A stretch of DNA of 64,000 nt from Schmidtea nova (lineage: Eukaryota): assembly GCA_044892505.1 (NCBI GenBank), contig CM097883.1, positions 439,952,001 to 440,016,000 of the forward strand, read 5' to 3'. Each line of letters begins with the position of its first letter. Position 1 is the first letter of the stretch. Below are positions 1-64,000 of the stretch, one piece after another. The notes under the pieces are model-generated. The model was not told where the DNA came from. It made no database searches and saw only the letters and a program-made list of their open reading frames with translations. Position numbers and translations under genes: made by a program.

Positions 1-103
1 CCTTTTATTTAAAATTAAAGTACTATTAAAGTTCTATATCACCTTTTTTAAAATAATATGTGTGTAATAAAACTCAATAATATAAATATAATTTTTTAAA
101 TCC

Positions 104-1048
104 ATGGAAAATCAGACTAACAAGAAGAAGCAAATTCCAAGCGAAACGCGACAAAAAATAATTTTTAAATACGAGACAGGGAAGTCGTATGCAATTATTT
201 CAGATGAGTTAGAATTAAAACACGAAGCCGTAAGGAGCGTAATAAAAACGTTCATCAAAACTGAAAGAACCGATGCGATTAAAAATCGTTTGCCTAAAAC
301 CAAAGAAAATATCAGAAGATATTTATAGGTTTATACAGACAAAAATCGTCGAGGATGTTTCCATTATATTAAAGTCATTGCAACGATGCCTTTCATTGGA
401 AAAGGGATTAAATGTTTCAGTTTTCAGGGTTTTAATTACTCTTTAAAACGAGTTGTATTGGATCCAGTGGCGAAAAACAGTGAGGTGAATATTGAAAAGC
501 GGTTTGAATATGCAAACGATTACTTGCTTCTGAATTAAGAACAATGTATTTTTGTTGATGAGTTCGGAGTTGATTGTTCTTTACGAGTAGCTTATGGTAG
601 AAGCTCTATAGGTACACCAGCACGGAAATCAATACGAACAATCCGATTAAAAAATGTTTCAGTATGCGCGACAATATCAAACAGTAGAGTAATTTACCAT
701 GAATCAAAAAATACAGCTTATAACGGGATACTATTTATTGAATTTCTAACACGCCTTCTTATTAAATTGGATGAATTGGCATTTCGCAATTTTACAATAA
801 TCATAGATAATGTGACTTTTCATAAATTGCAAGGTGTTCATGCGTTATTTGAAAAAAGCGGGCATAGTTTGTTATTTCTCCCTCCGTATAGCCCATAGCT
901 GAATCCAATTGAAGAAACTTTTTCAAAATGGAAATTGTATGTTAAAACGACAAATTCTAAAACTGTCGAATTTGAAGCTGCGATATTGGCGGGGTGCGAT
1001 TGCGGGTTTTTTCTTGATGTGAGAAGATGGGCTGTGAAGACGCTATGA
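104..1048 (+). pseudogene. Degenerate Tc1/IS630-like DDE transposase
   Basis: N-terminal HTH-like ORF 104-328. Frameshifted and stop-interrupted DDE motifs follow: FVDEFGV (~550), IIIDNVTFH (~797-823), FLPPYSP*LNPIEETFSKWK (~874-933). Confidence 0.85.
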
Positions 1049-1984
1049 AGAGAGAATTTTTAAATAATAATTATTTTTCTAAGTGTATTGTGTTTTTGTA
1101 ATTTTTAATAGTTGTAAATGTAATATACGTATTGTTAAACATGAATATAATTTCGTAATTCAGCCCTTGACAAATCCATCTCGCAACTTACAGTATAAAT
1201 CTGCAAACTTCTTGTTATCTATTTATTATTATAACTTAATATTTGTAATTTGGCATCTTATAACATATTTTCATATAAAAGTGATAGTATTATTTTTCAC
1301 ATCATAAAATCTCTATTTGACAACATAGTTTTTTTATTTGATAACTTAGTTTTTTTATGTGAGAAACGCAATATATATATATATAAGATTTTAGGCTTTT
1401 CGCCTAATTATCAAAAAATTTTGCAACCTGATTGGTTGTCTTATACTATAACAAATTTTATTTATATAATTAACTTATCGATTTGTGGAATTTTTTTTTG
1501 GGAAGAGAATCTCTTGGATATCTTAATGTTTGGGGGTAATTTGTAATTTTCTTTTGTTCCATTGTCATTTTGTTAAAAATTTTCATTTAGGTAGATCATT
1601 AAGGTATCGAATCGATTTCTCGGTACAGGCCTGGTGAATTATTTATCTATCGGTGGATGGCTTCTAGCATGTTCCGGGGTAAGAGTAATACAAATGTTTC
1701 TTTCAATGTAAACTTTTAGCTTTTAGCGTTCAATTTTCTGTTTGGTTTGGGTTACCGTATTATAGCATGGGAATTTGAAGATTTTCAAGCAGATTCAGCC
1801 CAACGATTGTGGATTATTCTATTTACGATGAAGTTTAGGCAAATTAATTTTCTCTTTTCCTTGTTCTTTCCATTATTGTACAGAGAATATAAAAACATTC
1901 TGATGTGAATTATGTTCAATTGGAAAATAAAAATTCGTATTATTTTTATTTTGATAAACTAAATTTTTATGAAAATGAAAAAAA

Positions 1985-2330
1985 ATCAACGTTTCGGTAA
2001 ATGGATTCTTATTCTGCACACTGATACTTATCAATTGGGGATCGACTTCTCTCTTTCTGAATTAAGTTGTTAGGATGACTGAGCGGGATTTCTAATAAGG
2101 GTTGTTCAAGAGGAAAATTTGTAACATTTTATGGAGTAACATTTTAACATCGTGTATCGTAATACGATAAGACAATAATAATGGGAAATCGTAATTTATA
2201 CTTTAATTGAATCTCTAATTTTAATTATGATTTATATATCAAATAAGTTCCCACATGGAGTTGGAATTCATTCGATAGACAAAATTTTTCATAGGATTTC
2301 GACCCTTTTTTGATCACTAGATTTCATTGG
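1985..2330 (-). pseudogene. Possible decayed Penelope-like element (GIY-YIG endonuclease remnant plus pLTR motif)
   Basis: Minus-strand translation ..SIE*IPTPCGNLFDI*..RDSIKV*ITISH resembles the PLE endonuclease motif VYxIPCxCGxxYIGxTxRxxxxRxxEH. It is followed by CCGAAACGTTG (reverse complement of 1988-1998), which is typical of PLE pLTR ends. Confidence 0.3.
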
Positions 2331-2669
2331 AATTTTATTTTTACAATAAATGAATGTTATCTTAAATTAGGGTTGGTACGACCACCAAAATCTTTGGTGG
2401 AATAATACTTCATACGATAAAACTTTTAAATGGAATATGAATGGGTGTTAATCGCATACGAACATAGTGGGGGTGATATTTAGTGCTTCAACATATAATT
2501 AAAATAGGTACGTTATTATAAATACTGATAAGTCACCAAAAGAAATTTTCAAATCAAATATAATTGCAGATGTTTTATGTCTAGGATGATTAATATTATA
2601 AGGTATTATGACTAGCAAATTGCTAATTACTACTACAGGGTGATGAAAGTTGCAACTAAAATGCTCAGT

Positions 2670-2870
2670 ACGACAGGATGTTATTAATTGCAAATACAAT
2701 GATTATACTATAGAGTGTTATTAGTTGCAAGTAATTTGAGTATATGATGATGTGAATTGTAAGTAATTATGTTATAGAATGTTGTGAATTGCAAGAAGGA
2801 TAATTTAATGCTATAGGATGTTGTGAGTTGCAATTAACTTATATTAACGGATGTTATGAATTGAAAGTTG
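2670..2870. repeat. Degenerate tandem repeat (GATGTTRTGAATTGCAA-like core)
   Basis: About 5-6 imperfect recurrences of gatgttattaattgcaa / aatgttgtgaattgcaa / gatgttgtgagttgcaa / gatgttatgaattgaaa. Confidence 0.55.
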
Positions 2871-5339
2871 ATGAATTATACTTTTATTGATGAAATAGTC
2901 ATTTTTTCAGTGTGGTGGTTGGCTGTAGGTGCTGTTATTGAATGAAACGGTTCTTTTCTATGCAAGTAGTATGATTAATCATATAGGATTTAGTTGGATG
3001 AGTTGTACAATTTTATCCGTGGTATGCTCGATTGCAGGGTGTTCATGGATGGATGAATTTATTCTTAGGTTCCTGGGATTGTTGTGTATTACGGGTGTTG
3101 TTACAAAAACCATTAACGATTTCTAGGGGTTAATACGACCCATACCGCAACATAAACATCAATCTACCACACACGTGTACATATAGTTACTCCCCAATTT
3201 ACTATGTTGGTACTGTACTCGGTGGCGAGCATTCAGTGAGTAGGTGGGCTCCGTTTCCGAAACTACTCCTCACTAAATTCTCTCTTTCGGGTTCTTGCTG
3301 CCGATAGAAGGACATACGCATCTACTTACTTTTCGGTTCTCTCACATAATTGCATCATACTTATCTATCAACAAATGTCGTAATCTATCTACCTTTATTC
3401 CTTCTCAAAAACTTTTATAAAATGTTCCTATCTACTTTTTCATTAGCATAAGATAAATGTAAACTAAGCTAGTTCACCGAGAAGGAGATTTCGATTCAAG
3501 GCCTCTTTTCGCGATACAATGAAGTGATTTCGTGATTCCTTTTGTACTATGAAGATGAGGTTTTGGTAAAATATGAAGATGAGGTTTTGGTAATAATGGC
3601 GATTTAAGGTGCGAGCACTTCGTTTTTGTACAGATGTTAATAAATTTTCGATTTGTGTAAATTTGGACGTCATGTAGGTTGATATAAATACATATAAATA
3701 CTATATTATAATAAAATATTAGTTTGCGTCTTGGAATACTGTAATAGGATTCTAGACGTTTATGTAGTTTGAAAAGTCCTGCCCTTAGTCAAGCCATTGT
3801 TCCCCAACATCAATGTATGGGATGAAGAGATCATGGGTGTGTGGACCTCATCTTAGATATAAATATGGGCTGGTCGGTTGATGGGCCTCAAGCGAACAGC
3901 GATCCAACTAGGCTACTTCCGTCAGTACAGCACATAGCACAGGACTGACGTCAGAATGTATGGAAAGCGAAAATAATATTATTTATGATAATATATAAAT
4001 AATGTTTAAGATTTAAATTATGTATAATTCGAGTCAATTTGGTAAGAATTTGTGACAGTAGTTTAACAATAAAACTAAATAAGAATACCTTTAAAAATAT
4101 TGTATCCTATTACCAAATTTATAAAGCTCCTGAATAAAATAATAATAGAAGGTAAGAAAAATAATAATAAATAATTTTAATTCATATATAATCATACGTA
4201 CATATAATTATCAATAATAAAATTAAAATCAATAAAAATATAATACTTCACATGGGTAGCAAAGGCATGACTCGCTAGCCATGTTCCAAAATTCAAGACC
4301 CTTACATAAATTAGTGATCATGTGAATTTCGATTGTTTGAGTGATAATTTCTTCAGGATCCTTTGACGTATTTCAGTAGCGCCTGTCCTGACTTATCCAA
4401 ACTGAAAGTCTAAATTGAAGTCCTCCTCGACGAAGATTAAATAGGGTAGAGGTTTTTGGTAATCACAAATTCATCTGTGAACTCTGGTCAAAAGTTTTTG
4501 CAGAGTTTTGCTTAATGAAAAACTTCATTGGTCGGAGTCGCAAAATTCTCCTGATTATGATTTTGATGGCGGTATATATTGGGGTTTTTGTCTGTTGTTT
4601 TCGTTAATGCATTAAAATAAATTGTTCTAGAAGGAATTTTCGATTCTTCCGAAATTTAATTATATAATTTTAAGCAAAATTAAATTATTATTTTTGCATA
4701 AAATTTTAAAAAACTTTAAATTGTTTATTTTTAATCTAAAATTTTACTTTTAAAATAAAGTTTTTTTTGAATTTAGTTTAATTTCCTGAATTTTTATCTA
4801 AAACAATTTCCCTTAATATTTTATGAGATTTTATGGTAAAAATCGAAATTTTCCTTCTAAAAAATATGCAAATTGTTTCTGATTTATAATTTTATNNNNN
4901 NNNNNNNNNNNNNNNNNNNNNNNNNNNNNNNNNNNNNNNNNNNNNNNNNNNNNNNNNNNNNNNNNNNNNNNNNNNNNNNNNNNNNNNNNNNNNNNNNNNN
5001 NNNNNNNNNNNNNNNNNNNNNNNNNNNNNNNNNNNNNNNNNNNNNNNNNNNNNNNNNNNNNNNGCGCTTTTGTTCATTTTAATTTTAAACGTATTTTATT
5101 TAATTTTTCAGGTGTTTTGTGATTACTGTGTTATACTTGGTGTTTTAAATCATAGAATTTTAAATTTACTTCTTGCGTGCTCTCTGCATGATGTGTTACG
5201 GCTCCATTATAACAAATCTCAGTTTTGCCCAACAATATTAATTCATAAATAATTTAAAATAAATATTTTTAAAAAAATGCCTTTTGTCATTAATTAATTA
5301 TGGTAATAAAAATAAATTTAAGTTTAAGTTTACATTGAA

Positions 5340-5411
5340 AATTTTGCGGCTCTGCAGTGTTTTAAGATTTTCAAACATGGCTTTCCCTACATAAAGCTTT
5401 GAGCACCCCTG
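5340..5411. mobile_element. Orphan hAT (Charlie-like) MITE end
   Basis: GCGGCTCT...AAAGCTTTGAGCACCCCTG is a typical hAT-Charlie terminus. The partner end is not visible and may lie in the N-gap upstream. Confidence 0.45.
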
Positions 5412-5618
5412 TTATATAAAGTCATAAAAATACGATCATCATTTAAAGATATTAAAAGATAATTTTTTCCCGTAACTCTCGTAATCTTACTTAACAATTG
5501 GGTTTTTACTGCTCCCGACAAATATTTCTCTTCGACCTGTGAGAATAATGAAATAGAGATAGTATTTAATTTCCAGTTTTTAATGGATTTAATTACTATG
5601 ATAAAATTTCAATTTCAA

Positions 5619-7114
5619 GATTTCAATTCTAGTTAATGTTTTTTCATTTCAATTTAATTTTTATAATTAATTTTCGTAGTTTTTCATTTCAAAATGGTAT
5701 ATTTTCATTTCAAATTGATTTTATTTCACTTCGATTTAATTTTAATTTAAAGATAGTAATAAAATAAACAGTACCATGGAAAATTGGAATGGAAATACCG
5801 AAGAGCAACCGGAAGAAAGGGAATTGCTTGCTGATGCGAATTCTTCGCTGCCAAATGCTGACAATGAGAATTCAAGCAATTCCACAAACAGAAGAGGCCA
5901 GTATAATCGAATAGCAGAGAAAACTAGATCAAGAATCATACATTCTCATCAAAGTGGTAATTCAGTAAAAGTAATTGCGGAATATGAAATGCTGAGTGTT
6001 TCAACTGTTAGAAATATCGCGAATAAATTTATTGGACGGGAAGAGTAGCTTCTCTGTCGCGGGGAGGCAGTAAAAACGTTAAAATCAATGATGAAATGAA
6101 ATCATTTATTTTGGGTCTTGTTGATAAGGATTGTTCAATCTCACTGAGGCATATCCAAGGAAAACTGAAGGAAAATTATGACATAAAAATTTCAATATCA
6201 ACCAGATTCTATTGCCTGAAAAATATTCATTATACACTTAGAAAACTAAGTCCGATACCAACAAGACGTAATGACGCTAGATCGATTGAATTGCTAAGGG
6301 TCTACGCTGCAAGATATTTGGAAATTGAAGAGTCTTATGCCGGAGAAGATATTTCTTTCTTAGACGAAGTTGGATTCAATGTATCTATGAGATGCAAGAA
6401 GGGACGCTCAATCGTTGGAAGTCCAGCAAATTTAATCGTTCCGAATATTCGTTCTAAAAATTTATCTGTGTGCAGTGTTATGACCAAGAATGGCTTGGTG
6501 TTTTGGAAGTTGAGCCACTTACCATACAACACCGCTTCTTTTGTTGGATATGACGATGAATTCGCTGACTATATCGTCGATCGCAATGTTATGAATTGTG
6601 TACTGGTGATGGACAATGTGGCGTTTCATAAGAGCGCACGAATAATGGAATTGACGTTTACGCGGAACATTCGAGTTGAATTCCTCCCGCCTTATTCACC
6701 TTTCCTGAACCCAATCGAGAATTTATTCTCGAAATGGAAAGATTTTGTAAGACGATCTAACCCAATGAATGAAGAAGAACTAATGGTAGCAATGAATGAT
6801 GGATTGAGAACCTTGAGCCAAACTGATTGTGAGGGCTATTACAAGAATATGAAAAAATATATTCGTTTATTAATACAGGGACTTGAAATTGTGGATTAAA
6901 AATAGTTTTATGCTTAATATAAGCTTTTAGAAACCATTGTTTTGCTAATTTTTTATCGCCTATAGTATATTTTCAACATGTGTTGTATTAAAATTAAATC
7001 GAAGTGAAATAAAATCAATTTGAAATGAAAATATACCATTTTGAAATGAAAAACTACGAAAATTAATTATAAAAATTAAATTGAAATGAAAAACATTAAC
7101 TAGAATTGAAAATC
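5619..7114 (+). mobile_element. Tc1/IS630-like DNA transposon with ~128-bp terminal inverted repeats
   Basis: 5619-5746 is the near-perfect reverse complement of 6987-7114. The TIRs contain internal TTTTCATTTCAA sub-repeats and enclose a transposase. Confidence 0.9.
5776..6899 (+). pseudogene. DD34E transposase split by one frameshift (HTH ORF 5776-6048, DDE ORF 6096-6899)
   Basis: Motifs FLDEVGF, VMDNVAFH and FLPPYSPFLNPIE, with 34 residues between the second D and E. The two ORFs join in frame if 1 nt is restored near 6030-6040 (reading ..TGRVASLSRGGSKNVKINDEMKS). Confidence 0.9.
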
Positions 7115-8269
7115 AGTTAAATTAGTATGAAATTAGTATTGAAGTTATTAATTGACTTGACTGTAAATTTCATATTTAAGAATGATTGGAAATTAAAATA
7201 TATATTGAATGCTTGTGTATGAATATTCCCTATTCAATTATTTATGCTTGCAAAAATATCCTCAAAGTTAAAAAAGAAATTGTTTAAATAATATCAGAAA
7301 TTTGTGTTTCTAAAATTTTTAAAATATAGTTTTTAGAAATTATGGATGTTATTAATTTACAAAATCAAACAAATAATACGACCAAGGTGGCAATTTGTTG
7401 TTGTTTGATGTTTCTTTTATAGTTTTTCAGTCACAAAAATAGTGCAATTAAATTTCAAAAAATTGAGAAACAATTTAATTATTTCCCCCTCCATAGGTTT
7501 ATATTCAATTTTCGCAGATCCGAAATGATAATTGCCATTCTTATTTGATTCTGATAACCTCATTTTATATTGGATTTTCCATTAGTCCGGGTTTCCTACA
7601 CAACTAATAAATTATTCATTAATTTTTATTTATTGAATATCTATTTCTAGGGACCCACATTAATTATTTATTATCATATTTGTACTCGTCTTCCCATTTG
7701 CCACTCACACAAATTTCACCCACGTTATGACAACTTTTAATTTTTCTTAATTTTTTGTACTTATTTATCAATTGTTAATTTAACAATTTTCAGCCTTTTT
7801 TATTGATTTTCCCCCAATTCCCGCGCACTCTCGTCTCACGTTGAACAATTTTAGATAAACCTTAACAAGTTGAAAAAAAAGTTATTTTTAAATAAAATTT
7901 CAAAAAAGTAATAAATTATTGACGAATTACTTACTAAGTAGCTTGGGCCCAAAATATTGCCTGCCCTCTCTAGTTGCATCAAACTTCAATAAATATTCAA
8001 TTCTAGATTTATTTCAAAAATTTAAACATAAATTCTATGAAATGAAAATATTGCAGTTAATTTAAATTTCATCTAAATGCATTATAAACAAATATATGCA
8101 TCAAGGTATAAATTTATCACGAAAAAATCAGGTTGTTCTGCAGTTGCAATAGTGGCATTAATATCGATTAGAGTTGAATGAAATTTCAGAGAAATTGAAA
8201 GATATGAGAATACTATTTAAGCTAGATGGGGGAATATAGTAAGTAGTTCACGTTGTTACAGCTGTCGAT

Positions 8270-8600
8270 TACAAAGACATTGTGATCTATCGTAACCTGT
8301 GCCTATATCAAAATTGTATGTGGGATTCAAACAGTCTCTTTTAGTGACGCACAAACTTTAGCAACAAAAATAAAAAAAACAAAACACCCAAAATCTCCTC
8401 GAAGATTACACTTGCTGTATCATTCTGCCTTACTTATGATGGAAAATTTCTTCTCTTTGTATTATGTAATGGAACATTATTATCATGCAGCAATTGTGAT
8501 TGGTTCAATTACTTGACAAATCGATTCGAGTCTACATTGCTCGTCCAACATTTTTACACACATCACTTGTCGTTGTGTAAATCAACTACAAACACAATTG
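8270..8600 (-). other. Possible exons of a cysteine-rich extracellular protein (TSP1-like fragment)
   Basis: Short minus-strand open stretches TQRQVMCVKMLDEQC and CVTKRDCLN..QCLCNR. No complete gene model could be built. Confidence 0.2.
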
Positions 8601-11600
8601 AACACCAATAGGATTTGACTTTTTTATCCTTCAATTCTTCTAACTTCTCATGCAGTTTGGGATTTGATTTTTTTTTCGATTACAATTAACAATTTACTTT
8701 GAATTTTCTCCAAAAATATGCCATAGCTCAAGGATATTTAGATGACTGTGATTTAATATTTTTCTTTTATATTATCAGGTTTGTGTATTATTTTTTTAAA
8801 TTTAAATATATATTTTAATTAATTAAAACTATCTGATTTTTAGGAGTATTACTTTTATTTTAATTATTATCAAACAATTTCATTTTGAACAGTAAGACTT
8901 ATTCAATATATTTTTTTACAAAAAATAAATTGTTAATATAATTAATATTTTAAAATTATTTTAATTAAAAATTAAAATTTTTAATGTCAGTAGTAGGTCA
9001 AAAATTTTAATTTGTGAATTATGAGTCATGCTGGTAATAAAGATTTCTCTAAATTCTGTCACATGACCTATTTTAATGATAATCTGCATCATGCTTCCTT
9101 TATAGATGTATTGATTGATGTTCCATTTGGCATTTACAGACTAAATTAACTAGTAATCATTCAATTTTTTCCTCAAAATTTTTTTATTTAATATTTTTAC
9201 AATTAATTATTTTTGCATAAATTTTTGTATTTTTAAGCTTACAATAATTTTAGGGTGTAAATATGTATAAGAATCAAATGAACGATAATTTTATATAGGA
9301 CCTATAAAATTGGATTAACAAAAAAATTTTCAATGTCAAACGAATGAAAACCGAAATTTGAAAATCATTATCATTTTATTCTTTAACACAAATTTTCAAC
9401 AATAAAGAGACAGTGCCGAAAATTTTGTGTTGAATAGGTGAAAAAAAATATTTTTGATCTATTGTCTGAAAAAAAAGATCAAAGGTGACGAAAATTAAAG
9501 AGTTTAATTAAAATAATTCTTCAAATTCAAAGATATGTTGATTTAAAATATTAAAATGGGTTATTTTATTTAGAGATTTCACGTTCATTTGTATTATGGC
9601 AGTTGAAAAATATATTACTTGAAACGTTTAACTCCATTCATTAATATTTGTATTTAAAACTTGCTAAAAATGTAAGGTGGGTAAATTAGAAATTTGAACA
9701 ATTAGAAATTGAAAAAAGATATTTTAAGAAACTTCGTTATTAGATCGCTTTATAGAAAAATATTGTTTAAATAGTGGACATTTACTAGTCTTTCAAACCA
9801 AACTTCTTACGATTATTCTGGCTAATACTTATTATTACTACTTTACAATGATTTNNNNNNNNNNNNNNNNNNNNNNNNNNNNNNNNNNNNNNNNNNNNNN
9901 NNNNNNNNNNNNNNNNNNNNNNNNNNNNNNNNNNNNNNNNNNNNNNNNNNNNNNNNNNNNNNNNNNNNNNNNNNNNNNNNNNNNNNNNNNNNNNNNNNNN
10001 NNNNNNNNNNNNNNNNTCAGTTAGAAGGTTGGAATCGGACATTTGTTTTTAAGACTCATGAAAATGAATAGAGGATATGCTTTTTCATTTTTGAAATCAA
10101 ACTTGATGATTTGGTCTCGATATCCAAATGAACACATTACATACTCTACAGAACAACAACATCTAAAAAATAATGTATTTTTTGATTGTAAAAAAAATAT
10201 TTATTTTATTTAATAGTAAATTTAAAATTTTTTTATTTTTAATTTAATTTTATAAAATTTTGAACTTTTGTTTTTCTGGATCAATTTTAGTTTTCGCGTG
10301 AAATTTGAGTTTCAATTTGGAAGTTTTTGTTAGATTTTTTTTTGAATTTTGGAGTATTTTAAATTCAAATTGAAGTTATTGGCGTATTTGGCGTATTTGT
10401 TTATTTGTAATTTTTTTGTTTGATATTCTTGCTCAATCGATTACAAAATTTTTATATGCCAAAATAGAAATTTTTCTACGAGAATTAATTTCAAATTTAA
10501 TTGATGTGTTAGACAAGATCCGCCAGAAAACCTTTACCAATCAATGAGTGTCTGACTTTGCGAAAGAGTTGAGGATTAAAATTATTCATGAGATAGATGA
10601 AGGAATATTAATCATTACCGATATGAGTATTTTATGACAAAGGCGGAATTGACTATCAACTTTTGCAAGATTAGGAATAAAATCATTTATGGAAGCGTTA
10701 CCAACTAGTAATGATATATCAATTATAGGTCTATTTGTTATCGTTTTATACAAGTCTTATCCAGTGGCAGATAAACTCCAAGAAAAGGAAATCATGATGA
10801 TGATGAACAATATTTATATAAATCATTTGCTGGCAGCTCCTTCACAATCAAATATAACAATTCTAAATCAATGAATGGAAAATGAGAGTGTAATTTATTC
10901 CTTGAAACTTTTTTATTGGAAATTGTGAAAAGACACGATTTGTCATTTTTTATGTAAATTACTTTGATACTGTTAAGTCTCTTTTGAGTGATTGAATTAT
11001 TTCTCACTGGATTAACACTTGTCATTTTGCATAAAGTGAAAACACCTTCAACAAGTCATTTCACTATGCTTTTGAAGAACTTGATTTGTGATGGTTTTTG
11101 ACACAAAATATACAAAGCATCTAGTTCGTCCTGCAATGAAGTGATATTTATATCAGTGAAATAAGTTTTAATCGTTCACTTTGAAAGAAAAAAACTTGTA
11201 TTTAGTTATTAGTACAATAAAATAATTATGAAAATCGTTATTAAATATATTAATAAAATAAAATTTTACTGTACAATTGTTTAATCTCTATTAGTCACAT
11301 GGAATCAATGGGACCACAGGCTATTGAATAGTAGTTCCCTCTGCTGAAGACTTTGCCACATGACCTTGAGTTATTCAGTACCTTTCACCAATATACTGAT
11401 GAGTCATCTTTAATTGCCAAGACGCATCTTACATGAGCGTTTTTAATTCTCTTGCACACAATTAAAAAAACTGATTTCATTTTTTTCCGCGACTAATTGA
11501 TGCTTACAGCCAACACAACTCAAAATCTAAATTTTAATATGTTTTGACATTTTATACACTGCAAATGATCGTCGTGTTATGCTTGTAATATTTAGTGGCT

Positions 11601-12014
11601 GAAAGTAAGAGTCTAACAATTTAATTTGATGAGAAATAACGGTTTATATCTTCATGGTCACTGTTTGTAAAAATAATTCGAAAAACACTCAAATTTAGAC
11701 ACCTTTTGCATATTTCCGGTTTCATATTGCTATGTTTACGGTAAAAACTAAATTAAGACTTGTGCTAAGGTCTCAATATTCGGGATCTAACGTGCACTGG
11801 TTATAAATAATGAAAATAAGAATAGTTTAAAAAGTTTATAATCAATAAAATTACGAATTGAAAATGAATCATAGTCTTTCCACTGTTCAAAATAAATTAA
11901 GTTCGTTTTGTGTTTTTTATTAAAATGTATTTAAATGTTGTGTTGAGTTTAATATTCTGATTAGCTTTTTTGTATGCTCGGGTTTTAATTTTTTTCTAAG
12001 ATTATCTTAAAAGT

Positions 12015-12616
12015 TGGTTTGCCAGATTTTTACCACGACAAACCGGAACAACAACAAATATTTTAATATAGTAGAAAAAGTTTCAAAATTTATTTAAAAA
12101 AACTTTGGCAATTCATTAAGATTAATAAAAAAGCTATAAGATAAATAATAATATGATAAACAGTTCATTGAGATTAATAAAAAAACCTTAAGATAAATAA
12201 CATAGGAACATAAAAAATTGAAAATTAAATAATATATAATAAATTTAAAAAACTTAAAAAAACTTGGAACTATTAATAAAAAAATTGAATCTAATCATAT
12301 TTTCAGTTAGATCTTGTATTCTTCAAAAGCACTTTATTTTTTAAAACAGTCATATATTTCACTGAAATTGAAGTCGAAATTAACGATACGCTGTAAGATA
12401 CCTTTTACTGTTTCTGGCAGAAATGGATTCCGTTCGTCTGTCCACTTAATTTACATTAGTGAAAATATCCGTTCCATATTTGCATTATGAGCAGGAATAC
12501 TAAATATATATTCCATTATTTTGAAGAAAAAAATTAAACCGGGACGAATGAGTGTCCCAAAAACCTCCTTCGGGACACCGGACATTGACTTGAAAATTGG
12601 GACATTTGGCACCCTA
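12015..12616 (-). mobile_element. Internally deleted hAT element (dimerisation-domain remnant)
   Basis: Minus strand ~12520-12340 reads MEYIFSIPAHNANMERIFSLM*IKWTDERN. Terminus TAGGGTGCCAAATGTCCC (rc of 12599-12616), with a degenerate GGTTTGCCAGAT end near 12017. Confidence 0.7.
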
Positions 12617-15345
12617 CTTAAAAGACAAAGAGACGCTAATTTTAGTGTTTCAAAATTTTATGGCGAAAATAATGGATTTTAAGCAGGTTTATATAGTTAA
12701 TTTTAACTACAATAGGATTAATAATTTAATACTTGTATAAGTATTAATAACTTACAATAATTACCGAAATTCCCGTTTAATAAATATTTATATTATCCTA
12801 CAGTTGAACTGATTTTCTTATAATTAATTTTGAACTTTTATAATATTTTGATTTATTTTTCGTTATAGTACTAATTAATTTTACTATATTTATAATTTAT
12901 TATTATAATTACCATTGTGTAATAAAATTTAAATATTAAAATTGTTATATTATAAACAAAGTAAATGCTCATTTCTGGCATAAACAAACAGAATTATAAA
13001 ATAATCACATATATCATATAAAATTATAAAGTAAAAAAATCATGAATAATGAATTTTCAACACAAAATTATAATAAATTGTCACAGAATGATAAACTGTT
13101 GCATAACATACGATGATGAATTGTCATATCATGAGATGATAGATTGTCGTATTTACAGAAATCATCAGAAAATGAATTGTACAATTGTTTGTTGTGTTCT
13201 AAGGATTGATCGTTTGGGTGATTGTAATTGGGATTTGATCGGATCGCGATTTTATTGGCTTGATTTTATTGGATTGGTTGAGATGATGTTGTGGGGATCT
13301 CCAGACTGGGCTCTTGCATAGACGTTTATTCGATAACTATTTCCCCCAGTTCTGTAGTATTTATTTAAGACGAATGTCTGGATGGGTTTTACTTGATCAT
13401 CCAACACTTGTTTTTTCATATTTTATTAGAGAATCATTTTATATCCTCAAAATTTAAGAACTCTATTATTGTCTGTTATAAATTTGAATAATGTAATAAA
13501 GATTAATATTTTTGTTAATGTGGTATATTAATTGTTAAAAGATTTTTCTTTATTCAATTTCTATAAATTAATTTATTATGTTTTTTATATTCCGATATTT
13601 AAACAGTAGATTAATTGCCTAATAACTTTATAAGATTAAATGGGAAACAAACATGTTCACTATTTTATTTTATTATATTGAACAATTTAAATAATGCAAT
13701 ACTTAAACAATTACATTTATTTACAAGTTTTATAGACAATAAATCCAAAATACATTTCGTTTCCTCTTATTTAACACAAATTTTCAATACTGTCTTTTCA
13801 AGTCTTTTTAAATAACGCTTCAAAAAAGCTGTACCGAAAATCTTTGCTGACTAGGAGAAAGAAATTTATTTGATCTATTGTCTAAAGCATATGAAATAGA
13901 AAAAAAGATTAAAAGTGAAGAACAGATGTTGGAATATTTATTGACAGACCGCAAATGTTATCACAAATCGAATGTCTAAGATAAATATATTAGATTCTAT
14001 TTTTACGCAATAAGATACATTCAAAGAAAACTAGTGTAAGATAAATTGTGCAATTTTTCACTCTAAAACACGATGGTACACATATAGTAAAATTTTGATT
14101 AATTCCAAATCATAAAAATTAGTTAAAACAATATATACAAATTAGTATATTTTTACTATTTCAATTGCACTTTTTATTTCAATCGAATTCCTTATTTCTT
14201 GATAAATTATTATTTAAAAGGAAAAATAGAGCCATTAACTCATAATCACCTAAATTAAGAAATATTTGTTCAAAATTAGGGGCAAAAACTTTATATCAGT
14301 GTAACTTAGTCCGCTAAAATGGACAAATAATAAGCAAGCGATTTTTAACTCATCCAATCACTTCATCTTTACATCTAAAAGTTGTATATTCGCAGCTACG
14401 GCCAGTTTGTATATTGTATGTGTAATCATATGACGACACTAGAAAAATTGGGTTAATTCAATAAAAATACACATTTTATGAGATTATATATAAAATTAAT
14501 ATCAATAATTCCCATAATGGATGACTATAGATCAAAATTTCTTTAAATAAGTACACTAAAAATTCAAAATTTGAGTTTATCATTGTAAAACAGCCAGATA
14601 TTTATTTCAAATAAATACAATCGAAATATTTGATGTTTAATTTTTAAGAAAGTTGAGTTTAACATCCAACAAATATTAAATATTTCAATTTAATAATTAA
14701 TTAAGTAAAAAATAATATAAGAATAAAATATTTTTATTTTATAATTTACTAATTATGTTGTTTTTAAAGTATTTAAAACTTAACAATTAATTGTGAGAAT
14801 AAGCAATTGAAAATATGCAGTGAAAAATGGAGATTTTCTCTCCTTCTCCCAAAATAGTTGACATACCTCAAAGTCCACTAACTTGAATATTGGGTAGTGA
14901 GATCATGTGATATCAAAAGCAAGAAAAAAACGAATTTAGAAATTACTTCTGAAATCTACATATAGTAAGTCAGGAAAGAACATTTTCAGCAGTAGCTAAT
15001 TTTTGTACTGAAATTCATTCGAAGTTGTCAGATAAATCATTGAATGCGTTAATCATTTTTAAGTAGTATGTTTTTAAAATGATAAATTATGGAAAATTTA
15101 TCGGTTTCATGATCAAATATTTTATATGCAAATCTAGATATTTACGATTGAATTTAGAATTGTTAGAAATTTATTTTTCACCTGAAACAATTATTTTTAA
15201 GATTATATTGAATATTAATTTTCCATGAAAATTATAAAGGGATATCATATCGAATTAGGAGGAACTTTTGGGGTATGTTGCCTTTTCAAACGTCTAAACC
15301 AGTTAAAAATTAGGGACATTTGAAACAGTAGGGAATATTATAGAC

Positions 15346-15961
15346 CAGGGATTCCCAACCTTGGGTACGCGTACCAGTACCGGTACGTGGGCAAGCAGCT
15401 ACCGGTATGCGAATTACTTTACTATATATAAAACAAAAATATATTAAAAATCTGTTTTGCTAAAAAAACATGACTACAGTAATTTTAATATTTCAAAATT
15501 TCTTATCCATTGTTGGTGTTGTAATACTTTATTGGGATTTACTTATTCTCAAATGATGCTGCCTGTACCTGAATGCATTATCTACGATCCCAAAAGAGTG
15601 GGGACGACTGATCTCTGGGGAAACGACAATTCTCAGGGTTCGCGTTCAGTCTTATTCGAGTTGCGTTTGAGTTTGGATAAAAAGCCGTTTTTTATTTCCT
15701 TTTTATACTCTTCAAAACGAATAATTCAGAGTATATTGAATTTAGTTGTCCATCCCAATGACTTCAATGGAAACCAAGTATAGAGCTTTGCTGGACATTG
15801 AATAGGATCTTCGCCTTAAACTGACAAACATTGAGCTCGATATTTCATCTTAAGTTAATAATAAACAGGCCCAACCTTCTTACTAACTATTCTTTAAGTC
15901 ATAATTATATTTTATTTATATGTTTAGCAGTAAATAAATAAATAAATAAATAAATAAATAT

Positions 15962-16001
<40 letters not shown>

Positions 16002-16130
16002 AAGTTACTTGTCTTTATTACAAATCTCCATTGCATTTTATACTCCATTAAAAAAATTAGGTTTACCGGTACACCATCAAATTGTTTACAATGTACAGGT
16101 ACGGTACTATGAAAAGGTTGGGAACCCCTG
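15346..16130 (+). mobile_element. Non-autonomous hAT-Charlie element, 785 bp
   Basis: TIRs CAGGGATTCCCAACCTT / AAGGTTGGGAACCCCTG. 8-bp TSD TTATAGAC / CTATAGAC. Internal C-terminal transposase relic TKYRALLDIE*DLRLKLTNIELDISS*VNNKQAQPSY* (~15774-15885). Confidence 0.88.
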
Positions 16131-17581
16131 CTATAGACCATTAATTCCCAAAAAATTTGGAGCCACCACCGCTATGATTCTGAGAAACCTTTCTCCAACG
16201 CCTCCAATCGTAATCATAATGTTGGGGTTAGATAAAAACGCACAAAATTCAAAAGAAATGGAAAATATGGAAAATTAATTAAAATTTCAAAAAGGGTAAA
16301 AATCAATATTTTTCAGGGAGAGAAAGTGACAATTGATGGCAAATAAAAAGTTAAAACGAATAAAATAGTTTTAAATAAATTGGGGTCCCTAGGATTGGCT
16401 AGAGCAAAATACAAATTAATTAATTAATTAATTGATCTCATTAATCATTAGGGTAATCTCATCAATCATTGTTTAAAAAGAGGCAAAGTGGCTGAACGGA
16501 CAAGTCGAAAAATTGCTTGTCAAAGTATCCGTAGCAAATGAGAACTAGCATGTCAAATTTGTATGATTAGCCGAGTTTCACAGTGATTGATGAGATTGAG
16601 TTTAGAATATAAACTAACTCATTTAAGTAATATTGGCCAGTAAGTTGAAGAAGTTCATCAGAATTCAAAGGTGATACCCTTTGGATATTTTATATCGACG
16701 TTGTTGAGAAATTTGTTAAGAAATTTGTGGAGATACTTGTTAAATAAAGTTTTATTTGTTGGGTCTTCATTGTTATTTAAAGGACACGAGGAGTCTGATT
16801 AAAACTTACGTCCTACCAAAACTATAATAACCCAGTAATAATGATGGACTGCTTGACCCATTCCAGAATATGAAAAAAAATATTTGAAATCAATAACCTG
16901 AATCACACATTTATTTATTTGGGTATTAATGTGATCTTTTAACTCCAGTTGAATTCATCAAATTTTTCAGTCATTGAGATTGCCCTTCTTTTTCCTCCTA
17001 TGAATTTATTTCAAGCCAAGTGATGAACTTAAAGAGACAAGAATAAGAAGAACTAAAGTGCAACAATGAAAGGCCGAAAGATGTGTAAATAATAATTGGT
17101 TTCTTGCATAGAACGCACGAGTTTGACCTGAAATTAGCCGGAATTCATCGCTACATTAACTTAACCAAACACCCTCAAAGGGGCGTTATGTCCAATTTTG
17201 GAATCATTGAAATAAACTCTAGATAATTCATTCTTTTGTCCGGGGCTTAATTTCTAGAACCTGTACATACATAAGAAGTAGTGCTAATATTCTATTTTTG
17301 ATACAAAATCGCAATTTCAATTCATTTAAAACATTTTATTATACAGTAAAAAATTAAAATAATTTTTTAAAAAATATTTTTCATAGGTAAGATAATAAAT
17401 TGAAAAAAAAACTTTCTAAAAGGAAATTTAATGTAAGATATCGTTTTTGATATTAAAAAAGAATTGGAACGCCGTTTTGGTTGAAATCAAGCTCTAATAT
17501 TCTAAGGGTCCTTGTTCATTGTATCATATACACGTTTATTTTTTATCCTTGGCAAATACGAAAGACTAGACTCCATTAGAG

Positions 17582-18058
17582 CAGAGATTGATCGATTAAT
17601 CGGTAACATTCACAACCGGGCCAATTATCAGGACAATAGGCAATCGGCCGTTCCCATCCAGCGCCTATTGTTCAAGATGAGGAATTAAGAATACTAACCG
17701 AATTAGGCATTACTCTGACTAGACAAACAAAATACAAATTCTAAAAACAACAAATATATTAATTTTATCTGATTATTTATGTTAAAAAATGTCAAAATAA
17801 AATACAGTGCTATTGGACATATACTGAATAATTATATAGTGACTAGAAAGTAGCCTCGTAGATAAGTAGTTTGTAATAAATGTAATAAATGACTGGTTAG
17901 CTGACTTTGAGACCATATAAGACCTGAAAACATACAGAAAACAAAGCAATGATTAAAAAATTTAAAATTAGTAGACAATTGGTATCGGCTCCACAATCGG
18001 CCGTTCTCACAATCGGTAATCGGGAGAATCGGGAAAAAGTGCAATCGGTCTAGCTTTA
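17582..18058. mobile_element. hAT-like MITE with AATCGG subterminal repeats
   Basis: Degenerate TIRs CAGAGATTGATCGATT / AATCGGTCTAGCTTTA. Flanks CATTAGAG / CATTAGGA match at 6 of 8 positions. Multiple AATCGG motifs lie near both ends. Confidence 0.5.
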
Positions 18059-18678
18059 CATTAGGAACTCAATTCAAACAACACCATGGAAATCTAATAC
18101 TTCCTAAAATAATATATCCTAAATTTATAAATTTATTTTTTTATATTGGTTAATGGAAGGTTAGAAGTTGTAAATTTCATTATACAAAGAGATGTTAAAT
18201 TTGTGGTTTATTAGTCAACGTATGCAGATGAAATTGAAACAATTTGGTATCATATTAGTTAATAAAGAATATTGAGGAATAAAAAGTTGATCTCCCACTG
18301 TAAATAATTACTATAAATAGTTTGTAGTAAAATTTAACTAAAATGAGTTATTTTCGGCGTACTTTGGACAAGCCAGGTAACAAAAATAGTTAGTAAAAAG
18401 TATGAGACCCTTATCTTAAAACATAAATTGAATACTTAATAATATTCTTGTGGATTTTGATAATTTTCAATCTATTTCAAAGTTTCTCAATCCTTTCACT
18501 CTCATGGCACACTGTGGGAAAAAATTTCGGATCAATGAAAAAAAGCCCTAGTAAATAAAAAAGCTAAAAAAATATAAAAAAAATGGTAAAAAATATATCA
18601 AAAATAAATAATCCAAAGAAATAGTGAAAAATCATAATAAAATAAAAAAGGCTTTGTTAATAATTAAAGATTTGTTGT

Positions 18679-18884
18679 TGTTAAATTATATTCAAATAAA
18701 AACTGCTTCCGTAATAATTTGTCTTATTCGAACAAATTTCAAATGGCGAATTAATCAATTAAATAATAACGACAATTATGCGTGCCAGCATTTATACTTT
18801 TAATAATTTGACTATATAATAAAATTGATTACTTATAATACAATATATGTTATTTATAAAATAGTTAATTAAATATCCCTAACA
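18679..18884 (-). repeat. 3' LTR (206 bp)
   Basis: Direct repeat of 20594-20799 with 3 substitutions seen by eye. Ends TGTT..AACA. Confidence 0.92.
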
Positions 18885-19625
18885 TGCCCCTTGTTTAAAA
18901 GGTTTTAGCCATTCAACGTTGCGGACCATCATTTTTTCATCTCTGTCTCGTAATTCATAGGTATTCTCATGTATCTTTCTAACAACCGTAAAAGGTCCGA
19001 TATATCGGTCGTCCTCGTTTTTTCTCACATCTACTTTAACCAAAACTTCTTCATTTATATCAAATTTTCGGTGTATCCGGTTCTCATTTTTATAACTTAA
19101 ATTTCTTTGTTTTGATTGTATTTCGACCACTATTTTACTTCTATCGTTGTATCTTCTATTATTATTGTTCCATTCTCTAGATATCCGGAAACCAAATACT
19201 GCTTCTGAGGGGCTCTTTCCAATTGTGCTTTGAATAGTTTCATTTAAACTAAATTCGATTTCAGGTATTACTTCAACCCAATTTCTCTTAAGTTTGTCTT
19301 TTAATGACGTACTGATAAAATCTCGTATTGTTCGAAATTGTCTTTTAATCAAACCATTAGTATTATGATGACAAGGGCTCGAAAATTGTAGCTGTATATT
19401 GTGATTCTTTGTCAACTCTTTTATCAAGTTAGACTCAAATGTTTTGCCACAATCAACTTGAATAATTCTATGTGACCCATATTTTAATATCCATAATTTC
19501 ATAATAGTATCCGCTGTAGTTTTTTCATCTTGTTTTGCAACTGCTGTTAACGAAACGTATCGACTATACATGTCAATAATTCCCAAAATATATTTTTTCC
19601 ATGAATGTTTGTATGTAAAGGTCCA
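18879..19625 (-). pseudogene. Retroviral-type integrase core and GPY/F-like C-terminus, lacking the N-terminal HHCC finger
   Basis: Motifs D-x-x-GPL, GIIDMYSRYV, IQVDCGKTF, SSPCHHNTNGLIKR (expected catalytic E appears as K) and RYIGPFTVVRKIHENTYEL. The stop codon falls inside the LTR. Confidence 0.88.
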
Positions 19626-20593
19626 CTCTCGTCTGCGTATCTTCTTCTGTCTGCCTGGTTCCAGTATTGAAATCGCAAATGCCCTCTTCTACCGCATCCT
19701 GAGCAAGATATTGATGGACATTCTCTTCTATTATGTCCGATATCTTTACACGCGAAACATCTCATCTCTGCATTCGATGCTCTCTGATTGCACTCTCTGG
19801 ATTTGTGCCCTTCTTTTCCACATTGGAAGCATTTCTGAATCCTTGGTTTCCGACATTCTCGACTCATATGACCCACTTCCTGGCAATTCCAACATGTAAT
19901 AACTGGTCTGTTTCTAGCAGGCATTTCTCTTTGTTAGAAGTTATTCAGGTTGTTATCTGCTTTTATCATCGGTCTTGAATCATATCTTTGTTCAATCCTT
20001 TCTGTATTTGTAAAATTTCGCCTTTGGTTCTGTCTATCGGCAAATCCCTGTCTTGCTTTGACAATATTCGCAAATGTTTCTTTCTTTCTATTTAAAACTG
20101 AAATTCTCGACGCTTCAATATTTATATCATTGACCTTCTTTATCACTCCTTTTATTTCATCGACGCTTATCGCATCTCTCATCTTTATTTCTTTCTGTGT
20201 ATCTTTGTCTTTGATACAATGGACCAAAAAATATGACATCAATTCTTTCTTGTCCCATTTGTGTTTTAGAACTTGGTCAACCATCTTTTCTATTTTTTCA
20301 AAATATAGTGGGGCAGTATCCTCGTTTTTTTCGTAATTGCATCGGGTTAAAAAATCCCCTATCAGCGTCGTTGGTTTCTTGAAAGCCTTTTTCAATCTGT
20401 CTTCAAAGCAAGTTTCATTTTCTTCTATTGCTTCATACATTGGTAACAATTCTCTTTCGATCAAACATTTGATCATTATATTTTGGCTGGACTGTTCTAG
20501 TCCACATAATTGGAAATATCTCTTGCATTCTCCAATAAATATTTCTACATCGACGCTGCCGTCGTAAATATCTGGGATCATTTTATTGATCAT
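19547..20593 (-). pseudogene. gag: Gag (capsid-like region + 3-4 CCHC zinc knuckles) with in-frame TAA at 19934-19936
   Basis: ORFs 19934-20593 and 19547-19924 are in the same frame, separated by TAA CAA AGA GAA. Knuckles: CWNCQEVGHMSREC, CFQCGKEGHKSREC, CFACKDIGHNRREC and degenerate CSGCGRRGHLRFQY. Confidence 0.85.
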
Positions 20594-20799
20594 TGTTAAA
20601 TTATATTCAAATAAAAACTGCTTCCGTAATAATTTGTCTTATTCGAACAAATTTAAAATGGCGAATTAATCAATTAAATAATAACGACAATTATGCGTGC
20701 CAGCATTTATACTTATAATAATTTGACTATATAATAAAATTGATTACTTATAATACAATATATGTTATTTATAAATTAGTTAATTAAATATCCCTAACA
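20594..20799 (-). repeat. 5' LTR (206 bp)
   Basis: Direct repeat of 18679-18884. It is followed immediately by the gag ATG at 20593. Confidence 0.92.
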
Positions 20800-20815
20800 G
20801 GCTTGAAAATTCAAA

Positions 20816-21583
20816 TTAATCAATTTTTATTAAATATAAAATAGCCTGCAGAGTATGAACTTCTGTCACTGGATCCACAAAGTTATACTTGTGACAGACA
20901 GTTCGATGTGTAAAGCCCTTTGCAGGCAAGCGGCTGTAACTCCGATGTTCATCAGTATGGATAATACTTCCCTCCACAACATGCTCACATATAACAGGTA
21001 TTATGGTATCAGCACGCTTATCAGGTATCATCTGTGCCCATACCTTTGCGACGCAACGATTGCATTCAACAATACAGAGGGCATCCATTCTGTTTTCAGG
21101 TGAACGACCCTTATGACTTTTGCATTTGTAATTGAGCGTGGTTTCGTCCACTTGAACAACAGTCCCGGCGCCCCCTAGCTTAGTCAAAAGTTTGTTGGAT
21201 GTTTTAATTCTGTCGATTAACAATGCGTTTATCTTGCTATATGTCGGCGAAGATATGCGTATGTCTCTAAGAATTGAACATCGAGTTTGTCCATTGGAAA
21301 TATGAATAAGCACTTTAAGTACTTTCTTCGTTTCTGTTGCCAATGATTCGAAAAATGAGCCATCTCTAACAGACCTTCTCTTTTTGTAGGCTTTGCATTT
21401 GTTGGAATAACACCTCCAAACCATATCAATGGCATAACTCTTTGACTCTTCAAGCTTAAGAGATGACCCACATGAACTCAGGCATTGCATGCTGCGGAGG
21501 AAGTAACTATGCTGAAACATCCAGGTAATTAACGACTTTTTAGGCATTGTAATAACTGATTCTTCCAATATTTCCAAGTTCAT
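20816..21583 (-). pseudogene. Merlin/ISXO2 (IS1595-like) DDE transposase, C-terminally truncated
   Basis: Motifs VVQVDET, IPDKRADTIIPVI..V..GSIIHTDEHRSY..L, HRTVCHKYNFVDPVTEVHT. The expected following xxIExxW motif is missing. Confidence 0.85.
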
Positions 21584-22918
21584 TTACAAGGACTAAAATT
21601 AATTTTTTTATATAAAGAAATTCAAAATAAATTCATGCATCGTCATCAAATAAAATCGAAAACAAAAAAATCTAATTTAAGATTATTTTTTATATTTAAT
21701 AATTATGATTAAATTAGAAAGCCATAATTTCTATTTAACGATCAAATAATTTTTGAGGATTTTATTCAATATTATATTTTTTATTTCAAAATATTTTTAT
21801 TTTTCACTTTATAATTTATTTTTTTATATATTGTTGTGCATATATTATATATTATTATTTTATTAAATGATTTTTTAAATTTAATTATATTTAATAGCAT
21901 CAGTGGGGTTTTCTTTCACTGATCCGAAATTTATTTTTATGTCACAATTACGAGTTTGTCGAAAAAGATTTACTTGAAAAAAAAGATAATTTAAACAGAA
22001 CTTTAAATTTTGAGATAGAAGCCATAACGAGTCACACCATTAAACAGAAAATTAATTCGAAAATTATTTAATAAATAAAGAATCTATTAATTATTTACAT
22101 TTGCTTACATACAACATTATTTTTACGATTTCATGGCACATCCTTTGAGAAATATTGATCTATTTAATTATGTGATTATAGAAAATTTTTATAAAATAAT
22201 AAAAGATATAAATTTTTATTAAAAAATTTTGTAACTTATTCTTTTAAACAATTTGGCTTTTAAAATTTGCTTTCAACTTCTGAATTTCTTTGAAGAATTT
22301 CAGGAAGTTTTATGAGAAATTTTTACCAGAAAGTTTATCACTAACAAAATTTAATTTTCAACATTGATCTTTTCATTTATTTCAGAAACTTTCATTTTTT
22401 TGATTAAAAAATATATATTTTTTCAATATCAATCTTTGTTAAATTAATCGTTTAGAATTTCATTTGGAAAATCTATGTTAAATAGTCTTCATAATTATCT
22501 TTTTGTTTCACCTTTGATCTCTATTTATAATAATAATTTCCATTTTGGTATGACTATAGATTAATCTTGTGTATTTGTAAAAAAAATTGATGTATAGTCA
22601 TACCAAAATGGAAATTATTAATATAAATAAATAGTCTTCATCACGGACCAATTTACTGACTAGAATAGGCAAAACTTCACTCCGATGAAACAAAAACAAT
22701 TCATCTTTCCAGAGCTGGTCCAATGATTTATAGAGTTGTGTGCGAAATTAAATGCCGTGCTGAAGATAAATGAATAAATTTGTTTTCAAATCAAAAATAA
22801 TTATTAAAATAAATTCACAAACTATAGTTAAATAAACAACAAAAGCCTTGGTCAAAATGTTGTGCACCCCTGTTCGAACAGTTATTTATGATGATTTAAT
22901 ATTTTAGAATAAAAAATT

Positions 22919-22963
<45 letters not shown>

Positions 22964-23613
22964 TAATTTTATCTAATATAAGTATCTAAGACCTTATAAA
23001 TAAACATAATTAGCCGGCTTCAGGCAACAGATAACGAACTTGTTCTATAAATTTAACTAATTCTGACAATGGAGATTTCGTACAGTCTGTTGGGTTTATT
23101 TTTAAGCCGATATAAATTTCTGACTTCTCGTGCTCTTTTCAAGAATAATTAAAGTCACCCAACACAATAACTTTATTTAAGTTCAACACAAAATCTACAA
23201 TTAGTAATAACACTTAAAGTGCTCTGCACTTTTCTGGCGTTAGGAGAAAGTCTTACAACGAGAGATCCCCTTTCTGGTATGCAGTAGTTGATTTGATGTG
23301 GGTGATACTATTTGTCTGTTATGCCCTCCTCTTACTAACCTTTTTGGATCACTTTAAAAAAATGGTCTTTGACAAACTGGCGAGATTAATGACTTTGTTT
23401 CTTATTTTTATAATGCTTCCGTAAATTCAATGAATTTCCCTATTGAATAATTGGTCAGCGTCTCTCGATCAATTTGTCTAAAAAACAAATATGTCATTTT
23501 AGCTTCGGGTTCCTCTTAACGCTCGGATTTTTCTTTTTCCCAAGGTTTTTCCCGATAATTAATTTATTCGAGGTAATTGGTTTATCTGTTTTTCACTCGG
23601 GCTTCCTCTACAA

Positions 23614-24319
23614 TGCAGTTTACACATATCGAGCCAATTGTTTCCTTCTGTATCAATTCTTACTTGCCAAATAAATGTAATGGAAATGGCTGCATGTATT
23701 GCAGATTTTGTTCAAGGTAAGACAGAAGAACTGGAGTTAGAAATTTTGGAACTTAAGAATGATATTTTGCTAAAATCCTTAATATCAAAGGACTTTTGGA
23801 ATACAGTGGACAGAGAAAAGTTTCCATTTTCTAAAAAAGCGGCATTTAAAATTGAATCATTTTTTGGTTCGACATATTTATGCGAATCATTATTTTCACA
23901 TATGAACTTAATAAAATCAAGAAATAGATCTCGACTCACCGATGAGCATCTGTATGATTGTTTGCTAACAGGATTATCGTCATACTCTCCTAATTATGAG
24001 GAACTGGCCAATGATATGCAATGCCAAAGATCACATTGACATATCGATAATATATTTTTTATAAAATGTTTTCTTCGTATTTGTGTTTTTTGTTTACGTT
24101 TTGTAAATACATTTCTCTGAGTGTATGTAATTTGAATAATAATTTTATTATTTTGAAACATTTTTGTTTATTATTTATTAATAAATTATGAATATAAGAA
24201 AAAAAATTATGGGAATGAGAAGTTATGGAAGGAGTTTGTTGATTAAAAATAGGTGGTGCCCGTCACCCTACCGATATTTTAGAATGTGCTCTAGAGTACA
24301 AAAAGGTTGGGAACCCCTG
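23614..24319 (+). mobile_element. 3' fragment of a hAT (Charlie/SPIN, GTF2IRD2-like) transposon
   Basis: ORF 23638-24039 contains FGSTYLCESLFSHMNLIKSRNRSRLTDEHL..CQRSH*. Right TIR AAAAGGTTGGGAACCCCTG ends at 24319. Flanks CTCTACAA (23606-23613) / CTCTACAT (24320-24327). Confidence 0.85.
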
Positions 24320-36315: not shown

Positions 36316-38353
36316 TTAATCAACTCAATCTGCAAGTGAATTCGCTTTTTTCCAATTATTCCGTTCGGTCAATCCTGAATTAAAGAATGGAGTGAATTTT
36401 GTTAAATATAATTTATGTATTTATATTTTTATATTAATGTGCAAAGGTTATTTTTTAAATGAAAAGAAAAAAAATGTTGAAATTGATTTAAGAATTCATT
36501 TTTTGTAGTGTTAAATATGAATATAGATTCCAGACTTAACTTTTAATGGATTTTAACGATAACTTTGAAGAGAAAAATAAGGATAATGATATCATAGAAA
36601 GAAAATACGGTGAATATGTATTTTGGAATTCAACGGTACATTCTCTGGAAGGCTTTTATTAGACTTTTATTTACGATTTCTATATTTTTCATATAGAAGA
36701 CAGAAAAGAAAAACCTAAAAATATAGAAAAATATAAAAGAACACAGTCAAAATAAACAAAATAAATTTAAATTATGTCGGTCAAGCTCGGGGATTTTCTT
36801 TTCCTACTGAAATGATTAATGTCAACAAGATTTTAATTGATTAATTTGTCTATATATTTGTAATAACTTTGATTATAAGTTCTACATCTTTGACTTTTCA
36901 TTTGCTACCCACTCATAGCGTTTTCCCTTAAGAAATATTGATTTTTCAATTTAGCCTCTAAATTTATTTTTGGAATTTTAAACAAAATTTTCAATTTTCA
37001 AATTCCTTGCAACCGAATCTTGCATAAAAATTTTGCCTATTCTCATTTGCGTAACTCCAACAAAATCCTCTGAACGAGATTTTTTTGGACAAAATGTATG
37101 TTGAATTATGTAGATATTTTAGAAAGCTAAAATTTATACAATTTGGTAGTAGATGGCAACAAGCTAATAGAGAAATGTCAAAGTCCAAATATACAACACG
37201 AATGGAAATAATTAATATTTTTGAAAGGGGAAAATTATAGATAATAGAGATAATAATTCAACTTGTGCTAGCAAATTATACAATGACGGCAATAATTCGT
37301 TTGAAAATGTTGATTCATTTAACGATAACAATGGCAATAAATCATCGGAAAATATAAACTCGCCCATTGACGATTAGTCGGAATTAGCGAACATAGTGAT
37401 TTACAAAAAAAATAAAATATTGAAGAAAATTATTCAAATGGAAAAATTGATTTTTCAACCATTTAAACAAAGAAAAGAACATTAAATTTACTTTTTCCAA
37501 AAGTGAAACATTATATTTAGTTTTTTGAGTATTTTGTGAATAAAAAAATTTAGAAATATAAACAAAATTTTAGAGGAATTGTAGAATTACATTTTTTCGT
37601 GAAAAATTATACAGAAAAACAATTTCATTTGTTGATAAAGTAATTTTAAACACTTTTTTTCAATTATGTTTAAATAGTTAACAATATTTGCTAAGAAAAC
37701 AGTCATTTAAATTTAAAAAAATATTATTTAAATTTATTTTGATTTTGATTTATATATAATAATTTATAATATTTTTTTTTCAAATTTATTACCTATTATT
37801 AATACTTCTTTTTTGATTAGATGATATAAAAAACTCTAAAACTATTTACTAAGTGTAAATAAAAAATTAACAACAAAACACGCATGCAGAACAAATAAAA
37901 CGACATACTAAATTTAGTTCAAGCCATTCAAGCAAAAAAGAAGATGTAATAGAAAATTAAATTCTACCTTTACATTATTACATTGAAAATCTGACCAAGC
38001 CCGTCTAACGAGTTAGAAAATGTGTATCGGTAGCCCGGTCTGGTCAGTACTCCCGTCTTAATGGATGACTTTATTTTATCCAATTTGACATTCTTGTCAC
38101 TCACTAACATGTTATTTTTATAAAAATATAAATTAACTAAAATATTTCAAAATGGTTGAAAATACTTTGGTTTTCACCACCAAAAAAGAAGATATCCGAC
38201 AGTTTTTAGCCTTATCAGAAATTTGTATGGTGGGAAATTTTAACCTTAAAATGACCCTAAAACAAAATTGTGGTGAGGATAGTAGTTCAGTGCTGAGATA
38301 TTTACTCACCTAATTTTTTTAAAATTTAATGTCTTTTTAAAAAATATTATTAA

Positions 38354-38569
38354 CCTTCATTCGTTCCTCGGATCTATTTCGACAAAAAATAAAATTTTCC
38401 GTATAGAATTTATGTGTAATATTTTGTACTTTTCAATTTGAATTTTTTAACAATAAATTACTAAAAAAATAAAAATATAAAAAATATTGCTTTATAACCT
38501 AAATCCATATATGGGTCTATTTTGACCAGAGGCTCTTTAGTGTTGCTTATTCTGAGGGACGGATAAAGG
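38354..38569. mobile_element. 216-bp piggyBac-like MITE
   Basis: TTAA flanks. Imperfect TIR CCTTCATTCGTTCCTCGGA vs CCTTTATCCGTCCCTCAGA (15 of 19 match). Confidence 0.65.
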
Positions 38570-38969
38570 TTAAAATAAAAACGTTTGAAAAAAATAATTA
38601 AATTCGTTAAATCGCTGAGTATCACTTTAAATATCAGTAACCTTCAAGTTAAACGGTTGATTGGTTTCGTAGAAGTCTAAACCTTGTAAGTTGAGAATAT
38701 TTAAATATCGAAAAATCTTTCATTCTGTTTTCAAGAATAAAATCAAATAAAAAGACGGGTATAAGCTAAAATATAAATTCATGCAAACGCATAAAAATTA
38801 AAATGAAATTTCGTTTTTAATTTTTAATTTGTTACAATTTCTTTCACTATAACTGCTGAGGTTGTCAAATCTCAACATAAGGTATATCTATATAAATAGA
38901 CAGCGAAGACTCTGATTATGAAACTTTGATTTATTACAAATAAATTTTCACAAAAATTATTTACCTTTA

Positions 38970-39180
38970 CCACTAGAACTACCAACCGGTCAAAATGACC
39001 GGTTGCATCAATTGTTCGCAAGACTTTCTTAATTAACTTTATTTAATATTTTATGATAATATTACAACTTTTTTAAATTTATGTATTTAATAATATTATA
39101 ATTTTTTTTGCTCCCCCTTCATTTTTCTGATATACGTATGTGGAATACCTAAATATACCGACCGGTCAAAATTACCGGGA
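38970..39180 (+). mobile_element. piggyBac-like left end fragment
   Basis: CCACTAGAACTACC followed by two ACCGGTCAAAAT(G/T)ACCGG palindromic motifs. No partner end was found. Confidence 0.4.
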
Positions 39181-40025
39181 AATGAAATTACTGTTTTATT
39201 ACAAAATTTTCAGAATTTTTCGGTGTTTTTGTGATTCATGTTTATTTATTTTCTTATGACAATTGTTGCATTTAGTTCTGCATTCTTTTGTATTACAATT
39301 TGTTTTGCATGCAATTACCTAACTTGAGTTGTGTACGTAAATGCACACTTTTTATTATTCTGAATGATTAGGACCTATAACACTAAACTTAATAATGTTT
39401 TGGTTCGTTTATACTTAGAAATCAGTCAATTTATATATTAATTTTTTTTTATTTTAGGGGTCTTTAAATAAATAGTACTCATTATTAAAAATAAACAATG
39501 AGCTCGTTGAGTGCGTTGAAAAATAAATAAAAAGCACACGGTGATTTAGCTTACCTAATTATTTGACAGTGAAAATACACTGCTTTCATATGAATAAATT
39601 TGTTTTATAGCACTTAAGTGCTTTGTGAAAAATAAATTTTTTTTCATTATAATTAATTTTAATATAATATATTTATGTCAGGGGGTTATTTATAAACGAA
39701 AACTGTATATTCAATAAAAATTTTCCAAATATGACAAATTTTATTTTATCAAAATGTTTTAGAAAAATCATAAATCACAATTAACTGTTCTTTCCACCAC
39801 CACATAAAATTATAAATCAAACAAAATAACATAATTAAATCAAATAGATAATTAAAAGTCATATGAATAATTGGTTTAAGAATCATCAGATTTCATTGAA
39901 TTTCCGATTCTGTTTGAATTGCCTGTAATAACTATCTACTTCAAAATCTTTAACGAGCTTTCCAGTATCCAACACAACTTTATTATAACAAACATCAATG
40001 AAACGTATTTACTGATTACAGAGTT

Positions 40026-41444
40026 ATGCGTTAATATAAATAGGTTATGAATTNNNNNNNNNNNNNNNNNNNNNNNNNNNNNNNNNNNNNNNNNNNNNNN
40101 NNNNNNNNNNNNNNNNNNNNNNNNNNNNNNNNNNNNNNNNNNNNNNNNNNNNNNNNNNNNNNNNNNNNNNNNNNNNNNNNNNNNNNNNNNNNNNNNNNNN
40201 NNNNNNNNNNNNNNNNNNNNNNNNTAGGCTATAATTAATAAAGACAACTACCACCTATGTTTTTATTTTATTACATACTGCATTCGAATGGAAAAAATAT
40301 AAAATTAATGATATAACCAACAGAATAGAATAATAGCAAAAATTTACTAAAACTGCTCCCCATTAAAGGCTTTATCCAGATATAACCTCATATGGCCATA
40401 GAATTCGTCAAATACAATGCCTGCATCATCGTTTATCTCTGATATCGCGCTTTGGACATAATTTTTTATCGTTTCGGTAGAATCAGGTATGGGCCTTCTG
40501 TGGAAGTATCTACTTTTCAAACACCAAAAGAACTCCTCTATTGGGTTCAATCGAGGAGAATACGGCGGAATAAAATCGTATGAAATATTGTTTTCTGCAA
40601 AAAATTGCCGAACTGACGTGGTCTTGTGGAATGATACATTATCCATGAGAACTATCTTATCGCTTCCGAAAAAATTCATGTTTAAATATTCCCTTAAAAT
40701 AAGCTTATAACTTTCTGAATCATACACACCGACTATATTTTTGCAATATAAAACCTTCTCGTTCGAAATTAGACACATACAACTAATATTCGGCCGCGTG
40801 GAGGGGACAGGAACATTTACTGGCACGTTCTTCGGAGAATAACCATACTAATACATGGTATGCAGTTTAAATCCCGTCTCATCAAGGTACAAAAGGCGAG
40901 AGTTTGGAATATTTCGGTATTTTATTGCAAATGCTTTTCTTTCCAAAATAATTCTTTGTTCTGCCACACGATTCGAAATCTTTTTAATTTTTTTTCGCGT
41001 AATATTGAGTTTTTTCAAATTCCCGGAGACTCCAAATTGAGTAATACTTATTCCATTTTGTTCCAGTTGTTGAATAATTCACCTCTGGGTAGTACGAGGT
41101 TCATTTTGTACGGCCTCCGAAATTTTAATCATGGTATTGCTTAAGTCCTTGACATGACGACTTTTTCTTTTAATTACTGCGCTATAATCAACATCTTTTT
41201 CGTCACATTCTCTTATTTTTTGAAGTGCTTTATAGACAGTCGGTGCAGATATATCAAGTGAAACGGCGATTTTGTCAATTTTATCTCCTTGTAATCGCAT
41301 AATTTTTATTGTTTTAAGATCTTTAGCCAAAATCGCAGTTCTGTGCTTTCTTGAGCGGTCAGTTGATTCGTTATAGTGATTCTCCATTTGCATGGTCTCT
41401 AACTTTGAAAAATATTTCTATAGATTATTTATTTTTTATCATAA

Positions 41445-41484
<40 letters not shown>

Positions 41485-41550
41485 AATAAACTATATATAT
41501 TAATTCATAACCTATATACATTAATTCATAACCTATTTATATTAACGCAT
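40026..41550 (-). mobile_element. Tc1/IS630-like DD34E transposon with TIRs; transposase disrupted
   Basis: 28-bp visible IR AATTCATAACCTATTTATATTAACGCAT (41523-41550 vs 40026-40053; the rest is in an N-gap). ORFs 41079-41393 (HTH) and 40347-40826. Motifs YLDETGF, LMDNVSFH, FIPPYSPRLNPIEE. Confidence 0.87.
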
Positions 41551-41941
41551 TCGTCAATTAATTCTCCGTTAATATTATCATTTTATTATAAAACGTTTTC
41601 ATTGAAATTTTAACTAAAATACGATCACTTTGATGTTTTGCAAGTTTATGATTTTCCAGAAATAATTGATGGAATTTTAGATAAGGTTAAAAAATAAAAA
41701 TGTTTTGTTGTAGATAAAAAATAAAATAAATATGTGCATGTAAATAATTTATATTTTTTTCACCTTTGGTCTTTTTTTTCTATTTCAGAAATTTTCATTT
41801 TTTTATATGAAGACTATTTGGTTTTTTTCTAGCACACTTGAAAAAGACTATACTGAAAATTCGCGTTCTATAAAGAAAACAAATTTGACCTTGTAGTTTT
41901 TAATAAAAAAAATATTTATGATTAATAATTAACTTGTTAAA

Positions 41942-42345
41942 ATAATTTAACCGTATAAACATAGTTTTTAAAACTCTCTATATTTCACTCTCTTAATTTT
42001 TATCAAAACTGAAATTTCAATATGCGTTCTCAATGCTATGAAATATTTATTCAAACTTATATAACATAATATAATATAATATAATATTACTTTATCTCTA
42101 ATCCGAAGTTAATGAATAGATAATAATTTTATTGAAATAAGGAAATAACACTAGATTTGACATATCAATATTTCTTTAATTAACCCACTTTCCGTGATTG
42201 AATCAATCTGAAATTTTGATTGCATGCAGTGTTCTTGACATCAAATGCACTTGCCAAATTTCAGTTCGATAATATTATAGGAAGTGTAAAAAAATTGCGT
42301 GGCACAATCAATCAATCAAACACGAAGTTAATTTAGAGAGTAAAA
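41942..42345 (+). repeat. Dispersed ~380-bp repeat, copy 2
   Basis: Similar to 35698-36078. Confidence 0.8.
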
Positions 42346-45300
42346 TTAGAATTTTAAAATATTTATTATCGATTAGTAAAATAAAATAATTCATCCTCAG
42401 TGGAAATTACATGCGCAGTTAGATGTTTTAATCAATCAATATCAAGCACCAAAAATTATTTTTATTGATATTCTATTTACAATATCTACCATTTCACACA
42501 ATATAAAGCTATCAAAATCCCATGAGAATTTCTAAAACAAAAGAGTTCCAACAGTCAGCTAATGCAAAATCGAGTGCAGCTTTGATGCAACATTATATTA
42601 TAAGCNNNNNNNNNNNNNNNNNNNNNNNNNNNNNNNNNNNNNNNNNNNNNNNNNNNNNNNNNNNNNNNNNNNNNNNNNNNNNNNNNNNNNNNNNNNNNNN
42701 NNNNNNNNNNNNNNNNNNNNNNNNNNNNNNNNNNNNNNNNNNNNNNNNNNNNNNNNNNNNNNNNNNNNNNTTGGTAGCAGCATTAAGTATTAAATTAATT
42801 AATAAATAAGTAACAAAATAAGCCTTTGCTGCAAAAATAATTTTATTAAATGAGAAAATTTTCGATTATCAAATAATCCTCGNNNNNNNNNNNNNNNNNN
42901 NNNNNNNNNNNNNNNNNNNNNNNNNNNNNNNNNNNNNNNNNNNNNNNNNNNNNNNNNNNNNNNNNNNNNNNNNNNNNNNNNNNNNNNNNNNNNNNNNNNN
43001 NNNNNNNNNNNNNNNNNNNNNNNNNNNNNNNNNNNNNNNNNNNNNNNNNNNNNNNNNNNNNNNNNNNNNNNNNNNNNNNNNNNNNNNNNNNNNNNNNNNN
43101 NNNNNNNNNNNNNNNNNNNNNNNNNNNNNNNNNNNNNNNNNNNNNNNNNNNNNNNNNNNNNNNNNNNNNNNNNNNNNNNNNNNNNNNNNNNNNNNNNNNN
43201 NNNNNNNNNNNNNNNNNNNNNNNNNNNNNNNNNNNNNNNNNNNNNNNNNNNNNNNNNNNNNNNNNNNNNNNNNNNNNNNNNNNNNNNNNNNNNNNNNNNN
43301 NNNNNNNNNNNNNNNNNNNNNNNNNNNNNNNNNNNNNNNNNNNNNNNNNNNNNNNNNNNNNNNNNNNNNNNNNNNNNNNNNNNNNNNNNNNNNNNNNNNN
43401 NNNNNNNNNNNNNNNNNNNNNNNNNNNNNNNNNNNNNNNNNNNNNNNNNNNNNNNNNNNNNNNNNNNTCTATTTTTATTTATATCAATAATTTTCATAAT
43501 CGTATGACTATAGCTCAAATTATATTTTTCGGGTTTTTTGGTTATTTAAGTACACAAAATTTCTTTATCAAGGCTGTGACAAAATATCATGTACTAAAAA
43601 AACCAAAAAAGGCAAAAACTGTGATAGTCATACAATTATGAAAATTATTCATATAAATTGTTATTATTATTATTTTTTTATCATTCATTCTATTTTAATG
43701 TATGTTAAATGAAATGAATATAGAAAAATAGATGCTATTTAAATTTAATTTCGTCATATTTATGCATGCAGTTTAGTAATAATTGGGATTAATTTTTAAG
43801 ATTTTAAAAGGAGATAAAAAATAATTTTCGTCAAATTTATTGATTTTTCTATTAGATTTTCTATTGGTTGAATATTTTGCGCTAACGGAATTATGGTCGA
43901 TCGAGTGAAATATCTACAAGGAATAAATACTGTAGAGGATTTCAGTTGAGAGATTTCCTACATTTTGGACGAATGAATTACGAAAATAAATCTTTTATTG
44001 ATTATTTTTTTTATTTAAGTTTTATTGATATTTTCTCGATTACTTTTTCACATTTATGGCGAAATATTTCCGTTTCCAAAAAGAAATTTTCCCCATTTTA
44101 AACTGAGAAAATAATATAATTAATTAAAAATTTTTTAAATTGATTTAAACAAATAATGGAGTTTTTAGAAAATAGAATTTTTCTTTAAGAAACAGACTTA
44201 AAGAGAAAAATATGAAGAATCAATTTGGAAAAAATTTAAAATTTATTTAATATTTTCAATAAAAGATATTAATAAGTTATTAAAAGTTATTAAATGACCG
44301 TGTGATTTATTTTAGTCATACCTGGTAAAATATTCTAAACTTTAGCTTTTATAAATATTCTACTTGAAAAAATAAAAAAAAGATTTAAATTTTAATAATT
44401 AAATATGTCTAGGGTCTTGTTGAGTTCTTCAAGGGTATTTCATAATATGAATTTAAATTTAATATGAATTAATTTCATTTAAACAAATTTTAATGAGATC
44501 GTTGTCAAAATTGCAAAAATCTCTATTCTATTAGGTCAATTATAAAAAAAATATCTTACTCCAAGTATTTCAAGGTCGCCTCTTGGAAAGTCTAGTAAGG
44601 GTACAAGCCTATGAAATTAATTACATTAAAATTTGAAAAATTGACATAATAAAATTCCATATATCTATGCATCCAATAAGTCATAATAAAAAGGAATTTC
44701 TTTTTTGAATAACATGAAAATCTCAAATATGGCATAAATTTGACTGATATTGTCTAATCATTCACCTTTTTGGTAGTCACAGAATTCAAAAAAGCACTGT
44801 CATTTTTATTTTTTATTTTTACGGAAATCTTACTTGATATTATTGTGATGAGTTTTGCACATATTTGTTAAAAATTTCAGAAGTATCCATTCTGTTTTAG
44901 TCCTATCTCTGCTAGAATTCATTTTCTTCGTAAATAGTAACCGCATGCCGTTGAATTACCGTTATGTATAAAATATTTCTGGTCATCCTAGCGTTAATAC
45001 AGTGTGAAATAATAGCCGGTTTTGTGTCAAATTTTAACTACATATTCCAAATTTCATCTATTTTCAGAATATATAATAATTTTTTTTCATAGAATTATCC
45101 TCTTAAAGGTCGTAAAGAAGTTCTCCATATTTTAAAAGGATTGCAAAGCAAGAAAACTTTTGAAAGTTATAAATTAATAATATAATTTCCAAAGGTCACA
45201 GCTCTTTTAAAAGAGCAATTATGTGTGATAAAAATGGATTTATTTCCAAAACAATTATTTAAAAATGAAATGAATAAATGAAGTTTAATCAGGAACATTA

Positions 45301-45439
45301 ATGATAAAACAAGGAGGAGGAGTTTTTTTTAAAGTCGTTTCTGAATTTCAAAATAATATTATTATCTGTTTTTATTTATAGCAATAATTATCATATTAAT
45401 AATTCTATGACTACAGATAAAAAACTTTTTTGTTTGTTA

Positions 45440-45478
45440 GGTACACAATATTTTAGCCCAGCCTTTATCAAGTGTGCA
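45440..45478 (-). ncRNA. Degenerate U3-A8 hammerhead motif (G12 mutated)
   Basis: Reverse complement reads ACAC-UUGAUAA-AGGC-UGG-GCU-AAAA-UAUU-GUGU. Confidence 0.45.
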
Positions 45479-47351
45479 TTTCTGAATTTGTAAAATTCAT
45501 TTCTAAAGATCAATTTTTATTAATGTTGAGCAATATTTTCAACAACTGAGAAATATTGAGAGGGCGGTTAATATATATCCAACTACAGACGTAGAAAGAA
45601 AAAATAAATCAAATTTTATTCTTCTGGAAATATGTTTTATCATTTTTCGAGGTTTGTCTAAAAAAACACGCAATAAAATGAAAGCAAAAAAGCTAAGTGC
45701 AAATCAATAAAACACGGAAAATTCAAAAATAAATGATAAAAGTGAAAAATTAATTAAAAAACTTGTAAAATGAAAAATTAATATTTTGCGGGAAAACTGA
45801 TATGGGCGGATGTCAATGATAAGAGGAATCCAAATAGAATAATATAAAATCAATCGGGAGTCCCCAGAAAGAAATATTAAGGAAACAACAAAAATTATTA
45901 AAAAATTAATTACCTAATGAGAAACCCGAGTCATCAACCAATTTTCTAATTACCAACGAAAATTTAATAGTTTTGAGGAAGCCTGGGTGTCAACTAGCCC
46001 AATTATCCTGAACAAATTAAAAATTGAGAAACCTCGTGGTAAAAAGGAAAATCCGAGCAATAATGGGAACTCAATCTAAGATGACATAATTAATTTTAGA
46101 GAAATTTTAGACAATTTTAGACAAGAGAAGGACCAATAATTATTGGTTATCCAATCAAAATCGGAAAAATATTCAATTAAAAAAATACTATAAAAAGATG
46201 AAACAAATTCATTGTTTGCGGCAGTTGGTTGAAAAGATGTTCAAAAATTTCAGAATTAAGAAGAGGCAAGAAATCGAAGACAGCGTAATCATTTCAGCAA
46301 ATTAAATAAAAACTGAATAAAAGAAATGGGCAATTCATATTTAGACATTTATCCTATCCCAGCGAAGGGGAGACAAAAGAGTGTTATTGACAAATGTAGA
46401 TTATTGTGCTAAAAGTTAAAAAAAACTAAAAGCTTTTGTGTTGAGTGATTTTGATTGATTTTAAATAAGAGGACGATTAGTCAGACATTAATACCGCCTT
46501 TAAAAAAAAACCCAACAATTTTTATTATTAAAAATGAATAAAAATATTAATTTTAATTTAATTAATTTTAACAAGAAATTAATTAATTCTTTTGAATCAA
46601 ATAAATTAAAAATTCACAATTTCGTCAATAAACTGTCGTCGATGGAGTTTCCTTTATCATTATTTGTCAGTTTACCAGTTGCTGTAAAACATTAAATATT
46701 TATTCTCTATTATTATTCCAGATAGTCCAGAACTAAAACTTACTCCACAGATTTCCCATTAGCTTTTAATACTGACAATTGTTTTTTTTTCATTTTTGCT
46801 ATTCTGGGTTTTTAAATTAGGTAAATGATAATTTCTCTTTAGAATGTTTACGGAACATTTTATCAACATTAAATAAATGTTTTAGCGAAATGTTGACTGA
46901 ATAAAAAAAGAATAAATAATTTTCACTGTTTAAAAAATAACTTGTTTTTTTGTTTAAATTAAATTTACTCTTGAATTTTGTTTGGAAAACAGTTGCTATT
47001 TTCTAGTTTATTTATTGAGGCTCAAAAGTGAAAATTAAAAAATTATTAATTAAAATTAATTATTTTATTTAGTGTTATGTTGTTGATTATCAAATGTTGT
47101 TTTTTGATATTTTGAGTATTTTCTGTGGATGCTGTAAAATAATCAAAAAAAAAAATTCCAAGTAAATATATTTGTTATGCAAACAAAGATTAAGAAACAC
47201 GATTATTAGTTTGTTTTTATTTTCTTTTTCAGAAAATATATCAAAACTTATTTTTTTCATTCAATGCAAACTTTTGAAATTGTATTTAAAGAAAAATTCT
47301 GTCAAAATTTTGTGTTAAATTCAAAAAAATACAAAATATACTTTTAATTTA

Positions 47352-47784
47352 TTTTTAACAAGTAAAGCTTGTGATTTTTTGTGATACCCAGTGCAAATCC
47401 CCAATAGCAGACTAGTTTCGAGCTTTTGGCTCTCATCAGTGATATGCAGGAGACTCGAAAATTTCTCTACGCGCCAGGTAAGTATAAAACAAAGTCGAAA
47501 GATTTTTGTTATATACCATACCTGGTACACTGGATAAAACATCACTTGAATATGCAAGGTCCTACAGATAATCTGTAACTGGCAAACATGGCAAATGAAT
47601 TTCTTTTTCGCCTCTGCGCACTTAAAGTGTTCAACAAAAACTGTTTGCAAGCACACCCGACTGCCTTAGCTTCATTATTTCAATTACTTGAAATATCTTT
47701 TGAAAAAAACATTTGTCGGATGACTTATTTGTTTTTTCACAAGCTTTACTTGTTAAAAACAAATAAGTCATCCGACAAATGTTT
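47352..47784. repeat. Nested inverted repeats around the hammerhead (pLTR-like)
   Basis: 23-bp IR 47352-47374 / 47737-47759. Additional ~29-bp-stem hairpin 47707-47784. Confidence 0.75.
47403..47452 (-). ncRNA. Minimal type I hammerhead ribozyme, Penelope type, canonical core
   Basis: Reverse complement reads AUAUCA-CUGAUGA-GAGC-CAAAA-GCUC-GAAA-CUAGUC-UGCUAU. It has the full core, a 4-bp stem II, palindromic ACUAGU stem III, a GUC triplet and a 5/6-bp stem I. Confidence 0.8.
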
Positions 47785-48290
47785 TTTTTTGATTTATTGC
47801 CTGAAAAAAATCAAAATAAATTAAATGTTATAAAAAATTCAAAAATAAAAAAGGAACCCATAAAAACAAGTTTTTAATGTAACTCTTTCTTTTTCTCATG
47901 TTCTCGGTTAATTTTATTGTTGTTTCATTGTTTGGTAGTTTCTTGGCAACAGTAAATTGAAAAATCACATTGTTTCAAAAATTTTCAATTTTTCAATGGA
48001 ATAATTTGTGGGCCTCCACAAGTCTGCTCGCAAATTTTCAGATCGATTGGATATCGGGAAGTGTGTTAAAAATCGATCCAAAGTTTGACAAGAAAACAAA
48101 CCGAAATTTGAAGTTAAAAGAAAGAGTTAAAAAAAGAATAAAAATCATAATGATACGATTTTTCGTGTTTAATCGAGAAAATAAAATTTTCATAACTATT
48201 TGCTCGGACGACTGAGACGACAAAAACATTAATTATTTTCATGAAAATTAACTGTTCAGTGATAGTTTACACAAAAACCCTTCGAAAAAC

Positions 48291-48725
48291 TTATTTCTCA
48301 AAATTTATCAGCCAGATCAATTTGACACCCACGAGTTCTATTTTTAAAACTATTAAAAATTTAATTAATTGTAAATGTTGATAAATGTTTTTGTTAATTA
48401 TTATTTGACTGCAGGATTTACTTTTAGAACTAAGAGACACAATTTGGACATCGCTATCTTTATTAATTGTTATTTTTTCATCATCATCATTATTAATTAT
48501 CATTGTTTCTTCAGAAAAAATTGGATTTCCTAGATTTATGTAAGCTAAAAAGTCTTCAAATACATCTAACTCTTTATTACGCATCTCATATTTTCGCACA
48601 ATTCCATTGCAGCTTTCGTCAGCAAACTTATTGTTTAATGAAGTTTTATGATATTCTTCATCGGCCAGTGATTGGCTAGTCCAAATTTTCGAAATTATCA
48701 GCGTCAAATAAATATTTACAGTCAA
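48291..48725 (-). CDS. Probable host-gene exon, product unidentified
   Basis: 144-codon open frame with protein-like composition. It may belong with other minus-strand exons at ~50270-51600. Confidence 0.35.
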   Translation of the reverse strand: MTVNIYLTLIISKIWTSQSLADEEYHKTSLNNKFADESCNGIVRKYEMRNKELDVFEDFLAYINLGNPIFSEETMIINNDDDEKITINKDSDVQIVSLSSKSKSCSQIIINKNIYQHLQLIKFLIVLKIELVGVKLIWLINFEK

Positions 48726-49102
48726 TTTTTTTCAGGATAAAAAAACTCAAGAATTATTCAACCTTTATTAATTTCAAATGTTTACCCACAATCTAACTGA
48801 TTAACATATTCCGTGCCACATGCGAGTTAATTCGTACTTCATTAAGCGCTACAACAACACTAACACATTCTGTTACACGTTACATTGAATATTTTACAAA
48901 GCTATAGCAATTGCTTAAAGTTTCCAAAATAATTTGTTTGTTTTTGTGGACTTATTTTTTTGGCAGCAAATGTACTAAAAGACCAATCAAATTTAAAAAT
49001 ATCATTTCTAAATATTAAACAGTCATCCATGTAAAATTAGTGACAAAAAAAAATTTGCACGTTAAAATACATGGATTTCTATTTTTTTAATAAACACAAA
49101 CT

Positions 49103-49140
49103 AAAATACACACTTGATAAAGGCTGTGCTGAAATATAAT
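49103..49140 (+). ncRNA. U3-A8 hammerhead motif, stem I partner degenerate
   Basis: ACACAC-UUGAUAA-AGGC-UGU-GCU-GAAA-UAUA. Confidence 0.5.
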
Positions 49141-50268
49141 TTACTTAACAACCAAAAAAAAAATTTGATCTATAAGTCATAAAATTATGAAAATTACTGA
49201 ATAATTAACTGAATAATTAACAAATTTGTACAAAATTTATAATTGGAAATTGAAAACATTTTCCTATTTCTAGATCAACCAATTAGAAAATCTTGAGAAA
49301 CCAGATTTGATAAATCTTAAAAGTAAAATGATTTTCTTTAAATTTGTTATTATGATTTCCAATGTATTTCAGAGAATAATAAAACAAACCATTCAACCCA
49401 CAAAGATCCCGACCAAGGAAGGGAGCCCAGATTTCATTCAGACATCAGTACCAAGAGAAATTATAGAGCATCAACAATACTCAGCATATCGGAAACGATT
49501 GCAAATTTTGTTGACAATAAGGTAATAATTCTCTACCACCATCATCATAATAAAATAATAATTTATTTTATTTAAACAAGAAAATTAATTGAAGTATATT
49601 ATAATTAAATTAAGTTTAAAATTTATAAATTTNNNNNNNNNNNNNNNNNNNNNNNNNNNNNNNNNNNNNNNNNNNNNNNNNNNNNNNNNNNNNNNNNNNN
49701 NNNNNNNNNNNNNNNNNNNNNNNNNNNNNNNNNNNNNNNNNNNNNNNNNNNNNNNNNNNNNNNNNNNNNNNNNNNNNNNNNNNNNNNNNNNNNNNNNNNN
49801 NNNNNNNNNNNNNNNNNNNNNNNNNNNNNNNNACAAAACTATATTCTGCACAATATATTTCGAGAACTTCATTCTCATCATCAGGTGCTATTCAGCTAAC
49901 CATTCCAATATAAATCAAATAAATCAATTTTTAAATAAATTGATCATAATTATTTTAAAAATGTAATATAAAATTTTATAAAAATTTTATAAAAGATAAA
50001 ATTATTTTTTTTAATTTAAATAATTAATCTTAAAAATTATATTTTTTTAAGAATATTTTATAAATATTCCCATATTTATAAACAACAGTATAACTGAAGA
50101 CCAACCCCATTATTATCAATTGCCAATGCTATACAACTTGAGTACAGAAAATACCAACAGTCTTCTCCAAAGTATGTAATATTTCGTCCAAGACATTTGA
50201 AAAATTAAATAAGTATAGAATAAAGATCAAAAGAAAAATATGAATAGTCAACAACCACATCAGTTAAT

Positions 50269-50800
50269 TTAATAAAATTTCAAAAATCGAAATAAACACG
50301 CACTCAAAATTCTCACATTCTCATATTTACAAACACCAATATGATTGAAAACAACACTCATCCCCATTAATTTATTATGTTCTGAAACTCGAAAACAGAG
50401 AAGACGGACAGTCTTTTCCAAGATATGTGGCATTTCACCCATGACGTTTGAAAAAATAAACGAGAACAGTACAAAGTGCAATACAGAAATTTTCGAATCG
50501 CCAACAATCACACCAATTAATTCATAAACAATAATAAAAGAAAAATAATCAGCACGAATGCCAACCTCTTCATTAAATAAAAATATAGATTTGACAATAT
50601 AAAGCCTTATAGATTCATGACTAAAAATATTTATCACTCTAGACATAAGCAGTCCAATCAGATGCAATAGACATACCAGGTGATTACGCCTTTCAATCTT
50701 CAATTCTAGAATATTAATCCAAATTCTTTGATCAGTGAATCAAACATCTCTAATCTCTTTAATTAAATGCATTTCCATAAACAGGCTTTCAAGAAATACA
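50269..50800 (-). CDS. Probable host-gene exon(s), helical-repeat-like, unidentified
   Basis: 144-codon ORF whose frame extends upstream (..TDQRIWINILELKIERRNHLVCLL..). No diagnostic motif was found. Confidence 0.35.
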
Positions 50801-52318
50801 GGAACAACAGAAAAATAATTATTTTTCTTCAATACATAATATAACAAACATATTATTAAATGTTACCGGTAGAATTTATTTTGCTAATACCATGCGTCCA
50901 TTTGATCAAGCAACTTGAATCCAAAAAATGTTTATTTTATCTATAACACAATCGTATAACCAAAAGATATTGAAAATTAATAAATATGGGTTTACCCAAT
51001 GATGCTCTGAGAAACAAATACTGTTCTTTTCTAAAATTCTCAGTTATTGCTCCAATGACAAGTTCTGGTTTTGTCTGTTTTCTGAGTCTATATTTTTCAT
51101 GAACTCTCTATTTTTCTGGTGCTGGTCGTATTATTGCCTCTTCTTTACTAGCATTTTGTATCACATCGAATTATTAGTTAAATCTAAAAAATAAATTGGA
51201 TTTTCTCGACTAAGAATGCCACCAGCAGTGGTTTCCTAAAATCATAATTATTAAGAAAAATGGCTGTCAAATTATTTAACTGAGCCTCGTTTTGACAGAC
51301 TGCCAATGTGTTAGTTGCAATTGTCAATATTATTTTCTTTAGGGGATTATCGCCAATACATTTTGAATAATTAATTTTATTGGTGTACTAGAGGAAATCA
51401 TCTCGGTAGCAACCTCGTAACTATTGTGAAACCACCAGTTGCCGGTCACAAAGCAAAGTTGGTAATATGACTAATGGATCGATACTCTCAAAAAGTGAGC
51501 GCTGTTTTCAGAACTCTGATTGGCCGAGTATCTCCATGGGTTCAAAAGCTTTCGACAGAAGACCTATGCTCAATTAATTTATGGTTCCTATATTTGCTGA
51601 GAGAAAATAAAATTTGAATGTTAATTTAACACAATATTCCTTAAATAATTATGAAAAAATTCTTTATCGTCAATACTTATATTATAAAATATTTCAATAT
51701 TTTATTTTCAAAACATATTTCAAAATCATACTAATAGAGCGTAAATCATAATAATGATATTTAAAACAGGCATTCACATGACACAAAAAAATTGAAAGAA
51801 TAAAAATTAATCAAGATATTTATATTAATTCAAAATATTGAAATCTCAATCAACAGTTAAGTCTGACTCAATTTTAAAGTTTTTTACAACTTATTAAAAA
51901 GCACTTGAAAAAGGCAGTGCGAAAAATTTGTGTTGTATAGAATATATTTTTAGATCTATTGTGTTTAGGTCAGTTTCATTTGTCATTCCAATTTCATTAT
52001 TTTCAATATATTCAAGTAAAGTTTTTTGATGGCCAATTTGGCATAAATGTTAAAGTTTTTCGCTACACCAACATTTTTCAAAAACATAAATATAACACTA
52101 AATTCATTTCTCTGTTTTGTTCATTTTATAGAAAAGAGTAAAGCAAAAATAATACAACTGATATAAAGCGAAATATTATTTTATAAACTTCAATTAAATC
52201 ACTAATAAATTCTTCGAAATTATTTATTCTTCAACTTTTTATATAATCACTTTAACATAACATTACAATTCAATTTTCAGAAAATATCACTTCAAATTGT
52301 AAACTACTGTTTTATTTA

Positions 52319-53517
52319 AGTAGGGGATAGTGAGGACTCGAGCACAGTTTTTTCACATAGCAACGGTTGCTCAGGTTAGTACACACACATCAATATATAA
52401 TCCCCGAAGAACACGTTGCCAGGGTAAATACACACACATATATCAATTTATAGTCCTAGTGAAATATGTTGCTAGGGTAAACACACACCAATGTATTTTC
52501 TTCGAGGAAACTGTTTCCAGGGTAAATACACGCAATAGGGTGACTTCCCTGAGGACCTTGTTGCTTGGGTAAACATACATACATACACATCAATATATAA
52601 TTCCTAATGATAGATGTAGTTAAGGTAACTACACACAGCAATATATAGTCCCCGAGGAAGATGATGTCAAGGAAAATACACACAACAATATATAATCCCC
52701 GAGGAACCTGTTGCCAGGGTAAACACATATCAATATATAATCATCGAGGAACCTTTTGATAGAGTAGACACACACATTAAAGTATTGTCTCCTTGGAACC
52801 TGTTGCTAAGGTAAATACGCCATTGTGTAACGACAGTTACTACTGTTGGTAACATCAAAACATGCAACACATTAATTATTACCCGTAACACACACGATAA
52901 CATGTTTTTACTTAATCGAACGACGTTTTTGTTTTAATGTACTGACTAACATTTCGAATAGTTTTTTATTAATTGATAATTTTTGATATATTATATAATT
53001 TTTGTAAAATGATCTTTAGAAAATCGAATATGAGAACTTTGAAAACGGATGAAATGAATGCGAGAATTGTGACAATAGTCGAAATTTTAAAGACGATTCT
53101 ACAGAGTGCAACTACAAGAGCAGATGAAATTTAATAATATTTGTAAACAGAAACAATTATTTTTACATTAAATAAAAAGATTGACACAAAAAAAAAATGA
53201 AAACCCTGAACAATAAAACCGTTTGAAATCTTGACAATACATAAAAACTTTAAAAATAATTAAACATAATAAACTAAAGAAATATAAAACTAAATATAAT
53301 GAAACCAATTATTTTTTTTTAACAAAGTTTTATTCAATACAAATCTGAATTGGATATTTAATTTGAATTGAGAGCTGGATCTGAAACTGGAACACCAACC
53401 TGATCTTTTGATTGGTCTATAAACGAGCCACATCCCTTATAATGTCCGTATGCAAGACTTTCATTTTTATCAACCCAAAGTCTTTTATCATCAAGATTAG
53501 TCAAGGCAATTTTCGAA
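52319..53517 (+). repeat. Left terminal inverted repeat (1,199 bp)
   Basis: Reverse complement of 59045-60243 with no indel (both end-coordinate sums equal 112562). Contains a ~43-bp minisatellite at ~52370-52820. Confidence 0.92.
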
Positions 53518-53560
53518 TATTTATTAGTAAAGAGTTGATGATTTTTACTCACAAATCGAG
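53358..53560 (-). pseudogene. C-terminal fragment of Polinton protein-primed DNA polymerase B
   Basis: TRFVSKNHQLFTNKYSKIALTNLDDKRLWVDKNESLAYGHYK matches the Polinton pPolB C-terminal pattern R-S-x-x-H-x-x-x-T-x-x-x-x-K-x-A-L-x-x-x-D-D-K-R...T/S-L-A/P-Y/W-G-H-Y. Copies occur at 58821-59034 (-) and 59045-59204 (+). Confidence 0.8.
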
Positions 53561-53628
53561 TCTGTTCTACTGAAACTATAGTATTATTTCTAAGTAGGTA
53601 GATGTGTGGAGCCGGGAACAAAGACATT

Positions 53629-53730
53629 ATGACTCATCGATGACTAATAACAAAGACATACCCCCCTCCCCTCCCCCCGGGGTTAGAAATTTTTTTATGA
53701 CTCATCGCGATGACTCATCGATGACTCATT
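53629..53730. promoter_or_regulatory. Cluster of AP-1-type ATGACTCAT motifs (4 copies)
   Basis: ATGACTCAT near 53629, 53697, 53710 and 53721. Confidence 0.5.
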
Positions 53731-53789
53731 TCAAATTCAAATTTTAAATTTGAATTTCCAAAGGTCAAATAAGGTCAAACCTTCAAACA

Positions 53790-54860
53790 AGGGTATCATT
53801 CGAAAGGTCTTGGAGAGGTCTATCCAATGTTCATACCCTCGAAGGCTTATGGAGGGTTCTTGACCGTCGAAGGGTCAAAAACCTTCAACCTTTTTCAAAC
53901 CTTATAATATACATATCATTCGAAAGGTAATTGAGAGGTTAGTAAGATGGTCATACCCTCGAAGGTGTATGGAGGGTCCTTAACCTTCAAAGGGTCAAAA
54001 ACCTTCAACCTTTTACAATCCTTATAATATACATATCAAACAAAAGGTAATTGAGAGTTAAGTATGTTGGTCATACCCTTGAAGGTGTATGGTGGGTGCT
54101 CAACCTTCAACCTTTTACAATCCTTATAATATACATATCATTCGAAAGGTAATTGAGAGGTAAGTAAGATGGTCATACCCTCGAAGGTGTATGGAGGGTC
54201 CTTAACCTTCAAAGGGTCAAAAACCTTCAACCTTTTACAATCCTTATAATATACATATCAAACAAAAGGTAATTGAGAGGTAAGTAAGATGGTCATACCC
54301 TCGAAGGTCTATTGTGGGTCCTCGACCTTCGAAGGGGTCAATAACCTTCAACCTTTTTTAAACATTATAATATATATATCATTCGAAAGGTATTTGAGAG
54401 TTAAGTAAGATGGTCATATCCTCGAAGGTGTATGGTGGGTGCTCAACCTTCAAGGGGTCAAAAACCTAGAAATTTTTTCAAACCTTATAATATATATATA
54501 TCAAACAAAAGGTAATTGAGATATGCACACAATGGTCATACCCTCGAAGGTCTATGGTGGGTGCTCAACCTTCAAAGGGTGCAAAACCTTCAAAAAATTT
54601 TAAACATTACAAGTTATATATTAAACAAAGGGTAATTGAGATGTACACACAATGGTCATACCCTCGAAGGTCTATGGTGGGTGCTCAACCTTCAAAGGCT
54701 CCAAAACCTTCAACCTTTTTCAAACCTTATAATATATATATATATATATATATCATTCGAAAGGTATATGAGAGGTAGGTATGCTGGTTATACCCTCGAA
54801 GGTCTATGGTGGGTGCTCAACCTTCAAAGGGTGCAAAACCTTCAAAAAATTGTAAACATT
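53790..54860. repeat. Tandem array of ~120-bp units (about 9 copies)
   Basis: The core TCATACCCTCGAAGG recurs near 53831, 53951, 54071, 54173, 54293, 54414, 54536, 54656 and 54790. Units contain CCTTCRAAGG palindromes. Confidence 0.9.
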
Positions 54861-54865
54861 ACAAA

Positions 54866-55010
54866 TTTTTTTTTCGCGCCAAAAATTTTTTTCAAAATTT
54901 TTTTTCGCGCCAAAAATTTTCAAATTTTTTTTTCGCGCCAAAATTTTTTTTTTCAAATTTTTTTTTTTGCGCCAAAATTTTTTTTTCAAATTTTTTTTCG
55001 CGCCAAAAAT
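54866..55010. promoter_or_regulatory. Five tandem E2F-like sites (TTTTCGCGCCAAAA x4 plus one TTTTGCGCCAAAA)
   Basis: Directly visible, spaced ~30 bp apart in A/T tracts. TTTCGCGC is the classical E2F consensus. Function is inferred. Confidence 0.55.
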
Positions 55011-55111
55011 TTTTTTTAAAATTTTTTTTTAACAAATTTTTTTAACAAATTTTTTTTAACACAAATTTTTTTAACACAAATTTTTTTTAACACAAATTAA
55101 ATTTTTTATTT

Positions 55112-55210
55112 TTATGACTCATAGATGACTCACCATTATGACTCATCCTTATGACTCATCGATAACTCATTTCAATTTATAAATAAGTCACGTCATCGGT
55201 AACTCATAAC
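55112..55210. promoter_or_regulatory. Second cluster of AP-1-type motifs (3 perfect ATGACTCAT plus variants)
   Basis: ATGACTCAT near 55114, 55138 and 55151. Variants ATGACTCAC, ATAACTCAT and GTAACTCAT, plus TCACGTCAT. Confidence 0.5.
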
Positions 55211-56300
55211 AAAGACATTGCAATCCATGTGCAAAATTAACAAAGACATTGCAATCCATGTGCAACATTAACAAAGACATTGCAATCCACATGCAACGTA
55301 AACAAAGACATTTCATTACCAAATTTAATAACAAAGACGTTTCATTGCCAAATTTCATAACAAAGACATTTCATTGCCAAAAAACTAAACAAAGACATAT
55401 CAATACCAAAATAACTAAACAGAGACACGAACATTTACTAGCAGAACATTTACTATCAGAACATTTACTATCAGAACATCTTTTGTGATGGTTTTTATCT
55501 GCCAAAGCTTATTACTCGAACATTTATTACAATTCAAAGATTATATATGTACTCTTAAACATAGAAATTTTTCATAACAAAGACATATCATTGCCAAAAC
55601 ATCTAAACAAAGACATTTCATTACCAAAAACACCTTAACAAAGACATTTCAATGCCAAAAATAACTAAACAAAGACATTGCAATACATATGCAAGTTAAC
55701 AAAGACATTGTAATGCAGATACTAGTTAACAAAGNNNNNNNNNNNNNNNNNNNNNNNNNNNNNNNNNNNNNNNNNNNNNNNNNNNNNNNNNNNNNNNNNN
55801 NNNNNNNNNNNNNNNNNNNNNNNNNNNNNNNNNNNNNNNNNNNNNNNNNNNNNNNNNNNNNNNNAATGTCAAAACACCTTAACAATACAGATGCAAGTTA
55901 ACAATGACATTGCAATACATATGCAAGTTAACAAAGACATTGCAATACATATGCAAGTTAACAAAGACATTGCAATGTGGATACAAGTTAACAAAGACAT
56001 ACACACAAGTTAATAAAAATATTCAAGGGTTCAAAATTTTTTAAAACTACATAAATATCATGCGAAAGATATTTGAGATGTGTGTGTGTATATTTTCAAA
56101 CCTTCAAGATGTCAAAATAAAATAAAATAATAAAACTACCACAACGTAATATATTTTTATTTTCCTACCCATTTTGACACTGCAATTCATATGCAATATT
56201 AACAAAGACATTGCAAAACAGATGCAAGTTAACAAAGACATTGCAATACAGATGCAAGTTAACAAAGACATTGCAGTTGCAAGCCAAGTTAACAAAGACA
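55207..56300. repeat. ~30-bp tandem repeats with AACAAAGACA core
   Basis: Unit AACAAAGACATTGCAATACATATGCAAGTT occurs in several blocks (55207-55430, 55575-55734, 55890-56000, 56195-56300). Confidence 0.88.
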
Positions 56301-56398
56301 AGATGTCAAAAAAGACTAATTATTATTAATCACAAAGTGCATTCTCTTAGCCAATGATAAAAATAAATTAAATGAAAATACATATATTTTGTATGACA

Positions 56399-56893
56399 TT
56401 ATATGTATATCACATGATATTCATCAATATTAATACCACAAGACTCACACTTATCAATATTTTTTAAACATTTTGAACAAATAATGACATGTCCACAAGG
56501 TAAATATAAAATGCCAACTCTATTTATATTACATATTGAACATGTGAGAAATCTTTGTTTGATTTCTTCCAATTTCTTGGTTACATTTACCTCTAAAATA
56601 TTCACATTCAGCATGAAAGTTCGAATAATAGTACGATATTTTCCATGTCGAAATTCCATACATGACCAGAAAATGGTATTCAAATTGAATTCAGTAGAAT
56701 CGATATCATTAAGAATCATAAAAAAACTGGATAATTTCATCATGGATTTATCATATCCGAATGATTCTGTTAAACCAATAATTAATTTATTATTGAAGGA
56801 TTTGAATAATTTTGAAAGAATGTCGATATCGCATTTCTCAATCGATGTTAAAAGGTCATCAAGTATTAAAAAGGATTGGATCCAATTATCCAA
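56399..56893 (-). CDS. 164-aa protein with C-terminal IAP/MDM2-type C3HC4 RING (putative E3 ubiquitin ligase), Polinton cargo
   Basis: CSIC-x11-CGH-x3-CSKC-x6-CESC followed by a hydrophobic tail (IDEYHVIYI). Intact and intronless. No BIR domain is visible. Confidence 0.85.
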   Translation of the reverse strand: MDNWIQSFLILDDLLTSIEKCDIDILSKLFKSFNNKLIIGLTESFGYDKSMMKLSSFFMILNDIDSTEFNLNTIFWSCMEFRHGKYRTIIRTFMLNVNILEVNVTKKLEEIKQRFLTCSICNINRVGILYLPCGHVIICSKCLKNIDKCESCGINIDEYHVIYI

Positions 56894-57802
56894 AGTAATG
56901 AAATTATCTGTAACCTAGTTTAAAATAATTAATTTAAATATATATTTTTAAAACTAACTTTATTTGTTTCTTTATTTGTTTCTTTATTCATTTTCGTCAA
57001 TCAATACTATTTACAAGTTGTATTTATATTGCAAAAATCAACCAATTTAATAACCAACCATTTTATTGACCAACCAATGATTGAAAGTTTTTGCTAAACT
57101 GTTACATTAAAATGATGATAAGGGACATTGAAAATTAGGTAACAATATATTTATTATTAAAAATATGTTCAAGTAATGAGCTTTTGCACATAAAAACCAT
57201 CACAGAATAGGTTCTGCTACTAGGGTTCTGCTCGCAATGTTCTGCTACTAAATGTTCGGTCACTATGACAAATACATGAAAAATTATCATACTATTGAGA
57301 TAATCACACAAATAATTCTTAAATTATAGTACAAATATATCAAAAATATATGAAATATACATTACATACTTGAAATATTATCACAAAGTATCATTACATA
57401 CATGAAATATCTACATACTTGCTCAATTACACAGAAAATCATCAAAGTTACACACAAAATATGAAAAGTATATAGAAATTCGTCACATACAAAAACACCG
57501 TATATATGAAATATTATCAAAAATACATAGAAATTTATCACACACGTACAAAATATCACCATACTATAGTGTATAACTATACATACAAAATATCAGAAAT
57601 ACAAACATACATAAAATTTCATCTTACTATAGTTTGATAACATAGAAATACATGAAATATCCTCAAAATACAGAAACTTTCACAGATATATAGATTCATC
57701 ATACAAAATATCATATATATAAGAAATATCATTACAGATTATGACATGCATGAAATATTGTTATTATAGTGCAAATTACATAGAAAATAGCAAAGATACA
57801 TG

Positions 57803-59034
57803 AGTAGGGGATAGTGAGCGCTCGGTACCACTTTTTTCACATAGCAACGGTTGCTAGGGTAAATACACACATTATTATGTAATCTCCGGGGAAGAAGTTG
57901 CTAGGGTAAACACACACATCAATATAAATATTCCCCGGGGAACCTGTTGCCATGGGTAAATACACGCTTTAAAGTGTAGTCAATTAAAACATGTTGCTAA
58001 GATAAACACGCGCGTATAGAGTCCCCAAGGAACCTGTAGTTAAGGTAAACACACACACATCATTATATATTCACTGAGGAACCTGTTGCCAGGGTAAACA
58101 CACACACATCATTATATATTCATATAGCCAGATGTTGCTAAAGTTAACACATACACATCAATATATAGTCCTGGGGAAGATATAGTTAAGGTAAACACAC
58201 AGATCAATATATAGTCCCGGGGTAAATACACACATTAAAGTATACTCTCCCTGTAACTATTGCTAAGGTAACCACATGTGTTAATATTTAAGTCCTGAAG
58301 TAACTATTGCTAAGATAAACACACCATTGTGTAACCCCCATGACTACTGTTGGTAACGTCAAAATACACAACATATTAATTATTATCCGTACCACAAACG
58401 AAAACATGTTCTTTACTTAATTAAATGAAATTTTTGTTTGAATGTACTGGCTAACATTTTGAGTAATTGTTTTTTAACTGATAACTTTAGAAAATCGAAT
58501 GTGGCAACTATGAAAACAGATGGAATTAATTCGAGAATTGTGACAATAGTCAAAATTTTAAAGACGATTCAACAGAGTGCAACTGCAAGAACAGATGAAA
58601 TTTATTAATATTTGTAAACAAAAACAATTATTTTTACAATAAATAAAAACGAATTACACAAATCCTTAAAATATTACACTAATCAGGTGAAAACCCTGAA
58701 CGATAAAACCAATTCAAATCTGGACAACACATAAAATTTTTAAAAACAATTAAACATAACAGTCTAAAGAAATATAAAACTAAATATAATGAAACCAATT
58801 ATTTTTTAACAAAGTTTTATTCAATACAAATCTGAATTGTATATATAATTTGAATTGAGAGCTGGATCTGAAACTGGAACACCAACCTGATCTTTTGATT
58901 GGTCTAAAAACGAGCCACATCCCTTATAATGTCCGTATGCAAGACTTTCATTTTTATCAACCCAAAGTCTTTTATCATCAAGATTAGTCAAGGCAATTTT
59001 CGAAAACTTATTAGTAAAAATTTGATGATTTTTA
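57803..59034 (+). repeat. Internal diverged copy of the Polinton terminus
   Basis: Starts AGTAGGGGATAGTGAGCGCTCGG and is colinear with 52319-53545, with many substitutions and indels. It ends in a hairpin with loop 59022-59027. Confidence 0.9.
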
Positions 59035-59044
59035 CTAATAAGTT

Positions 59045-60243
59045 TTCGAAAATTGCCTTGACTAATCTTGATGATAAAAGACTTTGGGTTGATAAAAATG
59101 AAAGTCTTGCATACGGACATTATAAGGGATGTGGCTCGTTTATAGACCAATCAAAAGATCAGGTTGGTGTTCCAGTTTCAGATCCAGCTCTCAATTCAAA
59201 TTAAATATCCAATTCAGATTTGTATTGAATAAAACTTTGTTAAAAAAAAATAATTGGTTTCATTATATTTAGTTTTATATTTCTTTAGTTTATTATGTTT
59301 AATTATTTTTAAAGTTTTTATGTATTGTCAAGATTTCAAACGGTTTTATTGTTCAGGGTTTTCATTTTTTTTTTGTGTCAATCTTTTTATTTAATGTAAA
59401 AATAATTGTTTCTGTTTACAAATATTATTAAATTTCATCTGCTCTTGTAGTTGCACTCTGTAGAATCGTCTTTAAAATTTCGACTATTGTCACAATTCTC
59501 GCATTCATTTCATCCGTTTTCAAAGTTCTCATATTCGATTTTCTAAAGATCATTTTACAAAAATTATATAATATATCAAAAATTATCAATTAATAAAAAA
59601 CTATTCGAAATGTTAGTCAGTACATTAAAACAAAAACGTCGTTCGATTAAGTAAAAACATGTTATCGTGTGTGTTACGGGTAATAATTAATGTGTTGCAT
59701 GTTTTGATGTTACCAACAGTAGTAACTGTCGTTACACAATGGCGTATTTACCTTAGCAACAGGTTCCAAGGAGACAATACTTTAATGTGTGTGTCTACTC
59801 TATCAAAAGGTTCCTCGATGATTATATATTGATATGTGTTTACCCTGGCAACAGGTTCCTCGGGGATTATATATTGTTGTGTGTATTTTCCTTGACATCA
59901 TCTTCCTCGGGGACTATATATTGCTGTGTGTAGTTACCTTAACTACATCTATCATTAGGAATTATATATTGATGTGTATGTATGTATGTTTACCCAAGCA
60001 ACAAGGTCCTCAGGGAAGTCACCCTATTGCGTGTATTTACCCTGGAAACAGTTTCCTCGAAGAAAATACATTGGTGTGTGTTTACCCTAGCAACATATTT
60101 CACTAGGACTATAAATTGATATATGTGTGTGTATTTACCCTGGCAACGTGTTCTTCGGGGATTATATATTGATGTGTGTGTACTAACCTGAGCAACCGTT
60201 GCTATGTGAAAAAACTGTGCTCGAGTCCTCACTATCCCCTACT
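59045..60243 (-). repeat. Right terminal inverted repeat (1,199 bp)
   Basis: Mirror of 52319-53517. The ORF track shows identical mirrored ORFs (52330-52572 vs 59990-60232; 52456-52728 vs 59834-60106). Confidence 0.92.
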
Positions 60244-61432
60244 TATTTATATTTAATATTTTTTGCGAAATTAGTTATATTATTTATTATCATAATTATC
60301 TTTTTTCACCTTTGATCTTTTTTTATTATTATTATCAATAATTCTCATAATGACTATAGATCAAAATTTTGATCTTTTTTTATTATTATTATCAATAATT
60401 CTCATAATGACTATAGATCAAAATTTTTTTTATTTATTATAAATTTATTTTAAAAAGTTTTTTTTTAATTTTAACTAAATTTTGGTCACATTGCTATTTC
60501 AATATTGTCTTAAAACTTTAAAAAATATGAATTTATTATTAAGCCTTATTAAAAATGATCAAAAATGAACATGTTGAATACTAAAAATAGTGATGAGAAT
60601 GAAAATTCTAACAATTCGTTGCAACAATTGTCAAAATTATGTATTTTAGCATATTTACTCTTTTAAGCAGTTCTGCATTAGATTTATCATTAAATGCTTT
60701 ATTCATTCTGCATTACAGTAAACATCATATACTACATATTTAATTTTCATTTTTTAAAGACTATATCAAATTTTTTTCAAAAGGTACACGAATTTTTTGA
60801 AAAAAGTTTGATCTAGTCCATAAAATAAAAATTTCTGATTTAGAAAAAAAAGATCAAAGGTGAAAATAAGAAAGTATTAATAATTGTTTAATGCTATTTT
60901 TCATATTAAGTAGAAGTGTAAAGCAACTATCATGACATTTAATTTAATTAATTAATAAAAAATATTTTTCATTTTTGAAATTGAAATTGAAATTATTTTT
61001 ATCATAATCTTTAATATTCCTTACGTTTTATTTTATTTGATTACATTTATTCATCAGAAAAAATATTCTGTAATGCAAAACAAATTATCGACACTGTTTC
61101 TTTCAAACGTCAATTAACTTTTATGAAAAATTACTTTACCAAATTTTGGCGGGCACTGTCTAATATATATTGTAATGCACAAAAATTGTCATAATTGTCA
61201 TTTTTATAATTTTGATATTATGTTGGTGGCGCCGTCATTATTATCGTCGGTGCCCTCGCGGTCACCGAGGACCCCCCTTTTTGTGTTTTGTTTGTAGGAA
61301 AATAATTATCTTTTAAATAATTTTAATTCGAAATTTGAATTTGGCTTACTATGGCAAATGCTGTAGTAAGCCAAATAACAAATTAAAAAATATTGATTTT
61401 AGAAATTAAAAATTGGAATAAATTATTTGCGA

Positions 61433-61725
61433 ATTAAAGTTTATCAAAATAAATTCACGAAAAAAAGCCGAAGACTATCGAAAGTCAAACTTTATATTGA
61501 AAATAATTAATCCCAAGATAGTTGTATTGGTGGATTCCGGCCAAAATCTGAACAAATTGTCCTTGCAAGCATATTAAAAGCATATTAAAGTTTATCAAAA
61601 TAAATTCACGAAAAAAAGCCGAAGACTATCGAAAGCCAAATTTTATTATGAAAATAATTAATCCCAAGACAGTTGTATTGATGGATTCCGGCCAAAATCT
61701 GAACAAATTGTCCTTGCAAGCATAT
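61433..61725 (+). repeat. Tandem duplication, period 151 bp
   Basis: ATTAAAGTTTATCAAAATAAATTCACG.. begins at 61433 and at 61584. A third partial motif encodes KTINPKKVVLVD. Confidence 0.85.
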
Positions 61726-63832
61726 AAACTGAAAACAATTAATCCAAAGAAGGTTGTATTAGTTGATCATGATAAAAATCCAAACAAATTATTTCTAACG
61801 AGCGAAAAACTGATAATAATAACTAAAAAAAGTAACTTTTTCGTGGTTTTGTTGTTATTTGATTTAATTAATTTTTCAAAATACAATTTTTATAAGCCAA
61901 TAATTGGTTATTATTTTTGTACCTCCAAGCATACACACGCACGCAAGTACCCCTACAGACAACTAACAACACAGCATTCACCCGGAGTGTTTACACACGA
62001 TTTACGTAAGACTCTCTCGGGCTCTACAACCTCTTATAACACTTCAACATATCCATACTCACGCATTCACAACATATATAATAATAAAAGGACGTACATA
62101 ATATATATGTATGTGTGTATGTGTGTAACGCTGTATGATTATCTACCGATTATTATAAGTAATATATAAATTTGTTAAAAATAATTTATTATTATAATAA
62201 AAGATATTGAATTAAAAATTCCAAACTATATTTGTAACGCCTGAAAATGGTGCTCCGATTATTTGAAGTAAAAATCAATTTTTATTATGGACTCTGTTCT
62301 TTATCATTATGAGTTGATAAAAGTGAATTAGAAAAATAAAAGAAGGAACATTGATTTTAAATGCATCAGATAATTATGTATTTTAATTGATATATAAACA
62401 AACGCCTGTCATTTTTACAGGTTATAGATAGTTGTTTAATAAATTTTAATTTCGATTATATTTTCTTGAAATCACATTTTAAGTTTATTATCGAAACTTT
62501 ACGAATCAAAATGTGAAATGTTCCCGGCTAATAATATGGCGTTGAATAGATTGCAAATGTCAAATTTGATTCTGCTGTCGTGGTCTCACTCATATGGGCT
62601 CATTCAATTGAAAATCTGGTTCATTATTGACAGGAAAATTGTCAATTTCTCAATTGTTCAAAATATTAATTTTTCACTTATGGAAAATTTATTAAAATTA
62701 TTACTATATTATTTTTGGTGACAAAATTCAAAAAGTCGCACCAAATGAAATTTTAAAAATTTAATTTTACGATGAGAATATTTTAACAAAAATTAATTTT
62801 CACTGGAAAAACAGAAAAAATTCCCGGTGTAGTGATAAACATTTACGATGAACAATATTCGCCGGTCATTTATCCATATCAGCTGTTGATTTTGGTTTTT
62901 TGTTGCCCTAAAATCCGAAAAATCGTTTTAGTTATTTCCGGAACTTGAAATTTCTAAAAAGCCTTCTACCAACAGTAAAGAAATACACAAACTTCTTAAT
63001 GTGTAACAATAAAATAATATATAAAATTATAAATATCTGAAATTTTAAAATAAAAAACTCGAAATAAAAGATTTTTAAAAAATCTTTTAAGATTATTTTA
63101 TATACAAAGAATAGAATATTAAAATGTCAAATTTAATATATTTAAAATTATTTTATAATAATTAAAAAACTCATAAAAATTAAAAAAATTTTAGATATTA
63201 AAATGATCTAATTTCTATCCAATTTAAATGCAGATACTTTACTTGAAAGAAATACACGTTTACGAGTATTTGATGTTGTTTTTTATTTATTTTTAAATAT
63301 TTTTTTTAATGGTGCTACCANNNNNNNNNNNNNNNNNNNNNNNNNNNNNNNNNNNNNNNNNNNNNNNNNNNNNNNNNNNNNNNNNNNNNNNNNNNNNNNN
63401 NNNNNNNNNNNNNNNNNNNNNNNNNNNNNNNNNNNNNNNNNNNNNNNNNNNNNNNNNNNNNNNNNNNNNNNNNNNNNNNNNNNNNNNNNNNNNNNNNNNN
63501 NNNNNNNNNNNNNNNNNNNNNNNNNNNNNNNNNNNNNNNNNNNNNNNNNNNNNNNNNNNNNNNNNNNNNNNNNNNNNNNNNNNNNNNNNNNNNNNNNNNN
63601 NNNNNNNNNNNNNNNNNNNNNNNNNNNNNNNNNNNNNNNNNNNNNNNNNNNNNNNNNNNNNNNNNNNNNNNNNNNNNNNNNNNNNNNNNNNNNNNNNNNN
63701 NNNNNNNNNNNNNNGATGGGCGTCCGCCAATATACTATCATAATTATCTTTTTTCACCTTTGATCTTTTTTTATTATTATTATCAATAATTCTCATAATG
63801 ACTATAGATCAAAATTTTTTTTTTTATAAACA

Positions 63833-63869
63833 ATAACACAATATTTCGGCACAGCCTTTATCAAGTGTG

Positions 63870-63873
<4 letters not shown>
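63833..63873 (-). ncRNA. Minimal hammerhead ribozyme with compensatory U3-A8 core (best-preserved copy)
   Basis: Reverse complement reads AUA-C-ACAC-UUGAUAA-A-GGC-UGU-GCC-GAAA-UAUU-GUGU-UAU. Stem I ACAC/GUGU, stem II GGC/GCC, palindromic AUAU stem III. Confidence 0.65.
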
Positions 63874-63911
<38 letters not shown>

Positions 63912-64000
63912 CTATAATTATAAGTATAATTATAAAAAAGTGAAGGATATCAATAATAAAGTTACCATTTAAAACAATTTTTGATATATTTCGGAGATTA

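What the first reader, a model, noticed from the sequence alone, without database searches (positions are those of the whole stretch)
52319..60243. Compact non-autonomous Polinton/Maverick that has lost its replication and integration genes but kept an E3-ligase cargo
Seen: AGTAG ends, an exact 6-bp TSD (TATTTA), 1,199-bp TIRs without indels, only the last ~50 codons of pPolB, and one intact gene (RING). Established: Polintons have AGTAG/AG-type termini, long TIRs, 6-bp TSDs and pPolB; autonomous copies are typically ~15-20 kb and add integrase, ATPase, protease and capsids. Inference: this is a recently inserted satellite or defective element mobilised in trans. It seems to have kept its cis ends, a regulatory block and one host-interaction gene.
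Basis: partly seen in the sequence, partly recalled or inferred. Interest (0 to 1): 0.85.

Follow-up and report, generated by a model that had tools for sequence, protein, structure and literature searches.

The report
Gene-poor Polinton shell with three ends
This is a 7.9-kb stripped-down copy of a virus-like Polinton/Maverick transposon that keeps only its ends, three dead stubs of its polymerase gene, tandem repeats and one small RING-finger gene, and it matters mainly as a tidy example of how such elements shrink, fold back on themselves and carry a passenger gene.

Summary
At 52319-60243 there are AGTAGG...CCTACT ends and an exact TATTTA duplication on both sides. The inverted arms are identical for 1,199 bp, or 1,213 bp with two mismatches.

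The 89-codon ORF at the inner edge of the left arm matches the extreme C-terminus of 1,142-1,414-aa proteins of the protein-primed family B polymerase family (PF03175). No other part of that polymerase is in the window. No integrase, ATPase, protease or capsid gene was found.

One gene looks intact: a ~180-aa protein with an IAP-type RING and a confidently modelled six-helix N-domain that has no known relative. Only two homologues were found among 5.8 billion protein clusters.

It has its own AGTAGG end and abuts the right arm head to head, making a 2.4-kb imperfect palindrome. The junction looks like a fold-back at a short inverted repeat. Tandem repeats make up 55% of the interior, and the assembly gap lies inside a non-coding 30-bp minisatellite.

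Best reading: a non-autonomous Polinton derivative inserted as one unit. Recent insertion, mobilisation in trans and any role for the RING gene are untested.

The parts
52313..52318 (.). Left copy of the 6-bp target-site duplication (TATTTA)
52319..60243 (+). Whole element, 7,925 bp as assembled. The true length is uncertain because of the gap.
52319..53531 (+). Left terminal inverted repeat (L arm). It is exact against the right arm to 53517, with 2 mismatches after that.
52359..52371 (.). 13-bp palindrome about 40 bp from the terminus. It sits inside a 24-bp block that is identical in all three arms, so it is a candidate protein-binding site (inference).
52383..52820 (+). Subterminal array of about nine 45-50-bp repeats in the L arm. 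The mirror copy is at 59742-60179.
   Evidence: found only in the three arms
53358..53627 (-). pPolB remnant 1: C-terminal tail only. There is one truncation and everything upstream is missing. It reads outward toward the left terminus.
53629..53729 (+). Cluster of four ATGACTCAT motifs
53794..54867 (.). Tandem array, 120-bp unit, about 9 copies
54859..55098 (.). T-rich short-period repeats
55114..55159 (+). Cluster of three ATGACTCAT motifs
55207..56300 (.). 30-31-bp minisatellite blocks that enclose the gap
55735..55864 (.). Assembly gap (N run, length estimated) inside the minisatellite. Not filled and not looked up.
55428..55526 (+). About 100-bp inverted-repeat block a. Its partner is at 57163-57258.
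   Evidence: (I13)
56399..56914 (-). RING gene, main exon. It is open from 56914, with 171 codons plus a stop.
56420..56545 (-). RING domain (PF13920, IAP type)
56959..56991 (-). Candidate first exon of the RING gene (ATG plus 10 codons), followed by a 44-nt GT..AG intron. This is a hand model and the exons were not joined.
   Evidence: residues either side of the junction match P0001
57163..57258 (-). About 100-bp inverted-repeat block b, 170-270 bp upstream of the candidate RING start codon
57803..59036 (+). T3, a third and diverged terminal arm in the orientation of the L arm. It has a complete AGTAGG terminus and its own subterminal repeats (57850-58201). Identity to L is 67-81% in the outer part and 95-97% in the inner 300 bp.
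58821..59036 (-). pPolB remnant 2 (tail only), inside T3. It has one truncation, three residue changes against remnant 1 and one altered stop.
59022..59027 (.). 6-nt centre of the T3 | R palindrome. The adjoining arms 58798-59021 and 59028-59251 are 98% complementary.
   Evidence: (I2)
59031..60243 (-). Right terminal inverted repeat (R arm)
59031..59204 (+). pPolB remnant 3 (tail only), inside the R arm. It has one truncation.
60244..60249 (.). Right copy of the 6-bp target-site duplication (TATTTA)

Best explanation
This is a non-autonomous derivative of a Polinton/Maverick, inserted here as one unit.

Shown: the element carries the end structures of that family. These are an AGTAGG terminus, a 24-bp block with a 13-bp palindrome shared by all three arms, about nine subterminal 45-50-bp repeats, and 1.2-kb inverted arms. 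An exact 6-bp duplication flanks it. Each arm ends inward in the last ~57 codons of a protein-primed polymerase gene that reads outward, and the left copy runs on for about 30 more codons. The rest of that gene and every other core gene are absent.

Inferred: integration, and any replication, must have depended on an integrase and a polymerase supplied by a complete relative elsewhere in the genome.

The right end is a fold-back. An older or foreign version of the arm (T3) meets the right arm head to head at a 6-nt centre. That centre sits at a short inverted repeat which the left arm also has in imperfect form. This is the mark of a broken end that annealed on itself and was copied back. From the terminus inward the right arm follows the left arm at all 330 informative sites. 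It switches to the T3 version only in its innermost 17 nt. So either its outer 1.2 kb was recopied from an L-type arm, or the two outer arms are kept alike while the internal one drifts.

The passenger is a small gene, probably of two exons, for an IAP-type RING protein. It is presumably a ubiquitin ligase whose substrate-binding part is a new six-helix domain. What it does for the element or the host is unknown.
For: Ends, duplication and arms.

Family hallmarks from the literature: PMC8097293 reports 6-bp duplications, arms of 46-1,447 bp and (AGT)2/(ACT)2 or (AG)3/(CT)3 end motifs linked to jumping-back priming.

Polymerase tail.

No other core gene: Pfam on all interior ORFs of 50 aa or more and tblastn with nine full polymerases.

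Third arm and fold-back junction.

RING gene.

Precedents: gene parts inside Polinton arms (preprint 10.1101/2025.02.07.637071); intron-bearing cargo next to an arm, and the polymerase 3' end abutting an arm, in nematode Mavericks (preprint 10.1101/2022.07.12.499685).
Against: Only one copy is visible. No sibling, helper or empty site lies in the 64 kb.

The two halves are joined only by a scaffold gap, in a draft with 12 N runs.

The 1,199-bp exact identity could be inflated by assembly collapse of the arms.

The end motif AGTAGG matches the published vertebrate (AGT)2 motif at 5 of 6 positions, not 6.

Pfam itself does not recognise the 89-aa tail. The link to PF03175 goes through full-length relatives.

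Interior remnants shorter than 50 codons or badly decayed would have been missed.
Confidence: 0.75

Rival explanations
1. Two unrelated Polinton leftovers bracket ordinary host DNA. One is a solo left end with a polymerase stub. The other is a separate 2.4-kb fold-back element (T3 plus the R arm). The RING gene and the satellites between them would be resident host sequence, and the matching TATTTA would be a coincidence.
For: T3 has a complete terminus of its own and forms a self-contained palindrome with the R arm. The RING gene lies just outside T3. The local sequence is very AT-rich, so short matches are more likely than the window average suggests.
Against: An exact 6-mer match has a probability of about 7e-4 at window composition and a few per thousand at local composition. 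The T3-R pair has no duplication of its own: TACATG on its left against TATTTA on its right. The R arm is identical to the L arm, not to T3, at all 330 informative sites, which ties R to L.
Confidence: 0.12
2. It is an assembly artefact. The perfect mirror arm, or the link between the halves, was created by repeat collapse, gap filling or a wrong scaffold join.
For: The draft assembly has 12 N runs in 64 kb. A gap lies inside the element. Identity of 1,199 of 1,199 bp is unusually clean.
Against: Each arm lies inside an uninterrupted contig, with unique flank on one side and unique interior on the other. The arms diverge at their inner ends in a structured way, not abruptly. The same minisatellite runs into the gap from both sides. 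The duplication matches. The neighbouring palindrome is only about 77% alike overall, so it is not a missed-adapter mirror.
Confidence: 0.08
3. It is a member of another transposon group with long, internally repetitive inverted arms (Foldback-like or Galileo-like) that happens to have picked up a polymerase fragment.
For: The arms are long and internally repetitive. The structure includes a fold-back. Galileo/Foldback-type arms are described in PMC3573991 (listed).
Against: The polymerase tail sits at the same distance from the terminus in all three arms, so it is part of the arm and not a stray pickup. A 6-bp duplication and AG...CT ends are the Polinton signature (PMC8097293). No transposase of any kind lies inside.
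Confidence: 0.03

Closest known systems
Polinton/Maverick elements, for example the intact vertebrate Mavericks of PMC8097293
   Same: 6-bp target-site duplication. Long inverted arms (1.2 kb here; the published range is 46-1,447 bp). An AG...CT terminus that nearly matches the (AGT)2 motif. Sequence derived from a protein-primed family B polymerase.
   Different: It is 7.9 kb against about 17 kb. It has no complete polymerase and no integrase, ATPase, protease or capsid gene. The polymerase tail reads outward and lies inside the arm, whereas the vertebrate modules read inward. A third internal terminus is present.
Nematode Mavericks with cargo genes (preprint 10.1101/2022.07.12.499685)
   Same: An intron-bearing passenger gene of non-viral type is carried between the arms. 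The polymerase 3' end abuts an arm.
   Different: Those elements are largely complete and carry protease or kinase cargo with ubiquitin-like domains. This one is a shell whose only gene is a RING protein, and no evidence of transfer between species was sought here.
Butterfly Polintons with gene-bearing 2-kb arms (preprint 10.1101/2025.02.07.637071)
   Same: The inverted arms extend into coding sequence, so each insertion holds duplicate gene copies.
   Different: There the arms hold whole capsid and protease genes of active elements. Here they hold a dead polymerase stub.
Internally deleted non-autonomous DNA transposons. Non-autonomous Polintons are listed in Repbase by my own recollection, which I did not verify here; the concept is mentioned in PMC3014272.
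   Same: The ends are kept and the enzymes are lost. A duplication shows past integration.
   Different: Open literature on non-autonomous Polintons is very thin. I found no description of a copy with a fossil third terminus and a fold-back junction.
IAP-family E3 ligases (XIAP, cIAP1/2)
   Same: A C-terminal RING of the same subtype (PF13920). It matches XIAP/cIAP RING chains at E about 1e-8 and superposes on them at about 3 angstrom over about 60 residues.
   Different: It has no BIR domain. The N-terminal six-helix domain has no sequence or fold match in the PDB or in BFVD.

Membership tests
Polinton/Maverick | 6-bp target-site duplication | tested here: met
   TATTTA on both sides. The feature is described in PMC8097293 and PMC3014272.
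Polinton/Maverick | Long terminal inverted repeats | tested here: met
   1,199 bp exact, 1,213 bp with 2 mismatches
Polinton/Maverick | 5'-AG...CT-3' termini with a short reiterated end motif | tested here: met
   AGTAGG...CCTACT. This matches the published (AGT)2 motif at 5 of 6 positions. T3 conserves the first 16 nt.
Polinton/Maverick | [quoted passage not shown] | tested here: met
   The tail matches the C-termini of PF03175-family proteins.
Polinton/Maverick (autonomous) | Encodes a complete pPolB | tested here: not met
   Only three tail stubs. tblastn with nine full polymerases finds nothing else in 64 kb.
Polinton/Maverick (autonomous) | Encodes a retroviral-type (rve) integrase | tested here: not met
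   No rve hit inside the element. The only rve in the window, at 18879-19586, sits next to a zinc-knuckle ORF and looks retrotransposon-like.
Polinton/Maverick (autonomous) | Packaging ATPase, adenain-like protease and jelly-roll capsid genes | tested here: not met
   No Pfam hit in any interior ORF of 50 aa or more. Decayed fragments are not excluded.
Non-autonomous derivative of an autonomous family | Shares its termini with a complete element in the same genome | not testable with these tools
   The host genome is not at hand, and fetching outside Maverick loci was barred.
Non-autonomous derivative of an autonomous family | Multiple copies with different insertion sites | not testable with these tools
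   No second copy in the window.
IAP (inhibitor of apoptosis) proteins | At least one BIR domain | tested here: not met
   Pfam finds only the RING. The PDB profile search matches only residues 104-172.
RING-type E3 ligases | C3HC4 RING domain above the curated threshold | tested here: met
   PF13920 at 37.6 bits against a cut-off of 27. The domain is conserved in both homologues.
Death-fold (CARD/DD) plus RING proteins (considered because of the six helices) | N-domain superposes on a death-fold structure | tested here: not met
   Foldseek against the PDB returns only RING matches, and none at E<=1e-3.
Foldback-like elements | Long, internally repetitive inverted arms | tested here: met
Foldback-like elements | Target-site duplication longer than 6 bp (7-9 bp by my own recollection) | tested here: not met
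   The duplication is exactly 6 bp. Extending it to 7 bp fails.

The most novel reading that the evidence does not exclude
The element may represent a lineage of mini-Polintons that persist as passenger-gene vehicles. In that reading the fold-back made a new working end. The outer arms are repeatedly refreshed from whichever complete relative is currently active, while the internal arm is a fossil of an earlier partner. The orphan RING ligase would be retained because it acts on a host or helper protein, for example to blunt a cell-death or silencing response, to the benefit of the element.
Probability: 0.15. Interest if true: 0.7.

Novelty: new variant of a known kind. Interest (0 to 1): 0.45.

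Why it matters
Polintons are usually studied as complete 15-20-kb virus-like elements. Their defective, dependent forms are barely described in the open literature.

This copy shows in one place four things: how far such an element can be reduced while still showing a clean integration footprint; that the arms can include the polymerase 3' end; that a fold-back at a short inverted repeat can rebuild an end; and that a non-viral, intron-bearing gene can be the only surviving passenger.

If siblings exist, the contrast between the two identical outer arms and the diverged internal arm would give a direct read-out of how the ends of protein-primed elements are kept alike. The RING protein also defines a very small family with an uncharacterised helical domain.

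Tried and rejected
Searches that found nothing:
- Pfam on the 89-aa tail and on every arm and interior ORF. The polymerase link had to come from the search of 1.84 billion representatives.
- A PDB sequence search with a full-length polymerase relative. A nine-sequence profile gave only a weak endonuclease VII match.
- tRNA and Rfam scans of the window.
- A search for a paralogous empty site using the flanks. The right flank from 60282 is a dispersed short repeat, and nothing spans the insertion point.

Structure of the RING protein:
- Adding the third homologue raised it to 79, with the N-domain above 90.
- The six-helix N-domain as a death fold was rejected. There is no fold match in the PDB or BFVD.

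Small ORF shared by the L arm and T3 (52973-53134 and 58438-58608): differences fall 10/5/4 by codon position, so there is no coding signal.

Failed calls: one call exceeded a size limit (24), one paper is not held and one search term was malformed (39).

- Joining the two RING exons for a search.
- Any look-up of the gap letters.
- Any fetch of outside Maverick loci.
Alignments of the three arms were used for counts only.

Full report

Yes. The window is AT-rich (about 27% G+C) and dense in transposons. It is a draft with 12 N runs.

At 52319 the sequence begins AGTAGG, and its reverse complement ends at 60243. TATTTA flanks both ends. The chance of an exact 6-mer match at window composition is about 7e-4, and moving the boundary by one or two bases destroys the match.

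Two mismatches follow, and similarity ends at 53531/59031.

**2. The gap**

The N run at 55735-55864 lies within a 30-31-bp minisatellite. The minisatellite runs up to the gap from the left (55575-55734) and resumes after it (55883-56000), in the same orientation and at 80-86% unit identity.

No real reading frame crosses the gap, so continuity of frame does not matter for any gene call. What does matter is that the left half (contig 49833-55734) and the right half (55865-63320) are linked only by this scaffold join. The matching duplication and the shared minisatellite are independent support for the join. I did not look up or fill the letters.

**3. The polymerase claim**

Pfam does not recognise the 89-aa ORF at 53358-53627(-). 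A full HMMER pass over 1.84 billion representatives found 96 hits at E<=1e-3, the best at 1.3e-12. Many are short fragments, but nine are proteins of 1,142-1,414 aa in which the match falls at the extreme C-terminus.

Evidence that these proteins are protein-primed polymerases:
- One of them (P0029) scores 2.7e-16 on PF03175, 'DNA polymerase type B, organellar and viral'.
- P0013 and P0029 align over 1,118 residues at 35% identity, and the nine proteins are 28-41% identical to P0029 in a full-length alignment.
- Of the 120 best relatives of P0013, 72 carry PF03175.
- One of those relatives is named as that polymerase by its source, and one is from an insect genome.

So the tail is a genuine pPolB C-terminus.

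tblastn with these polymerases finds nothing else in the 64 kb except three tail copies: in the left arm, in the right arm and in a third place. About 57 codons lie inside each arm. The left copy continues for roughly 30 more codons and then stops matching. In count form, there are three remnants, each truncated once. The internal copy also has three residue changes and one altered stop.

**4.

A third copy of the terminal arm lies at 57803-59036 in the orientation of the left arm. I call it T3. It has a complete terminus: its first 16 nt are identical to those of the other arms. It also shares with them a 24-bp block that contains a 13-bp palindrome, and it has its own subterminal 45-50-bp repeats.

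Identity of T3 to the left arm rises from the outside in:
- 67-81% over the outer 500 bp
- 84-93% in the middle, apart from one gap-rich bin at 76.5%
- 95-97% over the inner 300 bp

T3 abuts the right arm head to head. The stretches 58798-59021 and 59028-59251 are 98% complementary around a 6-nt centre. The right end of the element is therefore a 2.4-kb imperfect palindrome.

T3 and the left arm stay alike for 18 bp beyond the point where left and right arms stop matching. T3 then turns back on itself at a short inverted repeat that the left arm also carries in imperfect form. That is the footprint expected when a broken end anneals on itself at a microhomology and is copied back. This is an inference, drawing on my own knowledge of how palindromes form at short inverted repeats.

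Site patterns add a second point. From the terminus inward the right arm agrees with the left arm and never with T3 at all 330 informative sites. In its innermost 17 nt it is identical to the T3 version, which differs from the left arm at four positions there. Two histories fit:
- The outer 1.2 kb of the right arm was recopied from an L-type arm, primed from the inner homology.
- The two working ends are kept alike while the internal copy drifts or stems from a diverged relative.

One copy cannot decide between them. T3 plus the right arm did not insert here on their own, because their flanks (TACATG and TATTTA) do not match.

**5. The interior**

Between the left arm and T3 (53532-57802), 55% of the sequence is tandem repeat, counting the gap. 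This comprises a 120-bp array of about nine units, T-rich short repeats and the 30-bp minisatellite.

Two clusters of ATGACTCAT flank the 120-bp array and the T-rich short repeats. They hold 7 of the 9 matches in the window, against 0.66 expected. By my own knowledge this motif resembles an AP-1/GCN4-type site. That is a lead, not evidence of regulation.

No interior ORF of 50 aa or more has a Pfam match except the RING gene. Nothing from the element recurs elsewhere in the window. No other window ORF looks like a Polinton gene.

**6. The RING gene**

The frame is open for 171 codons at 56914-56399(-), in DNA where stop codons are frequent. The C-terminal 42 residues score 37.6 bits on PF13920 against a cut-off of 27. 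They match XIAP and cIAP RING chains.

Only two homologues exist among 5.8 billion clusters: P0001 at 49% identity over the full length and P0104 at 43%. Conservation covers the whole N-terminal part, upstream of the first in-frame ATG, so the start codon must lie further upstream.

A candidate first exon (ATG plus 10 codons at 56991-56959) followed by a 44-nt GT..AG intron fits in phase. The residues on either side of the junction match P0001. This is a hand model. I searched the exons separately and left the joined step out.

With three sequences the AlphaFold model reaches pLDDT 79, and the N-domain (residues about 10-115, six helices) exceeds 90. Foldseek against the PDB and BFVD matches only the RING, with nothing at E<=1e-3. 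The protein has no BIR domain, so it is an IAP-type RING protein and not an IAP.

A ~100-bp inverted pair (55428-55526 and 57163-57258) brackets the minisatellite, the gap and the gene. One member sits 170-270 bp upstream of the candidate start codon. It could be a duplicated promoter block or the ends of a nested small element. I saw no duplication around it.

**7. Mechanism**

Shown: the family-type ends, the integration footprint, the absence of enzymes and the fold-back architecture.

Inferred: integration by a retroviral-type integrase supplied by a complete relative, which would explain the 6-bp duplication; replication, if any, by that relative's polymerase primed at the reiterated terminus (jumping back, as discussed for Mavericks in PMC8097293); and the subterminal repeats and the 13-bp palindrome as binding sites.

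Recent insertion is compatible with the identical arms and the intact duplication. It is not proven, because arm homogenisation or assembly collapse would look the same.

**8. Comparison and novelty**

The element meets the structural membership tests of Polinton/Maverick (duplication, arms, end motif, polymerase-derived sequence). It fails every test of autonomy. Gene parts inside the arms and intron-bearing cargo both have precedents.

Non-autonomous Polintons are a recognised concept (Repbase by my recollection) but are hardly documented in open papers. I found no description of a fossil third terminus with a fold-back junction, or of a shell whose sole gene is a RING ligase. I rate it a new variant of a known kind, of moderate interest. 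It rests on one copy, in an unidentified host, from a draft assembly.

**9. Limits and compliance**

The host was not identified. Composition and transposon content suggest an AT-rich invertebrate, but that is a guess.

One slip: early in my reasoning I wrote a remembered approximate polymerase motif.

Noticed in passing
53629-53729 and 55114-55159: Seven of the window's nine exact ATGACTCAT motifs sit in two clusters that flank the 120-bp tandem array and the T-rich short repeats (0.66 expected by chance). By my own knowledge the motif resembles an AP-1/GCN4-type site.
   Followed up: partly
55428-55526 and 57163-57258: A ~100-bp inverted-repeat pair brackets the minisatellite, the gap and the RING gene. 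One copy lies just upstream of the candidate RING start codon. It could be a promoter block or the ends of a nested small element, and it has no obvious duplication around it.
   Followed up: partly
52973-53134 and 58438-58608: A ~53-aa ORF is shared by the left arm and T3. Differences fall 10/5/4 by codon position, so it is probably not coding.
   Followed up: yes
60282-60437, with copies at 63730-63827, 33304-33487, 14495-14544, 27314-27392 and 43468-43528: A dispersed 60-100-bp repeat, partly palindromic and MITE-like, starts 39 bp to the right of the element.
   Followed up: partly
61433-61725: A 151-bp unit is duplicated in tandem at 95% identity.
   Followed up: no
6096-6899 and 40347-40826: Two Tc1/mariner-type transposase ORFs (DDE_3, E 1.6e-22 and 4.4e-17).
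   Followed up: no
18879-19924 (-): An rve integrase ORF with Tf2-type SH3 and p58 C-terminal matches lies directly downstream of a zinc-knuckle (Gag-like) ORF. It looks like a retrotransposon remnant, not a Polinton integrase.
   Followed up: partly
20816-21583 (-) and 23638-24039 (+): An IS1595/Merlin-like DDE transposase ORF and a hAT dimerisation-domain ORF.
   Followed up: no
whole window: Twelve N runs of 130-585 bp and no tRNA or Rfam match in 64 kb. This is a transposon-dense, gene-poor draft region.
   Followed up: yes
proteins P0002-P0012 and others: Many of the best matches to the polymerase tail are tail-only proteins of 85-160 aa on short contigs. They may be assembly fragments, or arm-embedded stubs like the ones here may be common. 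The contigs were not fetched.
   Followed up: no

Follow-up and report, generated by a model that had tools for sequence, protein, structure and literature searches.

Polintons are recognized by AG...CT ends and 6-bp target duplications, and snap-back or defective interfering viral genomes are gene-less, near-perfect palindromes that retain terminal cis signals. Two viral systems come closest to the arrangement described here. The adenovirus ITR begins with a core origin, behind which lie sites for NFI, NFIII/Oct-1, Sp1 and ATF in a selection that varies between lineages, according to the available text of PMC2685984. The baculovirus hrs carry CRE and TRE words between palindromes and serve as enhancer and origin, with CRE and TRE counts that track enhancer strength (available portion of PMC13513840).

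A cis-regulatory map of Polinton ends covering their activation and copying in animal cells was not found in the literature searched. The same holds for arrays of factor motifs in these ends, including the accessible parts of PMC8502044, PMC11414722 and PMC9341512. The arrays analyzed below would represent a viral design already known from adenoviruses and baculoviruses that is new for Polintons, as far as the literature searched extends. They lie within a Polinton terminal repeat in a window of 64,000 nt, the whole stretch of DNA that was analyzed. All features are on the plus strand unless indicated otherwise.

Structure of the composite locus

The motif-bearing region is part of a composite of Polinton arms (52319–60243), bordered on both sides by TATTTA, the 6-bp target duplication of the whole composite (left copy 52313–52318, right copy 60244–60249). 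The composite opens with a left arm that belongs to another family of Polintons, family A (52319–53592), and that forms a 1215-nt inverted repeat of 100% identity with 59031–60245. This arm ends in a C-terminal PolB fragment on the minus strand (88% identity over 50 aa to the PolB of copy L054) that is cut by an insertion. The inserted arm, 53593–57802, carries all motifs and belongs, as a truncated left terminal arm, to a gene-less palindromic subfamily within the AGTAGGTAG Polinton family, named here after the sequence with which base 53593 opens. It is collinear with copies L011, L013 and L016 as far as 57803.

The motif-bearing arm thus interrupts the PolB 3′ end of a family A Polinton and is itself truncated by a second, older A-type arm (57803–59021). 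The latter folds back into the right arm of family A (59031–60243, minus strand), the two being joined head-to-head near 59025, where a short inverted repeat lies. The junction of the composite occurs once in the genome, which rules out the composite as a mobile family. The window copy, truncated and buried, has probably ceased to serve as a replicating end.

Termini and identity of the Polinton family

A search of the window's own genome with 53590–53800 yielded 901 candidates, and all 40 that were scored start at query base 1 to 4. The exact 21-nt end occurs in 6,652 genome copies. Target duplications of 6 bp were found at four of five paired ends in a first set (the fifth had palindromic flanks) and at 11 of 11 in a second; they were scored at other copies, the window's own arm being truncated. 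Because copies start at 53593 and paired ends carry 6-bp duplications, the motif region is a terminal repeat. The first-pass annotation had assigned the region to a Polinton, which is borne out by the family termini, the target duplications and the autonomous relatives described below. It had also placed the motifs inside the element; such an internal cassette is ruled out by the start of the family copies.

Terminal inverted repeats with AG...CT ends are present, and in one of ten whole copies (L039/L040) the two ends are alike only at the outer end. Behind the AGTAGGTAG terminus, the C-terminus of PolB was found in eight of ten whole copies drawn from the first 100 listed ends. The copy L021/L022 has a 1,431-aa polymerase-like frame, which gave no direct PF03175 match by hmmscan and is 64–66% identical over 660–690 aa to frames at PF03175 matches. 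It further encodes an rve integrase in two frames (PF00665, E = 2.6e-8), an A32-type packaging ATPase (PF04665, E = 6.1e-7) and an adenain (adenovirus-like) protease (PF00770, E = 5.3e-6). A 407-aa protein of this copy is, as judged from its predicted model (pLDDT 90.6), a double jelly-roll major capsid protein; the best structural match is an iridovirus capsid (E = 1.6e-16, TM 0.65), and PBCV-1 was matched as well. A TBP-like protein is also encoded, and was dropped as a novelty because such a gene is recorded for adintoviruses in the accessible part of PMC8502044.

These genes fit the Polinton gene set as given in the available portions of PMC6431247 and PMC4028283, and the AGTAGGTAG family is a Polinton with autonomous members. 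It shares with Polinton/Maverick elements (adintoviruses/polintoviruses) the ends, the 6-bp duplications and terminal inverted repeats of ~1 kb, as well as, in its autonomous relatives, PolB, the rve integrase, the A32-type ATPase, the adenain protease and the double jelly-roll capsid. The window subfamily differs in lacking the core genes and in its arms of ~8 kb around a 0.75-kb loop.

The gene-less palindromic subfamily

Window-like copies are palindromes of 16–17 kb, with arms up to 99.9% identical and one RING frame per arm. The interiors of L011–L016, L029 and L030 gave no matches to 16 Polinton proteins, and the core genes in the window are limited to C-terminal PolB scraps of family A. 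The window-type start was counted 809 times in the genome and a marker of the central loop 262 times. The RING frame, found in both arms of full copies, lies at 56399–56914 on the minus strand of the window, is directed towards the terminus and encodes a C-terminal RING finger (PF13920, E = 2.1e-9). The central loop contains a 58-aa leucine-rich coiled-coil frame; its identification as a bZIP protein is not supported, with weak zipper matches only (E 0.06–0.09).

This subfamily may have shed its core genes and folded back into a palindrome, keeping and extending its cis signals like a defective viral genome. It has in common with snap-back and defective interfering genomes the gene-less, near-perfect palindrome with terminal cis signals, and it differs from them in being integrated with target duplications and in forming a stable subfamily, as the copy number of the loop marker indicates.

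Motif arrays in the terminal arm

We assigned the names AP-1, Sox, EGR, DR4, PAR-bZIP, ROR, Fox, RFX and TCF by words that we take to be the respective consensus, which does not apply to the E2F 12-mer, the CRE core or the TRE/CRE labels. The terminus proper (53593–53637) includes the first AACAAAG (53617) and the first AP-1 word (53629) and would be the likely core origin and integrase end. In 53640–53690, a degenerate AP-1 word, a second AACAAAG, a poly-C/poly-G tract and an A/T tract can be read; most family ends have an EGR-type word in this zone instead. AP-1 cluster 1 follows (53697–53729), consisting of three ATGACTCAT with 4- and 2-nt spacers, and then a variable DR4-like pair (53762–53777), whose block is common to the sister clade G/C. 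The same clade shares the next element, a 120-bp array of 8.8 copies (53794–54845). The E2F array (54862–55029) has a 31-bp period with four exact copies of the 12-mer TTTCGCGCCAAA and one variant, beside which lie related A/T-tract units without the CG core (55019–55098). AP-1 cluster 2 (55114–55172) combines three perfect and two variant words with differing spacers. Four arrays of 29–31-bp units with a common AACAAAGACA, a Sox-type HMG word, complete the region (55207–56300, including a run of N at 55735–55864). The tandem periods in the motif region are thus 11–13, 120, 31 and 29–31 bp.

The AP-1 9-mer ATGACTCAT occurs seven times on the plus strand of this region (53629, 53697, 53710, 53721, 55114, 55138 and 55151) out of nine occurrences in the whole window. 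TTTTCGCGCCAAAA (E2F) is found at 54871, 54902, 54930 and 54995, with one variant near 54965, and nowhere else in the window. All 20 window copies of AACAAAGACA fall within 53600–56300, as do 23 of the 30 plus-strand AACAAAG words, and there is a single exact DR4. Our recount agrees with the first-pass figures of seven perfect AP-1 words, 4+1 E2F copies, well over a dozen AACAAAG cores and one AGGTCA-type DR4 pair. The AP-1 clusters, described there as bracketing the 120-bp array, do so; as the second cluster sits past the E2F array, both arrays are bracketed.

We computed the chance of each word per unit after collapsing the repeats, using a dinucleotide model trained on positions 1–52000 of the window. 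The values were ~1e-4 for the AP-1 9-mer and ~3e-6 for the E2F 12-mer (1e-7 per position); AACAAAG came to 0.009 and the TCF word in the 120-nt unit to 0.022. The AP-1 and E2F words remain improbable (≤1e-4 per unit), in line with the earlier suggestion that the E2F cores are unlikely to be random; AACAAAG is less improbable, and the TCF word is a weak signal after repeat collapse. The 120-bp array carries five of the six TCF-type words of the arm in a recurring position. Of the earlier TCF/SOX-like label for AACAAAG we retain the second half, since the word is presumably better taken as a Sox-type HMG word and fits TCF less well. The DR4, as read from the sequence, arose from one half-site duplicated in tandem over 10 nt, so its 4-nt spacing follows automatically. 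The assignment to E2F is supported: TTTCGCGCCAAA is identical to the E2F probe from the DHFR promoter in the available text of PMC3205837 and PMC2784457. The arrangement here differs from that promoter in the 31-bp spacing within A/T tracts and in its copy number, with 30,145 occurrences of the 12-mer genome-wide (57 for the reversed word). AP-1 doublets reach 63,596 against 1; these genome-wide counts reflect amplification, not independent origins, and not all are assigned to Polintons.

Recurrence and conservation among ends

For comparison with other copies, we sampled 51 ends, one per element, chosen without regard to their likeness to the window. At least three AP-1 words were present in 42 of them (none in five), at least two E2F words in 29 (none in 16), and at least five AACAAAG in 40; 32 ends had an EGR-type word. 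Eleven ends contained the 120-bp array and three an exact DR4. The AP-1, E2F and AACAAAG arrays recur across copies and clades, and no single motif module is universal. The DR4 is ruled out as a family feature. As for a candidate nuclear-receptor site, 25 of 37 DR4 blocks, from a sample biased to window-like copies, were exact and 12 altered, eight of these by one shared change.

In most autonomous ends, the AP-1 cluster is inverted with respect to the window. Within the family, 241 of 274 clustered AP-1 sites keep TGASTCA, while the clusters show eight spacer types and also four core-breaking variants, each common to at least three elements. Arrays of 13-bp units in the sister clade (PolB 71–74% identical) keep the 9-mer intact in 60 of 75 units (five arrays, three elements), with a column variability of 0–0.15 in the 9-mer vs 0.24–0.59 in the 4-nt spacer, which has 11 forms. 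For AACAAAG, 50 unit types were common to at least three elements, and the 10-nt core gave 0–0.06 per column vs 0.16–0.58 outside, in units anchored on the core. With the flanks as anchor, 27 of 61 distinct units retained an intact core; the reverse test gave 27 of 103. When private and shared variants were compared, neither AACAAAG (p = 0.60) nor E2F (p = 0.47) reached significance, and the 120-bp unit did not do so either. The corresponding AP-1 result was 32/30 vs 2/23, with sites counted on both strands and edge contexts mixed in. Conservation tests are positive only for AP-1. Free variation of sites among units, raised earlier as a possible objection, would not apply to AP-1, which is stricter than its neighbors; AACAAAG, E2F and the 120-bp unit do not differ significantly, and the DR4 is not kept.

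Exchange of modules between Polinton clades

We distinguished four PolB clusters, 68–76% identical between clusters, with a common layout of the ends: AGTAG, 25–65 unique bases, a C tract, an A/T tract and clade-specific repeats. The repeats differ in the words they contain. A subfamily of 552 ends has a cluster of PAR-bZIP-type palindromes at the position of the AP-1 cluster, clade G/C mixes TRE and CRE palindromes, clade D has 19 ROR-type words, and family A repeats Fox- and RFX-like words. No motif from a panel of 32 was amplified in clades E and F. Three different bZIP palindromes thus fill the terminal zone in different subfamilies.

The window-type DR4 block and the 120-bp array also occur in the sister clade, which indicates that modules are exchanged between clades. 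AP-1 and PAR-type ends sit on PolBs of one cluster with at least 88% identity, and G/C-type ends lie beside an E-type PolB at L205 and L206. The arrays therefore change faster than the proteins.

The 32-motif panel gave 14 amplified matches of nine motif kinds in eight real arms; letter-permuted arms gave 4, 5 and 3 matches of 3, 3 and 2 kinds, a comparison in which the panel was compiled after the sequences had been seen, the arms share modules and are not independent, and the permuted controls number three. Among other 1-kb windows, one of 42 had a match. The two arms that contain the 120-bp array accounted for ten of the 12 matches in permuted controls, which weakens the TCF call in that array.

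Possible function of the arrays

The arrays are likely to have a function. We consider it probable that they are exchangeable host-factor sites in the Polinton terminal repeat that aid transcription or copying, like the auxiliary sites of the adenovirus ITR or the baculovirus hrs. The outer 25–45 bases together with the C/G tract would form the core end. Behind it, slippage and recombination would generate arrays, and selection among competing copies would retain those made of host-factor sites. The AP-1, E2F and Sox-type words would bind host transcription factors and so help transcription or protein-primed replication.

The RING frame, PolB and the right-end frames are all directed to the element ends. 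Because the genes adjoining the ends point outwards, the arrays would not work as proximal promoters, and a promoter of a neighboring gene is unlikely; enhancement or help at the origin would be their role instead. The enhancer-origin cassette proposed in the first-pass annotation thus has close viral precedent, in adenovirus ITRs and baculovirus hrs, and would need to be relocated from the interior to the end of the element. Polinton ends resemble the adenovirus ITR in belonging to a linear protein-primed replicon and in having a short terminal core followed by lineage-variable host-factor sites. They differ in their tandem arrays of 1–3 kb, in the factors concerned and in their thousands of integrated copies, the sites here being predicted, whereas the example in the accessible text of PMC2685984 has 212 bp with single sites. 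With the hrs they share tandem repeats in which TRE and CRE words are clustered; the hrs differ in being internal to a circular genome and in consisting of 30-bp palindromes working with viral IE1 (available portion of PMC13513840). We saw no hr-type 30-bp palindrome unit or IE1-like gene here; the units repeat directly and are built differently.

The strongest alternative, which we nevertheless regard as unlikely, is neutral turnover, in which slippage, fold-back and recombination breed repeats, any short word multiplies along with the element, and the likeness to motifs stems from chance and recent shared ancestry. Such turnover would account for array numbers that vary freely between copies and even between both ends of one copy, for the units without a CG core adjoining the E2F array and for the clades E and F without clear motifs. 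Permuted controls yield motif matches too, the within-array tests are mostly not significant, and a tandem ATGACTCAT was found in viral contigs as a coding repeat of one giant-virus contig. Neutral turnover is harder to reconcile with the different bZIP palindromes filling the terminal zone of different subfamilies, with an AP-1 9-mer that stays fixed while its spacers vary, with the low chance probabilities of the AP-1 and E2F words and with real arms exceeding controls about threefold.

It is less probable still, indeed improbable, that the arrays are sites for element proteins (polymerase/terminal protein, integrase, packaging or core proteins) or structural A/T-tract packaging signals, with an incidental likeness to host motifs. 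The arrays do lie at the ends, the place of action of such proteins, and they are kept in copies that have no genes and depend on borrowed proteins; several element frames have no family match, and the loop of the palindromic subfamily encodes the coiled-coil peptide. This explanation conflicts with the faster change of the arrays relative to the proteins. Furthermore, we detected no bZIP, HMG or E2F domain in the element frames scanned (13 in one set and 37 in another, 36 of the latter chosen from 82 listed), and the zipper matches of the loop peptide are weak.

Repression or tethering, in which host factors such as E2F/DP-Rb-type complexes or repressive bZIPs quiet integrated copies or time their activation, is very improbable. 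In its favor, palindromic E2F sites and those of PAR type can serve repressors as well, and according to the available text of PMC8532177 and PMC10558129, Polintons in planarians are for the most part silent and show enrichment in the B compartment. Against it, clusters of AP-1 and EGR-type words usually mark activation, the silencing in planarians is attributed to piRNAs (PMC8532177), and hr motif counts are related to enhancer strength.

Host context

Beyond a role as host-factor sites that aid transcription or copying, the arrays could form a host-state code, a possibility about which we are doubtful. Swappable terminal enhancer cassettes, amplified by gene-less palindromic parasites, would then be the means by which Polinton clades compete, with arrays of AP-1, EGR, E2F and Sox words for wounded or proliferating tissue and of PAR-bZIP, ROR-type and Fox/RFX words for other cell states. 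If the code reading is true, the 30,000 perfect E2F sites and 64,000 AP-1 doublets would suffice to titrate host factors or to seed regeneration-responsive enhancers.

Observations in S. mediterranea bear on this code and on the possible coupling to S phase, stress or stem/germline states suggested initially. There, Polintons are PIWI targets that gain H3K4me3 and RNA during differentiation, and their tissue-specific derepression is tied to regional chromatin opening (PMC8532177). Stem-cell promoters lack enriched motifs, and Sox and EGR-type motifs are accessible in epidermis and brain (PMC10558129). As far as the available parts of these two studies go, their findings weaken both the stem-cell reading and an element-intrinsic tissue code.

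In metagenomes, we identified 76 related loci, and none of the 19 examined had an assembled terminal repeat. Viral contigs contained no E2F doublets and no relative of the capsid protein. The genome itself provides thousands of young copies whose motif arrays are clade-specific and exchangeable, a setting in which to ask whether the arrays set when and where each clade is active. If the host is a planarian, AP-1, EGR and E2F words that number tens of thousands within transposon ends also bear, whether as signal or artefact, on studies of motif enrichment in regeneration.

Motif words at the ends of Polintons

Most ends of the Polinton family whose terminus lies at window position 53593 carry, immediately after the first AP-1 word, a perfect GCGTGGGCG word (positions 96-104 of the autonomous copy L021; 4,654 ends in the genome, G000), which is of the EGR type. 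This word is missing from the window's own Polinton subfamily. In another subfamily, comprising 552 ends, clusters of ATTACGTAAT, a PAR-bZIP-type word, replace the AP-1 clusters (L069:80-270), and the first 29 bases of these ends are identical to those of the rest of the family. Arrays of the E2F 12-mer were also seen on contig C1 of the genome at 1293792-1295137, 1847611-1848190 and 2345715-2346449, none of them near a listed terminus of the family.

Other Polintons have their own recurrent words. An end of clade D contains about 30 TGACCT half-sites (L049:2630-3788), 19 of which fit an ROR-type consensus. In the ends of family A (window 52319-53000 and 57803-58350), the 45-49-bp units contain recurrent Fox-like and RFX-like words, and some COE-like palindromes are present in the same ends. 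The contig end of a distant relative (L184:1-230) shows short repeats with GACAAAG and one TGAGTCA word, too scant a content for any interpretation.

Coding content and fold-back arrangements

The autonomous copies also carry a gene for a TBP-like protein with a single repeat (L022:6096-6587, plus strand; PF00352, E=9.5e-14), for which 50 relatives were found. TBP-like genes are already on record for adintoviruses (PMC8502044).

The central loop of the palindromic subfamily (0.75 kb; L011:8040-8799 and L029:8268-9027), whose marker occurs in 262 exact copies, possibly contains a small two-exon gene, the predicted product of which ends in a leucine-rich coiled coil. Further giant palindromes are built from Polinton halves (L035/L036, L041-L047 and L017/L018), some with two PolB genes, suggesting that fold-back replication is frequent. 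At L205, L206, L059 and L060, the ends of one clade adjoin the polymerase or genes of another, which suggests recombinants or nested insertions.

Other transposon remnants in the window

Tc1/mariner-like transposase remnants lie at 92-898 and 5746-6899, both identified by eye, and at 40347-41417 (DDE_3, E=3e-18). At 18879-20638 (minus strand), visual inspection, together with a weak match to integrase, points to Gypsy-like gag, zinc-knuckle and integrase frames. An ISXO2-like transposase frame and hAT-like fragments, found by eye, occupy 20816-21583 (minus), 23563-24039 (plus) and 27648-29777 (minus).
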